The translations under genes and the position numbers were made by a program. Source: Catajapyx aquilonaris (taxonomy: Eukaryota). Taken from it: 64,000 nt of DNA. Every line of letters starts with the position of its first letter. The first letter of the stretch is position 1. The notes below the pieces were generated by a model. The model was not told where the DNA came from. It made no database searches and saw only the letters and a program-made list of their open reading frames with translations. The stretch spans positions 124,001 through 188,000 of the forward strand of contig KZ538001.1 in NCBI GenBank assembly GCA_000934665.2. Direction: 5' to 3'. This document shows, piece after piece, positions 1 through 64,000 of this stretch.

Positions 1-3000
1 CATGTCGAAACGTTGGCGTTGATCGCTGCTGCTGCTTCCATCCCATATTTCTTTAACCAGCCTCCTCCTCCTCCTCCTCCTCCGTCGGTAGGAAGACTGC
101 TGCTTCCAATATTCATAGTGTTGATTTGCTCCAGGACGCACCCATCCGTGTTTTCTCACAGATGCCCGAATCAAGGAATTCAAATGTTGCCATACACTGT
201 GACTAACAAATAACTCGATTTGGAACTTCCAACTTTTCCTTCCCTTTTTTATGTTGTGGTACCTTGAGACTTATAGTATATTCAGTGAACACGCTTCCAC
301 GATACCACAACGAGCTTCCAGCCTGTGTCACCTCCCAATCGGTGGACACTGCCGCTGCAAGCGACATTAATTTCACCACTCTTGTAGATCGGGAGCTGGA
401 AACACAAAGGGGTAAAGTAATTAGTCTGTGCTGAGCTGACATTGCACACGTGCCGCAGGCCACCCGTTATTTTGCAATAATTACATACCAATGATTCCAT
501 GGTCGGTGCCCTTTTCGCTTTTTTTTCCTAAGGATACTTGGCCATGCTATGCAAGGCCCGAGCACCAGTAGCATGTGTGGCAGTTGGATTGGAAATTAGT
601 TCATCGCACATGCCGCAGCTCGACTGGGTTGACCCCGTCGGGTTTTAAAGCAAGGAAGGAGGTATCAATGGTCGGCAGTGTTCGGTTCCACTAATAGGTT
701 CTATCAATCTGATTATGTCATGGCTAAAATTTCAAAAGGAATGCTTTTTTCGTAGCATTCACATTGCTCGCGTGACGATGGCTTTGCATCGGTTGGCCGT
801 ATACGGTACATGAGAGATTTGACGTCCCTGGGTCATCTCTCTGACCCTGCAGACTAGCCTTGACTAAGGCTGCCACGAGACAGCTTACAAGGACGCCTCC
901 AACCAGGTCCTCTCCCGACACCCAGCATATCCACTCCATTAGCGACAAAACTCACAACTCGTTCACAGCCCCATCTAGTGGATGCGGGAGTGTCATATGT
1001 ACTGTATAAATATGCGATGAGATCGCCAGAAATCTGGAAAAATGTCACGTATCTCTTCCCCTGTCTTGATTGCCTCCTCGGGAAACATCACTTAGGTGCC
1101 ATCGGCAAGTGCATCTGTGACAAAACTCAGTTGTCTACTCGGCGAACTGGAAGAAAGAATCAAATGAAAGGGGGGGAGATGGCGAGGAGGGAGAGACGGT
1201 GACGATCCGGTTGGAATGGTTAGCCAATGGCACTTACCGGCCCCATCCCGGACCTGGCCCTTTTTACGGTGAGGTAACGAAAGACTAAACACGGCCATTT
1301 GATCCCCTTCTTTCTTCTGTTGATGGTGCCGTCAGCGGACGAAATGGAGCTTCTTGGTTCCCCTGGAAAAAGGCGATGGAAGAGAGAGAAAGAGACCTTC
1401 TGCAATGCAGAGAAAAACTTGTCCCAATCGACAAGGCTAATAATTTCATCGGCCGCGATTATTTCTGGACTCCCCTGTTATTGACCCTGTCTGCAAGTTC
1501 CAAGTTTTTCCAAATTTCGATACCGTCCAGCGTCAAGGGTAGTATTGTCACTTTCTTTACGACCACACCTCTCCCACCCTCCCAGGCTGGATTCATCGAT
1601 TGGCACTTGACTCGGCAACGGGATCAAGCGACAGTCTGAGGATTTATTGCGCACGGACTCGTGTCTGTCGTGCAGCAACTACCAGGTCATTCTTGCTCTG
1701 TGTGAGCGCTAATGGCCTGCGTGTTATCGCTGGCTGAACCTGCTGACTCCCGATATTTCCATATGAAAGAAATACGAGAGCAACCATGCATCAGAGGCTG
1801 CACTGGCGAATCACAAGCAGAATAGGACATGAGTTCTGGTTTATTATACAAGGAGCGCAAGTGGCATGCATGGCGTATAAGGATTTTCTAGTGGTGTAAG
1901 TGACTAGTCAATTATTCAGTCTACCGCAGCGGTAAGTGCTGCGTACCTGATGCAGAGAGGGTGCCAAGTTGGACTGCGGAGGTACGACGACGGTACCTAA
2001 GGAGGGAAGAGGTGTAATTAGGATCTGTGAGAAAGGATTCATTCTCTGTCGAGTGAAGACATGGCGAGTGGTTCATGGTCCGGGATCTTGGTCCGGAGTT
2101 GCCCCCCAGAACCGGGGTCTCGCTTAATCCTAATAGAGTGCAGGCTCTAGGGTGCACTTGTCTTGCATAATGGAGGCAGCAGGAGAAAAGCCCCATGTTT
2201 CTGGTGCACCTTTAGAGGGTGGGGGTGGGGGGGCGAAGAGGAGCGGGAACGGCGGCATCTCGCTTTCAACTTGGGTCGCATTTGTATAGAGGAGTGTGCG
2301 GAGAGCCACACAAAGACGAGCCCGTTAACCCAACTGCTGGCTGTCATCCCAAGTGCAATCTCCATGGGAGCCAAGTAGACGGTGGGCTGCAGCTGCGGCT
2401 TTGCGGTCGAGTCCTTCGATCCAACTCGCTGCATGCAATTTGTACGGGCTATCTTTGCTGTGTCCTGCTGCACTTTGCTTCGGCCAACAAGCTCTCAAGA
2501 ACACTCTTGGATATTGGGACCGGACACTGCCATCAGACACCGACGGAATTATTCACCTTCGGAAGCTTCAGTCTCTGCAGGTCGTGTTGTACTGACTGAT
2601 GGTGTTGACCACTTGCAGTCTGCTGGAAGAGAAGCGCTTTTAGGACCCGTTTGGCAATTGGTTTTACACGGAATGGCACCGACATGTCCATATTGTGCAG
2701 CCGCAATAGAAATCACGCGATTATGACATTCAAACATTTTGCAGAAAAATACTCGTTCTAAGGACGTAACAGTGCGTTACACAGTAATATTAGTGACAAA
2801 GAGTATGGCTGTGTATTAAACACTTCCAACTCGTTTATACAGGATATGAAATTATGTGCATTTGTTCATTGGGCAGGGCTGGGAGCGATCTTGCTTCGCA
2901 TTTTTGCGCTGGAAGCGTTTTTTTCGCTAAAAATTCCAGGCTTATGAAAAACTAATTTCATCAACGAATCGAGGTCCATAATATTGATTGTTACCTTTTT

Positions 3001-3258
3001 AACTTCGACTAGAAACCAAGTTGGTTTCCACTTAAAATAAAGAATAAATGCCAATATTGGCAAAATTTCACTCTAGGTTGAGCCTAATTGGAAAGTCATA
3101 AAATTTGTAACGATAACGTTGCTTGGAGTGGCTATTTTGTGTGCTATTCAGTCGTTCAGCGAGTTCAACACACTGCACTTTATGCTAGTTAGTTTCCCAC
3201 TTATAGTCGAATTTGTTCAGAACCATGTAGTAATGACTATATTTTTTGTAACAGCATG

Positions 3259-3280
3259 TCTTTCTTCTTTCTAGGTAAGT
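3259..3280 (+). promoter_or_regulatory. Candidate recursive splice site (ratchet point)
   Basis: tctttcttctttctAG|GTAAGT: a pure pyrimidine tract and acceptor fused directly to a consensus donor, on the sense strand of a very long intron. Confidence 0.65.
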
Positions 3281-6200
3281 GAAAGCACCACATTTCGAGT
3301 TGTTTATGGCGCAACCGAGTACAGGTAGGACAAGGCATCAGCATAATGCATGAAGGCATATACAGTAGTTCTGTGAAACTTCACCTTGTTAATCCTCTTG
3401 CCCCAAGAGAGCCTTTACAGTGTTTCAGTAAGGCCGAGCGGAAAGGAACATTTTTTTTTGCCAAGCTTGTTTTACAGGGTAACTGTGACAGCACTATGCT
3501 TTCACCGTCGCATTACCAATGCGAGAGAAAACTAGGTCCATGACAACGTAGGGCGGCAAAGCAAATGAAGCAAAAATGCGAAGTTCTTTGTTGATGTGTG
3601 GTGTGTGGCGCATGTGCCGGCTGTGCAAAGAAATCTTGGCCAATTACTTCCCTTCCACATGTAGGCCAGAATGCGCCAGGGGTTAGTTCCGAGCTCCATG
3701 TAAATTTTTGTAGACGGTCCCCGGCCCAGGCTCTCTAACCCTCCATTCTGTTGACCTTGCTTATATACGAGCCTGGAAATGAAGCTGAGAGAGAGGATGG
3801 GGGAGGTTGGGTTCATCACAGTCAGGGGACGGTGTCACGCATTTGTAGTCTCCGAGGCATGGTTCAAGGGACAAAAAGTATACAACCGTCGGGAGCATTG
3901 TGACAAGAATGGATGTGGGTTTGAGTGACATCATGTGAAAAGGTGGCGGTCCTACTAAAGCGGGCATAGGAGGGATAACAAAGGGTGGGGGAGCTGCGAA
4001 CGCCCATTAGCACACGAATCGAGTCAAATTGATTGCACCATGAATGGGTGAGCTCTGATGCGCTTGCACTTGCAACACACGCGTGATTGCCGGTCTGGGC
4101 TCTCCTGCTCTGCACCATACCGACTGCCCTCTGGTTTAGTACGTAGAAGAGCCGTGGTTAGGCATCTGTTTAGCAGGCTGCAACATTCCACTCTTGATCT
4201 TGGGGACCTCCACACTCGGCTGGTGGTGATGTGCAGTGCGAGCTGGAGCGTGAAAAACGCGGCCTAGGCCTGAATAGTTCTTGGGGAGGTCCGGTTGGGT
4301 TGCCCAACCCGGTTTTATCGCAGTTTTATAGGTGTTGGGGATGGTCGAACGAGTTCACTGAGGCGCAGGGGTGCAGGCACTTGAAACCAAATCAGTGGTA
4401 ATGAGCAATGACAAGAGCGTTTTCCAGCGCGTGGCTTGGAGCTGGGAGGAAGGATTTCATGTTTGCTTCTCTTTTGCTGGAGCGTTGTCCTTATGCGGGC
4501 TGACCTCAAACTCATTCCCCGACACATCCGACCGACCGACTCTTCACCAACATTATTATTATTATTACTTTCCCCACGCATACTGATGAGGCCAGCATGA
4601 GATTTCCCGGTTGTAAGCGGATGTGCACTAGTCCATGCATCATGCATGGCGTTCCAGTTTTTGGATCCCCAATCCGCAGGTTATTAGGCTTACGTCCGAC
4701 ATTATCTGCGACTTTGCATAAAAATGGGCCGAGATTTTTTGGCAGGGATGGGAGAGACCCGTGGCAAATGGTTCGACCCGGGAGGAATGGCAGGAATAGA
4801 TTCGCTTGCATCCGCACCTTGTTCAGCATGTGGAGAGTATGGGGATCGATGTGTAGGGTATAAGGTTCGGACACATCCTCTTCCTAATTGAATTCATATC
4901 ATCAGCCACTCGACACTTCCCTTGCCGGAAGAAGTGGCTTCACTGCTGTTGCCATCACTTATGTCCGGGGTCATACCCTGCCATAAAGCCGACTTTGTTC
5001 TTTAGTGGAATATGCCTTCCAGATACGGCTGCCTAATGCATGGCTGCCTAATGCATGGCTGTGGCTGAACACCAACTCCCCTACGGTTAGGTCTCAGTTC
5101 TATGTAGTGTTTGCAGTAGATGGCTATTCCCAAATAAATAATCGGGAAACTGTATGAAACCAAAGGATCAGAAAGGGAAAGACTTCTCATATACAGTACC
5201 GAATCCAGGGATACAGGGAATATGGTCGACCAATCTGGCTGCGTATTTCAATATCATGGTAATTTTTTGAGGGTGTACCATACAGTCAGAGAGAGTAGTG
5301 TACTGAACACTTTTACCTCGTATCTTTAGGTATAGCATACGCCTCTCCTCTTCCACTCCAATCTCGTCCGTGGATTTTCTATCCCACTGCTATCTCTTCG
5401 GCATGTGGCTATATATCCAGAGAAGAGTTAATGTCTGGAAAGATATCGTGCAGGCCACCCTATACACCTAATGCGATATTCTAATACTCTCTGGTGATAC
5501 AAAATCAATGATACATACCTGTTCTGTAATGTCGATACTTTAGAAAATGAAACTTAAGTACAACAACAAAAGTTCAGTGTGTTGACTTTCTATGACATAT
5601 AGCGGAAGAAAGACGCTTTCAAAGATTGGCTTTTGCCCTGTCTCACTCTCATGTTTAATTCAGGTTGTTGCGAGTAATAATAACATCGTTTATGGAGCAA
5701 AATTTCAAGTCATTTTTTTTCTTCTATTGATAGCTTGGGTTGCGAAAAAACGAGCTTGAAAGTTGTATTTTAAAATAATTTGTTTTCCGGTTTTATGCCA
5801 CATCCAATCTAATGTATGCAAATTTTTAATGATATTTCATTGCACTAGGATGACACTGCGTAGCGGAATGGAATTATTTGCATTGATTTAACTATTTTAA
5901 TGAAGTATTCGATGTTGACTGCCTAAGCTACGTATACTAATCCAATAATATCAAAGCATCCTGCGCATATCGCCATTATTGCATATTTCACTAAAATATT
6001 AAATTAACTCAGCAGGCCATGTAATTTTCATTATAGAGTGTGGCATCCCAGCAACAAGTAAATAAAAACTCTATGCGCCCTTTTAGTCCGGTCTATGACA
6101 ATGTGTAAAATTGCACTGTAATAATCCGGATTTTTCCTACTGCAACGAACAATAGGAAACAAAACTCGGTTTCTATTTTGAATCAGATAGTATACCAACC

Positions 6201-9200
6201 TGGACTAAAAACCGCCAATCTTCGGTCACCTCGTGTGGTGTAAGACTTAGTGTCTGGTAGATTTTTCCGGGAGATAGAAAGCACTGCATTAACTTCATTC
6301 CCACGCTATAGCATAGCAGCCCTAATGTGACGCGACGCCTGCGAGCACAATTTTGCGTGCAGAATGTTTTATGCTCACCGATGGTACCAAAGTACACTCT
6401 CAGTATTCGGAACTACGGCTGGTTGCTACATCTGTGTTCACACGGTTATTACTTTTTCTCGCGTGCGTTCTGGCAACAGTTGAACGATGCTCACGCTTGT
6501 ACCGGCAAAATGATTGGCATGAGCATTTTCCGGACGTCGCTCATTTCAACGCCTTCGACATCTGCGTTTGTCGCATCATCTCTTGATTTTTTTTTCTCTC
6601 CCAGTAGTGCAGTCTGAAGAGTAAGGAAAAGAAAGTGAAAACCTGGGTAAAGATGAGAAAAGAAGTAGGGGCAGCTGTGCAAAGTTTGCGGATCCCTCGA
6701 CCTTTCTTCGTGTCTCTTCAACCTTGTTTCTTAGATCTCTGTTTTTTAACTCGTGGCTAGTGTTTGTTTAGTAGGAAAGGAAATGCAGTAAGCTACTCCT
6801 GTTAGCTGTCTGGAGTGTTTGAGCAAGCAAATTGTCCTCCTTGGCTACATCCGTCTTGTGTTGGCTTGGCAAAAATCTGCATATTTTCTTTTTGACAGAG
6901 GCGCAACTCGTGTGCAATAAGTAGAGGTCGCATCATTTGGAGTGCATGCTGTACTCTTCCCTTGAATCAATATCCGGCATGGGGGAACCATCTTTAATAC
7001 CCGGAACACTATTTGCCTCGGCTGGCTCATTTTATTCCCCCGCCATCTTGGAGTCATTTTCGCATGAGCAAGCAAACAATCCACTCGTACAAAAAAAGGA
7101 GCACGTTGAGGTGAATTATAGCTGTTCAAAGAACTCATTCAACGATGGATTGAAATGGGACTAGGCTGAACGTGTTTGCTGGAGGAAACCTTATCTGGTG
7201 TAGCGGACCGACTCCTAAATCTGCCTCATTGCGGTAGGTCCAGTGTGAGGATTTTACGAAACTGTAGAAAAGTTGGTTCACTCACATAATGAAAGTTTCA
7301 AAACATGTCGCAACGGGGAGTTGTGCTCTTTTTTTATACGTCAGCGGAATGTAATACGAGAGATTTAATTTAAAGTAAAGGGGTAGTGTATGGTTATGCA
7401 AAGTCATTATGATTGAAAAGTTTAGGAAAGTAGCCTACTTTGCTCGTACTGTTATAGTGTAGGTACTCATATTATAAACGCGGAGTCGAATGGAATTTTG
7501 CATGCTACGTTACACCACAAAAATTATTTGTTATCATATCCAGTGAGTGGCAATAAACGGGGAGAGAAAAAGACGCTTTTCCTCTACATGGCATTGGAAT
7601 ACTAACCATACGCCAGTGCCCCCAGGAATGCGCATTCCAAGGCGAAAATGACATTGGGGAAGGAATGGCAGCCGTACCGGTACCAACCAGAAGAGGCAAT
7701 ATTGAGTTGGTTTTTTGTGTGCCTTCTTTTTTTCATTTTCGTCGCCCACGGTTAAAAGTTACGCCGCGGAATAATTAAATTTATTATTAAATCCACTTAT
7801 GTGGTTTATCTATGTATTTAGTACATTCATAGCGTTCAACTGGATTTTATAACGAAAAGCTACAACAGACTTTCTACAAAAAATATACTTGTTCAGAATG
7901 GCGAATTTCTAGAGCGATTACGTTAGACCAGCTGAAAATTCGCAACTTTGAGCGCATATATGGTTGAACACAAGCAACCCTCTTTCAAGCCCTACTGTTC
8001 TGCAAGCAATGTGGCCGGCACAGTACAAAATAAAAAAGACCTAGGTTTTCAACAAATGGCTGGATTTGGATCCAAATATTGCATGTTTCACCCGTATTTG
8101 GGATCTCTTTGATGAGGGCACCAAAAACTGCCCCAAGGCACCCTTTCTTTATAGGGGGAGCAGTTTCCATGTGAGCACTGCGTGCGGTGCAGTAGGCTTG
8201 AAAGGCGATAGTACAGAGTGGGTTTTCCTGCGGCTACTGTTGGAAGAAACATTATTTGGTTGCATCGCTTTTCGCATAGAGGATGGGGATGGCAGAGTGT
8301 CCCCTACACCTTTGCCGATGCTAGTTGGAGCCAAGAGAGAGAATCGATAGCTAAAGCTGGGAGTGAGATTGGAAGGGAAACAGAGGGAGGGAGAAGGAGG
8401 AGGTGGTGGTGGGAGGCGGGGGAGGGAATGGGTTGGAGGGAGGCGTAATATTATCCCCGCCACCTGCCTGTTGGAGTGCATTTTATCAGGGGAACTGAGG
8501 AAATTAATGGGGGAGAAGGTCATTAAATCACGCTCCAAATTTCGGCCCAGGATCGAGTTCAATTAGAGGGTGATACATGTGCCTGTAATTAGTGAGTAAT
8601 CATCCCTGCAGAGTAGAAAAAATCTTTTCCCTTTTTATTCCTTTTTCGACCTTTTTTTAACTGCCTTTTTGGCGGTGGCAGTGGAATTGTGGCTTTTTGG
8701 ATGGCGGTCAGAGGTGTTATTGTCGTAGCTGGCCCGCAAGAGGGACCGCTTAACCAGGAACATTATTATTGGATAAGGGCACGCTAATGAAGGATGCTTC
8801 AAGCGTTCTAGCCAGAGGCTAAGGCGCCATTATTTACTACTACTACTTTTCAGTTCCTAAAGTTATCTCTACGAACACTTTGAAAGGTTCCAGTACCACC
8901 TTATGATCATATTGCTGCCCAAAGAGCTGAATTATTTATAATGCTATTAGTAACCATTTGCGCTCGGAAATTGCCTCATCTGTAGAATCGTTGAATCTGG
9001 TCAGAATCGATAAAACGAACTAGTTTAATGAAGTGCACAAAGCAGTAAACTTACTCTGGGAATTTAAGCCGTATCCGGGAGACCCAGAGTAAGGCGCAGC
9101 CAAATTACGCCGCCAGTTGCGACCCACCGCACCGGTATCTCTTGGAAATCGGTCTGTATTTTTAGAATTAAGCTGTGGTTAAACTGCACGTAGTTTAAAA

Positions 9201-9258
9201 TACGACGGTTTTTCGGTAGTCGCCTCGTCCATTCCCCAGCGAAGTGAGGGTGCGAAAA

Positions 9259-9313
9259 GTTTATCCTGAATGGTAGGCCACTCGTGGTGGGAGGCCTACC
9301 TTTCAGGATAAAC
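9259..9313. repeat. Short inverted repeat (hairpin)
   Basis: 21-nt arms gtttatcctgaatggtaggcc / ggcctacctttcaggataaac with one mismatch. Confidence 0.7.
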
Positions 9314-12300
9314 GTGGGGAACGGCCTGAAAAGACGGTATTGTCGGACTGGCTAGTGGCTTGTAGACTCCCAGATCGTTTTCAGATGGTTAAGGTCGAGA
9401 AAAAGATGATTTTGTGCAGCCCACCCCTTCCCTTCCCGGTTTCCCCATCCAGCAGTATCTGGCCAGCTCTTTCATCACCGCCAGCAGCAGATCGACTGAT
9501 AAGGCTGTACCATTATTCACCGCATGGAGCCTTCAGAAGCGAGGATTATTTCCCCCGCAATCTTGTACCCTGCGAACAAGGCCGAGGCAGGCAGCCAGGC
9601 GGATGTCATCATCTTCCCTTGGGTCCGGCCCCAGTGTTTTCTTTCGCCCGCATGAGCTTCCGGAATCCTGCTCAGTCAAGGGGCGGAATGAGGGGACGAT
9701 AATTGTTATTTTTTTTGTCTGAGTGGGCAGGTGGATGAGGCAACATCCGGGAGCAATCCAGCTCGTTAACAATCACACTTTTCCGGGGACCCCACCCCTA
9801 CTCTGAATCGATATCCGTTTTGTCCCNCCCCGTTGTTTTTGTTGCACACATGCCCGTCCCCCGCTTTGTTCTGGGATGCAATCATGTCGGTTTGGAGCGA
9901 TCCAGCTTGAAATGGGCCTGGACGTCTTTGGATGTATATTTCCGGCCATGGTGCCATGGAGGAACTCCATGGCACTCATTGCAACCGAATTCTTGCAATC
10001 AAGTGCGAGTGCCGTAAGAGGCATTCCGTCTTCCTTCATGAAGAAAACGGCCATTCTCTGGCCGTTATTCCTTCCTTGAAAGCTGTCCTGTCATGATAGC
10101 ATGCAATCTCTAATGTGACAGACTTAAGAGAGTTCGCGGCGTATTTTTGTAAAGGCGCCGCGAGTCTTCGTGTCTGCCTTTTCAGAGCGTAATCGCGACA
10201 TTTTCGGAATTGCCACTCGTATCCCGTCGTTTTTATTGCTACTGCTGCTATTTTCCTGCGCAGGTGCTTTCTTCCCCTTAACAATAGTGTCTCTCAACGT
10301 GGGCCACACTAAGTATTTCACGGGCTTTCTCTCCAAGAGGCAGCTCTTTCAGACGCTAGGATTTGGTAAAAGCTCATGGGGACCGACGAACCTCAGGGAA
10401 AACGTACACTGCGCACAGCTCTTGTTTTAGATCTACTTGGTTCGTTTCTGACATCATATTTCCGTGAGGGGAATGATTGAAATGATCCAGATTTTTGCAC
10501 AGTGTTAGGCCCAGAAGTATAGGTTGTGTCGTAAGGATTTGATATAAAAATTTCCTTAATTTGGACCAAATATTCATTTTATTTGTAGAGTCATATGTTC
10601 CTTTCAGGAGTATGTTAGTTGTTGCTAGGTTTTGCAGTTTGTGTAGTTATGTAGAAGCAGCAGCTGCAGTAGGTCTGCGGATCTCTGGCGACAAGGAGGG
10701 AGATTAAACCCCCTCCTAAACTTTTCTTCAGTAGTTTGGCGCTCCTTCTGCGCCCTGCTGCTGCTACTTCTTCTGTCACCGCCCTGAGACGATATTGGAT
10801 TATCTGTCGGTAATTTGACAGCTCTTCCAAGGGCGTGCTGTGGAATCCTGCAACAACAACAAAAAATACTTCCTGGCCTCTTATATGAAAACCGGTGGGT
10901 GATGGGAAGTGACCTGCCAACCATTTTGTTGGCCACGGAACCACTGTAAGGTGTGGCTTCTCATTGCTGGTATGAAAGAGTGGGCTTGTTCAGGTAGATA
11001 GTAACGTACCTGTCGTCGGGTAGGAGAGCAGAAAAGTGTGTCAGAGGCTGGTTCTGAATCATGATGAAGGTGGGGTTGTGAGAGCTGGTAAGCAGCGGCA
11101 GGCAGTTGGGCTCATTGGTATGGCAGGCAGGACAGGGCCTTGCTTGCGGTGTAGAACGGTATTGTGCTGAATGAACTGGGTTGTCGGGCAAGATTGGATT
11201 CTTCAAAGTCCCCCAAAATGGCTTGTTATTCCTGGGTGATTCCCCGGCGCAAATTAAGTGCGCTTTACGAGCCCGAAATCTTGTGTAGCCTAACTCGAGG
11301 CGATGAGACTTTACGGATTATGGTTCTAGGGAGATACTACCGTACCAACTTTCATTATCATTACAAAGGCTTAAATGAGTACGGGAAAACCTCTCCTGAG
11401 CAGTAAACACCTACTCTTGTCAGATATAGAGCTGTTTGTTGCGACTGCTTATTGCTTTCCGGAAATGCCTCCCTGGGCTTAACTGGTGTTTCTCTGTCTA
11501 TTCGTCGGTGTCTTGGACACATCTGTAGCATTGGTAGGCAAAGTTAAATGGGGCTATTCACCCGGCAGTTATCGCCTCTTGGCCTGCAGGCTGGCAATTT
11601 GGAAGGCGCCGTCATCTTACTGCTCTTTGACTATTTCCCAGGCTGACTCATTGCCAGCCTCTTTTACAGCTGTCCGAAAAGGGTTTGTTTCCACACCAAA
11701 GCGGGACACCCCAAGTTTGCCCTAGGAACCGGGCTTTGTTTAGTCGATTTGGTCGACCTGCCTGTGACCAGTTGGGAACCAGTGTCGCAACATTATCCCC
11801 TTTCCTCCAGCCATTTCTTCTTTTTTTGTTGTGCTTCTGGCTTTATTTTCCCCAGTCGGTTGCCCTGTTTCATTTCGGTCCCCTACTTACCGGGAGAAGC
11901 TCGACGAAAGAGCGGGGGAGAAAAGTCCTCAAAACGAGCCGAGTAGTGGGCACATGAAAGAAAATGGTATACTCTTAATTTTTTTTTGCCCCCTCCTCTC
12001 ATCTTGTTCGAAGTGGGTGGCGGCCTTTTTGGCGAAGAGCTAGTCTCCAGGGAGCTAGCCTGCAAGCACGTGTTTCCGGATGATGCATGGCCCGGGGACT
12101 AACTCGGCAAACTTTGCGCATTAAGAAGAGCACTCTTAGTCTACGAGTTGCTAATTTCAACATCCCTCTAACAAAGCATGAAGCACAGTAATCACCCTGA
12201 AGCGCACAGCCACGCGGTCCCAACAATGTGGGAGCTCCTCCCCGCTCCCCAAACAAAATGGAAGGCAGTTAGGTTTCTGCTGGAGGCCATGTTTAAAGGG

Positions 12301-15300
12301 TCAGGACTGATTTGACACGATGGTCAAACGGCAAGGGCATGCCAGTCGGGTCAGGGATCAGGCGATGATGTGGTTATGAGGAGCCTTTTTACAGGCGCGT
12401 TCCTGCGGCTGGAATTCCTAGCGACTGAGCAGTCTCGTTTCGATGCGCGTGGAAGAGAGGTGGGGGGAGGGGGGCGGGAGAGGGGAGGCCAGGGGGAGGG
12501 GGAGGCAAGCTCTGTGATCCCAGGGGATTCCAACCAATATCCCATACTGCACGGGCGCTGCCAACTTAATCGGAATCAAATATGGAAAGTGTTCTGTTGG
12601 GATTGTGGCTAGTGTGCTCCATCACGTGCCTGGAGTACCAGCTCAAACTGCTTTTTCTACTTCAAAAAGGATTGGGATGTAACATTCTGCAGTCAGTGTC
12701 CCGATATAACGCGTCAGTGGTCGATAACGAACCGCGACGGGTCCTTCTGACACTCCAATAACGTAATGAAACAAGCCTCCATAAAGGCAAGGCATTGAAA
12801 CGACTTCATTGAATTCAAGTGGTTTTGTGAGACTGGTCAGCCCCAGCCTGGGTCAACTCCGGGGCCAAGTTGGCTAACGAGAGGAGCTTGTAGGAAGGCT
12901 CCAACCTCTGCTCGGCTCTTCCTAGGGGCCAGGCTGTTGCTCGCGCCAGGCCAAATCTATAATGAGTGTATCGAATTCACCGGAGTGCTTAATTGGGGCC
13001 AATTAGAAGGTTGGAAAGGGGGGTGGAGGAGTGGACGGAGGGAGCACTTAGCTGCAGGTTTCCATACAGAATATAGAGATACTGTAAGTGTTGAGGGAGG
13101 TGGGAAGGAGCATCCCCGTGTAATGGCAGCACCGACCGACAATTTCCTCCGAGAGAGGCCAACTACTTGAACACCACTCCATCCAGAATCCCCAATTTGA
13201 CGGAAACGAATAGAGTTCTACTGGCTCGAGACTCCCAGCGGGCGATTGAAAGGCGCAGCGGGAGACAAATCCGCTTCTTCTGGCCTTAATTTTTTTTCCC
13301 GCGCGAGGCGAACTCGATGTAGCCATTTTTTTTTCTTTCTAAATAACTTCCATAGACTTTTCGTGTGCAAATTGGCGTCAGTTGTGTGACAGCGATGCGG
13401 TTCGTGGCTATATGACAACATAGCAACCATCGTGCAAATGTACGGGGAATAATGGTTAGTACATGCTTGACCCCTTTTCTGGGGGGCTCTCAAGGGAGGG
13501 TGTGTAGAAATTCGCTGGTTTCTCTCGATTAGGCTAATCAGGGCGCCTGGAGGCCTAGAACTAGCGATTAGGGACCGACCAAATGGCATTACAATAGCTC
13601 CAGGTTTTCTCGTCTTACTCTGTGGGACACATACCATAGTCCGCGGGCCATCTTTGCTCTTACGTACGGTACGCACGGGTTACAAAATACTGTAAGATAA
13701 TGCACTGAAATATTCTGGCCAAGTCAGCATAAGCCTTCAGTGCTCTGTTTCATTACCAGCTGTAAAACGATAGGTTTTCTCAGCATCGTGAAATGATAAT
13801 ACCCGCTGTCAGTTACGGTTCACGGGTTGATAGAGCAACTTTTGAAAATCAGCATTTAGATGTGTAATTGTAACGTCATATTGTTCGCACATAATTTGCT
13901 TTGAATGAGTGGAGCTCTTCCCAGCCTTTGGACAAAGCATGTATGGTTTTCCGGCGTTTGAAGCTGGTTTTTTGTGGTGCTGGGAGGTCAGTTTTTATGA
14001 TTAAACTACCACGTTTTGCTCCGGGACGTTCCTCATTGCCAAAGCAAATTACTGCAAAAACGATGGGGAATAACGTGAGTACCTGCCGCAGCGGGACACG
14101 GGCTATTATTTACCAAGTTATCGAAATCTGCAAAAGAGAAACAGCTGCAGGCAAGATAGCAAACGTTTGGGACCCCGGCTGATTCATTATAACTGAAGGT
14201 GCCTAAGCTGGACGTTAAAAGTTGCACGCTGCCCATTTTGTTACCTCCGGTCAGCGCTTCTACAAATCTCGTTTCCATCAATGCATTGTCAAAAATACAC
14301 TTTTTTGTCGCACGTTAAATTTACATTCTCCAGCTACCCGCTAATCATAGTCGCGCCCTGTGTTATTTTTTGGCTTTTTTCTGTGTGAAAGAACAAAATA
14401 ATATTTCTGGCGGACTGGAAAATGGTGTGAGAGGGTTGGATGCATCCCACGGGCGGCGTAAATTGATAAGGCATAAAAAAGTAAAGACAACAAGTGTGTT
14501 CGGCTGGGAAGTAAAGTCAGTTTTTGTGTGTCCCTGGAGTGGCGAGTGTGGCCGGTTATTCCCCGTGACATGAGGAGAGACTCGGGGTCCCGTCCGGAGT
14601 CTTCAAGCAAATCCAAACGACTGGGAACAGCCCAGCCCCTTGGAATTGCGGTTTCCTTTTTGCACCTGCATTATCCCAGACACCCGTGACCCGGCACCTC
14701 GGGGCCACTCGGGTCACGTAAATTAGATTTTCCCGGCGCCTAATGACCTGCGCTTGCAGGTGGTATCGGTGCTTCTAATGCATGGATGAAAAGTTATGCC
14801 ATAGGAGCTGCTTGGGGCAGGTAGGGTGGCAGGGTAAGGGAGAGCTTCCATAGTTTCTACAAACTTTCTCAGTGATAATTAATGCTTTAATTAATTCCAT
14901 CTGGGAGTTGTATTAGAACGCGCTACACATCACTGCCATATTACGCCATGTACAGTAAGGCGCCTTGTATTACGGGACGCTGTGCTCATTTGTTGGTGAC
15001 AGAGGAGTTGAATTGCAAACTCGGTTGTTGTTGTTTTTTCCCCCCCTTCAACCTGGTTGCCGGCAAGAGTTCCGAATGGGCTGGAAAGCGTTGCAAAAGT
15101 GGCGATTTGCGTGCAAGACTGACTTTAGCAGCTAGTTGGGATGGGGTCGTCTTTCCCATTGTGATAAGACAGACAGCCGCGGCGAAGTGCTCTTCAACTC
15201 GGTCAAGAATAATCCTGCAGCACAACTGCAACGCGGCCAACAGGATTCCCGAGCTCATTTTGTACCAAACACGTCCTAAACGAGCTTGGATAATCCTAGC

Positions 15301-18118
15301 TTTTGAATACAGGCTTAGCATTTTAATTACCAACAGCCACGGCAATCATGCATGACTGAAGCAAAGCTCGTTTCCAAAGAGCAACTGGGCTCTTCCTAGT
15401 CGTCCAAGAGAAGCAGAAAAAAATAATTCTGAGAGGAAGACCTGCTATAAGACGCGACTTTTTGACGCCAATTTGCTCCTTTTTATTCATACAATATTAA
15501 CGCCCCATTCATATGCGCAGTAATGCCGGCCGCTATTAAACTCGGCTTCATACAGTTACCATGCCCCCTTCACAAGATTTGAGGCCATCACGCCATCGCA
15601 TGCTAACAAGGAAAATTCTCTCTATAATCCCTGGCTGCCCAGGCTTATTTCTGCTCTGTATGGGCATGGTAAGCTAAAATAAGTCTTTTGGATTTTTCTG
15701 TTATCTATTCAAATACGTTCCGTTTGAAACTAACTGCAAGTACCGCAGAATATGTCTCTTTTTACAGTAACGAACTGTGTAAAGCCTGTTCGAGACCCCT
15801 GTACAGTAATATGCTAATGGAAAACCTGTCAGTATTAACACTTTTAGAGTCGAGCCGAAATAGCACACAGGTCCCCACATATGCAAACGTCCAAGACCAC
15901 ACAGCAACGACCGAGCCCTCAAATATAGAGCAGTCGTCCGGTACGCCTCATTGCCACTTTTCCCTCTGATTTGAAACTAGAAGAGAAAATGTTGAGTAAG
16001 CTCCAGCTTGTCAGGCCTGAGTATCGTCAGCGCCATGTTTGCAAGTGTCCCTAGATTCAGCTTGAGCGGCAAAGCGCAGTTCCAACCTACCCCATCACTC
16101 TTGTAATCCTTGCCGTGTGCCGGCTGCGGTGTCCATGGTCTCTACAGAAGACCGCCGTAACTGTAGCCTACCTAGTCTAAAGTGGCTCTCTGGAGTCCTG
16201 GATTTTCAAGTGGCAGCAGTATTTAACGCAAATAACAAGTGACAAAGGGAAAAGGAGGAGTGTAAGGGTCACGTACCCAGAGACCTGGTCTGGCCCGAGC
16301 TCCTGTAGCTCTTTGGAGACCGCAGCTTTTGTATGGCCAGACCGCGTAACACCACAGATGGACGCTTTTCCTTTTCTTCGAAATATCCCCTGCCTGAGGG
16401 CGAGGATCTTTGGAAGCGCGACGTGATCGGAAAAGCATCGGTGGTCAGGTGGTCCTCGGGCGGCCGGACCCACAGACCTGATGCAGGACGACGCGGCTCT
16501 AGTCACTTTCCAATGCATTAGTAAAGCTCTCTTAGCCGCCCAAATGTCGTCGTTTTCTCCGCCAGCTTTACCCGGGTTCAAATCGACTGCTTCCGCGCCC
16601 TTGTACCCACACCGCAGCCATCAAAACAAGCCCCGAATTTTCTGGTCGGTCAAGTAGCAGCCCAGGTTTATCCCAATTCACACACCACACTTTTATTTAA
16701 CGGTCGATAGTAAATTTAAAGAAGTGGTTAATTCTATTTGTTCGAACCTAATAGTGAGAGTAGGAGATGACGACCTTTATATTCCTTTCGTCTGCTTCCC
16801 ATCCGCCGCCTGTAAGCACCTATCGTAACTCCATCACCGCAAGAAAGAGCGGGGAAAACCATTCGGAAAATCTAGGACGCCCAATTTCTGCCGACATGCA
16901 TCAAACGATGTCGGGGCCCCTTCCTGCTGCCGTACTGATTTCATTTCTGGCCTAGGCCTCCCCCTTCCCCTCATCCCCCTCTTGTTGCCCCCTGCATCTA
17001 TCTCCGTGTCCTGCATTCCAACCAGCTGCCCAATCAAATATGTATTTCGCCCGCCCCGTGTCCAAATGCAACAAATGGCGCCTGTCTTCCTCGACAAATC
17101 TCCGCCGCCGGACAACTTCCTCTGCAGATCAAAGGCTTGTCTCACATCAAAGAAGAGCTCCTCCTGGCCATCGTTTCCACACTGCTGGCACAAATCTCCC
17201 CGCCACCCCTTCCCCCTCCTCCCCAACTTTCGGATGGCTCATGAGCAAGGCCTTCATCCAGGATTCGCCCTCCAGGAAACGCAGCTTGCCTTTGCACTCT
17301 TTCATCTCGGCCAAAAACAGAATGGTGGGGGGTGGGCTGAAAAATTTCCTGCACACTTCTTCTGGAATGCCAATATTGTCTTTTCTGGCCCTCGCGAGGC
17401 AGCACGCTTCTACACACACACAAAAAAATTAGCTGCCGAAATATTACGTGAGAATGCGAAATAATTGTGTTGGTTCTGCCAACTCTAGGGAGAAGAGTCT
17501 TCAATTGTATCCATTGCTGTGAAGAAGTGTATATGCATTAGAACGTACGCAGTGGGCGATGCAAAAGTCAAAATTTAATTTAGCCTTGATCAACCCAGTG
17601 TTTCGGTTATGTCGAGGCATTCGGTTGGGAAATCGAATACGACACGGATACATGGGACTGGAGCCTCGGATGGAGTCCCGCAGGAATTGCCTCGTCGAAC
17701 AAAAGCCAGAGCAACGGCCCTCCCAGCACTTGACAAGTCGCGCTGACCCCCCCGCCTCCCCTTCCCCCAAAAAATGCAGGTGACGAGACGATAAGGAAGG
17801 ACTGATGGCAGAGAAGTGTTCTTTCTGACGCTATCTGCTCCAGAGATAGGTTTGTGATCCCATGAAAAGTTGATGAAAACTAATGTCGGACATTCCGTTC
17901 CCCAGGTATACCTTGCTCGATCCTACACTAAAGAGGAAAGGTTTTAAGAGAAAGACCTCCTGTCCTTTATTGTGAGGGGTCGTACGTCCGACCCCGCAAG
18001 ATCTCTCATGGTCGTGGTCCAAAAATGCACAGGTTCGGGGCAACCCATTTATTGAGACCAGCCCGCAGCCAGGCCGTTTCACGACGGGCTCACCAAAGAG
18101 CACTCCAGGTCCACCAGA

Positions 18119-18423
18119 ACACACGTGTTTGCACGCCATTAGCTGTGGGGACATGGCTAACACAACTTTTGAAACCTAGTTTGTCCTAACATAAACTATG
18201 CTAACCTATCCTACCCTACCTAACCTATACCCTACCCTAACTAACCTAGGCTGAGATTGTTTTTAAAGAGACCCAATAGTGGGGACATGTCCCCACTAAA
18301 GATGTACCCAACAGGTGAAATCAATTGTGGGGACCAGAAATGTCCTCACAATTTGAAAATGTCCCCACAGTTACAGTAAAAAGTCCAATTTCCGTCCCCA
18401 GAGCTAATTGAAGACCCGTACAC
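18119..18423. mobile_element. Non-autonomous DNA element with repeated GTGGGGAC/GTCCCCAC motifs and an internal CCTAA-like tract
   Basis: Subterminal inverted match attagctgtggggac / gtccccagagctaat, several internal copies of the motif, CAC/ACAC flanks. Confidence 0.55.
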
Positions 18424-19495
18424 CTGTCTTACCATCTAGTGAGGGGCGTCACACCTTTAAAAAGTACAGAGGCAATCCTCCCTCTCTTGGAGGCTAATTT
18501 GAGCTTCAGGTCTGCTACATTACTCATTTCCCTTCGGTATTCATGTAGACTAGTTGCAACCTGGGTCTGGAAAAGACGTTGTTGTAGGATACATAGGGTG
18601 TAGGTTGGAGCATTGAATGTCGCTGAGTATGGTCGAGGCTGGGGAGAGGCGGGGAGGGAAGGGAAGGAGGAATCTTTTGCGCTGGGGGAAGCCGCCGCCC
18701 CCATGGGCTTGCGACCTCATACTAATGGCCTGCTTTTTGTGCCAGGCCGCGTTGTTTGGAAGCCAGAATCGACAGGGGCGTTTTGGAACACGGGCTGCGG
18801 AAAGGGTGGTGATGGGAGAAACAGATTGACCTGCGCTTACTACCCTTGCCGAATTTTAACCACGGACTTCCCCCACCTTCCCCCTCTTTTCCTCCCATCG
18901 ACGGTTGGACCGAGTTGAACGAACCTCCTTCCAGTACGCCACCTTTTTCTGCTATCAGCTTTATCAACAAAGGCTGCCAAATTGGGACAAATAAGCTTTC
19001 AAATATGCGTTTTTTGAACTAAATCAGTTGGGATTCAAGCACTGTCACTTTTTGCATGTTCAGAGGCACACGGATTTGCATAATTATACGGCTAGTTTTA
19101 TGTGTATGTTGATGGAGTTGTACGCATGTACAGTGTACTTGTAATGCATGCCCTTTGTGATAACAGCAGGTGTGTGGAAAGTATATATTTTGGAGGGTGA
19201 CATACTGCATGCAGTTTATGCATACAGGACGAGAGAAAAAAGGTCGAAAACAAGTTGTTTTTAGAGGGAAAATGTATACTATACGTGTTCTGAGAACAGA
19301 TATTGTAAAGTGATAGTTGCGGAACTGTGTATACACAGTTGAAACATACGCACCAAACATAATTTCTGTTTTTGTTCTATACACAAGTTTCCGCTATTTT
19401 CTAGGAAGAAAATGATGAAATTAAGGCAAAATAAATGGAATATTTTATAGCGACGTAGTGTCAGGGTTGATCCAAAAATATATCTACGTCATATA

Positions 19496-19705
19496 CAGTA
19501 CGCCTTCCAAGTATCTGAGTCCTTTTAGTTATCGCCGCCCGAAGTAGTAACTTAGTTACTTTTGTGCTCCGATCGAAATGTGGTCGAATATATAGCAGCT
19601 GCTGTATAATTGAGCACCTCGAGGGGGGTGTAAAAAGCTACACAAAAATAACAACTTTCAAAATTTGCGATAACTGAAAGGATTCCGATACTTGGGAACA
19701 CACTG
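19496..19705. mobile_element. Tc1/mariner-type MITE
   Basis: TA|CAGT...ACTG|TA termini with about 40-nt imperfect TIRs (ccaagtatc...cctttYagttatcgc). Confidence 0.7.
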
Positions 19706-22700
19706 TATTTCAACTTTTATTATTAATTTTAGTACTAGTAGTTATTTCATGAGGATTCAGGTTAGTAGGTCATTTTCCGGATGTGTCAGCAGAAATGAGA
19801 GATTTTATAAATAGACACCTTATTAAGTTACGCAACATGTCAAGTTGTATGTCAAGGAGAAGCGCAATATATTTTGAAAAGCTCCAAAAATAACCGCACG
19901 TTATTAGGAAGACGTGCTCCATAGGGTCGTGTGAACACAATGAATTTATGAGAAGTGGCTTCGTTGAAATTCATTACTAATATTTCCCTTGCGCCTATAG
20001 CAACTTTTTAGTTACCATCTGGTAAATGTTGCTTAGCTAGTTTATAATTCCGCAGTCGCTACCTAGTTCATGGAAAGGTTTAAAAAAAATTGTCGATGAC
20101 TTTTACAGACAGTTGTTCACTGACACGGTCAGGACTGACTGTTCCATTGATTGTAACATTCGGTATGCGTTCCATGAATGCGACGTGATTGAAAACAGCC
20201 TCAGTCTTACAACCGGAGTAAGGAGCTGCGCCCTGGTTGGCTGGAAAGCAATCCGAAATGTGAACATCTGGTGCAAAGTGTGCAGACTGCGAGTAAACAT
20301 CAGCGGAGGTGGGCTTGGCGGTGGTCGGAGAAAGAGGCAGTAGGGGGCACATCAGCATAAATTATAACAGTTCCTGGACTTGCCTGCTGGTGCCCTTAGG
20401 GAGCTTCTCTTAGCTTGGCTCCGATGACTCTGATTCAGGCAAATGAGAAGAGGAAATTGCGCCAACCCTGCTGTACCTCATATTTTTTTCTCCATTTTGG
20501 CCTTAGTAGCCCTACTCTATGCCATCATTGTCCACTTGATGCAATTTCTGGCGGGCGCCACCAAACGTGGGTTCAAAAAGGGGACTTTTTTTCAGCTTGT
20601 CCATGGCTCTCTCCTTGGGAGGCAGACGTGTTTATTTAAAGTTCAGCAAGCAGAGACCTAGCTCCTCATTGATTTCCTTGGCCCTTCGGCGCCTGTCCTG
20701 TTCACACGTTTTTGCCTGCAAGAGCGCCCCTGGAATTTATGGTGCCGGCCTGTCTTGTGCAACAAGGTTTCTGGTTCGGCTGCTTTCCAGGGAGGGTTCC
20801 ATCTCCTCGGAAGGTGCTGGCCTAGATGTGCGTGGCCTTATTTATGACGGTATAGCAAACCACAAACCCGATAAGCCAGAGACTGACTTTATTTGCGATG
20901 GCCACCACGCGGCGTAAGAATTTGCGATAAAATTTGGCCCGGACTTTGGAGGATAATAGTGTCTAAATCCGTGCCGTAGCTCATTGAAACGGAACCTCTT
21001 AATTCTGACTGGAAGCAGCAACTCAGGAGAAACCATTACGAGCTTGGTGGTCCATGTCTCCCATTTCCCAGGCAGCTGCAGGGCAACGTCTTGGGATCTT
21101 AATGACCTCATTGCGGAACGGGACGGTTGGAGGGTGATGATTCACTCCGCAATTCAGTCATTCCAGCGCGCCCGTGATTATGGAACTACGCGACCGCATG
21201 GTTACATTCAGGGCATAGCGCCATCAATGGCACCGAAATGGGATTCCAAAAATCTGCATAATAATGCTCAATTTTCAGTGAAATATACTTGAAAAGCCAG
21301 CAGTAAAATGTGAAATATGCTCTACACGTATGCATACACGGGGGTTCCCAGAATGTGTGTAGATGTCAAGACCTCGAAATGGATTGATTTGGGAAATCAT
21401 GGATGTGCATGGAAATGAGCAATGTAACTGCGACTTTCCGAAAGCGGCTCAATTTTGAACCGTTTACCCAAAGCCACACAAAGCGACACTGATGGCCAAT
21501 AAGCGAACTTGGTAGGGCTAGTCCACAATATTTTACCTCTTCCTCGCTTATGATGAAATTCGCTGCCTCTTAAAAACAAATGCCCTGGGCGCAGATTGAT
21601 CTCCGAGTCCCCGAAGTCACCCGGCGGGGTTGTGCGTGCGTGTTGAATGGCAAAGAGTGGAATGTGCCCTGCATAAGAAAAGTGCTATCCACTTTTTTTT
21701 TATCCTTTATATCCTGCAGGCTGGGTGCAAACTGGTATAAAACCTGGCTCCCTAGTTATGTCTAGGGTGATCCAATGGTGCGTCCAAGTTGTCCATTCCA
21801 ACAATAGCCGGCAGCAAGTGGATCTGGTGTGGTCTGGTGAGCGACTTGTTGTAAGGTTAAAAGAAGCAAGTTGTGTAGGTGGCGCAAGTGTTTTTGGCGG
21901 TCGCAGTTGGCAGGCGAGGGAGGTGTCAGCTCCAGGAAGGCGGAGGAAGGGGGTTTTAGACTGAGTTGGCTATACAGACGCAAATCAAGTCGGAGGCTCG
22001 GGGAAGAGAAACGACTCGTCGCCCGCCTTCCTTTTGCCGGGGTGCATGTTTATGCGATTGATATTCAGAATTCGGATGTGCTGAAAGGGGAACGAGATTT
22101 GCATAGGCCATTTTCCGACACCTTTTTGATTAATGCGGCACTTTCCGAGTCACGTCTGCTGCCTGTGTCATTGTGGCGCTGCTCAAAGGGGGAATACGGA
22201 ATTGCCGGAAAGCAGCCTGCCTCTCCTTGAAACACTAGAGACTCCATCCCATGTTACGTTACGCTACTGCGCTCGGCACCACTAGTTACTTGGTGCACGG
22301 TGCTCAACAAGTCAAAGCGCCACCGGTGAATATGTGGGGCAACAAGTTGTTTTCTTTCAAGCTGGGGGTGTTAAATTCGAAGCAAAATGCGACACTTAAT
22401 ATTGTTGCGCTCCAGTCGTGTCGTGTAACCTAGATGCTTTGAAGCAGATCGGGTGTATGCCTTTCCTTCTGAAAGGAGCAAGTACAGCAAATGGTTTCCT
22501 GGAATGGAATCATATTATCCCTTTTATGTAGGGCGAAACAAGCGCAAGTGGCGACACTATGGCGAAGAGATAAAGAAGATGAGTTTCTGTGGAACTGAGC
22601 TTTTTTGTTGTACGCTCCTTCCTCTCTTCCATTTTTTCCCATCCTTCCCCTCCTCCCTCCCAGCCTTTTCTCCAGCTTTGCAATGGTAGACGAAACAGGA

Positions 22701-25700
22701 GTCGCGATAAGACGAGCTGGGCTCTGACTGATGGATGGACTGGTCGGCTTGTAAGGGAGACATTTGGCCAGCGTTGCTAGAACCTAAGTGGTACTCGTGA
22801 CCAACGGATGCCAGCAACCAGCTACTGTATGTTGCTGTTCATACGACAGCCTAGTTACTACCTTGCAAATATAAAAGCCTTACCTTCTCGATACCAACTG
22901 TCTGGGAAAATGGAGGAACTGCATTTGGTTTATCTCTTGACAAACGACGGCAATAAAAGTTGATGCCGTGCCGATCCGCTTCCTAGCAGCATGTCAGAAT
23001 AGATCCTGTATGTTTAGGCCCAGTCTGGTATTCAAGGTGAAAAGGCAGGAGGAAACGAGCCCGCCACTGGTCGGCCCATGCATGTCACTAGTTTGTGCCA
23101 TTTTCCACCCACGAAGGAAGAGCCGCCATAGATCCACCTGCTGCTTGGTGTGATTGCCCATATCAGCCCCTATTCTTCTCCATCCCCCAACACAACAATG
23201 GAGCCGGAGAGATTTTTGGCCAGAGACACTGACACTATTCTCTGGCGTGTTCCGGCTGACTCAGGACTCCGTGGGCAATCAGACGGATTTTCATTGGATG
23301 TGACAGTGCTGTGAAAAGGCACTGAGCATCTGAGGGAAAACCCTCCTTTTTCTTTAGCTCGCCCCGTTTTCTGGCTCTGCCTTGTCTGGACTTGGGCATT
23401 TATTTGGAGAAAATGGGTGAAAGTGTTGTCCCTAGAGCCTTCCGCCTGGGACCAATGGGGCTTTCCCCGACCTGTGTACATATACCAGGCGCAAATAAAT
23501 CGTCAAAAAGTGTGCGAAAAGAGTTACGACAAAGCACTCTTGAAAAACTAAGGCCTGCTTACAAACTAGAGAGAGACAGATCGATCAGTTTCAGTTGGAA
23601 AGTCCATTTTTGGGCCCCCTTCTCACGTCCCCAAAAAAGAGCCGTCCACACTGCACCACTACGTTTTACCTCCCACAAACCTCTAGAAAAACGTGGCCTA
23701 TAGACCTGTTCTTAAGCGGGCGAGGCCTAAAAATACGCGCGGTGCATTTCATCTGGCTGCGCATTATGGTCTGGCGGGTCGTGAACTTTCTGGGCGCCTT
23801 TCGCACACGGCTTGTGGCAACCTTGGGGGCGGAGCAGATGTATCGCGAGCGGTCGACAGGGGTGAGGATTAGGAAATAAATTACGGGCGTGAAGTAATCC
23901 TAGTGTTAGAAATTCATTAGCCATCGATTTCTGCCTCCAGTGCAGCAAGCAGGCGAGAGTGATGGCGTCGTCAGGAGCTGCAAGAATAAAACTTGGGGAG
24001 GTATACTGCTCCATGGGGTTGGTCTGCTCCAGACTGATTTGTTGGTAGAATGAGCGATGGAGGAAATCCGGAGCTGGACTTTTTGGCCAGCAGTTTCTCT
24101 TCGGAAGCCACTTAGCCAGCCTCCTCTGCATCGCAATGGCTATGAAGTTGCTGAGGAAAGCTGTTTCCTGCTATCTTTGTTTTCTGACTCCGGAATTGAG
24201 TTCCAAGATTAGATACAAGTGCCAGCGCCGCAGTGGTTGTAATATCATGAGAGAATCGATGCTGAACATCTGTGACGGAGGTGGGGTGGGGCGATTGTAG
24301 TGTAGAGGGGCTGTGGATTCCATGGAGGAGACATCCCCCACTCCCCACCATCCCCTTCTCGCTGCAACATTGCAAACAAAAGTACCGGCGAATTCGTTCT
24401 GCCTCCGCCACTGGCTTTAATTTACAATTAGTGAATAGTATACTGTATAAACGACTGTGTTCCCTACAGCGCAATGCAGAGAGCAATTCGAACATTGTTA
24501 GGATAAACCATTTATCCTAAGTTAGCGCGCACTAAACACTCCAAACGAGCCACATTTTTTGCAATCTCGTCCGAGTTTGTTGACAAAAATGGTAAATTTG
24601 AAGCAAGTGTGTCAGCCTGGCGTCCTATATATGGAGGACACTTGTACAAATGTTATTGTATTATTTTATTGGTTCATAAAAAATGTTGATATACGGAACA
24701 AAAAATTATTCTGGGAGGCCCTATATATCGCAGTTAAGGGCCAACGTAGTTTTCCATGACATTTTGTGTCAAGTACAGTAGTCTCCGGATTCTGACCCCT
24801 TAGGTAGTTGCAGGCAGAACCGCAGCAGTGTATTCTCGTTGCTGCAGACACACAGCAGAAAGTACACCAAAATTTTTCCCCGCAGATGCCTTGGCTCCAA
24901 TCCTGCGAGACTTCCTCCCCTTTACATTCCGTGGACCTGTGCTGTACAGTGTGTGAGGCCAGGCGGAGCTAATGCGAGTGTAATTGCTAGTGGACGACAA
25001 AGGGGGACTGAGGGGTAGGGGAGGTGGTTCCAGAGAACGCGTTTGCTTGTATAGAAGGAAAATATTACTAGGGGGGGGTCCTCCGAGCGCCGGCTGCCCT
25101 TCCAGGAAAACAAACTCGTCTGAATAAATCCTGATGACGACTTGGATGCCGCGGAAAGAGGAGCAGAAGAAAATCCTTACCGGGCATTTTCTGGACCCCC
25201 CTTCTTCCCCTATCCCCCCGCCCATACCCAGACAGACAAAAAGGTTCATTTTTGCGGGGATCGCGTTTTTTCCGCCGTTGCCATCCGGTCGGGGACGCCA
25301 CCACGCAACGGCCTGCGAAACTCCGCTTTTTGCTACGAAAGACTTCTGGCTGCAAAACAAGCGACAGCTTTGTCGCTCCCAACTTGTACCGGATGTTTGC
25401 ACCTTACTGCTACAACCAGGGCTGGCCACTTGGCATCCTTGGTTTTACTTTGAAGACTAACCGTGCTTGTAAAAGTTATTTTACTACTCTCTCAGTAGTC
25501 ATTTTCGTAGGGCAACAAGAAGAGCAAGGGGTGGGGGGGTAGGGGGTAGGGGGCAAGAAAAGTTCCAGTCAGCAGCAAGAAAGTTTTCCGATGGTTGGGG
25601 GTTGCCTTTCAGGTTGGCGATAGGGAAGATGAAGTCTGGGAAGTTGGGGCTCAAACAGCTCCAAAGTTGGCCGTTCCACCAACTTCCCAATCCTGAATAC

Positions 25701-28700
25701 ATGGCTTCCGCGACGAACTTGCCGAGCACCGTCGCAAAAAGGAGGAGAAGAGCACTTGTCATGCGGACGACCCATTTAGGAAGATTTGTTGCGTGTGTCA
25801 CTTAATACAGGCCCATTCACACACGCCCGCTAAAGCTCTTCCCTATACTGGGGAACCGGGGGAGGAAGAATGAAGGTCGAGAAGATGGCGTTTCCTGCTG
25901 GAAAAAATAGGGAGCTTCTAGTGGCCCCCAAGTGTTGCCAACCTATAGGTTGGCAACAATAGATGCGACGTAAAATATAAGGAAAATGTACCTTTCGTTG
26001 TATCCATTTGAGTCATGAATGACTCTTTTAAGTGATGTAGTAGTTTCACATGTTCGGTTCATTACACCGGCGGCTCTCTAAAAATGGTGGATGGAACCTC
26101 TCGTGGGAAGGAAGGTATCAATAAATCATCACATACTCGAATGGAATAGCAGTGCGTATTGATTCTATGCAGGTCCGGCTGCTGAGACCCACCTTGTGCT
26201 GGTAGTTAGCAGGGAAATGTCCATTGCCATTTTTAAACAGGGATATCGTTGCCACCGAGGGACTTTCTGGCGTAGATAGGTGTCAACATTGTCTCAGGTT
26301 CAGGATCTGCCACCTGGCACAGGGGCTTGAATAGCTGGAAAGATCAATTAATTAATTCTCACGCTCTAATTCTGCTTGGCGCCTATTAATTGCAGCCGCC
26401 CCATATAGGGGGGCTTTTCCGCAAGATGATGTAATGAAGTTCAAGACGTGGTAATGGCCTTCTAAATGTATCCACCCTTTCTGGCTAGCAAAGCACGGCT
26501 CTGATATATTTTAAAATCCGGTTGTAAATTTACTACTTGCACGCGCAATCCCATTGTAATGGGTCATTCATAAAGTACACCCGTGACCCGCACAGTCACG
26601 TGGGTAGGGGGCATTGTGGTGAACTCTCTTGTCCGTTATGCATAAGTTTTTGTTGTTTTTTGTTTAACTTTAAACTTTTTTCTGAAAACTAAAGCTAGCT
26701 GTATACTGGTCGCAATAGTGCTCAAAATCGATCCACGACTCGATTCATTAGGATACCAGCAGATATTTGGACCCGTTAGTACAATGATGTCACATCCGGA
26801 CGGACGGTTTGAAACTTCTGTTCAACTGGTATTCTTAAGTAGAACTATAGTCTGTGCGCTGTATGTTGACACCCACTTCCAGGCTTCACAACAGAAATCT
26901 TTGTCGTGAACAAGAATGAAGGACCTAGTCATACCAGAATTCCAGAGCCATAGTACACGCATCCAACGCGAGGCCAGGCAGGTTTTTACGAAATGCCACA
27001 CAGTTTTAACTCTTTCATCATCAGAGTAAGCCATACCACAACCAAAATCGAAATGTTACTCATCTGCTGCTGGCCTAAATACATACCTGCTTATGGGGGA
27101 GAAGAGAAGAGGGGGGGAGGGGGGTATGTCCCGGGTGAATGGCATTTAAGAAGTCATTTGGCTCGGGCAATCCTGCAACGAGAGCGCTAATGCGCATTCA
27201 TGTACCGTAATTATTCATAAGCTGCCATGAATAATGTCAGCGATGATTGAAACAGAGATTTACCCCCTAGGAATGGTTAGGGGGAGCCAGGGGTTTAGAG
27301 GGAGGGGGATGGAGCAAGGGGGGAAGTAAACTCGCAAATGGCGAGAGGCAGCCTTGTTTAGAAGGAGTGTCCGTGTTCTGTGTTCACTAACGACCAGTCC
27401 AGAACATGAGCGATGCTTTTGGCAAGTTCGGGAGGGGGGCTCTGCCTGAAAATGGGAGGCCATTTTCGCCGCGCGATTTAAAGTGCACGTTAATGCTGAC
27501 ACTTCCGTGTCCACCCTTCCCTTGTTGACTGCGAGCACTAAAGGATAAACTGCATTTCCATAGAAATAGACCATTAATTAACATAAAATCCCGGCGGATA
27601 AACGACTCTGCGTAATGACACGGTTCAAGGCTTAAAATTCTACGATCTGATCGTTGAAGAGCTTCAAGTGTAGCTTTCACCGCTCCCGGATTAAAGATTG
27701 GAACTATGAACGCTTATTAGCCGGCTGGCATGGCGGTGTCGGCTTTATGGATGGCGGTAATTTTGTGAGGAACATTAGGCTAAGCACGTGCACTACAATG
27801 TGCACTAACGCAGTCTTTTTTTGTGGGGGAGTGAGATGAACGGGGGTTGACGATCACCCCACCAATAAAAACGTAGTTGTCATGCATACTCGTCACATTT
27901 GCTACCAGCTTATAATAGTAAATAGTAAATAATAATTGGGGAGATCAATCAAGAGTTTGTCAGGCGGTAAGGAAGTGGGCTCCCACATTTTCCAGAGAGA
28001 CGAAGCCAAGGTTTCCGGACCGGAATTGCATGCGGGATAATTCTGGAGCCAGCTAGTTAATTACTAGACCGCACGATTTGGGCTCCACCCCTCAAGAAGC
28101 TGCAGAAGCCTGCAGACCTCATCTTTTTTCTCTATGTATGTTTTTTGAGTTATAGTGTAGGGCAGTAGGTCTACAATAATTACGAAATTCGTTTGCCCAG
28201 GAACGCGTATCAGCGTGTAGTGACATTGATGGATTCGGAGCACTTGGAACCCCCCAACTCTATAACCCGCGGCCAAGATTCTGACGCATGAGTTGTGAAA
28301 GTCTGATCTGGCCAAGTTTCCGGGGAAACTGGGGAAACGGAGGGTCTCGTAGATCACGTAGTAAGACCGTTAACTGAAATCATTTTGCCTTGTTGAATGG
28401 CCAATTTTCCAATGGAATTATACTATCACTAAACCAAGTATGCCATTAGAGCTGCTGGGAGTGAAGGGCTCTATGTGGTTTCGGCTGGAACTTTGGCACT
28501 GTCAGTAATACCAAGTATCGATTCCATCGACTTGGAGCAAGTAGTCCTGTGGGAGCCTGAAAACAAACGGTGAGAGGCTGCTCCTTTTTTTTGGGATCCA
28601 GATATTCTGGATGGTGGATAGTGAAACATTCTTGCAGACCCACGATTTTTCCTTACTTTTGCCTGAACAATGTGGTGACTATGCCCGTGCTCGTGGAAAA

Positions 28701-29510
28701 CAATTTATGACTCTTTAGGAAAAAAAAAGCTGTCCGAGCCTGAATTTATAGGCAAACGTGCTCTCGGAATAACAAGCGAGAAAAACATGTAATTAGGGGA
28801 TTTAGATGCGAGCCCTCATTTGGGAAGACGCGATTCATCAACCGGGGCCCCCCAGTTTTGCAATGCAAGCGCAGTAGAGGTGGGCGGTGACACTAGGTCA
28901 CTTTCATTGTTGCATCACACTGAGAAAATTTGAAGTCGAAAAGGAGGTCGTGTCCGAGCAAAAAGGCTAGAGGGTTGACTTGGCTGGCTGGCTGGCTGGC
29001 TCTCTGTCTGTGTCCGTTGGGGCGCAGTTGGTATCGGGCCCATTCGTTCCCTGGCGCCGCTAGTCTGAAGGCTAGCGACATTATCTAAGCCGGTGTGCAA
29101 AGTTCTCTCCGCCGAGCCGCTCATTTATTTGGATGGAATGAACTCGGGCGCTGGTGTATCGGAGGGGCCCTTCTTCGGCATTCCAAGCGCGAGCTAGCTG
29201 CCTGCCTGCCTGGCTTGCCTTACTTTCTTCCCTATCTCCGCCAAGCCTTCGGGAAACCAACACTGGCCCTGCAGCTCCACTTCATCTGTCTTCCAGCTCA
29301 CCCATTTATTTCTCTTCCTTCCTTCCGTCCTGCCTTTCATCCTTCCCTCTGTACTCGGAACAGATTAGTTGCGGGCTCAGTTGGAAAGTCGGCTTCCAAA
29401 ACCCGTGGGACTGCTGGCCTTGAGATGAACCAACAATACTTGGGACTCGTAGGATTATTGCAATTTGAGAGTATTAAAACTGGACTGAATATCTTTTGTA
29501 TTGCTTTCAG

Positions 29511-29690
29511 GTTACGAGCGAGACATTCCTGGCTACCCACGCTACACCATGCTGGGCGACCCAACCAACGGAGAGCACCACTTGCGCATCTTGAATGTGA
29601 GCCTGAAGGACGATGGCGAATATCAGTGTCAAGTGGGACCGGCACGATACAACAAGGCTATTCGCGCCGACGCCCGCCTCTTCGTCTTGG
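29511..29690 (+). CDS. sns: nephrin/sns exon: C-terminal half of Ig1 (GYERDIPGYPRY...DDGEYQCQVGP...ARLFVL)
   Basis: ttgctttcAG acceptor, GTAAGT donor, phase 1/1, Ig F-strand motif D-x-G-x-Y-x-C. Confidence 0.92.
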
Positions 29691-32600
29691 GTAAGTGGCC
29701 GCCTGCCTATCTTTGGCACTTGTAATCGGCCAGCAGCCAACTTACGAGTGTTCAGACTTCAGCCTGGTTGCTAGAGGCTGTAGTCTGGTCCTGAGTGAAT
29801 GCACCAGTGCGGGCATGAGGAACATGCCTATGGACTGGCATGAATAAGCTCCATCGTTTGCTCCTCCTTTGGAGATGAAAGGCACTTTCAACTTAATTCG
29901 CTTCTTTAAGTTTGTTTTCCGGCTGAGACGGGGGGGACTGCAATCCTTTTCCGACGTGGAAGCACCTCGATTACTTCTCCTCCTCCTTGTGAAAATCCGC
30001 TGATCCAACATCTCCCACCACTCATCTTCAGGGAAGCTGTCAAATACTTTTCCCACCACCCCAGGGCACTGCTTTTCCTCCTCCGCAACCAGCTTCGACC
30101 ATGACCGGGATAAAGGCCTCGCTATGCTTCTCCCAAAAGGAGGAGCAAAGGGTGGGACCGCCTAGATGGAGTCTAGATGCCTTTCAATATTTCCACGATG
30201 AACTATAATACTCTAGGTGCGGGGATCATCCCGCGTCAGGTCGAAAACGCGGACCAGAAAAAGGTGATATTGTCGCTGTGTCATTACCAAACGTTTTGAG
30301 GTTTGCGATCTGATCCGGTGTGATTTTATTAACATACAACACCTGCCAAATTATTTGCCGAATTGCATTGCTAATACAATTTATTGGCATTAGTTTTGGT
30401 TCGATTCCCCAAATAATTGACGCGTTACCAATATGCCTGTCACAACGTGGCCTCTTGTTTACCTATTGTGGCACCGGCGGTGTTTTCCTTTCGTAGTGCA
30501 GTTATTAATTTTATACTGGAATATGGTGCAAAAAATTGTGGGCAATGTGTGTTTTCCGGATGTATAATTTACCTCCAAATAGAGGCAGCCTGTTCTAGTC
30601 CGCTCTAGTCACTAAACACGGTCAAAACATATAAAATATCGACCGTTTTATGACAAGGATAGTTGGTTACCGATAGCAGACACGATACAGCCAGGCGTTG
30701 ACTTCTTTTTAGGTCACGTAAGATACATAGTAATGTCATGCGAAACTGTATATAAAATATTAGGATTAGTAACAAAGCAGAACGTGCGCGAATATCAGTT
30801 TTTTCTATACCGCCCGAATGAAAATTTGAGGAGCTGCTTTTGCAAATTGCAGTGTTCATGTCCAATAGCAGTACTCGAGCCTCTATTTTGAAGCACAAGT
30901 CAGGGTTGGATTCTAAACTTGATATAATTACTCACGCATCTTGTAGAAAGAAGCCAGCAAAAGCCCAACCGTAAAGCCACAGCGACTTGATAACAGCGTT
31001 GCTTTTATGTCATAGGACAGTTGAAGCAGCATTCCTCGAAATCCTGTAAAAGTGGAGGAAAACTGAGCTCTCTCTCTCTCTCTCTCTCAGTTCCTCGCAG
31101 TACGGGCTCCAGCACTTGGAAATTCACGATTGTTCCTTCCTCCCGTATCAACGCCGTGAATATGGAAACTTGAGATAAAGCCTCAGCTAAGAAGTTGGCA
31201 AGTCTGTAAAAGGTGTAATTAGGAGCGCCCACTTGTACCCGTCACACCTTGCCATCTTCAGACCACATAAGGATTTCCGTTTCCTATATAGACTAGTCGA
31301 GAATCACCCTCTTAAAGGGCGCCTGGGAACCTAACTAGGGAGTCTGCACTATGCAATTTATGTTCAGACTAGAAAATTTGGACCTCTTTTTTGGATATTT
31401 CGCCTGATTTTCACGAATGGGTACCGGTCCGGGAAAATGCACAGCGTCCACTTTCGGTACCAGACAGGTGCCTCAAGGTTGCCTGAGCAGGCGCCGGGCT
31501 TATCCAGGGGATGCCAGACCAGGCGTGGTTACCAGGGTCTCCAAAAGTTTGCCACGTCGACAACAAAGTACTAAGCGGAAAACTCCTTCGCCCGCTTTAA
31601 ATATTCCAGCGGCTTAAGAGTTGGCCGCGTTTCAACAAGAAGCCTGGAGAACATATCAAATTTCTTCACCAAACTTGTCATTTAGGCGGCTACCGTAATG
31701 GTGTTCTTACTTCGGGGTGTGTCGGCCTCATCAAGTGCACTTCCGCATCTGGATGGTCGATACACTCTGGGGGGAAAAGGGCCAGATTCCAGAGAAGCAG
31801 ATTAATCAAGTTGACTCACTACTTCCTCTCCAGGACGCACACTTCTTGCATGGAACAAAAGTCTGGCAAAAAGCGAACATGCACTCCCAGGCGTTTGCTG
31901 CCTCCTCTTTTTTTCAGTTCTTTTCATCAGCCTGCGGAAGAAGAGGCAAATGAGGTCGAGGGTGGGGTATGAAACTGAGTTAGCCGGGGGTCGTGATTCA
32001 TTAGGGGCGCCTGGCTCTTTTCGATTCAGGCAGAAGAGAGAGCCAGGCTTGCAAACAGGTCTTGGTGGACTGTTTGCCCCCCCGTTCGGTACTGATGGGC
32101 TCAGGACAACCGCTGGTACTCCTGTTGACCAAATCAGGTCTCGTTTGGCCCTTTTATTTGCTGTGCTTCTTGGTCCATGTTCAGCCCGCATTTATTTCCA
32201 AGATAGTTTGGAATAAGAAATCCGGCACCATTGTTGTTTTTATATGTGTTTTTTTGTGTTAAGAGCCATCCGGACAAACTGCTGTAAGGTTGGGAGTCGA
32301 GACTAATAGGGGACGCGTGCTGTTTCTGGCGGCAAGTACGTCCTTTTCCTTGCTTCACCAATAAAACTGTCAGGCCGGGCTCTTGTGCTCACTCGACTTC
32401 CGCGACAAACTTGATACAATTGATATTTCAAGTGCCGGAACAGAAATCCCTACGACAGAGCTGGCTCTAGTCACATGGTATTGTGGTTCGGCTGACAGGA
32501 GGATTTTTTATTAGTAGAGAGCAGATGATAATATGTATAACGGCGGTGACCGCACATGTGGTACATTCTTATGAAAAATAAAAATGATCTGCAGCCTCGT

Positions 32601-35600
32601 TAGATTTTTTTATGAAATACTAGTTCTATTAATAGAGTGTTTCATACTGTATGCTCTGGGTCGCCGCGCAATACTGTAACTAGCAAAAGTGGGAGAACTG
32701 CATGGAACAACATTCAAGCTAGATGACTCGGACCGTTTAGTCAGTGATATGAAAATAAGTAAGCTAGTGGGCGTTAGTTGGGTCGAGGGCCTTCCTCCTC
32801 GGGTGTTTCATTCTGGCCAGGCGCCGAGATGGGCGTTGCGACGGGCACAAACACTATGAATTATGGGCGGGGCAGGTCAGGGGTAATGGATGCACAGCCC
32901 AGCAGACTCGGGATAATGGATGTACGTTCTCCTGCCGCTTGTAACCCCGCCATATTTACTTTATCTGATTATCTGCCGTTATTGGGGGCCGTGAAGCAGA
33001 AGACCCAACTTCACTTGGCCCAATTTTCGGCGAGCGGCCTCCATAAAAAATCCCCGAGAGCCTGAACGAGATAAAAGCCATCGAACGTCAGCTTGTATGC
33101 AACTATGCAGTCCGGTGTCAAATTCAAAATTGGGGTAAAGACCAGACCAGCCCTCTGACACTCCTATTCCAGCCTTATGCAGACCTCCGTGAGCTTCTTC
33201 CTGGTGTGGCGATCCTGGCGGAAACGGCCAACATTGAGCAAGTGCAACTTGCTGCGATGTTTGGCTAGGAGAGTGAGGAAAGAGCGCGACCGAGCAGAAG
33301 TGATTGGACTCAATCGACGACGAGCCTTCCGACAATCTAAAGCGATGAGAGCGAGCGTCATCCCTAGGGCGACTTGAGGCGGTGCTGGCGAAAAAATAGA
33401 GAAGCTAGTTGCATGATTCTCGTGCATGACGGAGATAAAAGGCAGGCCCCGCATGGAAAATGATGATTTCCATCCGCAGTTGATTCTGCTGCCTCATCCA
33501 CTTGAGGACCCCCTCCTTGAAATTGCACCACAAAGACAAGCCAGGCGACATTCCTACCGCATCGCATCGACCTTAGGCTCGTTTCGCCCCCTCCTTACAT
33601 TTTTGTACACCAGTTTTGTCCTAGAAGTCGGCGTATAAAAAACGAGAGAGGAAAAAAGAAAAAGGATGCTGAGGAGGAACATTGTGCCGTTGAATGTGAA
33701 ATGTAATTCCCTCGCGGTATCCATGTTGTGCAAGGTACCGCTGGTGTGTAGAGTGTGAAGGTGGAGAAAAGCGAGAGTTGTGCAGTGAAACCAATCCCTA
33801 AAGCTCCTTCATCCAAAACAACACTGCCAACTGCCTCTCGTTTTCCTCCCTACGGAGAGCCCAAATTTGTCTCTGCCGGGAGTCTTCGTTTCCCCCCGCA
33901 GACTTTTGTAAATATTGCTTCAGTTTTGGTCGATGTGAATGGAGGCGAGCAAGTGTTTCTCTTACTGTTCGTTAGGCTGCCGCCTCTGGGAGGGGAGACA
34001 ACGAGCTTCTTTTTCCCCCTCCACCATCTACTGCTCACTACTGGGGCGTACTATTTGCACAATATTATTGCTGGCACAGGAAATATCAGTGAAACTATAC
34101 CTTCAGCTTTAACTGACTATACTGATTAGGTCATCTCTTCAGACTCATTTAGGGTCGTGCCTGTAGTCTAGCCTCGTCTCCGGCTATCTCCCGACTGACT
34201 GCAACTTCAAGCATTCCCACCATGTCCCTCTCTAGACACCTCCGCCATCTAGTATAGGCTGTCACAATACTTAACTGTTTCAGCATCTTTCCAGGGGGCG
34301 TGGCGTACCTAACATGATGCGTGCTAAACCACGCCCTCCTGGCAAGATTGCGGGGCGTCGAAAATGTGGCCCTTAGCTAACTATAGTCCGCAGAGGGACG
34401 GGGGGGTTGTACGGAATGCTTTGCGCCAAGTGCCGAGCTCTCGTGTGTTGTTCTCGATGACAATGTGCGGTAGCTCCAGGGAACAGCCCGGAAAATATCG
34501 TCAGAGTCGGCTGGAATGTGGGCCATTAGAACGATCGATTCCAGTGTGTGCGTGTGCTACCAGTACACACAAAAAAACCTAGTTTCAATGTTGTAGTGAT
34601 GTGCATGGCAGGGTTGAATTTCCAGAATGCAGGTCAGGAAACAAATCCTGTGTTAAAGGTCCTGTGTAAGAGCCCTTCCTTTTCAGAGCCTCACCCTCCC
34701 ACACTTGTGAGCCATGTCATTCGATAGTGCAGTGATCACGGAGCGTGTCGGTTACTTACTGCACCTGAAAGGCCTGTGGGAGCCATTTCCGCGAGTAGAA
34801 TCCGGGATGATGAGCTCCCTCATCTGCCCCACCACCACCATATCCATTACGGTTCGCCGGCGCCAACTTGGCCCGGGAATTATTTTTCGCAACTCTCTGC
34901 ATCCTATTAGCGCACGGCGGCTTTCTGGAGCATCCCACACCTGCTTCACCACATTTTTTTTGTGTGCATATCCTACCATTTTTTGGGGGCCCGGCCCATT
35001 GCACATGCCTGAAAATCTTACACCCATTTCGAATCTTTGTCACGGCCACCACCGAGTATAGTGCAGCCATTAAGTTTCCTAGGCTCTCGCTTTAGAGGTT
35101 TCTGCCGCAAAACTCCTTTCTTTTTAATGAGATTGTTCCTGGCTAGATCCCCACCCATTTTTTTAAAAGTCAGCCTCACGTATGGACATAACATTATTTC
35201 GATATCACGGACCTATAGGTGGCGCTATTAAATGGAGGCGATGTCAGATCAGAGGCGCGGCTCAGCTTTTCCATGTAATCCTAGCAGCGATGCTGATTTC
35301 ATACACAGGAGATTCCATTTGACCGGGAGCGGAAGGATTTCTGCCTCGAAAATTGCACTGTACAGAAAGCCCGTGTTTAGAATGCATGCGGCGGCTTAAC
35401 TCCGGAATGACGCAATCGTTGTGCTGCAACGCAGTTAAGACACGAAACGTTTTAAGTCGAAATGACATGCCACGGGCAAACAACGTTGAAAGGATGATGC
35501 AGGTAGGCTTAACTGACCTTCAGGTACCTGTTAATCTTGATAATTACGGCTAATAAAAATGCACAGCCGCCAAGTATAGGTTGCAATCCCGGCCTACCGA

Positions 35601-38600
35601 ACTGTGGGGAAATTTTTGCAGGAAAAAATAATTCAGCCGGTGGCAAATTTAATATGAAAAGTGGTTAGGCAGACAAGTGCTTATCCCTGCGTGTGTATAC
35701 ACCTCACATACTTGGCCACTTCTTGGAGCCAAAATTCTTCGGATCTCTTAATTCATTAAACTAGGGGAGATGCGGGGGTATGGGGAGGTAGTAGGCTTTG
35801 CCGAGCGAGCTGTTAACTTTCCCAGCGGTGTGCGATCCTATCAGCGGCTAATTAATTACCGCTCTCGCGCCTAATTCCCGCCCCGAAAATAAATAGATTT
35901 TGAGTAGCATGTATTAGGGGGAAGGCGGTGGAGTGCAAGCGGGGAAAAACTTCAAGAGTGGGAGTAGATGCAAAAGGGGGCCATTTATGGACACCTCCAT
36001 CCCCCATGTAACACACCATGACGCCAGGGGCTCTCTTGCTCAAATTAGGTGACGTTGACCTCCCGTCGCCTTCGTGGGGAAAAAGTGTGACGCAATTTTG
36101 CCTATGGCTGCTGGCTGTAAACGGAATAACGTATCCCGCTAAACAAGGTAACGAAGGGTCGTTTGCATGTCCTGGGGACATTAGTAGGTCGACGCTTACC
36201 GTACAAGTTAAACGGCCACAATATCCGGGCATTTAATTTTTAAGATACTTGGTTGAGTCAACGGTAAATTAAACGTAATTCGGTTTGCATAACCCGCAGC
36301 ATATGACGACAAATGGCATGCTCTAAAACATTTAAAAAGTTTTCAAAATTGAGTTTTGGATGCTGAAATTTTTTTCAGTGTAGTAAGTGTATAGTCGCGA
36401 TTTTTTATGGGTATACATCAGTGAGATTTGTTGATGATAAAAATAACGATCGTCCAAAAATACTGTAAGCTGAGATTTTGACTCGGTGTGGCGCGAAAGC
36501 TTTTCCATGAAACCACAGATGAGGATTAGCCGACCGTGCAGGGTAAACCTTGGTTTCGGGTAAAATTTTAATCAATTTGGCATAACCTTCAGTAATAATT
36601 ATGATAACGTGTTCGCTATCTATGATATACATATAGAAAATTTTGATATACTGTAAAATGCAATTCTAGAGCAGGTAAAATATATAATAGTGATTTTTTC
36701 AAAAGTTGTTCAATAATGAGAGAACCCGATATTGAAATTCGGATTCTTCTGTGGGAGCGACCGGGATGCAAGCATCATTTGGATGTACAGTGGGTTTGAC
36801 GTGTATGGCATCGATTTACTTCGATCGTTGGTCACAGCAGAACAGGGAGAGAAGCTTTTTTTGTTCTGGTTTCCCGTTACAGGTATCCGAAAGCGCTGAA
36901 AATAATGTTGATGCACCACTGACAAGGAGTATTACAGGTACCGCATTGGCAATAGGTAGTGGCCACCGGTATTGGGAGTCACAATTAGTTTTAATGAGCC
37001 GCACAAAGCATTTCGGGCTGAAATGTGAAATACCACAGCACAAGGATACTAATTGCTTAATTAGGATGACGCAACGGGATGGGTGGAACTAATGCTTTTG
37101 CGAGTGTGCAGATTTTTGCTACACATTTTCCTGTGGGATGCAGATAGATTATTATGCGTGCAGTGTATCATTACAGGATGGGTCAAAATGAGTCAAAAAC
37201 TTGGTTACGTTTATGAATACATGATTACCGTTGAAACGACACAATTTGTCCATCCATCCAGTCTGTCGAAATGTTTGACAACATTGGCGGTTAGCTTTCA
37301 CATGTGCCGTAATGTAAATTCTTCAGGTTGCTTGCCGCGTGGAAATGTTCGAATGGACTTGAGTTTTGGGAGGGTTTGGGTTCAGTAACGTGGATGCTGG
37401 AGTCGGCTGGAGCACATCTGGCGAGCGACGGCCACAGCTGGCCGACACCGATTAATATGTCGTCAGGGTCATCCTTTTCCCCCAGCCTTCCGGCGCTCTC
37501 TGGCTGGCAGTCAAATGCGGTCGATTTATCAAGCCCATTAGTAGGCGCCTGCTGCCACGCATTCAAAACGCCGACGCCAACTAACCACATTGAAGGAACA
37601 CATACTGCTTTCTGTACCTTACCCAACATTCCCCCCCCCCCACCCCTAGCCATGAAAAAGAGCAGGCAATTTCAAAGAACAATGCGGTTCCATGTTTCAC
37701 CTTCCACGGCTGTTGGCGGATGTCGTAACAAGAAGCGGAAATCAGCTACCTTTTATGTGGTCCCCTCCGCGATTAACTCCTATCCGTGATTAAGGGCATG
37801 ATTAATCGGTCCTACCGGGGAAGGGAAATGAAGGGTTCCCCTGTGGTATCACCTGTTGCGAAAAAGGGAGTGCCTGCTCGATACTATTTTTTTCAGTCAT
37901 TCCGGGGGAAATGTATCCACATTTTATCTGTCCCCCTGGGGGCCTGAAGCTTCTATCTTTCATCCACGAGCTGAATATCTGGTCTGCAAAAATAAGCATA
38001 TGGATATGCTGGCCCACGCTTGTTTCCGAGGACTTTTCGTGACCACAATCCATGTAGGATGAGAAAGGGGCCATTTTTGCGGGGCATCGAAGAAATATTT
38101 TACGCCTAGATTAGATAAGAGAGGTGTGCAGTGTTTCAACTCTGCAGGGTTTTTCACGTGGGAGTAGTTCATACGTGTCTTTTGTGCGGCTCAGCCGGAA
38201 CAGGCCACGATAATCTTGGGTCAAACTCCTGACGTTTGGAGCCGGGAATAATTATCGATATCAAGTGTTTTTCCTCGGGATGTGACCGGAAGAGAAATGT
38301 CTAGACCAGTACTGGGCCTTTTTGCCAAGATATTCCGGCGTGACCAGTCCGAAAACGTAACGGAGACGATTTGTTACGACGTGTACGTCCGGTCCAGCTT
38401 TTGTTCTTGGTTTCTGCTGCAAGCTCCAGGAAAAGTCTTGGACTTGTCCGGAGATGTGTGACGGCCCCGTTTCTCTTCAGCGTCCCGGACAGCAAGATCC
38501 CTTTGCTCCCACTAATCTTGTCCGGTTCAACTTTGCCGTTGGCAGTCGTTTTTTAGCCTTTCATTGTTGCCGGGCCTGCCTAGAGAGAGAGAAAAAAACG

Positions 38601-41600
38601 AGGTGCACACCGTTAGCGAAAGAGACGCCCGTGTTGGCGACCTTATTTCGAAAGTATGTAGGGTTAAAGAGGAGACGGAGCGCGAAAACAATGACATTTG
38701 CGCATGATGAATCTTTTGTTGACCTGCTGGAGCGAAAGGAAGTGTGGAGACTTTTCCCTAACCCCCTACCTACCCCCCTTTACCCAACAACCTTGGCAAA
38801 CACATCCTCCATCACGGCGCCTCCTCTACTTGGAGCTGTAAACCCCTTTGCGCCGCTTGAAGCAACGAAGCCATTAAAGCTGTGATCTTGGAAATTGCAA
38901 GTCTATTTCCTGTGGGATCTTAATGCCGCTTCGCTAAGCTTTGCGACAAAAATTGCGGAAAGAAAAAGACGTGCGGAGGTGGCTGTGAGGGTGAGTTTTA
39001 ATGTTTCCGGAGCGATTATTTCCATCCCTTCCCCTCAACTTGATCTATCATGTCGTCCGGAAAGGATTACCGTTTATCGGCGTCTGTGACAACGCCGCTT
39101 GAAATATCACTTTTAATATTCTGGGACCGGAGCCGGGATGCTGCAGGCTGCATGTGAAGGGGGAGGAAGCAATGGAAAGTATTCATGGGAGAAGGCTGGC
39201 TTAGCCCGTTTCCTCCGTCTTTGACCCCGGCACAAAGGTGATTTTTGGACAAAGGTGCTAGGTGTGTCCCCTCCAGCGCTTGAGTTTCCGGGGCCAGTGT
39301 GGCTTGGAGGAAAGAAGCCTAGTTAGGAAGTTGTGTGTGACTTGAGCAGCGCCATGCATCCCGGGCGCCATCGATTTTGGCTCAATTTCAGGCGGGGAGT
39401 AGGGGGAGGGATGTGGAGGGAGGGAAAACCGCGTCGTGAGTCCGGGTTTTCTCCTGTCCGTTTCCCCTCTTCCCGCATGCAGCAGCAGCATTGACGCTAT
39501 GCTGTGTGCTATGCTATCAGCAGTCCGGAGAACCTCTTTGGCCTGCTCACTCTAGTGGAAGAGATTGGCCAGCAGCGGTGCTCGGTGCCTTATCAGCTCG
39601 GGCCTGCCTGCCTGCCGGTCTGCCTGGGCTTATCGGAGGTGGACAAGGCACCTCGACTCGTGTTCCGCGCCATCAGCCTCCATGGGTGGGGATGTTTGCT
39701 CGCTCCACCTGCACTTTTAGGCGGATACTGCCAACTTGACTGGCGTACGTCAAAACGACAACCGCCTGTCGCAGCCCGATGCAGCCAAAAACTTACGATA
39801 GGGTCATTCACACTGCCTACACCAGCACTATTCCTCCAGAGATATTTTCTAGACGTTCAGTCAATGTTGAATGTGCCGCACTGGGCAGTTCATCCTGCCA
39901 GTTTGACTTCCCGTTGCACAGAGGAGACGCTTGGGTGGCTCTCAAGTGGTAGGATAATGCTCTGGTAGTTCCGAGTTTATCCTGCGAGTTAGACTGGCCG
40001 GTCAGCAGAAGAGGCGCGAGGTTGCTCTGCAGTGTCAGGATGAGTTGTCAGATGCAAATGGAACCCGAAATACGCTATACCCACGTTGGTGGTAGGAAAA
40101 TTATGAAAACCTCACGTGGCCTTGCAGACTTTTCTTGGCCGGACTATATGAGCGTAACTAATTCGTACAGGTAAAGAAGTGTGAAAGTATGGCCTGTCCG
40201 CATCTATTTTTTGAGGCCAGGTGAATCCCGCGTGTAATTCATCTTGCGGTCGCAATCATTAGTCATAAACGAAATGAAGCTGAAAGCAGCAAGTTTGAGT
40301 AATTTGGCTGTCGTGCACAGTTGATGCCGACTTCATTAGTTGGAACATGCCGTGGACTCCTGGAACATGCATTTGAATCGTTTGGCGGCGATTCTGCGTT
40401 ATTTATGAGAGTGGCGAGTGGCCGACGTAGAAACATGCCTTCCATGTACACGTGCAATAAGGCGAGCGGCGGAATATGGGCCTCCAGGGCAGATCCAGCA
40501 ATAAATTACCGGCTTGGATCAACACAATTCCTTTTTCCGTGTTTGAGCACGGCGAAGCGGGGGAAAGCCCTACACATGCAAATGAGGCATTAACGGCCGT
40601 TATGATTGATTGGGCTCTCTGGCATCGCCAGACCGTTTTCATGATTGTCGATCTCAGAATTGACTCTCAAGCCTTCGATGAATAGCTTCTGCACAGCGTC
40701 GCGCTCGTGCCCAAAATCTCTCCGTGGTTCGGGAGCAAAACCCATTAATTAGCGCCCTTCCCGTTGGCTTACTTTTTGCGGTTTTTGGCTTCACAGGGTG
40801 TCTCCGCATCTCCTGCTGCAACAGCATTGTGCCGACCGCATATTGAAACATTTCCGCAGAGCACATTTAGGAGCAAATAGCAATCGATGTGAGCCACCTT
40901 AACAAAATACGAGCTAGGTTTGCATAATGCATTCAGGGAGGGTCATTTACGACAGTGTTTGTCGCAAGCGACACTTTTGCTGCGCCCGAGTAACCGCGAA
41001 GCAAACGACTCTGTTGTCTGTGGCAAGTGTGGGGGGTAGGGCGTACGGGGGACGGGGACAGGGTATCAGTGGTTGTGAGATACTACGAGTGTCAAAATGG
41101 GCCTGCTTGTTAATCCAAATTCCGAATCCGGGCTGCATTTGCCCGGGGGCGGAGCATGTAGGCTATATTGGATAAGCAAGGTAGAGCCGGGAATGATGTA
41201 ATAAAGCAAGCTATTCAGGAAATGGAGGGACAGGTCGGCTCGGCAGCTTTGCGCTCATCCGGATCCGCCGCAGAGGGCCCTCTTAACGTCCCCCTTGATG
41301 CCCACCGGCAGCTTTCCCATTACCCCGGAGCTGGGCCTCCATTATGGAGCTTCTTACAAATAACATGCCAATACCAAACAGGCGCTGCTTCCAACATCCC
41401 ATGCATCTCTGGCAGAGTTTCCGGAGCCCTGCTTCCCGCCAACGCTTCTTTTGCATGAGAATGGAAGAATATTTTGACCAGTAATGCCATGCAGATGCCG
41501 AAAATTGGATTTACACGCCCATAACTCTGGCGGGCTCTCGATTTGCATGACTCGGCCCTCGACTTGGAGGAAGAGTCCAGGAGAAGGAGGCGCAGAGAAG

Positions 41601-44600
41601 GTCCGACGGTATTTCCTCAATAGCCCTGTGCCGCCAGGATGCACCTTTGCACTGGACTCCAATGCAAGCACCACAACTGCCGGCCTTCCCGCCTCCGCCA
41701 CTTTGTCTACCCAATGAAAAATACAGGAGGACAATTTCTCTGTGCCAAATCGCCTCTCGATCGCAGGCTGGGTGGCCCACCACCTGACTCCTGCCAACCC
41801 TCTTCGCCGGAGGGTGTCCGTCACCCTACCTCTTTTCCCGCCCTCTTCTTCATTGCTGATTCTGCAATATTATCCCAGGAAATATAATTATGGTGTAACC
41901 GTTGCAAGCTGGAAGCCATGAGTTTTGGGATAGCGGCGAGAACTGCGGATCGATATGGCGTTATATGAGCTTAGTGTAAAAGGTCTTTCACACTACTGCA
42001 TCAAAGTGGCCATCGGAATGTCACACGCATTGGGGATGAAGTCGAACCACTGGCATTCAATCGTCGGAGATCATTTTTGTTTTATGCAGCAAAAATTTTA
42101 GAATTATATCGGCCTCCAATTTGTAATGTTGCATTTTTAGTACTCCGGCAAAATTCAGGTTATAGCTCGGGCTATATGCTAATAAATATGCCTGTTTCAT
42201 GATCTTGCACCTAACTGCGTAATCCGCATAATGAACGATAACCGAGGTAATCGTGAAATCCACTTAGGTCGACGGTGCTGGGATTGCCCGTCGAAAGCAT
42301 AGTAGACGAGCAAAATAAGCACCTTAATTGCTGCCATAATGTATTTTGGGTGGCCCTGGAAGCGGGATTGTGATGAATGAGTACTCCATCATTCACTTTA
42401 CTTTTAAAATGACTGCTATTCAAACAGTCAATTGTCTTTGTCCATACAGTATGCCTAAGTCGATTCATCCTGTAGTTGCTCTTGACTACAATAAGAGGGC
42501 GTTAAATACAATATTTATATGCATTTTCCCTATAGTCATGATGAACCACCTTTTTTTGTCCAAGATATGCCACATATCCTGCAACGCACAAAAAATCAGA
42601 GAAAAGTCAGGATTTATACTTTCTAAAGAAACTATTGTAATCGTAAATTACTTGCAGCGACGAGTAATTCCCATGAGGAATACCTAAGTATATCCGCAGG
42701 GGGATTAAACCATATTCTGATGAATTGGAAGATGGAGGACTCGGATCGTAATTATTTTCAAGGAAACATGATACCGCGGTTGTAGTGCTACTTACGTTTT
42801 CTTGTTTAATGAATATTATTTTGTAATGCGATTCCACTAGACTATAGCTGGGCCAAGTTGAATATTTTCCATTGGAAATTACACACGAGAAAAAGTATAG
42901 TTTAGCTCATAGTTTACAAAAGGAATGAATTTCTATTAACCTCAGAGGTCACCCAGATGGTGGATAAAATGATTGTCCTTTTCAAAGATGGAGGCCAATA
43001 AGGAATTTTCAGTTGGAGACCCAATCATTTCTTAAGCCTATCGATCCACAAGTTCTATACGTCTATCACGAAGCTTTAAGTTCCCGCCTTATACGCTCCA
43101 GGCCACTGAACTATAGACGTACAGTACAAGGTATCTCCGGATTCCCATTTTGTAGGTAGATCTGACCCTTTCTGAGAGTCTCTCCATATTACGATGAACA
43201 CGGACACCAACCCGACATTTTTCACCGATCTGGCAAGGAATTGTTCCGTTAGGGCCCAACAATATGTAACCGAATTCCTGGGCCGCGTTATTTTCAAGAC
43301 GAGCAAACAAGATGCATGGGCTAGACTTTGAAGATGAGCAAACAAGATGCAAAGGCGCTCTGAAGAAGGAATGAGGTATTATCCGAGTGCTGGAGTGGCT
43401 GCTGTATCGACCTAACCGCTTGAGGGGAGGATGTTTGTGCAAGGGACACTGTTTTTCTTCAAGAAGGGCACAGAAAGAAGGGAAGGTCGGCGGTTAGAAT
43501 GCCGAGAAGCCGCTTTCTCTCAGTTGCCTTTGCGCCTGCCTGCCAGCCAGCCCTCTTTGAAAGTGAGTGAATCAACGTCGGCTGTGTCGCACATTCGGAA
43601 GGGGGAAAGGAACCCAGAGCATCTCCCCGCCGGATATGTTTGCCCATTGCTTGCCATCCCTCTCACCTGCCATACTGCCTGCTCTTATTGGATTTCGGAA
43701 ATTTTCAGAAAATGCCGTTTTATTGACACCCAGCTAATGCCTGGTCGACACAACCGAAATTTAAGGAGGGAAATGAAAGTTGGCAAACTTTGGGCGAGGC
43801 CATTTGACAACTTTTCCGTCCAACTCTGCTCAGCATGGCATAAAGCATGTATAAAGTGGCGGCGGGACGTGTTCCGCACTGGTATACACTGTACAGCAAA
43901 CCTAGCCGAGTTGGACAACTTTTCCTGGCTGTGCAGGACAAGCATTGTGCGCCTGCCCCCTCCACATGTGTTTTCTCCCGAGGGCAAGTATAAGTTGATC
44001 CGGTTAACCGCAAGCAGAAAGTTGCTCTGCGGGAGGCTGAGGATGCAACGAGGAATGTGGAGCATCCGCTGCCCCTCCGCAGCAAGCAGACCCTCTCAAG
44101 AAAAGGGGCTCGTGTAAACGGAGGGGGCCAAAAGCTAGGTGTGTTTTCGGAAACAGTGGCCCAAACTATGCGGACGGACGGGAGTCCTCTCCGGAATTCG
44201 GCCGGGTATGATAGCGGGACTGTACCGGCCATGTTTGTAAGAATTGTGGGAGGTGGTAGGACGGGGGGTGTCCGGAGGGGCCAAGCAACGGCCGACGGCG
44301 TCGTTGGCCCTGGCCCAAGAGAGCTGTGGCTTTTCTGTCCTGGCAGCGGCCAACTTTCGCCTCTCTCTCCCAATCCACCATTTGCAAGGCAAAGAATTTA
44401 TTGTGAGCGGCGGTGGTAAGAGGGAGGCGGGGGGAGGGGGCGGTACCCCCTCCTCTTTCACTGGGGTAATGGAGGCTAATTTAGTGACGTCCGCTCCGAG
44501 CGGCTACCGCTTAAAGTTTCATCTCCGAGGAGTGCAATTAGACGAATTTGGAGCTAATTCGGAAACGGTAGCGACACTCGCGCCGTATTTTGTCTGCCGG

Positions 44601-44904
44601 GGACGTTTAGTGCGCTCATGCACAATTGATGCTGCCGCCTGAATGGAAGGGCAGTGGTGTTGTCCGAGAAGAGTGCTGCTGGGGTTGTTGTCTGTTTTTA
44701 TTCTTTGCTCTTGTGAACACCTCAGTCAGCCGGGAAGCATTTGTTTGCTGGCGTCCTTCACAAGTCTCGTGGAAGAAAGCCATGTCAATTGACCAGCTGT
44801 GTACACTGTGGGTCCTCTTTATGCTTGGGATGGGCATGTTCATCTTGATGTTCTTTCCCCTCTCATAATGCCAAAAGCAACGTATACACTGCGATGCCGT
44901 CAGC

Positions 44905-44961
<57 letters not shown>

Positions 44962-47900
44962 GATAGAATCACGATGGTTATTTTATCGTTGATAGGGAAT
45001 AATTGATCTACTGGCGCAACTCTCGTGCCCATCTGCAGATCCCCAAATGGTGTGCAGGCCTGCTCGTGATGTAAAAGCTGGATTTGTTGAATGGGTTGCC
45101 ATTATGAAGGAGCTCACCAATCATAGGATTTTACCAGAACAGTTTTGCAGCTCAGTGGTGGAAAAACCCATCCACAAACCCATCTTTCTTCAGTCGTCTG
45201 GCTCTGTGTTCACCTGTAATGTTAATCACTTCTTTCACTCCAAATCCAACCGCAATACCAAGTCGATATTGTTCAGATGTTAAGTTGGGAATTAAATCTG
45301 AGCAGGTCGCCTATGGTAGGCTACTGTTAAGCCTATTGAGAGAGTGCAATAAGTAGCCTACACGTAGTAAATAGAAAAATACTGTGCTCCCACTGTGCCA
45401 AGTAATTCCCGGAGATTAGGTTCTATTCCATGAAAGTGCAGCAAAAATTCTTTTCCTTGCAGTACCACCTTCATCAATAGAGATTATGGATCATGCTCGG
45501 GGATCACAGATAAGCATCAAAGAATCTGAGCAACTAGAACTTCAGTGTCGTGCAAGAAACGCCAAGCCACCAGCCACCATCATGTGGTACCGCAACAATG
45601 TGGAACTCAAACTAGGTGAGTATTACCATTCTCAAGGAACACTAACAGTTTTCTAACATACTGTGCGTGCTCCTTGCAGACACACGAGAAGACCGAACTA
45701 CAGAACACGAGGGTATGGAGGACGGGAAACGAGTGACCAAGTATGACTCTCACAGCAAAATCACTTTCCAACCCACTGCCAGTGATGATGGGTCACTCTA
45801 TGCATGTGAAGCACGCCATCCTGCACTGTCTATCCCTGACAGAGTTGCCATCCAGCTCAGTGTAAAACGTGAGTAACACTCTATGTGACAATAATTACTA
45901 TGTACAGAATGGTGGGATTTATTTTCTGTTTCTCTACAGATCCCCCAGGTCCACCTCACATTGAAGGTTACACAGAAGATGAAGTAGTACGAGTGGGGCT
46001 TCCCATCTCCCTAGTATGCATTTCTCGAGGAGGTAACCCATTGGCAGAACTGGTGTGGTTCAAAAACGATGTCAAAATCGACTCCTCCTACACCACTTCT
46101 ATTCGGGAATCTCGCAATGACTACACGTTCACAGTGGATACCAGTGACAACAATGCACGCTACCGATGTGAAGCTTCCAACCCCATGAGTCGTGCACCAA
46201 TGAAAGCTGAAGTGAAACTGACTGTACAATGTAAGTAACTATGCCTGAATAAGAACTTGCACTTTTCAAAGGGTATGATTTAAAATATACATGTCGGTTC
46301 ACAGTCGCTCCAAAAGAGATCAGAATCAGTGGCCCCACTGAAGCAAAAGTAGGAGATACAGTAGCCTTGCACTGCAACACATCCAACAGTAATCCTCCAG
46401 CAGTTATCACGTGGTTTAAGGATGGTCTTCCAGTACGCCCATACACCAATCGCACTGTTGCTGTTGCTGATGGTGGGTGGATAACGTCCTCCAACCTTAC
46501 TGTGGAGATTCAAGAAGATGACCGCAACTTGACCATCACCTGCCAGGCAGTGAACCAGTACTTGGGGGAATCCAAAGTTGCCGGGCATATGATTAAAATA
46601 ATTCGTAAGTAACTCCAAATTATATTCTTACAAGAACAGGTGCATAGTTAGGAAAGAGTAGGCCTTACTGGCATGCGGGAAGCAGCAGGGTGAGTGGTGG
46701 CTGGGGGCAGCTTGGCTGTGTCGCAAAGGCAAGGATTGATTTTTTGGATTTTGGAAGGGGTATGGTGTACCAACCTAACCTAACCAAGCCTAACCTTCCT
46801 GCCTTGTGGATACAGAGCTATCTTCAGCCATACACACCTATCTTCAGCAGATACATGCCTATCCTTGATCCTTGCCTTTGCGACACAGCCCGCTGCCCCC
46901 ACAACTACTACCCTCCCGCATGCCAGTAAGGCCAACTCTATCCCATAGTTATTGCCAGCATATACATGAAATCCACTAAGTCCAAAAAATCAGTTTTCTG
47001 ATAGTCAAAGATTTGACCTTGTACTTGTTTACATGCTAGTGAAGGCAGAAAATCCCGGTGTTGCTGGCTAATTATTAATCTTAGGACTAAAATCCAAATG
47101 GACTTCACCAGATGACAGAGCTTTAAAAATGCTACCTAGTGATGTAAATAACTCAAAACCACCGAAATTGGCCTTTTTGGATTTCACTTGCTTGCTTAAT
47201 ATGATTATATATCATACTCTCCACCCCACCGGGTATTCCATAATGCAACTTGCTCACAGCACCTTCCCCCTTGCTATGTCATCTGGTCACTTACTCACTT
47301 GAGGTGGCTGAGGCCAATGCATAACAGATTTCCATCTTTCCTAAGATACCTCCTCTTAGGATTTTCAAAGGAAAACCTCTCCCAGACTCAAACCACAATA
47401 GTGCACATCAGGCCTGGATGATGTGCTTTTGTCTGCAACAAAAATTAGCACCAAACACACTGGCATAAACTCTCATTGGTTTCTGGTACTTGAATTTCTG
47501 GTATGAAATGACAGAATCAAATTCAGTGTGAATAAATTAGATTACACAGAAATGGCAGTCAATCATACATAGTTGAGTTATACAGGGTGTAAGTCAGGGC
47601 TATTCAACTGGCGGACTGCGACGCTATACAGGACTGTTTGAAATAGCATGAAAAATTACAAATTCATGATTTTTTTGGAAAAAGTGCTACCAATTTCATC
47701 AAATACCCATTCAAATCGCCCACATTCAGCTAAGCTCGTGTGACCTTGAACCCCCCCCCCCCCCCCCCANNNNNNNNNNNNNNNNNNNNNNNNNNNNNNN
47801 NNNNNNNNNNNNNNNNNNNNNNNNNNNNNNNNNNNNNNNNNNNNNNNNNNNNNNNNNNNNNNNNNNNNNNNNNNNNNNNNNNNNNNNNNNNNNNNNNNNN

Positions 47901-50900
47901 NNNNNNNNNNNNNNNNNNNNNNNNNNNNNNNNNNNNNNNNNNNNNNNNNNNNNNNNNNNNNNNNNNNGGGGGGGGTCTGGACCTTCAATGGCCCAGGAAA
48001 GGGAAATACTGGACCTTGTCATAAACTAGTTGAATAGCCCTGGTGTAAGTTATATGAATTCATCTGCAGGAAAAAAAGTAGGCACCAATTTATTGATGTG
48101 TGCAGGAGGAAACTGGTTTTGAGGGATCCAGTTGAATGCTTCTTGCGATTAGTACAGTATGTATACTATTGGGTTCAAATACTTTTGGCCACTTTATCAT
48201 GGTCTTGACGCAACCCTTCGCACAGACTCCACATTAAGGAGGTGTGTGTGTGTGTGAAGGGTTGCTTCAAGACCAGGATAAAGTGGCCAAATGTATTTGA
48301 ACCTGATAGTGCATATCATAAGTAGGTGATACCATAACTACTTACAGAACCTCCTGGTCCACCCATGGTATATGGTTTTGGATCCAACCTGGTTGCTGGT
48401 CGCTTGCAGCGCATCACATGCATTGCTGCTGGTGGCAATCCAGTTGCCAGCCTTGCATGGTTCAAAGGCAACAAAAAGGTAATTGTAGATATTATTGATT
48501 AATTGCAACAATTGGATTAACAATTTTTGTACCCACAGCTCAACTCTGTCTACAGTACAAATGGCAACTTGGCTTCATCAGAATTAGCTATTGTTGCCAA
48601 TATGTCAGACAATGGAGCTGAATATCGATGTGAAGCAACCAACAAGGCAACAAAGTCACCACTCACCAAAACTGTCACTCTAAGCGTGCTATGTAAGTCC
48701 CATGAAGGGTGCATAAAATATATTCCTGCATATTACAAGTTGTTCTGACATTTTGTGATGTTTTTCATTTTTTAGTCCCTCCGGCAATGGTAAAGATTCG
48801 CAAACGCCCTCGCAAGTTGAAAGAAGGAGAGAAGGCATGGCTAATATGTGAATCAAGTTCAAGCAATCCAGCAGCACGCTTGACCTGGTGGCATGATGGA
48901 CTACCACTTCAGGGTCACAACAATGGCTCTCGGGATGGTGTGTATGGAGGCCAACAAACTGTAAACACACTTGAATTGGATGTGACAGCAGAGTTGGATG
49001 GTGCTGTATACACCTGCCAAGCTACCAATGAAGCCCTGCGGCAGAGTGTACATGATGCAATTGCTCTGGAAGTTCTCTGTAAGTATATGTGTAAGCATGC
49101 CATTCCATAATACAGTATTTGAATTTGCACCTCTTCCTGTAGTTAAGCCGCAGTTCTTGGAGGCACCTTCAGCAAAGAGAGACATAACTGAAGGAGAGTC
49201 AGCAGTCATCAACCTGGAAGCACGTGCAAATCCATCTGAAATATCTTACACGTGGACTCAGGATGGGACACCCATTCCCAGTAGTGCAGAAGCTGGGTCA
49301 GACCGGCATATAATTGCTTCTGGTCCACTTCTGAATGTGACAAGCGTGCGCAGAGAAGACGCTGGCACCTACATATGTGAAGCTGTCAATGCAGAGGGTT
49401 CATCCGTTACTACTGTTCAGCTCAATGTGCAGTGTAAGTTCGAGTACTCTTAAAATAAGGTTATTGCATGACTGTTGTGCAATGATAATATGTTACAGAT
49501 CCACCACGTATAACATCATTGGAGCGCTGGGTTGTGGTTGGTGTAGGCGAAGATGTCCACATAGAATGTCAAATGGATGCTAACCCTCTGGAGGAAGGGA
49601 TGGTGCGATGGGAGCGTGAAGGCTTTGACATAGCAGCCCGCACACGCCGATCCTATAAGCATCAAAGAGCATATCTGACAGTAGCAGAAGTGCAGCATGA
49701 GGACACTGGCCCTTTTGATTGCATCATTAATAATGGAATTGGTGAAGAAGCTCGAGGCACTGTGGTACTCATCGTAAAACGTAAGTCATCAAGTCTGTAT
49801 GTGAAATCCAACGTAATTCTATTGTATTGGTATTCACAGAGAAACCTCAAATTGATACCTCACCTCAAATGGCCAAGGCAGCCAGCGACCAGGGAGAAAC
49901 AGCTCGTTTGTCATGTCGAGCAAAAGGTTCACCCAACATCACTTTTGCCTGGTCGAGGGAAGGTGCTACCATTGGAACCCAGATGACTGAGAAGTATGAA
50001 GTTCAAGTGCAACAGGTATATACACATTTCAGCAACATTTTTATACCCTGCTTGTACTTGGATTGCATGGCATTTTATGATCACAATCACAACAAAATCA
50101 TATACAATTACAGGTGGACTTTATAACTTGGGAATCAACACTGTTGGTCAAAACAGTTCGCTCAGTGGATTACGGTTACTATGAGTGTGTGGCTCATAAT
50201 GAAATGGGCTTTGGTACATCTCGTGTTCTTCTGAATGTGACATCACGTCCAGACCCTCCATTCTTTGTCAAAGTACTAAATGTGAGCCATGATGCTGTGA
50301 GATTGTCTTGGACCCCTGGTTTTGATGGTGGCTTGCAGCAGTCCTTCAGAGTGCGCTTCCGTGAAGAAGGAGCAAGTGGCTACCGATATGCAGATGTGCA
50401 ACCACCAAATGCCACCAGTTATGTTGTTGGGGGACTTAGTCCAGCAACACAGTACTCATTCCATGTTATGGCTCTGAATGGAATAGGGGAGGGCAACTAC
50501 ACCAGAGAAATAGTGAAAGCAACCACCTCCAGTGAGTATTCTCAATAAACTTGCATGGCTGCTTAATATAATTCTTCTTTTGATGCATGATTATAATAGC
50601 AGAAACCAACTTATTGCTTCTCATGGGATAAGGTGACACACTAACTGCATGGGTAACGGTTGACATTTCTTCTTAGGTGAGGCCCCTCCTACAGCTACCT
50701 CCACTTCTGATGTAGACTATCAGCCTGGCCAGATACCCAAGCTCCTAATCATAACTATCACCATAGTGGGGACTGCCCTTCTTGTGCTCAATGTAGTCTT
50801 GATTGCCTTCTTCGTGCGCAAGCGCTCCAAGAAACGCATGACAGGTGAGTGGACAAACATTTATGTTGTTTTTTTTGCCCTCCTGGACGTGTAGGTGAGG

Positions 50901-52412
50901 TACCTCTGGGTGACCGAGAGAGGCGGATGTCAGAAGCAATGGGGAACAAGGGGGAGATTCCCAGAATTGTCATAATTTCGGTCTCAGTTGTGGGCTCCTT
51001 CTTGTTAATCCTGAATGTGATCCTAGTCTGCTGCTTCATCCGACGGAAGAAGAGGAAGGCTGAGGGTAGGACAGAATGACCATTGTATCCCTAGTTTTAA
51101 GTGTTTGGGGTAGTAATGCACCTTGTTTAGGAGGGAATCATCAATAACCAGATATCATTTTTGCAGCGGCAAGTGACCAGGGTAGCAGCAAATCAGCCAC
51201 CATGGAAATGTATGCCCCAAGCAGCTACAATGAGACGGTGACAGGCGAAACACTCAGCTCTATTTCTGAGAAGAGTGAAAGCTACTCCAACAATGGCAGC
51301 AATGAGGATTACATAGTCAGTAATGTTGAAGTCTCTTTGTACATGCAATGTTGGATCCTTGCTGTTTTTTTTTGAAGTGACAAATGATTCAGTCATGTGA
51401 ATGGCAGAAAGGCGGTCCCATGGTGTAACGGTAGCACTCTGGGCTTCCTAGTCCAGCAGTCCGAGTTCGAGTCTCGGTGGGGTTTGCCATCCATGTGTGA
51501 TAGATTGGTGTTTCCTATGTAGCCTAACAGAGAAAATGGGGTGAGGGAGGCAGCAGGTATTACAACATCTGGAAATGTCCTGCATGCTTTTGAAGAAATT
51601 AAAAAGCATGTAATTATTTGTTTCAGTTGCTACTCTGAAATTGAAAGTGTACTCCCATTACAGGATGATGGAACAAAGCCAGCTGCAGCCAGCACTTACC
51701 TGATTGACCAGATGGAACCTCCAGTGCAATACCCATACCATCCGACAGATCCTTCATCATCACGTCAAAATACTCTCACCAGACACAAGGCCAACAACAT
51801 GAATGTGGAGGATGACAGCTATGCTGATGCCCTCCGACGAAATGCCTACAACCAAACTTTGGGTAATGTTTTTGCAATACTGTGGCAAAACTAGTTGGAG
51901 CAACAAATATCAATCATATCACTTTCAATATGGGGTAAAATTGTTCATATTTGGGTTATGATAATATTTCAATGTATTTCTTTCTAGGAGAAAAAGTGAC
52001 ATATGGCAAGAGCACCACACCCAGACCGTCCAGTCGTGCTGCTGCCAGTCCTGATACCTACTACAACATTGCTCCAGACTCCCGTTATGTGCCGTACCCA
52101 CCTCCTGGATTTGGTCCTCCTGTGGGCAATGGCTCCATCCACCACCACCATCACCACCAAAACATCCCACCCACCAACGGGACCCTTCCTCGCAACAGTG
52201 GCAGCAACTCAGGGGGCCAGCCCGCCCAGAATGGACCTGTTGTGGTAGTGGGCTCTCCACCTCCCAGTGTCCGGTTGGGGGGATCCAGCTCTTCTCCTGT
52301 GCGGACAGCCGTTCAGGTACCACCGCTGCTGTCCACCTTCAACCCCAACCCCACCCCCAGCCCCACTAACATGGTGGAGGCAGGCTACGAAAACGAAGGT
52401 CACCTTGTGTGA
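29511..52412 (+). CDS. sns: Nephrin-family IgSF cell-adhesion receptor (sticks-and-stones/hibris/SYG-2/NPHS1-like), multi-exon, 5'-partial
   Basis: Exons joined at GT-AG sites keep one frame: 3809 nt with TM exon A, plus 1 nt from an upstream exon. Architecture is 9 Ig + FN3 + TM. Cytoplasmic SKSATMEMYAPSSYNETVTGETLSS and C-terminal GHLV match what I recall of Sns/nephrin. sns versus hibris orthology was not tested by phylogeny. Confidence 0.93.
44905..44960. repeat. (TTA)n microsatellite
   Basis: Seen directly. Confidence 0.95.
45463..45615 (+). CDS. sns: nephrin/sns exon: Ig2 N-half (VPPSSIEI...LQCRARNAKPPATIMWYRNNVELKL)
   Basis: ttttccttgcAG acceptor, GTGAGT donor; translated by hand because it is absent from the ORF track. 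Confidence 0.93.
45680..45868 (+). CDS. sns: nephrin/sns exon: Ig2 C-half (DTREDR...DDGSLYACEARHPAL...LSVK)
   Basis: ccttgcAG acceptor, GTGAGT donor; within ORF 45667..45876. Confidence 0.93.
45940..46230 (+). CDS. sns: nephrin/sns exon: Ig3 (HPPGPPHIEGY...CISRGGNPLAELVW...DNNARYRCEASN...LTVQ)
   Basis: ctctacAG acceptor, GTAAGT donor; within ORF 45885..46238. Confidence 0.95.
46305..46604 (+). CDS. sns: nephrin/sns exon: Ig4 (FAPKEIRISGP...CNTSNSNPPAVITW...TCQAVN...IKII)
   Basis: ttcacAG acceptor, GTAAGT donor; overlaps ORF 46367..46612. Confidence 0.94.
46651..46943. mobile_element. MITE with long GG-terminated TIRs and an 8-bp TSD (Mutator-, Merlin- or hAT-like; superfamily uncertain)
   Basis: TIRs ggaaagagtaggccttactggcatgcggga / tcccgcatgccagtaaggccaactctatcc; TSD catagtta at 46643-46650 and 46944-46951; internal CCTAA repeats. 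Confidence 0.85.
47595..48042. mobile_element. hAT (Charlie-like) non-autonomous element spanning an assembly gap
   Basis: TIRs cagggctattcaact / agttgaatagccctg; 8-bp TSD gtgtaagt (central TA) at 47587-47594 and 48043-48050. Confidence 0.85.
47770..47967. other. Assembly gap (198 N)
   Basis: Run of N flanked by poly-C on the left and poly-G on the right. Confidence 0.99.
48164..48311. mobile_element. Palindromic Tc1-like MITE
   Basis: About 55-nt arms actattgggttcaaatacttttggccactttatcatggtcttgacgcaacccttc / gaagggttgcttcaagaccaggataaagtggccaaatgtatttgaacctgatagt. Confidence 0.75.
48348..48478 (+). CDS. sns: nephrin/sns exon: Ig5 N-half (QPPGPPMVYG...ITCIAAGGNPVASLAWFKGNKK)
   Basis: cttacAG acceptor, AAG|GTAATT donor; translated by hand. 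Confidence 0.93.
48539..48692 (+). CDS. sns: nephrin/sns exon: Ig5 C-half (LNSVYST...DNGAEYRCEATN...LSVL)
   Basis: cccacAG acceptor, GTAAGT donor; within ORF 48527..48748. Confidence 0.94.
48776..49078 (+). CDS. sns: nephrin/sns exon: Ig6 (FPPAMVKI...CESSSSNPAARLTWW...DGAVYTCQATN...LEVL)
   Basis: tttttAG acceptor, GTAAGT donor; within ORF 48709..49110. Confidence 0.95.
49143..49433 (+). CDS. sns: nephrin/sns exon: Ig7, the 'spacer'-type domain lacking the first canonical Cys (FKPQF...NLEARANP...DAGTYICEAVN...LNVQ)
   Basis: cttcctgtAG acceptor, GTAAGT donor; within ORF 48998..49453. Confidence 0.94.
49499..49780 (+). CDS. sns: nephrin/sns exon: Ig8 (YPPRIT...IECQMDANP...DTGPFDCIINNGIG...LIVK)
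   Basis: gttacAG acceptor, GTAAGT donor; overlaps ORF 49519..49986. Confidence 0.94.
49840..50015 (+). CDS. sns: nephrin/sns exon: Ig9 N-half (QKPQIDTSPQMAKAAS...CRAKGSPNITFAW...QVQQ)
   Basis: ttcacAG acceptor, CAG|GTATAT donor; within ORF 49827..50126. Confidence 0.93.
50114..50531 (+). CDS. sns: nephrin/sns exon: Ig9 C-half plus fibronectin type III domain (DYGYYECVAHN...WTPGFDGG...LSPATQY...ATTS)
   Basis: ttacAG acceptor, GTGAGT donor; ORF 50114..50548; FN3 hallmarks W-x-P-G-F-D-G-G and L-x-P-x-T-x-Y. Confidence 0.95.
50677..50844 (+). CDS. sns: Alternative transmembrane exon A (SEAPPTATSTSDVDYQPGQIPKLLIITITIVGTALLVLNVVLIAFFVRKRSKKRMT)
   Basis: CACTAAC branch site at 50639-50645, tttcttcttAG acceptor, CAG|GTGAGT donor; 168 nt, phase 1/1; hydrophobic helix followed by a basic stop-transfer cluster; missed by the ORF track. 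Confidence 0.9.
50895..51065 (+). CDS. sns: Alternative transmembrane exon B (SEVPLGDRERRMSEAMGNKGEIPRIVIISVSVVGSFLLILNVILVCCFIRRKKRKAE)
   Basis: T-rich tract then gtgtAG acceptor, AGG|GTAGGA donor; 171 nt, phase 1/1; clear paralogue of exon A; within ORF 50849..51079. Confidence 0.88.
51167..51315 (+). CDS. sns: nephrin/sns cytoplasmic exon 1 (AASDQGSSKSATMEMYAPSSYNETVTGETLSSISEKSESYSNNGSNEDYI)
   Basis: tttttgcAG acceptor; the GTCAGT donor was chosen because it keeps frame with the next exon. Confidence 0.88.
51414..51485 (+). pseudogene. tRNA-Gln-derived pseudogene or SINE head inside an intron
   Basis: ggtcccatggtgtaacggtagcactctgg...tccagcagtccgagttcgagtctcggtggg follows eukaryotic tRNA-Gln. 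A and B boxes are present, but the anticodon loop is 8 nt (cttcctag) and the acceptor stem has three G-T pairs. Confidence 0.75.
51664..51862 (+). CDS. sns: nephrin/sns cytoplasmic exon 2 (DDGTKPAAASTYLIDQ...SYADALRRNAYNQTL)
   Basis: ccattacAG acceptor, GTAATG donor; within ORF 51541..51894. Confidence 0.88.
51988..52412 (+). CDS. sns: nephrin/sns terminal coding exon (GEKVTYG...YYNIAP...HHHHHH...YENEGHLV*)
   Basis: tttctttctAG acceptor; within ORF 51951..52412; ends in the PDZ-type motif GHLV. Confidence 0.93.
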
Positions 52413-53813
52413 AAGCTCAAGTGCCAGCTTGTGCTTTGATCTCAACTTTGCATTGCTCCTCCTAGCTCACAAGTTTTTTGGTGTTTTCTGTTTTTTTTTT
52501 GCTTCAGTTGAGACAAATGTTCTACTAGATGGCGCTCCCTCTGTTGTTAAGCAGCCACCATTTTTGCATTTTGTTTGTGGAAGCATGTGGACATTGTGTT
52601 AAAGAGGCCAAGCCTCTGGAAAAAGTGCCTTGACTGCATAGCCAGTAGACGAGGAGAGGTCAGTCGGCGTCTGCCTCACTGCAGCTGACTGACCAAAGTG
52701 CTCTTTTGGCCCTCCCATTTTCCCACCCCTCAGACACTCCCCCCCCCCCCNGTCCCCTGCTGCCACTTCATCCCACCTACTGTTGTGTGTTGTTAACGTT
52801 GTACATACAAGTGAAAGTGCGCGAGTGAGTGCGAGCATGCTTCAGTGCTCAAGTTTTGTGTAAGGGACCAACTCATCCTCACCATATCTTTAGTTGCATT
52901 GTTTTTTTAATGCCTTGGCCATTATGTTAATTTTCCACCCTTGTTTAAAAGCTGTGATGCTCAATTCGGGGGGAGGGGGGTTGGTGAGGAAGGCTTGGGT
53001 GGGAAAGGAACTTGTGCCCCATTAATTATCAACCTCACCTACAGTATGTTGTTAGGAAAAAACTGCATTTTCTAGTCACCAACGATGGACTAACGTAGTG
53101 TTTGTTTTCATGTACCAAAGAAGGAGGGTGGTATGGAAGAGAAATCTCCCTTGCTTCTTCGTTTCCTTCCTCATGTCACAGAGTCAAAATGTTGCACGTA
53201 TAACGTGCAAGTCTTCCATGTTGTTAGGTTTGGTTTTCCTTTTTTGGTTAAGGCTTTGTGTGTAGCACCATTCTCTTTCCCAACCCTCAAACACTCGTTC
53301 CCTCAAGCAAGTGTGGCTCGAATGAGAAGCTGTGGACATTGTTATTGTTTATGAATCATTTGTACAAAATGGAAATGCTATTCATAGTTCAAGCCAAATG
53401 CACTTTCTTTGTGTGTGTGACCTAGAGAATGAAAAGTATCACACTGCAGTTTAATCAAGTGCTACCTGGAAAAGTTCATCATGAGCAAACTTGCTTACCA
53501 TGTCACCTGAAGTGGCAAGTAAGGTGTGTTATACAAGTGGCTCATTATGAACCAGGCTCCCAATTAGGGGAAAAATTTTATAATGTGCAAAGAAATAGCA
53601 CATTTCATCACAAATTATATTGACATTTGTCACTGGGGGCAGTAGCCAATACTCAATTTCACTGCAGCACTGTACCAATGAAGAAACCCTCTAGGCCAGT
53701 GTCTTTTTCCCTAGGCCTCTCCTCTCCTGACTAAAACAAGTAAACAGCAAGTATATGTTAATGTACTTAAAACATGTAAACATGAAGGTTTGTACCTAAG
53801 ACCTCAATGGAGG

Positions 53814-53819
53814 AATAAA
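53814..53819 (+). terminator. Probable polyadenylation signal of the nephrin/sns gene (3' UTR about 1.4 kb)
   Basis: First AATAAA I found after the stop, followed about 20 nt later by a GT/T-rich tract (ttgtgtttctctg). Confidence 0.6.
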
Positions 53820-54505
53820 TTTAAAACATTTCACAATTGTGTTTCTCTGAACCTGCGCAATTGGGATTGGTGGTCATGCTCTGTTCTAAAGCCGGCTCCA
53901 CACCGGCTTTTTTTCTCATGTGGAAAATTAATGTCCTGTTGCTAGCAGTTGCTAGAAAATGAGGCAGTGAGGAGCACTTCTCTGATTTAATTCATGACGT
54001 CAACGCGGACTTGAAAATTTAAACCTACAGTATTTCTATGTATCAATGCAAGTCACCCTCTCCCCATTGGTGCCTCCCTCTGTGCATGCTCAGTACCTTC
54101 CTGTTGGCCACACTTTTTCAGCGTCAGTCCGCCGAGACTGCTCCTGCTGGCAGGGTGCGGCCACCCCCCAACAGGATTTTCTCTAATGCTGGGTTGTGAA
54201 CCTAACTGAACCCTTGCTCCGTGAACCCGATAACATCGGAGCTACTCTGGAGCAGTAGAGCCAGGTCCGTAGTTTGGCTGGGAGCTTGCCAGCTTGCTCT
54301 GGAGCATGGCTCAGGCCAGCGCCTCCGGAGTTGAACCCGGTTCCGGAGGGGAGTTCGGAGGGGTTCAGAGCTTGGTTAGGTCCAACATACCAACGCAACG
54401 GGGAGAGAGGCAGAAAAACCGCTGGATTTACTCCAGCGTATGCATCATGTTTTCATGGTGCCAGAATGACATTTCCAAGCACCCGCGATACAGGGTGTAC
54501 CGCAA

Positions 54506-54683
54506 ATGTCACATTTTCATGTCATATGCATTTGTTGTATGTCACATTTTCATGTCATACACATTTGTTGTATGTCACATTTTCATGGCATACGCATTTG
54601 TTGTATGTCACATTTTCATGGCATACGCATTTTTTGTATGTTACAATATCATATTGTAACATACAAAAAATGCGTATGACATG
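54506..54683. repeat. 33-bp minisatellite (4 copies) ending in a hairpin with 33-nt arms
   Basis: Unit atgtcacattttcatgKcatacgcatttgttgt; hairpin 54617-54683; preceded by a mariner-like end TA|CAGGGTGT at about 54489. Confidence 0.85.
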
Positions 54684-54798
54684 TTTGGGCTGGATTGGTT
54701 TGCATGTGATATTAGAATGCTTTTTTCAGATTTGCAATGGACTAATCACTAATGTGTTTGTGAGTGAGGGGTTGACATAATTATGTGCACATTGTGCA

Positions 54799-55332
54799 GG
54801 GTGGTACGATGGTGTAGTGGTTATCACCACAACCTTCAACCTCTGAGGTCCCGAGTTCAATCCCTGTGTCAGACAAAGAATACTTCTAGGGCTCGGGGCA
54901 ATAAGGAGGTAACTGCCATTTTCAAGCATTTACGGGTTTTGCAGTAATAAGGGGGTATCTGCCAAGTGGCACCCTGCCATTGTAACTTCTTGACACTGTG
55001 CCACTCTTTCTGCTCATTAATTTATGATACTTGCCTTAGTATTCAATGAAGTTCAATGAAAGCAATGGCCGCAAAAAGCTTTCTCCCCGAAAATTATGAT
55101 TTTGGCGGTTACCTCCTTATTGCCCCGAGCCCTAGACTTATGTGGATAGAGTTTCAATGGTTCTCTCCCATGATCACGTGGGTTTTCTCATGGCTCTCCT
55201 GTTTCCTCCCACAATCAAAATCCCTCACAGGACAGGTAATGATTAAAGATAGTTATTGAAAAGCTGATCCCCTAAAAGGCCCAAGTAGGCCTATCATGTG
55301 GTATCCACTATTTTTGTTTATTTTTATTATTA
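54799..55332 (+). mobile_element. tRNA-derived SINE with a V/Meta-like central domain, interrupted by a MITE
   Basis: A box tggtgtagtgg and B box gagttcaatcc; the body resumes at about 55137 (gtggatagagttt...cgtgggttttctc...ctcctgtttcctcccaca); T/TTA-rich tail. Confidence 0.7.
54885..55136. mobile_element. MITE nested in a SINE
   Basis: 34-nt TIRs tctagggctcggggcaataaggaggtaactgcca / tggcggttacctccttattgccccgagccctaga with one mismatch; no clean TSD. Confidence 0.85.
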
Positions 55333-55438
55333 CATGCACTTTGTGCAATTATACTGATGAAGTCACATCTTTAAGCCCTGAAGTAGGCTTTATTGTCTAT
55401 TCCTTCCTTTTAGAATATGCATACAAGTAATAATTATT

Positions 55439-56105
55439 GAAGGGCTTGGTGGAAGAACCAGGTAGCTCCATATTGCCAAGTTTTGAGAAAACGGCAACAA
55501 TGTGTCTAAAAAATTCAGAATTCACACCAGAATATTGTAAAAATTAATACAGATGGACTACTCACAATGGCTCTTAAAATGGTATTAAGTAGTAAGCAGG
55601 TACTGGTAACCAAATAAATATTAAGTAAATAAATGGTCTAATCCGTGGAGCTAGGGGTGTGCGGCAAAAAAAATCATTTAAAAACTGTGATTTCAACGAG
55701 TGTTAGGGTGTGCATATGGAAGAAGCCGGGAATGGGTCCGAGGGGCCAGCGACGATCCGTTTCCGAGCTGTCGACCTTTGACATCGACGATGTCCATCCT
55801 TGAAAGTGTGGATACCTCCGTGCATGCTTGCATTGCTGGTTGCCAGAGTCAGGTGGTTGAGCTACTGTTTGGGGGGAGCGCGCCTGACTCAAGCAACCAG
55901 CAATGGATGCTTGTATGGGGGTATCCACAGTTACAAGGATGGACATCGTCGATGTCAAAGGTCGACATCTCACTATGTCTCGAGGAAAGCGAGGAGCTAC
56001 ATGATTCTTGGACCAAACTATGGACAGTTTTTTTCTTCATAGGATCCCATGATTAACTCATTTTCAATTAAAGTGGAGCTACCTGGTTCTTTCACCAAGC
56101 CCCTC
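55439..56105. mobile_element. Non-autonomous TIR element, possibly Sola-like
   Basis: TIRs gaagggcttggtggaagaaccaggtagctcca / tggagctacctggttctttcaccaagcccctc with two mismatches; flanks tatt / aatt. Confidence 0.8.
55770..55966. repeat. Internal palindrome (about 84-nt arms) inside the TIR element
   Basis: gtcgacctttgacatcgacgatgtccatccttg...gagtcagg / cctgactc...caaggatggacatcgtcgatgtcaaaggtcgac. Confidence 0.85.
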
Positions 56106-57339
56106 AATTAGGGTTCCATACTTATGGGCAAACAATACTCATATTTTCACCTGGCACTTACGTACATAGGCACTAAACCAAATAACAGCAGTAATGAATA
56201 TGGAAGGTATTTTTAATATCAGTTAAGCAGTGCATGATTGTTAAATGTTAAGTTTTTAAAATTTCATATGAAATGTCATTTTCTCCACTACTTTCTGAGA
56301 AGTAAGGAACATACGTACAATAACAAAAGACAATTCCAACAATCATAACGCAATGCAAAACAATATGGTATATTGAAAACGAATTTAAAGCAAGTATTGT
56401 AATCCACAATATGTGGCCCACAGACGTGGTGTTTAACCATTTTTGCAGTTGCAAAATAAAAAATGTCACTTGGCATTGAAAAAAACAAACACAAAACATA
56501 GTCCAGGAATTTACATTCAAATGGGTGGAATGGGACTGTTTTGATTGGCAATATGTGGCTATGTCTGGTTGGACATATGGATAGTGTGAAAAAAGAGACA
56601 CAGATAGAGATGCAAACTTTAATGTGCAACGTTTACATCTCAATCCAAAATATTCAACTATTATAATGTGGAATTTTTCATCTTCAACTTATCTTGATCT
56701 TTTCTCTTCATTCGTTATGATCTGCTGAATGTAATATTCATATGATCAGTGTATAGACATTTTCAATCCCCAGTACTCAATGTTGTGCACCCATAAAGCC
56801 ATCCCATAAAGGTTCCGATTCTGGCTCATAGTCTACCAGCACCGAAAAGCATTTCCAAAGAGGAGACGATCAGGACCTGGGCCCCCTCTAATGCAAGTAG
56901 CACTTGGTCGTGCAGGTCAGATTATTAGGAAGATCCATTTCAATGGATGGGCTCAAGGTGATCTTGCCTCTCTTCAGGACAATCAGAACCTGTTCATTGA
57001 AATACAAGAAAGTTGAAATAACAAATCAATGGTATGGCAGCTTGACCGCCCCCAACAACTCATCCCTTTAAAATTCCACCTATCACCTAGAATCCTAGAT
57101 GGTTCATTTTAATTTGGGGTCATTAATAGTGTACACCACATTTCAATCATCCCCTTTCAGCCTTTATCCCTCGCTTTATCCCCTACTATACAACAACAAC
57201 AACAAAAATGCCACAAGCTTTCCTACCAGCATGAGCAGAGGTGGCTCTCTTTACCCTACACCCTTCACCTTACACGTTTATCATTTGCCCACTCAAATGC
57301 AGGATGAGGCTGAAAAATATTACCAACCTTTCCACTAGT

Positions 57340-58380
57340 TCCAAGGGACCAATCATTGAGTTCCCTGACTAATGCTGTCAGCTTAGGATGCATAATGCCT
57401 TGCTGCTTCACCTTGGACATGATGTCTGGAATATCAAGAAGCACTCATCTAAACTAACAGGAAGGTTTCAAATATATTGAACATGGCCCAAAAATGACTC
57501 AAGCACTATGACAAACCCTCAAATTCCTGAAATTATAAAAAGCAAGTACAAATAAGAAAATAAAGTCATAGATACAAATGCACATGCTGCACAGACTGCC
57601 ATTAATTTTATGGCAATGTTTGGCGTGCTGGGGAACTGGCACTTAGAAAACACAGCATGCAATGGAACATTGCAGAAGAAATAAGAATAAAATACACCAA
57701 AATGGCAAAATCTCTTACCTTTTAAGAATGTCTTGTGTGAGTTCTGAAACTCAAGTAACATGTGCTGAGCTGTTGATAGGCTGCAATGACGAAGAAGACA
57801 ATCTGCAGCCTCGACCAGTATACCAAAACCACCAATCCACCCTTTCTCTTTTTGGGTAACAAATCTTGAGACACAAGCTGCAGTGATGTCTGGGGGCGCC
57901 TGCTCTGCTGGCAGCTCATAATCAGTCAAGTCTACCTCTTCACAATCTACATCAGCTGGCTTAATTACAAGTATACCTGATGATGGATCTAACAATGCCA
58001 ACAGAGGAGCCACAACTTTGCGCAGATTTAATGTTGATTGCTGCCAAATTACAAGAAGTGTATCATTACATTGAAACATCCTGCATAAGAGTAAAGTGTG
58101 TCACTTACCTGGAAATACCAAAATGTTGTCTGAGGCGCAATTCTTTCATTTTGCAAGTAGACTTTCCAGGTGGCCAAGTGTGAAGTCAAGTCATACAATT
58201 GCGGCTGTGGTTGAAAACAGTTGTCTCTGGAAACACTATCACCAGGAAGAGAGTTGAGGTCATTAGGTTCAAATTCTTCGTCAGAAGCTACGTAGATTCA
58301 ATAAATACTCCAACTTCTTCTGAATCAGACTAAGACATTTGCAACAGTCGTAGCATTCAGTTGAATTCCCTGAAATGATT
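57340..58380 (-). pseudogene. Decayed intron-containing coding remnant, probably transposon-derived; family not identified
   Basis: ORF 57519..58079 has protein-like composition up to KTFLK. Minus-strand intron 57718-57527 (AG|GTAAGA...tttcAG) and a second donor CAG|GTAAGT near 58108. Flanking segments carry stops and frameshifts. Confidence 0.4.
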
Positions 58381-58650
58381 AACAAATGGCACTGGCACGA
58401 ATACCTTTTCTTGTCTGGTGTTTCCCGGTCACTCTTGACTTTCATGGTCTATGCCCGCATATCAGACAGGGCATTTCCACTCTCATTTTTGATAAATCCT
58501 GGATTTGCTTTACATATTTGTCAGGCAAATCATTCATGCTGTAATAGTCAGTAACATAATTATTGATATGAGTCAGACTGTCGCGTAATATTTCTCATAA
58601 CAAGTAGCAATATTAAACTACTCTTTACAGTTATATTATTCTAAGTTACA

Positions 58651-58944
58651 CCGAAGCAGGTTGGCATAGTGGATAAGGCGTCCGACTGCTAATCGGGAGG
58701 TCCTGGGTTCGAATCCCGGGGCCGGCAACTCTGACCGTGGTTTTCTGTGGTTTCCCACGGTCCTTCCAGGGAAATTCCGGAGTTGCTTCCGTAATTAATA
58801 GGCCACAGCCGCTTCATTCCGTCCCTATCCTATCCCAAAGTGCACAGTAAAATGAGAAGCAAAGAGTTCCAGGCAAAACAAACTTCCCCCCTAAAGAGCC
58901 GATGGCTGATAACGGGGTATGAATTATTAATTATTAATTATTAT
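58651..58944 (+). mobile_element. Full-length tRNA-derived SINE with an arthropod Inv-like body and TTA tail
   Basis: A box tggcatagtgg, B box ggttcgaatccc; body gtggttttctgtggtttccc...ccagggaaattccgg...ggccacagccgcttcattcc; 17-nt TSD tattattctaagttaca at 58634-58650 and 58945-58961. Confidence 0.9.
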
Positions 58945-59275
58945 TATTATTCTAAGTTACAGGCCCTTCTCCATCTGACAAATTCTTCAGTAAGGTTAGT
59001 GGAGTGTCGTATCTTATATAAAGAAGTGTAAGTGGGATAATTATTATCTATGCATTCCAGTACCTTAAGAGTGAATGCATGATCAATGTTAAGTGTTAAC
59101 TCCAAAATAAATGGATGATATACACTGTTAATTAGGGTCAGTTGGGGTAAGTGCAGCAGGATTTTGATTAAGTGCAGTTTAAAGGGATGCTACTTCCTCA
59201 GTAATTAGCAAGTGATAAAAAAAGTAATGGACAATATACCCTACCTTATGGCTTTCAAAGTGACCTATTGAGTAA

Positions 59276-59314
59276 TAATAATAAGAAGAAGATAATAATA
59301 ATAAGAAGAAGAAG

Positions 59315-59373
<59 letters not shown>

Positions 59374-59701
59374 CCTGGGTAAGTGCTTTCATCCCCGGTG
59401 GGGGTATATCACACGGAACCTTTATTGTACTATTATACATTGGAACCTACTCATTGAAACGCCTGGGCCCATGGGCAGGATGACAGGAGGGGATGTGCAA
59501 GGTGCAGTGCATCTGACGCTGTGGCCATTTTTAGTGAACTCCCCCGAGTGGTTTAGTCTGTGGAAATACCACCCGAGACGAAGCCAGAGGTGACCCTGAA
59601 CTCTGCACGAGATGAAGGGGGTGTCCCCGGGTTGGGATCGAACCCGGGACCTTAACATCCGTGGGCGCATACGTTACCGCAGCACCACTCCGCCTCCCCC
59701 T
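59276..59701 (-). mobile_element. tRNA-derived SINE of a different family with a long (TTA)n tail
   Basis: Minus-strand head with B box ggttcgatccc near 59635-59645; the tail reads as (TAA)n on + up to about 59372; candidate TSD tgacctattgagtaa / tggcctattgaataa (13/15). Confidence 0.8.
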
Positions 59702-60305
59702 TGGCCTATTGAATAACATCAAGACATTCATCTATGTGGGTGCTCAGTGCTGCACTTGCCCCGCGATATGGGGTAAGTGCAATTGTCGAATTCTCTCATG
59801 GTAATAAACATTGCTTGGGTTGCATATGACTAGTGCCACAAAGACACAAACTTCCTGTGTCAGTCTGTTTTTCCCAAATTAAAAAATGCGAAGAAGTTCT
59901 TACAGGAAGAACTTACATTCACTGCTCCGCAACAGGTTGGCTAACAGTACTGGCATTATCTGATTAAAATGCATTATGTTGAAGTGTATTCTCACCAATG
60001 CATTAGCATGTCACCAGTCGCGGAATATCTATTGGTTACCCACCAAGATGTATTGTTGCCTCTTTTGTCGACTGCTATCTTTATATTAATCCAATATTGC
60101 ATTTTGTTACACATGGCCTACCCATATTAATTGTTTATGCACTTGCCCCTAACCATGTTTAGTTACGGGCAAACCCAGCCTGATTATGCCACCAAAACGG
60201 AACAATAACAGCGTGATAGTACATCTCAACCTAGTACAGTGCGGAAGCATGCGATTTAAGACTCGTCAAAAATTCATACCCACTTTCCTGGGTTATGCTT
60301 ATGAT

Positions 60306-61254
60306 TACTTGCCCATCCCCAGTGGAGTTCGCCCACCCCCCAAAAAATTGAGTGGTGGGGTAAGAAACAAAATGTGATAAAAATCATCTTTCAGATTATC
60401 TGGGCTTGAGAATAGATAATAATGAAGCGTAACAATGGAGTTAGGCGGACGCCAAAGTTTAAGTTCATTTGAGAGTCAACAACTGAAATAAATATGATTA
60501 TACACCTTGAACTGTGAATTTCTGTGGGGTAGAGTAAAAATTGCTGCCACTACGTTTATATGTTACTTAGCAGGACGTTAATTTTAATAATGAACCTAAG
60601 GGGCCACACAAACCCGCAGACAGTATTAAAATTAATTACACAAAATCTAACACAGAATTTTTAAACAAATATGGCTCGCAGACTTCTTCTGAATTTGCTA
60701 CACGTTTGTGTACAACATTTAACGGCGTGATTTATAAATAAATAAAAATGTGACAACATTGTCTATTTAGAATTCAGTCCAATGTGCTACGATAAAAAAA
60801 ATTCAATTCAATTAACGTGAAATGGTTTTTTAAATCCCTGCATTAAAAATGCACAGAAAATTCGACATCTGCAAGCCCTGATAAACATTTTTAAATTCCG
60901 TGGTAGATTTTTTGTAGGCCTAATTCATTTTAATGCCGTCTTGGGATTTGTGTGGCCCCTCAGGTTCATTTTTAAAATTAATGTCCTGCCAAGTAACATA
61001 CAAACGTAGTGGAATCAATATTTACGAGACCCCACGGAAATTCACTGTCCAAGGTGTAATCATATTTATTTCAGTTGTTAACTGTCAAATCAACTTAAAC
61101 TTTCGTGTCCCCCTAACTCCAATGTTACAATTCATAATATTATCCATTCTAAGGTCCAGATTATCTTAATGGAGATTTTGTATCACATTTTGTTTATTAC
61201 CCCCACCATTCCACTTTTTGGGGGTGGGCGAACTGCACTGAGGTTGGGCAAGTA
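60306..61254. mobile_element. Foldback-type element, about 950 bp, with diverged arms of about 400 nt
   Basis: Termini tacttgccca...gttcgcccacccc / ggggtgggcgaac...tgggcaagta; inverted similarity traceable inward through ggggccacacaaa / tttgtgtggcccc. Confidence 0.85.
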
Positions 61255-62039
61255 TGACCTTAAGTGTCTGTGCTTCATATTTCATATTTCATATTTCCTT
61301 TCATAATGACAGCTATGCTGAGCACATGAATTAACGCACGTGCAGGGCAGCAGGGGACATAATTTCTACCGCATATGTGCAAGGAATCAAGTCGGACACC
61401 ATACTCTCCCTTGGCTTAGCTCCACATCACACACCTACCTTACTTGCAATCATATTGTGGCGTGGACATTGCCCTTGAGCCATTACTCCTCTCCGTGCAT
61501 AGCTTCTGCTAGTATCATGCACATTTAAAAGCCATAGAGTTTCAAATGAGGACCAAAAAATACTCTCCATACTAAAAGTGGTTAAAACTGGCATGTAATG
61601 AATATCAATGCTTGACTAACTTTTTGTGACAAATATCCATCAATTATTATACGTATCTCCCATTTTATATACCAAAACTGCAGTTATTGATCATAACTTG
61701 GACAGGGACTTCAAGGGTCGACCCGGCCAATAGGCCCTAGACCCCAAGATGATTATTATTGATGCATCTCCTGGATTGGTTGTAATGGTAAGTTAGCATG
61801 GCAAAATCTTAACAACCACTGCAAACTTGAAGCCCTTTAAGTTTTACTAAAATGACAAATATACCGTATGAAAACACCAGGCCAGTGCACCATAGAGAAG
61901 CAGTGTTCACATCATGCCTGGTACTTATTTTGTGGGCCTGAAGCAGGGAAGGCGTCCGCCAAAGGCCAAACCGGACGGCGTCGGTGTTCCACGACAGCCC
62001 AGCAGGGAAACCAGCAGGGATACCGCGAAACCACTCAAA

Positions 62040-62360
62040 CGAAGTGTTCCAATCAGTTCAGCGACCAATAAGGAGTTGTCCGGCTTGTTCCAGAATTTTC
62101 CTGCGTCCCGCGAACGATACCATAGCTCACCCTGCGTAACCAATGCCTGACAGACCTAGGTGCCGATTGGCTCTCCAGCACTAAACTGACCAATCGTAGT
62201 CATTTCGCGCGCTGTATTGCAAAGCAATGCGATGTAGTGCCACCTGCCGCGGTTACTAGCGCCCTAGCTGCCTAGCGGGTAGTAGCAGAACCAGAGTGCA
62301 GCCTTGCCACGTGGAAAGAAATCTTTCTCGGCAGCGTGGAACCATAAGGTTAAGGTAAGT
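62040..62360 (+). promoter_or_regulatory. Probable CpG-rich promoter and non-coding first exon of the next gene
   Basis: Five CCAAT/ATTGG boxes (62049, 62065, 62140, 62166, 62190), return of CpG dinucleotides, strong donor AAG|GTAAGT at 62354/62355. Confidence 0.45.
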
Positions 62361-63085
62361 CACTCTACAAGTCCTCGTACACTACGCCGTAAGCCCGACT
62401 TAAGTCCTGCCGGACTTGCATAAGTCCGGGGATGAAAGTCCGGCCAGATTTACTGTTTCAAAAACGTTCTGGAAAGGCCGGGAAAGGCTGAGAGACGAGT
62501 GGCGGGTATGTCACTTGATGACTCTCTTGATGATAAGCCTACCAGATGGCGCAGTCAAAAATATATACATAATTATAACTATTATATAATTATATTATAT
62601 AAATTTGGTTGAGATTAGTTTCGCCCGCCCCTTCGGGTTGGCTCCACTGACGCTTCGGTGGAGTCGCCTGGCGGGAGCGTCGGGGAAGTTGGGGGAAGGG
62701 GGAGGGAGAGGAAGACGGAGGAAGAAGAGAGCGAGCGAGAAGGAGGTTGCTTGCTGGAGTTGTGTGTGTAGGAGGAAGCAGGAAGGGAAAGGTGGCAACC
62801 GACACTGAAGGAAAATAAAACGTGAGTTACTTGAGTCTTGCTGTCTTATTTGAAGACAAGGTACCGCACAGAGACATTTTTTGTGAAACTATACTTTGTC
62901 ACCGATATTGGTGCCTTAGACCATATATACCAGTAGACGCTCCCCTCCCGTTTACGAGCAAGCGCAAAAGTGAAACCACCCACTCTGAGGGGGGATCACG
63001 TGACTTAGGGCAAAAGGGAGGCGGGAAGGCGAAATTAACATGGCGCCTTATGGGGATTCCGACTATCTTTGCGCCGTCACTGTCA

Positions 63086-63439
63086 GGCGCCTATTGGGAC
63101 TAAAAATATGCAATGGGTACCAAATGATAGCTCCGCCCATGCCCCGTCTCATGCCGTACATCTTCATCCGAGAGGTTGAGCGGGGAAGGACATAAAAAAT
63201 CCTACACTGTGTCATTGTTTCTCGCCGGAAGTGCAGTTTGTGTCACTACATCACTCAAACAACCACATTAAAATGTTCCAAATTTTAATATGCTGTGCAG
63301 ACAATCTTCCTCTGCATATTTCACCAACTCGAGGTTGCTTTAATTATCCGAAAATAAAAAGGTGAGCATATAAGTGATATCGGGACTTAGGGCAGCTTCA
63401 GTTAGGTCTGATTGATCAAAGTTCGCGCAAAACCTATAC

Positions 63440-63519
<80 letters not shown>

Positions 63520-63577
63520 TAATAGTAATAGCAGCAGCAGCAATAGTAGCAGTAATAATAATAATCATAATTGTGCC

Positions 63578-63650
<73 letters not shown>

Positions 63651-64000
63651 GGTTTTGCACAGACTTTGATCAATCAGTACCTAACTGAAGCTGCCCTGAG
63701 TTCCGATATCACCTATATGCTCACTTTTTTATTTTCGAATAATTAAATCAACCTCGAGTTGGTGAAATATTCAGAGGAAGATTGTCTGTACAACATATTA
63801 AAATTTTGAACATTTTAATGTGGTTGTTTGAGTGATGTAGTGACACAAACTGCACTTCCGGCGAGAAACAATGACACAGTGTAGGATTTTTTATGTCCTT
63901 CCCCGCTCAACCTCTCGGATGGAGATGCACGGCATGAGACGGGGCATGAGTGGAGCTATCATGTGGTACCCATTGCATATTTTTAGTCCCAATAGGCGCC
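63086..64000. repeat. Large high-identity inverted repeat with opposed (TAA)n/(TTA)n tracts at the centre; runs off the window end
   Basis: 63086-63438 is the reverse complement of 63648-64000 with scattered mismatches. Confidence 0.92.

Follow-up and report, generated by a model that had tools for sequence, protein, structure and literature searches.

Layout of the nephrin-like gene

The window, a stretch of 64,000 nucleotides from the genome of Catajapyx aquilonaris, contains the 3' two-thirds of an arthropod adhesion-receptor gene of the nephrin/Sns type, with nine Ig domains, an FN3 domain, one membrane helix and a signalling tail. Two exons that each encode a transmembrane (TM) segment, here called TMa and TMb, lie in tandem upstream of the cytoplasmic exons. 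The features of the gene are as follows.

29510..29713, + strand: exon region of Ig domain 1, borders approximate (tblastn to residues 72-137 of P0182, 57% identity)
45450..50015, + strand: exons of Ig domains 2 to 9, including the first part of Ig9 (colinear tblastn with P0182 and P0297; Pfam Ig)
48692>48776, 49078>49143 and 49433>49499, + strand: joints among the Ig exons backed by spliced contigs
50114..50531, + strand: end of Ig9 and FN3 exon, 418 nt (Pfam fn3, E 4.4e-14; joint 50531>50677)
50532..50676, + strand: intron before TMa, 145 nt; a CTAAC-type branch motif lies 32 nt before the acceptor (contig joint)
50677..50844, + strand: TMa, a-type alternative exon, 168 nt, phase 1/1, present in a spliced contig
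50845..50894, + strand: spacer between TMa and TMb, 50 nt, GT..AG
50895..51065, + strand: TMb, b-type alternative exon, 171 nt, phase 1/1, skipped in the sole transcript contig
51066..51166, + strand: intron from TMb to the first cytoplasmic exon, 101 nt; the acceptor before 51167 is used in a contig
51167..51315, + strand: first cytoplasmic exon, with a motif common to arthropod nephrins (contig joints)
51664..51862, + strand: second cytoplasmic exon (joints 51315>51664 and 51861>51987, the latter with the cut at +1)
51988..52412, + strand: terminal coding exon, stop codon at 52410-52412 (ORF 51939..52412; a contig extends to 52427)

Ig1-9 and FN3 are colinear in tblastn with residues 72-1200 of the Daphnia nephrin-like protein P0182, and Pfam Ig families and fn3 were matched on the exon translations. 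The gene thereby shows the ectodomain of the nephrin/Sns/SYG-2 family, nine Ig domains followed by one FN3; a 9 Ig + FNIII architecture is stated for the nephrin family in the available part of PMC10084454. The nearest named proteins are annotated as 'nephrin', 'nephrin-like' and 'sticks and stones', and both these names and the conserved tail motif place the gene in the same family, whose members bind Kirre/Neph partners through Ig1. None of the relatives listed for the window protein is close, with an overall identity of 35-40%, and a summed tblastn ranking of the relatives was set aside because cross-matches between Ig repeats inflate its scores. The first cytoplasmic exon matches nephrin-like proteins of Daphnia and Artemia at 70-76% identity and eight metagenome loci at 80-89%, and the final three C-terminal residues are identical to those of P0003, a transcript-derived protein from another arthropod. 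An assembly gap, seen as a run of N's, lies within an intron of the gene at about 47.75-47.98 kb.

Two tandem transmembrane exons and their spacer

TMa and TMb are both bordered by AG and GT. The exon before them, 418 nt long, ends in phase 1 at the donor GTGAGT, so that each of the two starts and ends in phase 1. Each can be translated without a stop, TMa from 50679 into 55 residues and TMb from 50897 into 56 residues. The stalk encoded by TMa is rich in Ser, Thr and Pro and that of TMb is charged; in both it is followed by a hydrophobic segment some 25 residues long and then a basic cluster, which gives each isoform the single-pass type I topology of the family. At the protein level the two exons share 17/43 identities (40%) and 34/43 positives with an E value of 2e-14 (BLASTP, composition-based statistics). 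The nucleotide alignment has 78 identical columns out of 174, which indicates that the duplication is old. Neighbouring, of similar length, in the same phase and homologous, TMa and TMb have the properties of an exon cluster. An earlier note on this DNA had described two intact phase-1/1 exons of 168 and 171 nt, each encoding a stalk, TM helix and basic cluster and aligning closely with the other; borders, open frames, translations and alignment all agree with that description.

The same note had called the spacer the shortest intron of the gene, with plausible branch adenosines about 20 nt from the donor, and this too is borne out. A motif scan of the 50 nt finds a single YTNAY match, ahead of a pyrimidine run, with its branch A 19 nt away from the TMa donor and 31 nt short of the TMb acceptor; the other A's of the spacer are at positions 4-15, 43 and 49. 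The next shortest introns measure 59 nt (49781-49839) and 60 nt (48479-48538), both predicted from frame-keeping GT..AG pairs and not from RNA, and six other introns that are confirmed by contigs measure 64-348 nt. If the spacer is retained, an in-frame TAG at 50892-50894 ends the frame, and the ORF 50664..50894 stops there. Competing RNA structures were also considered: an inverted-repeat scan of 50500-51200 returned four pairs, the best being a perfect 9-mer and a 20-nt pair at 70%, and the candidate was dropped, the relatives being too distant for a covariation test; by our own arithmetic chance alone would produce about one perfect 9-mer inverted pair in 700 nt.

We hypothesize, with a probability of roughly 0.8, that TMa and TMb are paralogous exons of a nephrin/Sns gene of which one is chosen per transcript, with crowding of donor and branch site excluding their joint use. 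From the motif match and the spacer lengths we infer steric hindrance, since by these distances the spacer would be too short, or the branch site too near the donor, for both sites to be occupied. U1 bound at the TMa donor should keep U2 off the TMb branch site and vice versa, joining of TMa to TMb would be hindered in this genome and in several others, and each transcript would run either FN3>TMa>tail or FN3>TMb>tail. However, the 50-nt intron is just 9-10 nt shorter than the two predicted introns of 59 and 60 nt, spacer length alone is no proof of unspliceability, and the branch argument is a motif match and not a mapping.

Transcripts of C. aquilonaris were available from one small run (X1) of 32 M letters, of unrecorded kind and tissue, whose contigs are spliced; all five of its contigs that were aligned here are at least 99% alike to the window. 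A 1010-nt contig, identical to the window, joins 50531>50677, 50844>51167, 51315>51664 and 51861>51987 and thus keeps TMa from its first base and skips TMb. Because this contig runs FN3>TMa>tail, co-inclusion of TMa and TMb is not the form seen. A count of the junctions around the two exons had been proposed together with the claim of a switch: those into and out of TMa (50531>50677 and 50844>51167) were found, and no junction into TMb was seen in the reads or contigs of this one small run. The protein collections searched contain no a/b isoform model for the species. When P0001, from the TMa search, was compared with longer proteins in a word-limited search, none of 218 word-sharing candidates reached E <= 0.01.

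The exon pair across Pancrustacea

Exons orthologous to TMa and to TMb are found across Pancrustacea: in branchiopods, an ostracod, malacostracans and many insect orders, Drosophila sns among them. In a tree of the TM segments from 20 tandem models and the window (21 firsts and 21 seconds), the two groups are separated by one label change (SH-aLRT 80), a number as low as which was reached in 0/500 shuffles, and the window's TMa is placed with the firsts and its TMb with the seconds. Profile HMMs trained on 20 of the 24 relatives that carry both segments agree: TMa scores 66.9 bits with the a-HMM and 40.1 bits with the b-HMM, and TMb 60.3 bits with the b-HMM, built solely from other species' second exons, and 39.0 bits with the a-HMM. 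The two types are conserved to a similar degree: in 14 species sets (91 pairs), pairwise identity averages 39.6% between a segments and 37.5% between b segments, and TMb of the window shares 39.7% identity with the rest.

These values bear on the reading that TMb is a relic in this species, the decaying half of an ancestral pair from which transcripts now take TMa alone. Its skipping in the sole transcript contig and its donor, GTAGGA, which is weaker than the gene's other donors, would fit such decay. However, TMb retains an intact open frame of 171 nt and an acceptor AG behind a strong pyrimidine run, and its b-HMM score lies above those of functional b exons from species with b-only isoforms (Penaeus 53.0, Hyalella 53.9 and Artemia 55.6 bits). 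P0003, which consists of FN3, a lone b-type TM and the tail, has a myriapod-like b exon 67% identical to TMb, above the 45% identity of the flanking FN3 domains. We therefore consider a relic TMb very unlikely, and we infer that TMb is used in C. aquilonaris.

The two exons were also sought in related genomic loci, as had been suggested, and a followed by b was found upstream of the tail exon, all intact, in 6/8 metagenome loci, with exon borders placed by homology and GT/AG and not by RNA. The spacer between a and b measures 20-50 nt in four of these six (L003 20 nt, L008 38 nt, L004 44 nt, L002 50 nt; window 50 nt) and 492 and 722 nt in two Daphnia-like loci. The 20-nt spacer of L003 is, to our knowledge, too short for any known animal intron. 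Steric exclusion fits this distribution because spacers are 20-50 nt in 5/7 loci, window included, and the window has its branch-like motif 19 nt from the donor; the two long spacers mean that it is not the universal mechanism. The proposed comparison of substitution rates was made on two pairs of related loci. The b exon gave dN/dS of 0.030 (L006/L007) and 0.11 (L002/L004), and the a exon a dN of 0 at a dS of 0.76 in L006/L007 and, with dS saturated, no ratio in L002/L004. The resulting range of 0-0.11 covers the 3/4 comparisons with estimable dS, dS being near or beyond saturation in 2/4, and concerns the relatives' exons and not the window's own. Both exon types are under purifying selection in these related loci, and both classes of TM plus juxtamembrane exon are conserved across the lineages named above.

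The same loci speak to a different route to the choice between a and b, namely recursive splicing in place of steric hindrance, in which ligation of the FN3 exon, or of TMa, to an exon start of GTGAGG would recreate a donor-like site and let the added exon be removed. TMa and TMb alone among 14 tabulated exons start with GTGAG (both GTGAGG), the recreated site differs from the FN3 exon donor at one position, and the b exon of L003 starts with GTGAGG as well. The motif is, however, present at the b exon in just 1/6 related loci and absent from the sole a-exon start read (L003), so that a conserved acceptor followed by a donor-like motif, as expected of a recursive-splice exon, was not found. 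The GTGAGG start can be explained by Ser-Glu codons, common to many relatives' proteins at this position, and the contig retains TMa from its first base. We consider recursive splicing very unlikely as the selector.

At the protein level, the HMMs class 120 listed relatives as 47 with a only, 49 with b only and 24 with a+b; named chelicerate and myriapod proteins are b-type only in 12/12 cases. Isoforms of the same gene that differ solely in a versus b were found in 12 species-genes, counted from 9/10 clusters examined and one cluster of another listing: Penaeus vannamei, P. japonicus, Macrobrachium, Artemia, Frankliniella, Maniola, Tribolium, Tenebrio, Hyalella, Oratosquilla, Panulirus (second gene) and Drosophila ananassae. 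These isoforms are predicted models; RefSeq variants of this kind as a rule need transcript support. One model, Oratosquilla isoform X5 (P0352), has neither exon. RefSeq also holds a+b models for Artemia (X1, X2) and for several Diptera including Drosophila species, and exclusivity may therefore be relaxed in these animals. That TMb is a cassette included together with TMa, giving a two-helix form with the tail facing outward or the second helix uninserted, draws on these a+b models and on both exons being multiples of 3, so that the frame survives co-inclusion, but it is a very unlikely reading, given a contig that passes from TMa directly to the tail exon, a 50-nt spacer with its sole branch-like motif 19 nt from the donor, the 20-nt spacer of L003 and the ab initio origin of many a+b models.

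The choice of one TM exon per transcript, which the earlier note had proposed as a mutually exclusive switch, is thus supported by the a-only contig, by the lone b-type exon of P0003, by a-only and b-only isoform pairs in 12 species-genes, by purifying selection on both exon types in related loci and by short spacers. Strict exclusivity is not universal, as a+b models make up 24/120 of the listed relatives and one model carries neither exon, and in the one small run from C. aquilonaris the choice is seen from the TMa side, with no b junction.

Proposed alternative anchors in nephrin/Sns, compared with other receptors

If one TM exon is chosen per transcript, the a form would carry a Ser/Thr/Pro-rich stalk with its helix and the b form a charged stalk with a different helix and juxtamembrane segment, ectodomain and tail being the same in both. 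The exon duplication would predate the radiation of Pancrustacea, with both copies retained since. By analogy with Dscam1, any functional difference between the anchors might lie in the choice of membrane sub-domain or partner, in shedding, or in sorting (muscle, nephrocyte, neural). Nephrin/Sns proteins are central to myoblast fusion, to the filtration diaphragm of nephrocytes and podocytes and to neural wiring, and work with constructs and mutants generally assumes one protein. If two versions of the anchor have been kept since before the crustacean-insect split, the anchor probably carries information (sorting, cis-partners, shedding, lipid environment), and rescue or tagging with a single isoform could overlook some of the biology. 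The locus is also suited to comparing how exclusivity is achieved, as sub-minimal spacers of down to 20 nt occur beside long-spacer relatives. For the window alone the consequence is a point of annotation, namely that gene models should hold either exon and not both.

A far broader proposal, which we offer tentatively and regard as doubtful in its full extent, is that the nephrin/Sns genes of all Pancrustacea including Drosophila possess an anchor switch more than 500 million years old with up to three states (a, b, or none and hence secreted). It would be enforced in many lineages by an unspliceable spacer of 20-50 nt, and the anchors would direct an identical ectodomain and tail to distinct membranes (myoblast fusion site, nephrocyte slit diaphragm, neuronal contacts), a layer missing from published work.

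A non-exhaustive literature search turned up no account of alternative TM exons for nephrin, Sns or Hibris, and the available parts of PMC9000958, PMC10084454 and PMC9880076 make no mention of Sns isoforms. The earlier note had suggested that the switch is undescribed. This stands in so far as no describing paper was found, but the pair is family-wide and already present in RefSeq isoform models, and its novelty was to that extent overstated. The nephrin, nephrin-like and sns isoforms in RefSeq (Penaeus vannamei X1/X2, Tribolium castaneum X2/X3, Frankliniella X1/X3, Drosophila ananassae X3/X4) contain the same orthologous exon pair as the window, with identical FN3 and tail and only the stalk and TM segment differing between a and b; they are protein models, whereas the window also shows the 50-nt genomic spacer.

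The proposed crowding has a precedent in alpha-tropomyosin, whose exons 2 and 3 cannot be joined because the downstream exon's branch point sits too near the upstream donor. For the window the same mechanism is suggested by a motif and by spacer lengths, and two Daphnia-like loci have long spacers. Vertebrate nephrin has a splice form without its TM exon. There a single TM exon is skipped, whereas in the window one of two paralogous TM exons would be chosen; in both, splicing acts on the membrane anchor, and a TM-less model also exists in Oratosquilla (P0352).

The TM variants of Dscam1 sort to dendrites versus axons; we know of no such targeting difference for nephrin/Sns. Exon 17.1/17.2 of Dscam1 encodes two alternative TM domains according to the available parts of PMC9880076 and PMC2655722. 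Like the window's gene, Dscam1 is an arthropod IgSF adhesion receptor with two alternative TM and juxtamembrane exons, but it belongs to a different gene family. Arthropod N-cadherin has a conserved pair of mutually exclusive TM exons, ME-18a and ME-18b, for which the available part of PMC2655722 reports no localisation difference between 18a and 18b and a single exon in Apis. N-cadherin is a cadherin and not an IgSF protein, and unlike the N-cadherin pair, reduced to one exon in Apis, the nephrin pair is present in all major pancrustacean groups sampled. With its two anchors, the proposed nephrin switch joins the known class represented by Dscam1 exon 17 and N-cadherin exon 18.

The nephrin-type gene and its paired membrane exons

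Exon translations in the window match Ig families and fn3 in Pfam, and the window aligns colinearly with a Daphnia nephrin-like protein over residues 72-1200. Among named proteins the nearest are nephrin, nephrin-like, syg-2-like and sticks and stones. Nephrin architecture comprises nine Ig domains and one FNIII domain (PMC10084454). Among the matches listed there is no close relative, overall identity to the window being about 35-40%; the best-matching segments are from branchiopods, with 58% (FN3), 65% (TMa) and 70% (a tail exon) against Daphnia. The source is taken to be a pancrustacean arthropod.

Features of the gene, placed by colinearity with the Daphnia nephrin-like protein unless noted
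29510-29713, forward strand: Ig1 exon region, followed by a 15.7-kb intron before the Ig2 exon
45450 to about 50113, forward strand: Ig2 to Ig9
to 50531, forward strand: FN3, with the exon preceding TMa at 50114-50531 (418 nt)
50677-50844, forward strand: TMa, a-type membrane exon, 168 nt, AG/GT borders, phase 1 entry
50845-50894, forward strand: TMa-TMb spacer, 50 nt
50895-51065, forward strand: TMb, b-type membrane exon, 171 nt, AG/GT borders, phase 1 entry
thereafter to 52412, forward strand: three tail exons (TM and tail exons placed by contigs and colinearity)

An assembly gap (N run, about 47750-47980, giving X-runs in six frames) lies within the long intron that separates the Ig4 exon from the Ig5 exon. 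Long trinucleotide microsatellites, translating as poly-Asn, poly-Ile or poly-Tyr, flank the gene at about 44870-45000, 59290-59390 and 63400-63690. On either side of the last, nearly identical ORF translations (63063-63365, reverse strand; 63748-63999, forward strand) imply an inverted repeat some 250-300 nt long, which may be a foldback-type element.

Because the preceding exon is 418 nt long, TMa and TMb are both entered in phase 1, and they hand this phase on since both lengths are multiples of three. Their translations are open frames of 55 and 56 residues without a stop, each consisting of a stalk, a hydrophobic stretch of about 25 residues and a basic cluster. In a single comparison with composition correction, the two peptides share 17/43 identical residues and 34/43 positives (E 2e-14). 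At the DNA level only 78 of 174 aligned columns are identical, and the duplication is therefore old. Borders, translations and the peptide comparison bear out an earlier note that had proposed, from sequence alone, two paralogous phase 1/1 exons at these positions.

One public run of the species, small, of unrecorded kind and unknown tissue, covers roughly half of the words sampled from 50150-51330. All five contigs of this run that were placed on the window match it at 99% or more and show GT..AG joints, and therefore derive from spliced RNA. A 1010-nt contig joins 50531>50677, 50844>51167 (reported as 50841>51164, the cut being shifted by +3), 51315>51664 and 51861>51987, so that TMa is included and TMb is skipped within a 322-nt intron. 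In this one small run of unknown tissue none of the five contigs enters TMb. Constitutive co-inclusion, which the earlier note had set against its own proposal, is not the form seen since the sole contig across the region passes from TMa to the tail.

Two anchor classes in arthropods

Searching TMb against longer proteins gave one match among 9 candidates, P0003, a protein of 527 residues encoded on a 2.5-kb assembled contig from a different organism (E 1.6e-12, 67% identity over 96% of TMb), which carries a lone b-type segment between FN3 and tail. This segment is 67% identical to TMb and 51% to TMa, and the FN3 domains are 45% identical, making the b-type exon one of the protein's best-conserved parts. 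At E <= 0.001 a full HMMER search with P0003 found 11,630 proteins, of which the best 150 were listed; a word-indexed search, with the FN3-TM-tail region from a lobster relative as query, found 251 at E <= 1e-5, the best 120 being listed. In a hydropathy scan many of these proteins show two tandem membrane segments. For 20 such tandem models and the window, a tree of 21 first and 21 second segments, labelled by position alone (59 columns), separates firsts from seconds with a single change (SH-aLRT 80; 0/500 label shuffles as low), TMa grouping with the firsts and TMb with the seconds; over so few columns the finer branching is poorly supported. HMMs built from firsts and seconds with the window left out assign TMa to the a class (66.9 vs 40.1 bits) and TMb to the b class (60.3 vs 39.0 bits).

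HMM classes of membrane segments
Best 120 of 251 proteins: 47 a only; 49 b only; 24 a+b (20 of these being the HMM training set)
Named pancrustacean proteins among the matches listed (n=97): 44 a only; 29 b only; 24 a+b
Named chelicerate and myriapod proteins among the matches listed (n=12): 0 a only; 12 b only (2 with small margins); 0 a+b

In lophotrochozoan nephrins (Lymnaea, Owenia, Phoronopsis, Terebratalia, Saccostrea) there is a single segment, which the two HMMs score similarly. Since the two classes span branchiopods, ostracods, malacostracans and insects, the exon duplication is at least as old as their common ancestor, and the b-type looks nearer to the ancestral form. Two nephrin-like genes, located on different contigs, are present in malacostracans, and decapod proteins show an a/b pair in both (P0029/P0177 for gene 1, P0040/P0179 for gene 2), so the exon duplication predates this gene duplication.

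Isoforms of one gene were collected as cluster members by name, HMM-classified and inspected at their junctions; all are database models. Paired isoforms have identical FN3 and tail and differ solely in a versus b. Alternative RefSeq variants generally rest on transcript alignments.

Isoform models by membrane exon
Penaeus vannamei: a, X2; b, X1
P. japonicus: a, X2; b, X1
Macrobrachium rosenbergii: a, X2; b, X1
Artemia franciscana: a, X4, X5; b, X3; both, X1, X2
Frankliniella occidentalis: a, X3, X4, X6; b, X1, X2, X5
Maniola jurtina: a, X3; b, X1, X2, X4, X5
Tribolium castaneum: a, X2; b, X3, X4
Tenebrio molitor: a, X2; b, X1, X3, X4, X5
Hyalella azteca: a, X1, X2; b, X3
Oratosquilla oratoria: a, X4, X6; b, X1-X3; neither, X5
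Panulirus ornatus (second gene): a, X1, X2, X4, X5; b, X3
Drosophila ananassae: a, X3; b, X4; both, X2

An a-versus-b pair was found in nine of ten clusters examined, the tenth, Schistocerca (5 members), being b only, as are a scorpion cluster of 11 members and a spider cluster of 2. Thrips-like transcript-derived proteins are of a-type (P0028) and b-type (P0220, P0304). The Oratosquilla X5 model (P0352) joins FN3 directly to the tail and would be secreted with its 'cytoplasmic' tail attached. RefSeq models with a and b in tandem occur in Diptera including Drosophila (among them P0226, P0227, P0253 and P0313-P0316) and in Artemia (P0181/P0295), beside a-only and b-only models (the latter in D. 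ananassae and D. sechellia). If real, such a+b proteins would contain two helices, in an unusual topology.

Across 14 species sets (91 pairs) a-type segments share on average 39.6% pairwise identity and b-type segments 37.5%, TMa and TMb being 43.5% and 39.7% identical to the other sets. Scanning metagenome contigs with the first tail exon gave 8 loci, with exon borders inferred from homology and splice motifs. In six of them an a-type and then a b-type exon precede the tail exon, and every one of these exons is open with GT/AG borders; the remaining two loci, which extend only about 1.1 kb upstream, show neither.

Substitution rates between related loci
L006/L007 (Daphnia-like), b: dN 0.042, dS 1.39, dN/dS 0.030
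L006/L007, a (24 codons available): dN 0, dS 0.76, dN/dS 0
L002/L004, b: dN 0.284, dS 2.57 (saturated), dN/dS 0.11
L002/L004, a: dN 0.10, dS not estimable, no ratio

Neutral evolution of one exon, also raised in the earlier note, is thus not seen in these related loci (dN/dS 0-0.11 in three of four comparisons).

Proposed selection of one anchor per transcript

The 50-nt spacer is, as had been claimed, shorter than the next shortest placeable introns of the gene, 59 nt (49781-49839) and 60 nt (48479-48538), both predicted from frame-keeping GT..AG pairs; those confirmed by spliced contigs range from 64 to 348 nt. In the spacer's sole YTNAY match the branch adenosine is 19 nt away from the TMa donor, in agreement with the roughly 20 nt proposed earlier, and 31 nt from the TMb acceptor, with a long pyrimidine run directly after it. 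If retained, the spacer ends the frame at a TAG (50892-50894).

Spacers between a-type and b-type exons
Window: 50 nt
L002: 50 nt
L004: 44 nt
L008: 38 nt
L003: 20 nt
L006: 492 nt
L007: 722 nt

All five short spacers are 2 modulo 3, so that retention would shift the frame; in five related loci only, this shared remainder may reflect common ancestry or chance. No animal intron is known to be as short as 20 nt, and because such a gap cannot be an intron, the branch site of the b acceptor in L003 must fall within exon a.

Alpha-tropomyosin exons 2/3 provide the classical steric model of mutual exclusion. With spacers this short, and with a branch-like motif only 19 nt away from the donor of TMa, the model would apply to the TM exons: a spliceosome component bound at that donor and one bound at the TMb branch site would be mutually exclusive, and each transcript would then receive TMa or TMb alone. 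Steric exclusion cannot be the sole mechanism in the family, given the long Daphnia-like spacers and the dipteran and Artemia models with both exons, and exclusivity may be relaxed in some lineages. A search for competing RNA pairings around the TM exons gave chance-level repeats only. Recursive splicing as the selector is unlikely: TMa (50677-50682) and TMb (50895-50900), alone among 14 tabulated exons, start with GTGAGG, and the upstream exon ligated to either recreates a donor-like site; however, only one of six related b exons (L003) has this start, five other related loci lack it and common Ser-Glu codons account for it.

Alternative, probably mutually exclusive, use of the TM exons is supported for this gene, with TMb use in this species and the steric mechanism predicted from sequence. 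The Dscam-like switch proposed earlier for the nephrin family is upheld by the a-only contig, the a/b isoform models and purifying selection in relatives; strict exclusivity may not hold in every lineage, a+b models being present in some.

Comparison with known transmembrane switches

Ser, Thr and Pro are abundant in the a-type stalk; its b-type counterpart is charged and has a conserved acidic-Pro-basic motif that immediately precedes the helix. Helices and first tail residues differ too, the rest being common to both forms. By analogy, the anchors may differ in sorting, cis-partners, shedding or the lipids that surround them.

Alternative TM exons were not found described for nephrin, Sns or Hibris in the full-text literature searched, which did not extend to the original sns paper, the later Sns domain analysis or the Drosophila mutually-exclusive-exon catalogue. 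The earlier suggestion that the switch is undescribed holds to that extent, but RefSeq already contains a/b isoform models for many species, among them Drosophila. The pair is a TM-exon switch of a known sort, well supported as a conserved feature and not specific to the window. Dscam1, with two alternative TM domains, is one parallel (PMC9880076; PMC2655722). The other is N-cadherin, whose TM-exon pair ME-18a/18b is kept across arthropods and is reported to confer graded adhesion but no difference in localisation (PMC2655722).

What the first reader, a model, noticed from the sequence alone, without database searches (positions are those of the whole stretch)
50895..51065. The two TM isoforms differ in stalk chemistry: furin-type RERR and a Cys-Cys pair in B, mucin-like stalk in A
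Seen: the exon B extracellular stalk reads LGD-RERR-MSE and its TM ends in VCCF. The exon A stalk reads APPTATSTS, with no dibasic site and no Cys. Known: R-X-K/R-R is the proprotein-convertase consensus, juxtamembrane cysteines are common palmitoylation sites, and S/T/P-rich stalks are often O-glycosylated. Inference: exon choice could switch between a stable anchored adhesion receptor (A) and a cleavable, lipid-modified form (B).
Basis: inference. Interest (0 to 1): 0.72.

Follow-up and report, generated by a model that had tools for sequence, protein, structure and literature searches.

The report
Ancient anchor switch, incidental furin motif
An arthropod nephrin (Sns) gene has two alternative membrane-anchor exons that are conserved from crustaceans to flies, but the furin-like motif and the cysteine pair in one of them are not conserved, so a furin-driven shedding switch is unlikely, and the lasting difference is likely a sugar-coated stalk versus a short helical one.

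Summary
The motifs are real. Exon B (50895-51065) has RERR at 50915-50926 and Cys-Cys at 51029-51034. Exon A (50677-50844) has a Ser/Thr/Pro-rich stalk and no Cys. The gene is nephrin/Sns (9 Ig + FN3). A and B are an old duplicated pair, annotated from Artemia and Daphnia to Drosophila, and form two groups (SH-aLRT 98). The scan noted this pair before in another genome (e1-7512715).

None of 43 other B lineages has R-X-K/R-R in the stalk, and Glu at P3 and P3' disfavours cleavage by human furin. Cys-Cys does not mark B: it is in 23 of 38 other A lineages and 1 of 43 other B lineages, and fly B has no Cys. The oddity here is that exon A lost the ancestral Cys, so only B could be lipid-modified in this species. 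The Ser/Thr/Pro-rich A stalk is conserved (15 of 15 pairs).

Limits: no close relative was available (best identity 52%), and only the A-spliced form was seen, in one run. Verdict: a new member of a known isoform pair; furin switch unlikely.

The parts
29510..50015 (+). Upstream exons of the same gene, encoding Ig domains 1 (3' half) to 9 (5' half); the 5' end of the gene was not mapped
   Evidence: tblastn with orthologues; Pfam Ig hits on 10 of 11 exon pieces; spliced joints in run X1
49639..49650 (+). RTRR, a second furin-type consensus in the shared Ig8 exon; present in both isoforms and inside a folded domain; serves as a control
50114..50531 (+). Shared exon: end of Ig9 plus the FN3 domain
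   Evidence: Pfam fn3 E 3.5e-14; donor at 50531 joined to 50677 in a contig of run X1
50677..50844 (+). Alternative anchor exon A: Ser/Thr/Pro-rich stalk, transmembrane helix, basic tail; no Cys
   Evidence: spliced in on both sides with no mismatch in run X1; groups with orthologous A exons, SH-aLRT 98
50808..50810 (+). Phe codon (TTC) at the position where 4 of 4 reptile nephrins with an anchor have Cys; this is the only Cys-free A anchor among 39 lineages
50845..50894 (+). 50-nt spacer intron between A and B; shortest of the 12 introns measured; only branch-point-like word has its A 19 nt into the intron (steric block to A-B joining inferred)
50895..51065 (+). Alternative anchor exon B: acidic/amphipathic stalk, transmembrane helix, Cys-Cys, basic tail
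   Evidence: (67% identity to unnamed orthologue P0183); no contig of run X1 covers it
50915..50926 (+). RERR; matches the furin consensus but is not conserved; sits in a stretch that reads ERERM or ERERV in several orthologues
51029..51034 (+). Cys-Cys at the inner end of helix B; second Cys is the widely kept one (15 of 26 aligned orthologues), first Cys is in 0 of 26
51167..51315 (+). First shared cytoplasmic exon with the Sns-type EMYAPSSY motif
   Evidence: 222 homologues, up to 90% identity; one match in the own genome
51664..52412 (+). Last two cytoplasmic exons (51664-51862, 51988-52412), ending in EGHLV-stop; tail has no Cys

Best explanation
Exons A and B are an old duplicated pair of membrane-anchor exons in an arthropod nephrin/Sns gene, likely used one at a time, and their conserved difference is a Ser/Thr/Pro-rich stalk in A (predicted O-glycosylated and extended) against an acidic, likely helical stalk in B, which likely changes where the receptor is sorted and how far it stands from the membrane rather than whether furin cuts it. 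Shown: the two exons, their phases, A-only splicing in one run, two separate exon groups across pancrustaceans, and the composition contrast. Inferred: a steric block to A-B joining by the 50-nt spacer, O-glycosylation of A, a helix in B, and a sorting role by analogy with Dscam1 exon 17. RERR is most likely an incidental variant of an ERER-hydrophobic stretch. The Cys contrast is a lineage-level change: A lost the ancestral Cys and B gained a neighbour. That leaves B as the only isoform that could be S-acylated in this species, the reverse of flies.
For: A and B exons from 15 lineages plus this window separate into two groups with one label change, SH-aLRT 98; scorpion, spider and centipede single anchors fall with B. 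Ser/Thr/Pro is higher in A in 15 of 15 pairs, large hydrophobics higher in B in 15 of 15, and Asp/Glu higher in B in 13 of 15. R-X-K/R-R is in 0 of 43 other B and 0 of 38 other A lineages; Cys-Cys is in 23 of 38 A and 1 of 43 B lineages. A-only splicing is seen in run X1. A-only and B-only proteins from the same lineage exist for thrips, Daphnia, Ischnura, Schistocerca, Allacma and several flies. AlphaFold puts a helix on residues 7-12 of exon B, at low confidence (pLDDT 50-56). Dscam1 exons 17.1 and 17.2 send the protein to dendrites or axons (PMC2566808, passages).
Against: No close relative was found (best 52% identity over 700 columns), so a furin site conserved only within this lineage cannot be excluded. 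Exon B was not seen spliced in this species. 18 database proteins from 14 lineages carry A and B in tandem, and others skip both, so exclusivity may be leaky, or those are gene-prediction artefacts. The lineage counts are not independent: many are flies. The exon tree has only 50 columns and was a quick search. Cloeon has RR at the same place, without the P4 Arg. Ala at P4' is listed as favourable for furin. The sorting role has no direct evidence.
Confidence: 0.62

Rival explanations
1. One reading: B is cut by a proprotein convertase at RERR and releases the ectodomain, while A stays anchored. This could only be a lineage-specific innovation.
For: Exact consensus match 12 residues before the helix, in a stalk outside any folded domain. 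Chance per stalk is about 1-2.4%. P4' Ala is favourable.
Against: 0 of 43 other B lineages have it. The P1 column has Arg in 1 of 26. Glu sits at P3 and P3'. Stray consensus sites are in 8 of 27 orthologous ectodomains and in this gene's shared Ig8. The motif falls in a weakly predicted helix.
Confidence: 0.08
2. Shedding does differ, but through the conserved stalks: O-glycans on A shield it from metalloprotease sheddases and the bare B stalk is cut more often, with no role for furin.
For: Ser/Thr is higher in A in 14 of 15 pairs. Precedent: the VLDLR splice variant lacking O-glycosylation is shed faster, by a metalloprotease (PMC5038150, abstract).
Against: No shedding data for Sns isoforms were found in the searches made. 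Fly B stalks also hold some Ser/Thr (0.11-0.38). Models that skip both exons stay in frame and would give a soluble form by splicing alone.
Confidence: 0.15
3. The switch that matters is S-acylation: one isoform is acylated and the other is not, and which exon keeps the cysteines has flipped between lineages.
For: Here A has no Cys and B has two, with a Cys-free tail. Flies have Cys-Cys in A and none in B; Allacma has one in A and none in B. None of the 15 pairs has both anchors Cys-free.
Against: 5 of 15 pairs have equal Cys counts, and 27 of 43 B and 38 of 38 other A lineages keep a Cys. This pattern also fits plain drift once one copy keeps the site. Acylation of Sns or nephrin was not shown in anything read.
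Confidence: 0.1
4. Exon B is no longer used in this species and its differences are decay.
For: The one contig over the region skips B. The window's B differs from all orthologues at the P1 column and at the first Cys column.
Against: B has an open frame, canonical splice sites and the right phases, 64-67% identity to a distant orthologue, and a short end branch of 0.18.
Confidence: 0.05

Closest known systems
Annotated A/B anchor isoforms of pancrustacean nephrin/Sns (e.g. Drosophila rhopaloa X1/X2/X3, Cochliomyia isoforms 1-4, Ischnura X1/X2, Daphnia pulex X3/X4, Artemia X2)
   Same: Same gene, same position after FN3, same order (A then B), and the same stalk contrast.
   Different: Here exon A has no Cys (only case among 39 A lineages), and exon B has RERR (only case among 44 B lineages) and Cys-Cys (shared only with Artemia, where it is shifted). 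D. melanogaster itself was not among the named hits listed.
Drosophila Dscam1 exon 17.1/17.2 (TM1/TM2)
   Same: An Ig-superfamily adhesion receptor with two alternative transmembrane exons; works-like analogue for sorting (PMC2566808, passages).
   Different: Different gene family. Targeting in Dscam maps to the cytoplasmic juxtamembrane region in that paper, whereas the clearest conserved contrast here is extracellular. No sorting difference has been tested for Sns.
VLDLR splice variants I and II
   Same: Splicing sets whether an O-glycosylated region is present, which sets the shedding rate (PMC5038150, abstract).
   Different: Unrelated receptor; the anchor itself is not swapped (recalled); here glycosylation and shedding are untested.
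Furin-processed type I membrane proteins (R-X-K/R-R substrates)
   Same: Exon B matches the four-residue consensus in an extracellular stalk.
   Different: Not conserved in any orthologue examined; Glu at P3 and P3' is unfavourable for human furin (PMC3545927, passages).

Membership tests
Nephrin/Sns/SYG-2 | Nine Ig domains followed by one FN3 domain (PMC10084454, passages) | tested here: met
   Exon pieces give nine Ig units by Pfam and tblastn (Ig1 only as its 3' half; the second half of Ig2 by tblastn only) and one fn3
Nephrin/Sns/SYG-2 | Unstructured tail with a C-terminal PDZ-binding motif | tested here: met
   Tail ends EGHLV-stop, like DGHLV/EGHLV in orthologues; PDZ binding itself not tested
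Nephrin/Sns/SYG-2 | Best homologues are nephrin/Sns proteins | tested here: met
   named hits are nephrin or Sns; falls among pancrustacean Sns in a quick tree (support 81 for the nearest fork, not starred)
Mutually exclusive homologous exons | Tandem homologous exons of like length and the same phases | tested here: met
   168 and 171 nt, phase 1-1, 35% identical
Mutually exclusive homologous exons | Each exon is used alone in mRNA, never both | tested here: inconclusive
   A-only contig here; B not seen here; A-only and B-only proteins elsewhere, but also 18 A+B and several skip-both database models
Furin substrate site | R-X-K/R-R in a lumenal position | tested here: met
   RERR at 50915-50926, before the helix
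Furin substrate site | Conservation of the motif in orthologues | tested here: not met
   0 of 43 other B lineages; no relative closer than 52% was available
Furin substrate site | Permissive flanking residues | tested here: not met
   Glu at P3 and P3' are listed as largely inactivating, Ala at P4' as favourable, for human furin on peptides
Furin substrate site | Cleavage in cells | not testable with these tools
   Needs expression of tagged isoforms
Isoform-B-specific palmitoylation site | Juxtamembrane Cys present in B and absent in A across orthologues | tested here: not met
   A keeps a Cys in 38 of 38 other lineages; B lacks Cys in 16 of 43; true only in this species
Isoform-B-specific palmitoylation site | S-acylation shown biochemically | not testable with these tools
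   Needs acyl-biotin exchange
Mucin-like stalk | Ser/Thr/Pro-rich composition, conserved | tested here: met
   Mean 0.50 in A against 0.24 in B; A higher in 15 of 15 pairs; the stalk is only about 20 residues
Mucin-like stalk | O-glycosylation | not testable with these tools
   No predictor or data available

The most novel reading that the evidence does not exclude
Since early pancrustaceans, Sns has used two anchors as a functional switch: an O-glycosylated extended stalk against a short acidic helix. The switch sets sorting or metalloprotease shedding in different Sns jobs (myoblast fusion, nephrocyte slit diaphragm, synapses), and an acylation difference has been added more than once in opposite directions (B-only here, A-only in flies). 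No paper found in these searches treats the two fly anchors separately, so exon-specific alleles in Drosophila would test this directly.
Probability: 0.3. Interest if true: 0.55.

Novelty: new member of a known kind. Interest (0 to 1): 0.22.

Why it matters
The specific claim, a furin-based shedding switch, fails its conservation test, so the finding as written is ordinary. What survives is useful. Sns is central to myoblast fusion and to the insect filtration diaphragm, and its two anchors have kept distinct stalk chemistry across crustaceans and insects. That points to an isoform-specific role for which these searches found no study, and it can be tested in Drosophila. The cysteine flip between lineages also warns against reading motifs from a single genome.

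Tried and rejected
RNA evidence: no RNA holder was listed; one run of unrecorded kind (X1) held 0.49 of the words. Its contigs skip introns, and none covers exon B at 95% or 80% likeness. This blank is not evidence that B is silent.

Homologue searches: the search with the FN3 exon returned only vertebrate nephrins and receptor phosphatases. The A/B profile search returned 4 proteins. The representative search was crowded by giant multi-Ig proteins; 46 of its 150 listed rows were inspected, and 15 from this search and its cluster look-up entered the count. No close relative of the organism was found, and the careful tree did not finish, so the quick tree was used.

Other checks: AlphaFold on exon B gave only low confidence for the stalk. 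The own-genome searches found no paralogue to compare, though the first look scored only 1-2 candidates.

Literature: searches for Sns anchor isoforms, cleavage or palmitoylation gave nothing on point. 'sns' had 0 occurrences in PMC7954323 and PMC3923563, and 'isoform' had 0 in PMC12489029. The library lacks most subscription papers; the Drosophila mutually exclusive exon catalogue cited and all supplements were not seen and may list sns.

Rejected: Cys-Cys as a mark of B, and RERR as an ancient site.

Full report
OBSERVATION. Exon B spans 50895-51065 (171 nt, AG/GT, phase 1-1) and exon A spans 50677-50844 (168 nt, same phases), with a 50-nt spacer between them. RERR is at 50915-50926 and Cys-Cys at 51029-51034. 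Exon A has the APPTATSTS stalk, no dibasic pair in the stalk and no Cys. The two exon products are 35% identical. In-script models with A, B, both or neither are all open to the stop.

THE GENE. Exon pieces give nine Ig units and one FN3 domain (Pfam hits on 10 of 11 Ig pieces plus fn3; tblastn), and the tail ends in EGHLV. This is the nephrin layout described in PMC10084454 (passages). The first cytoplasmic exon finds 222 proteins, 120 of them listed, and most of the named ones are nephrin or Sns. It has one match in the own genome. A quick tree places the protein among branchiopod and hexapod Sns with weak support (81), and its best identity is 52% over 700 columns. So no close relative was available, which limits the conservation tests below.

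SPLICING. No run on record as RNA was listed; one run of unrecorded kind was. Its contigs skip nine GT-AG introns in this gene. One contig joins the FN3 exon to A and A to the next shared exon, skipping B, with no mismatches. Exon B was not covered, which says nothing about its use elsewhere. The A-B spacer is the shortest of 12 introns measured (50 nt; the others 59-348; two had boundaries off by 1-2 nt). Its only branch-point-like word puts the A 19 nt into the intron, so a steric block to joining A and B is a reasonable inference. An unnamed genomic read-through protein, P0181, implies a spacer of about 51-54 nt in another animal. Against strict exclusivity, 18 database proteins from 14 lineages carry A and B in tandem, and six models skip both (P0099, P0141, P0151, P0158, P0159, P0175). 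These are annotations that I could not verify.

THE PAIR IS OLD. Of 137 proteins had a detectable anchor; the rest were tail fragments, skip-both models, or missed by the filter. I added 15, giving 109 proteins. Anchors were classed by order in two-anchor proteins, and otherwise by HMMs trained on those proteins without the window. They were then grouped by genus or unnamed source: 38 A and 43 B lineages besides the window. A few unnamed rows had small margins (un249 and un290 classed A; un233, un246 and un251 classed B). In a 50-column tree of 15 pairs, the window and 8 single anchors, A and B separate with one change (SH-aLRT 98; 0 of 500 shuffles as low). The scorpion, spider and centipede anchors fall with B, and the scorpion and spider isoforms inspected show only a B-type anchor. 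One duplication before the pancrustacean radiation, with B nearer the ancestral exon, is the simplest reading, though the tree is unrooted. P0181, of unknown lineage, also has both exons.

FURIN. R-X-K/R-R, and even R-X-X-R, is absent from the stalks of all 43 other B lineages and all 38 other A lineages. Several orthologues read ERERM or ERERV here (Artemia, P0181, Ephemera). The window's P1 Arg column has Arg in 1 of 26 aligned rows; that one is Cloeon, which reads HERR and lacks the P4 Arg. The site has Glu at P3 and at P3'. A peptide screen of human furin names both among residues that largely inactivate a multibasic motif, names Ala at P4' as favourable, and states that the motif alone is not enough to predict cleavage (PMC3545927, passages). 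The motif arises in 2.4% of shuffles of this stalk and at about 1% per 22 residues of ectodomain. 9 of 27 orthologues have one somewhere in the scanned region, 8 after removing a hit in a cytoplasmic tail, and this gene has RTRR in the shared Ig8 exon. AlphaFold with a 27-row alignment puts a helix on the RERRMS residues, at low confidence (pLDDT 50-56). The shedding half needs an experiment, and a site limited to this lineage is not excluded.

CYSTEINES. The Cys six residues after the intramembrane Asn is ancestral: it is present in 4 of 4 reptile nephrins that had an anchor, of 6 examined, and in 15 of 26 aligned B-type rows. All 38 other A lineages keep at least one Cys, and 23 have Cys-Cys. 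Among B lineages, 1 of 43 (Artemia, shifted) has Cys-Cys, 27 have at least one Cys, and 16 have none, including all the named flies. So the unusual event here is the loss of Cys from A (TTC at 50808-50810), plus a second Cys in B. With a Cys-free tail, only B could be S-acylated in this species, the reverse of flies. In 15 pairs, A has more Cys in 8, B in 2, and 5 tie; no pair has both anchors Cys-free. Acylation is untested.

WHAT IS CONSERVED. In 15 same-lineage pairs, the last 18 stalk residues (fewer where the exon is short) are richer in Ser/Thr/Pro in A in 15, in Ser/Thr in 14, richer in large hydrophobics in B in 15, and in Asp/Glu in B in 13 (the pairs are related, so the printed p-values overstate the case).

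MECHANISM. Most likely, exon choice swaps an extended, probably O-glycosylated spacer for a short helical one, together with a different helix and basic tail, and this changes sorting or membrane spacing. The analogy is Dscam1 exon 17.1/17.2, which directs the protein to dendrites or axons (PMC2566808, passages). This step is inference (0.62 for the whole reading). Rivals: glycan-controlled metalloprotease shedding, as for VLDLR variants (PMC5038150, abstract), 0.15; a flipped acylation switch, 0.1; lineage-specific furin cleavage, 0.08; decay of B, 0.05.

WHAT IS KNOWN. The isoform pairs are already in public annotations. The scan noted the pair on this stretch twice and in another genome once, where the follow-up called it real but ordinary; my own tests agree. 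I found no paper on the function of the two Sns anchors (search listings only). Word searches inside PMC7954323, PMC3923563, PMC12489029 and PMC12284917 gave nothing on point. The library misses most subscription papers, and no supplements were read. That juxtamembrane cysteines are common acylation sites and that Ser/Thr/Pro-rich stalks are often O-glycosylated is recalled general knowledge, as are the biological roles of Sns beyond the passages.

VERDICT. Observation confirmed. Interpretation partly supported: stalk composition yes, acylation only in this species, furin no. A new member of a known isoform pair; interest 0.22.

Noticed in passing
window 50790-50792 and 51014-51016: An Asn in the middle of both transmembrane helices. 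It is the only invariant column in the 27-row B alignment and is also present in reptile nephrin. A buried polar residue like this often drives helix pairing (recalled), so it may mark a nephrin dimer interface.
   Followed up: partly
window 50531 to 51167: Skipping both anchor exons stays in frame, and six database models from beetles and flies have this form; it would encode a soluble protein with the tail attached.
   Followed up: partly
window 50677-51065: Including both exons also stays in frame; 18 database proteins have two anchors in a row, which would flip the tail to the outside of the cell if real.
   Followed up: partly
P0206 cluster and P0214/P0354: Scorpion and spider nephrin isoforms show only a B-type anchor and vary instead by a short extension after it, which suggests the A exon arose later.
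   Followed up: partly
window 29713-45450: A gap of about 15.7 kb between the Ig1 and Ig2 exons, while most introns of the gene are 59-348 nt.
   Followed up: no
window about 47780-47980: An assembly gap of 200 N inside the gene, in the intron between the Ig4 and Ig5 exons.
   Followed up: no
window about 54470-54680: A short tandem repeat giving repeated peptides in several frames downstream of the gene.
   Followed up: no
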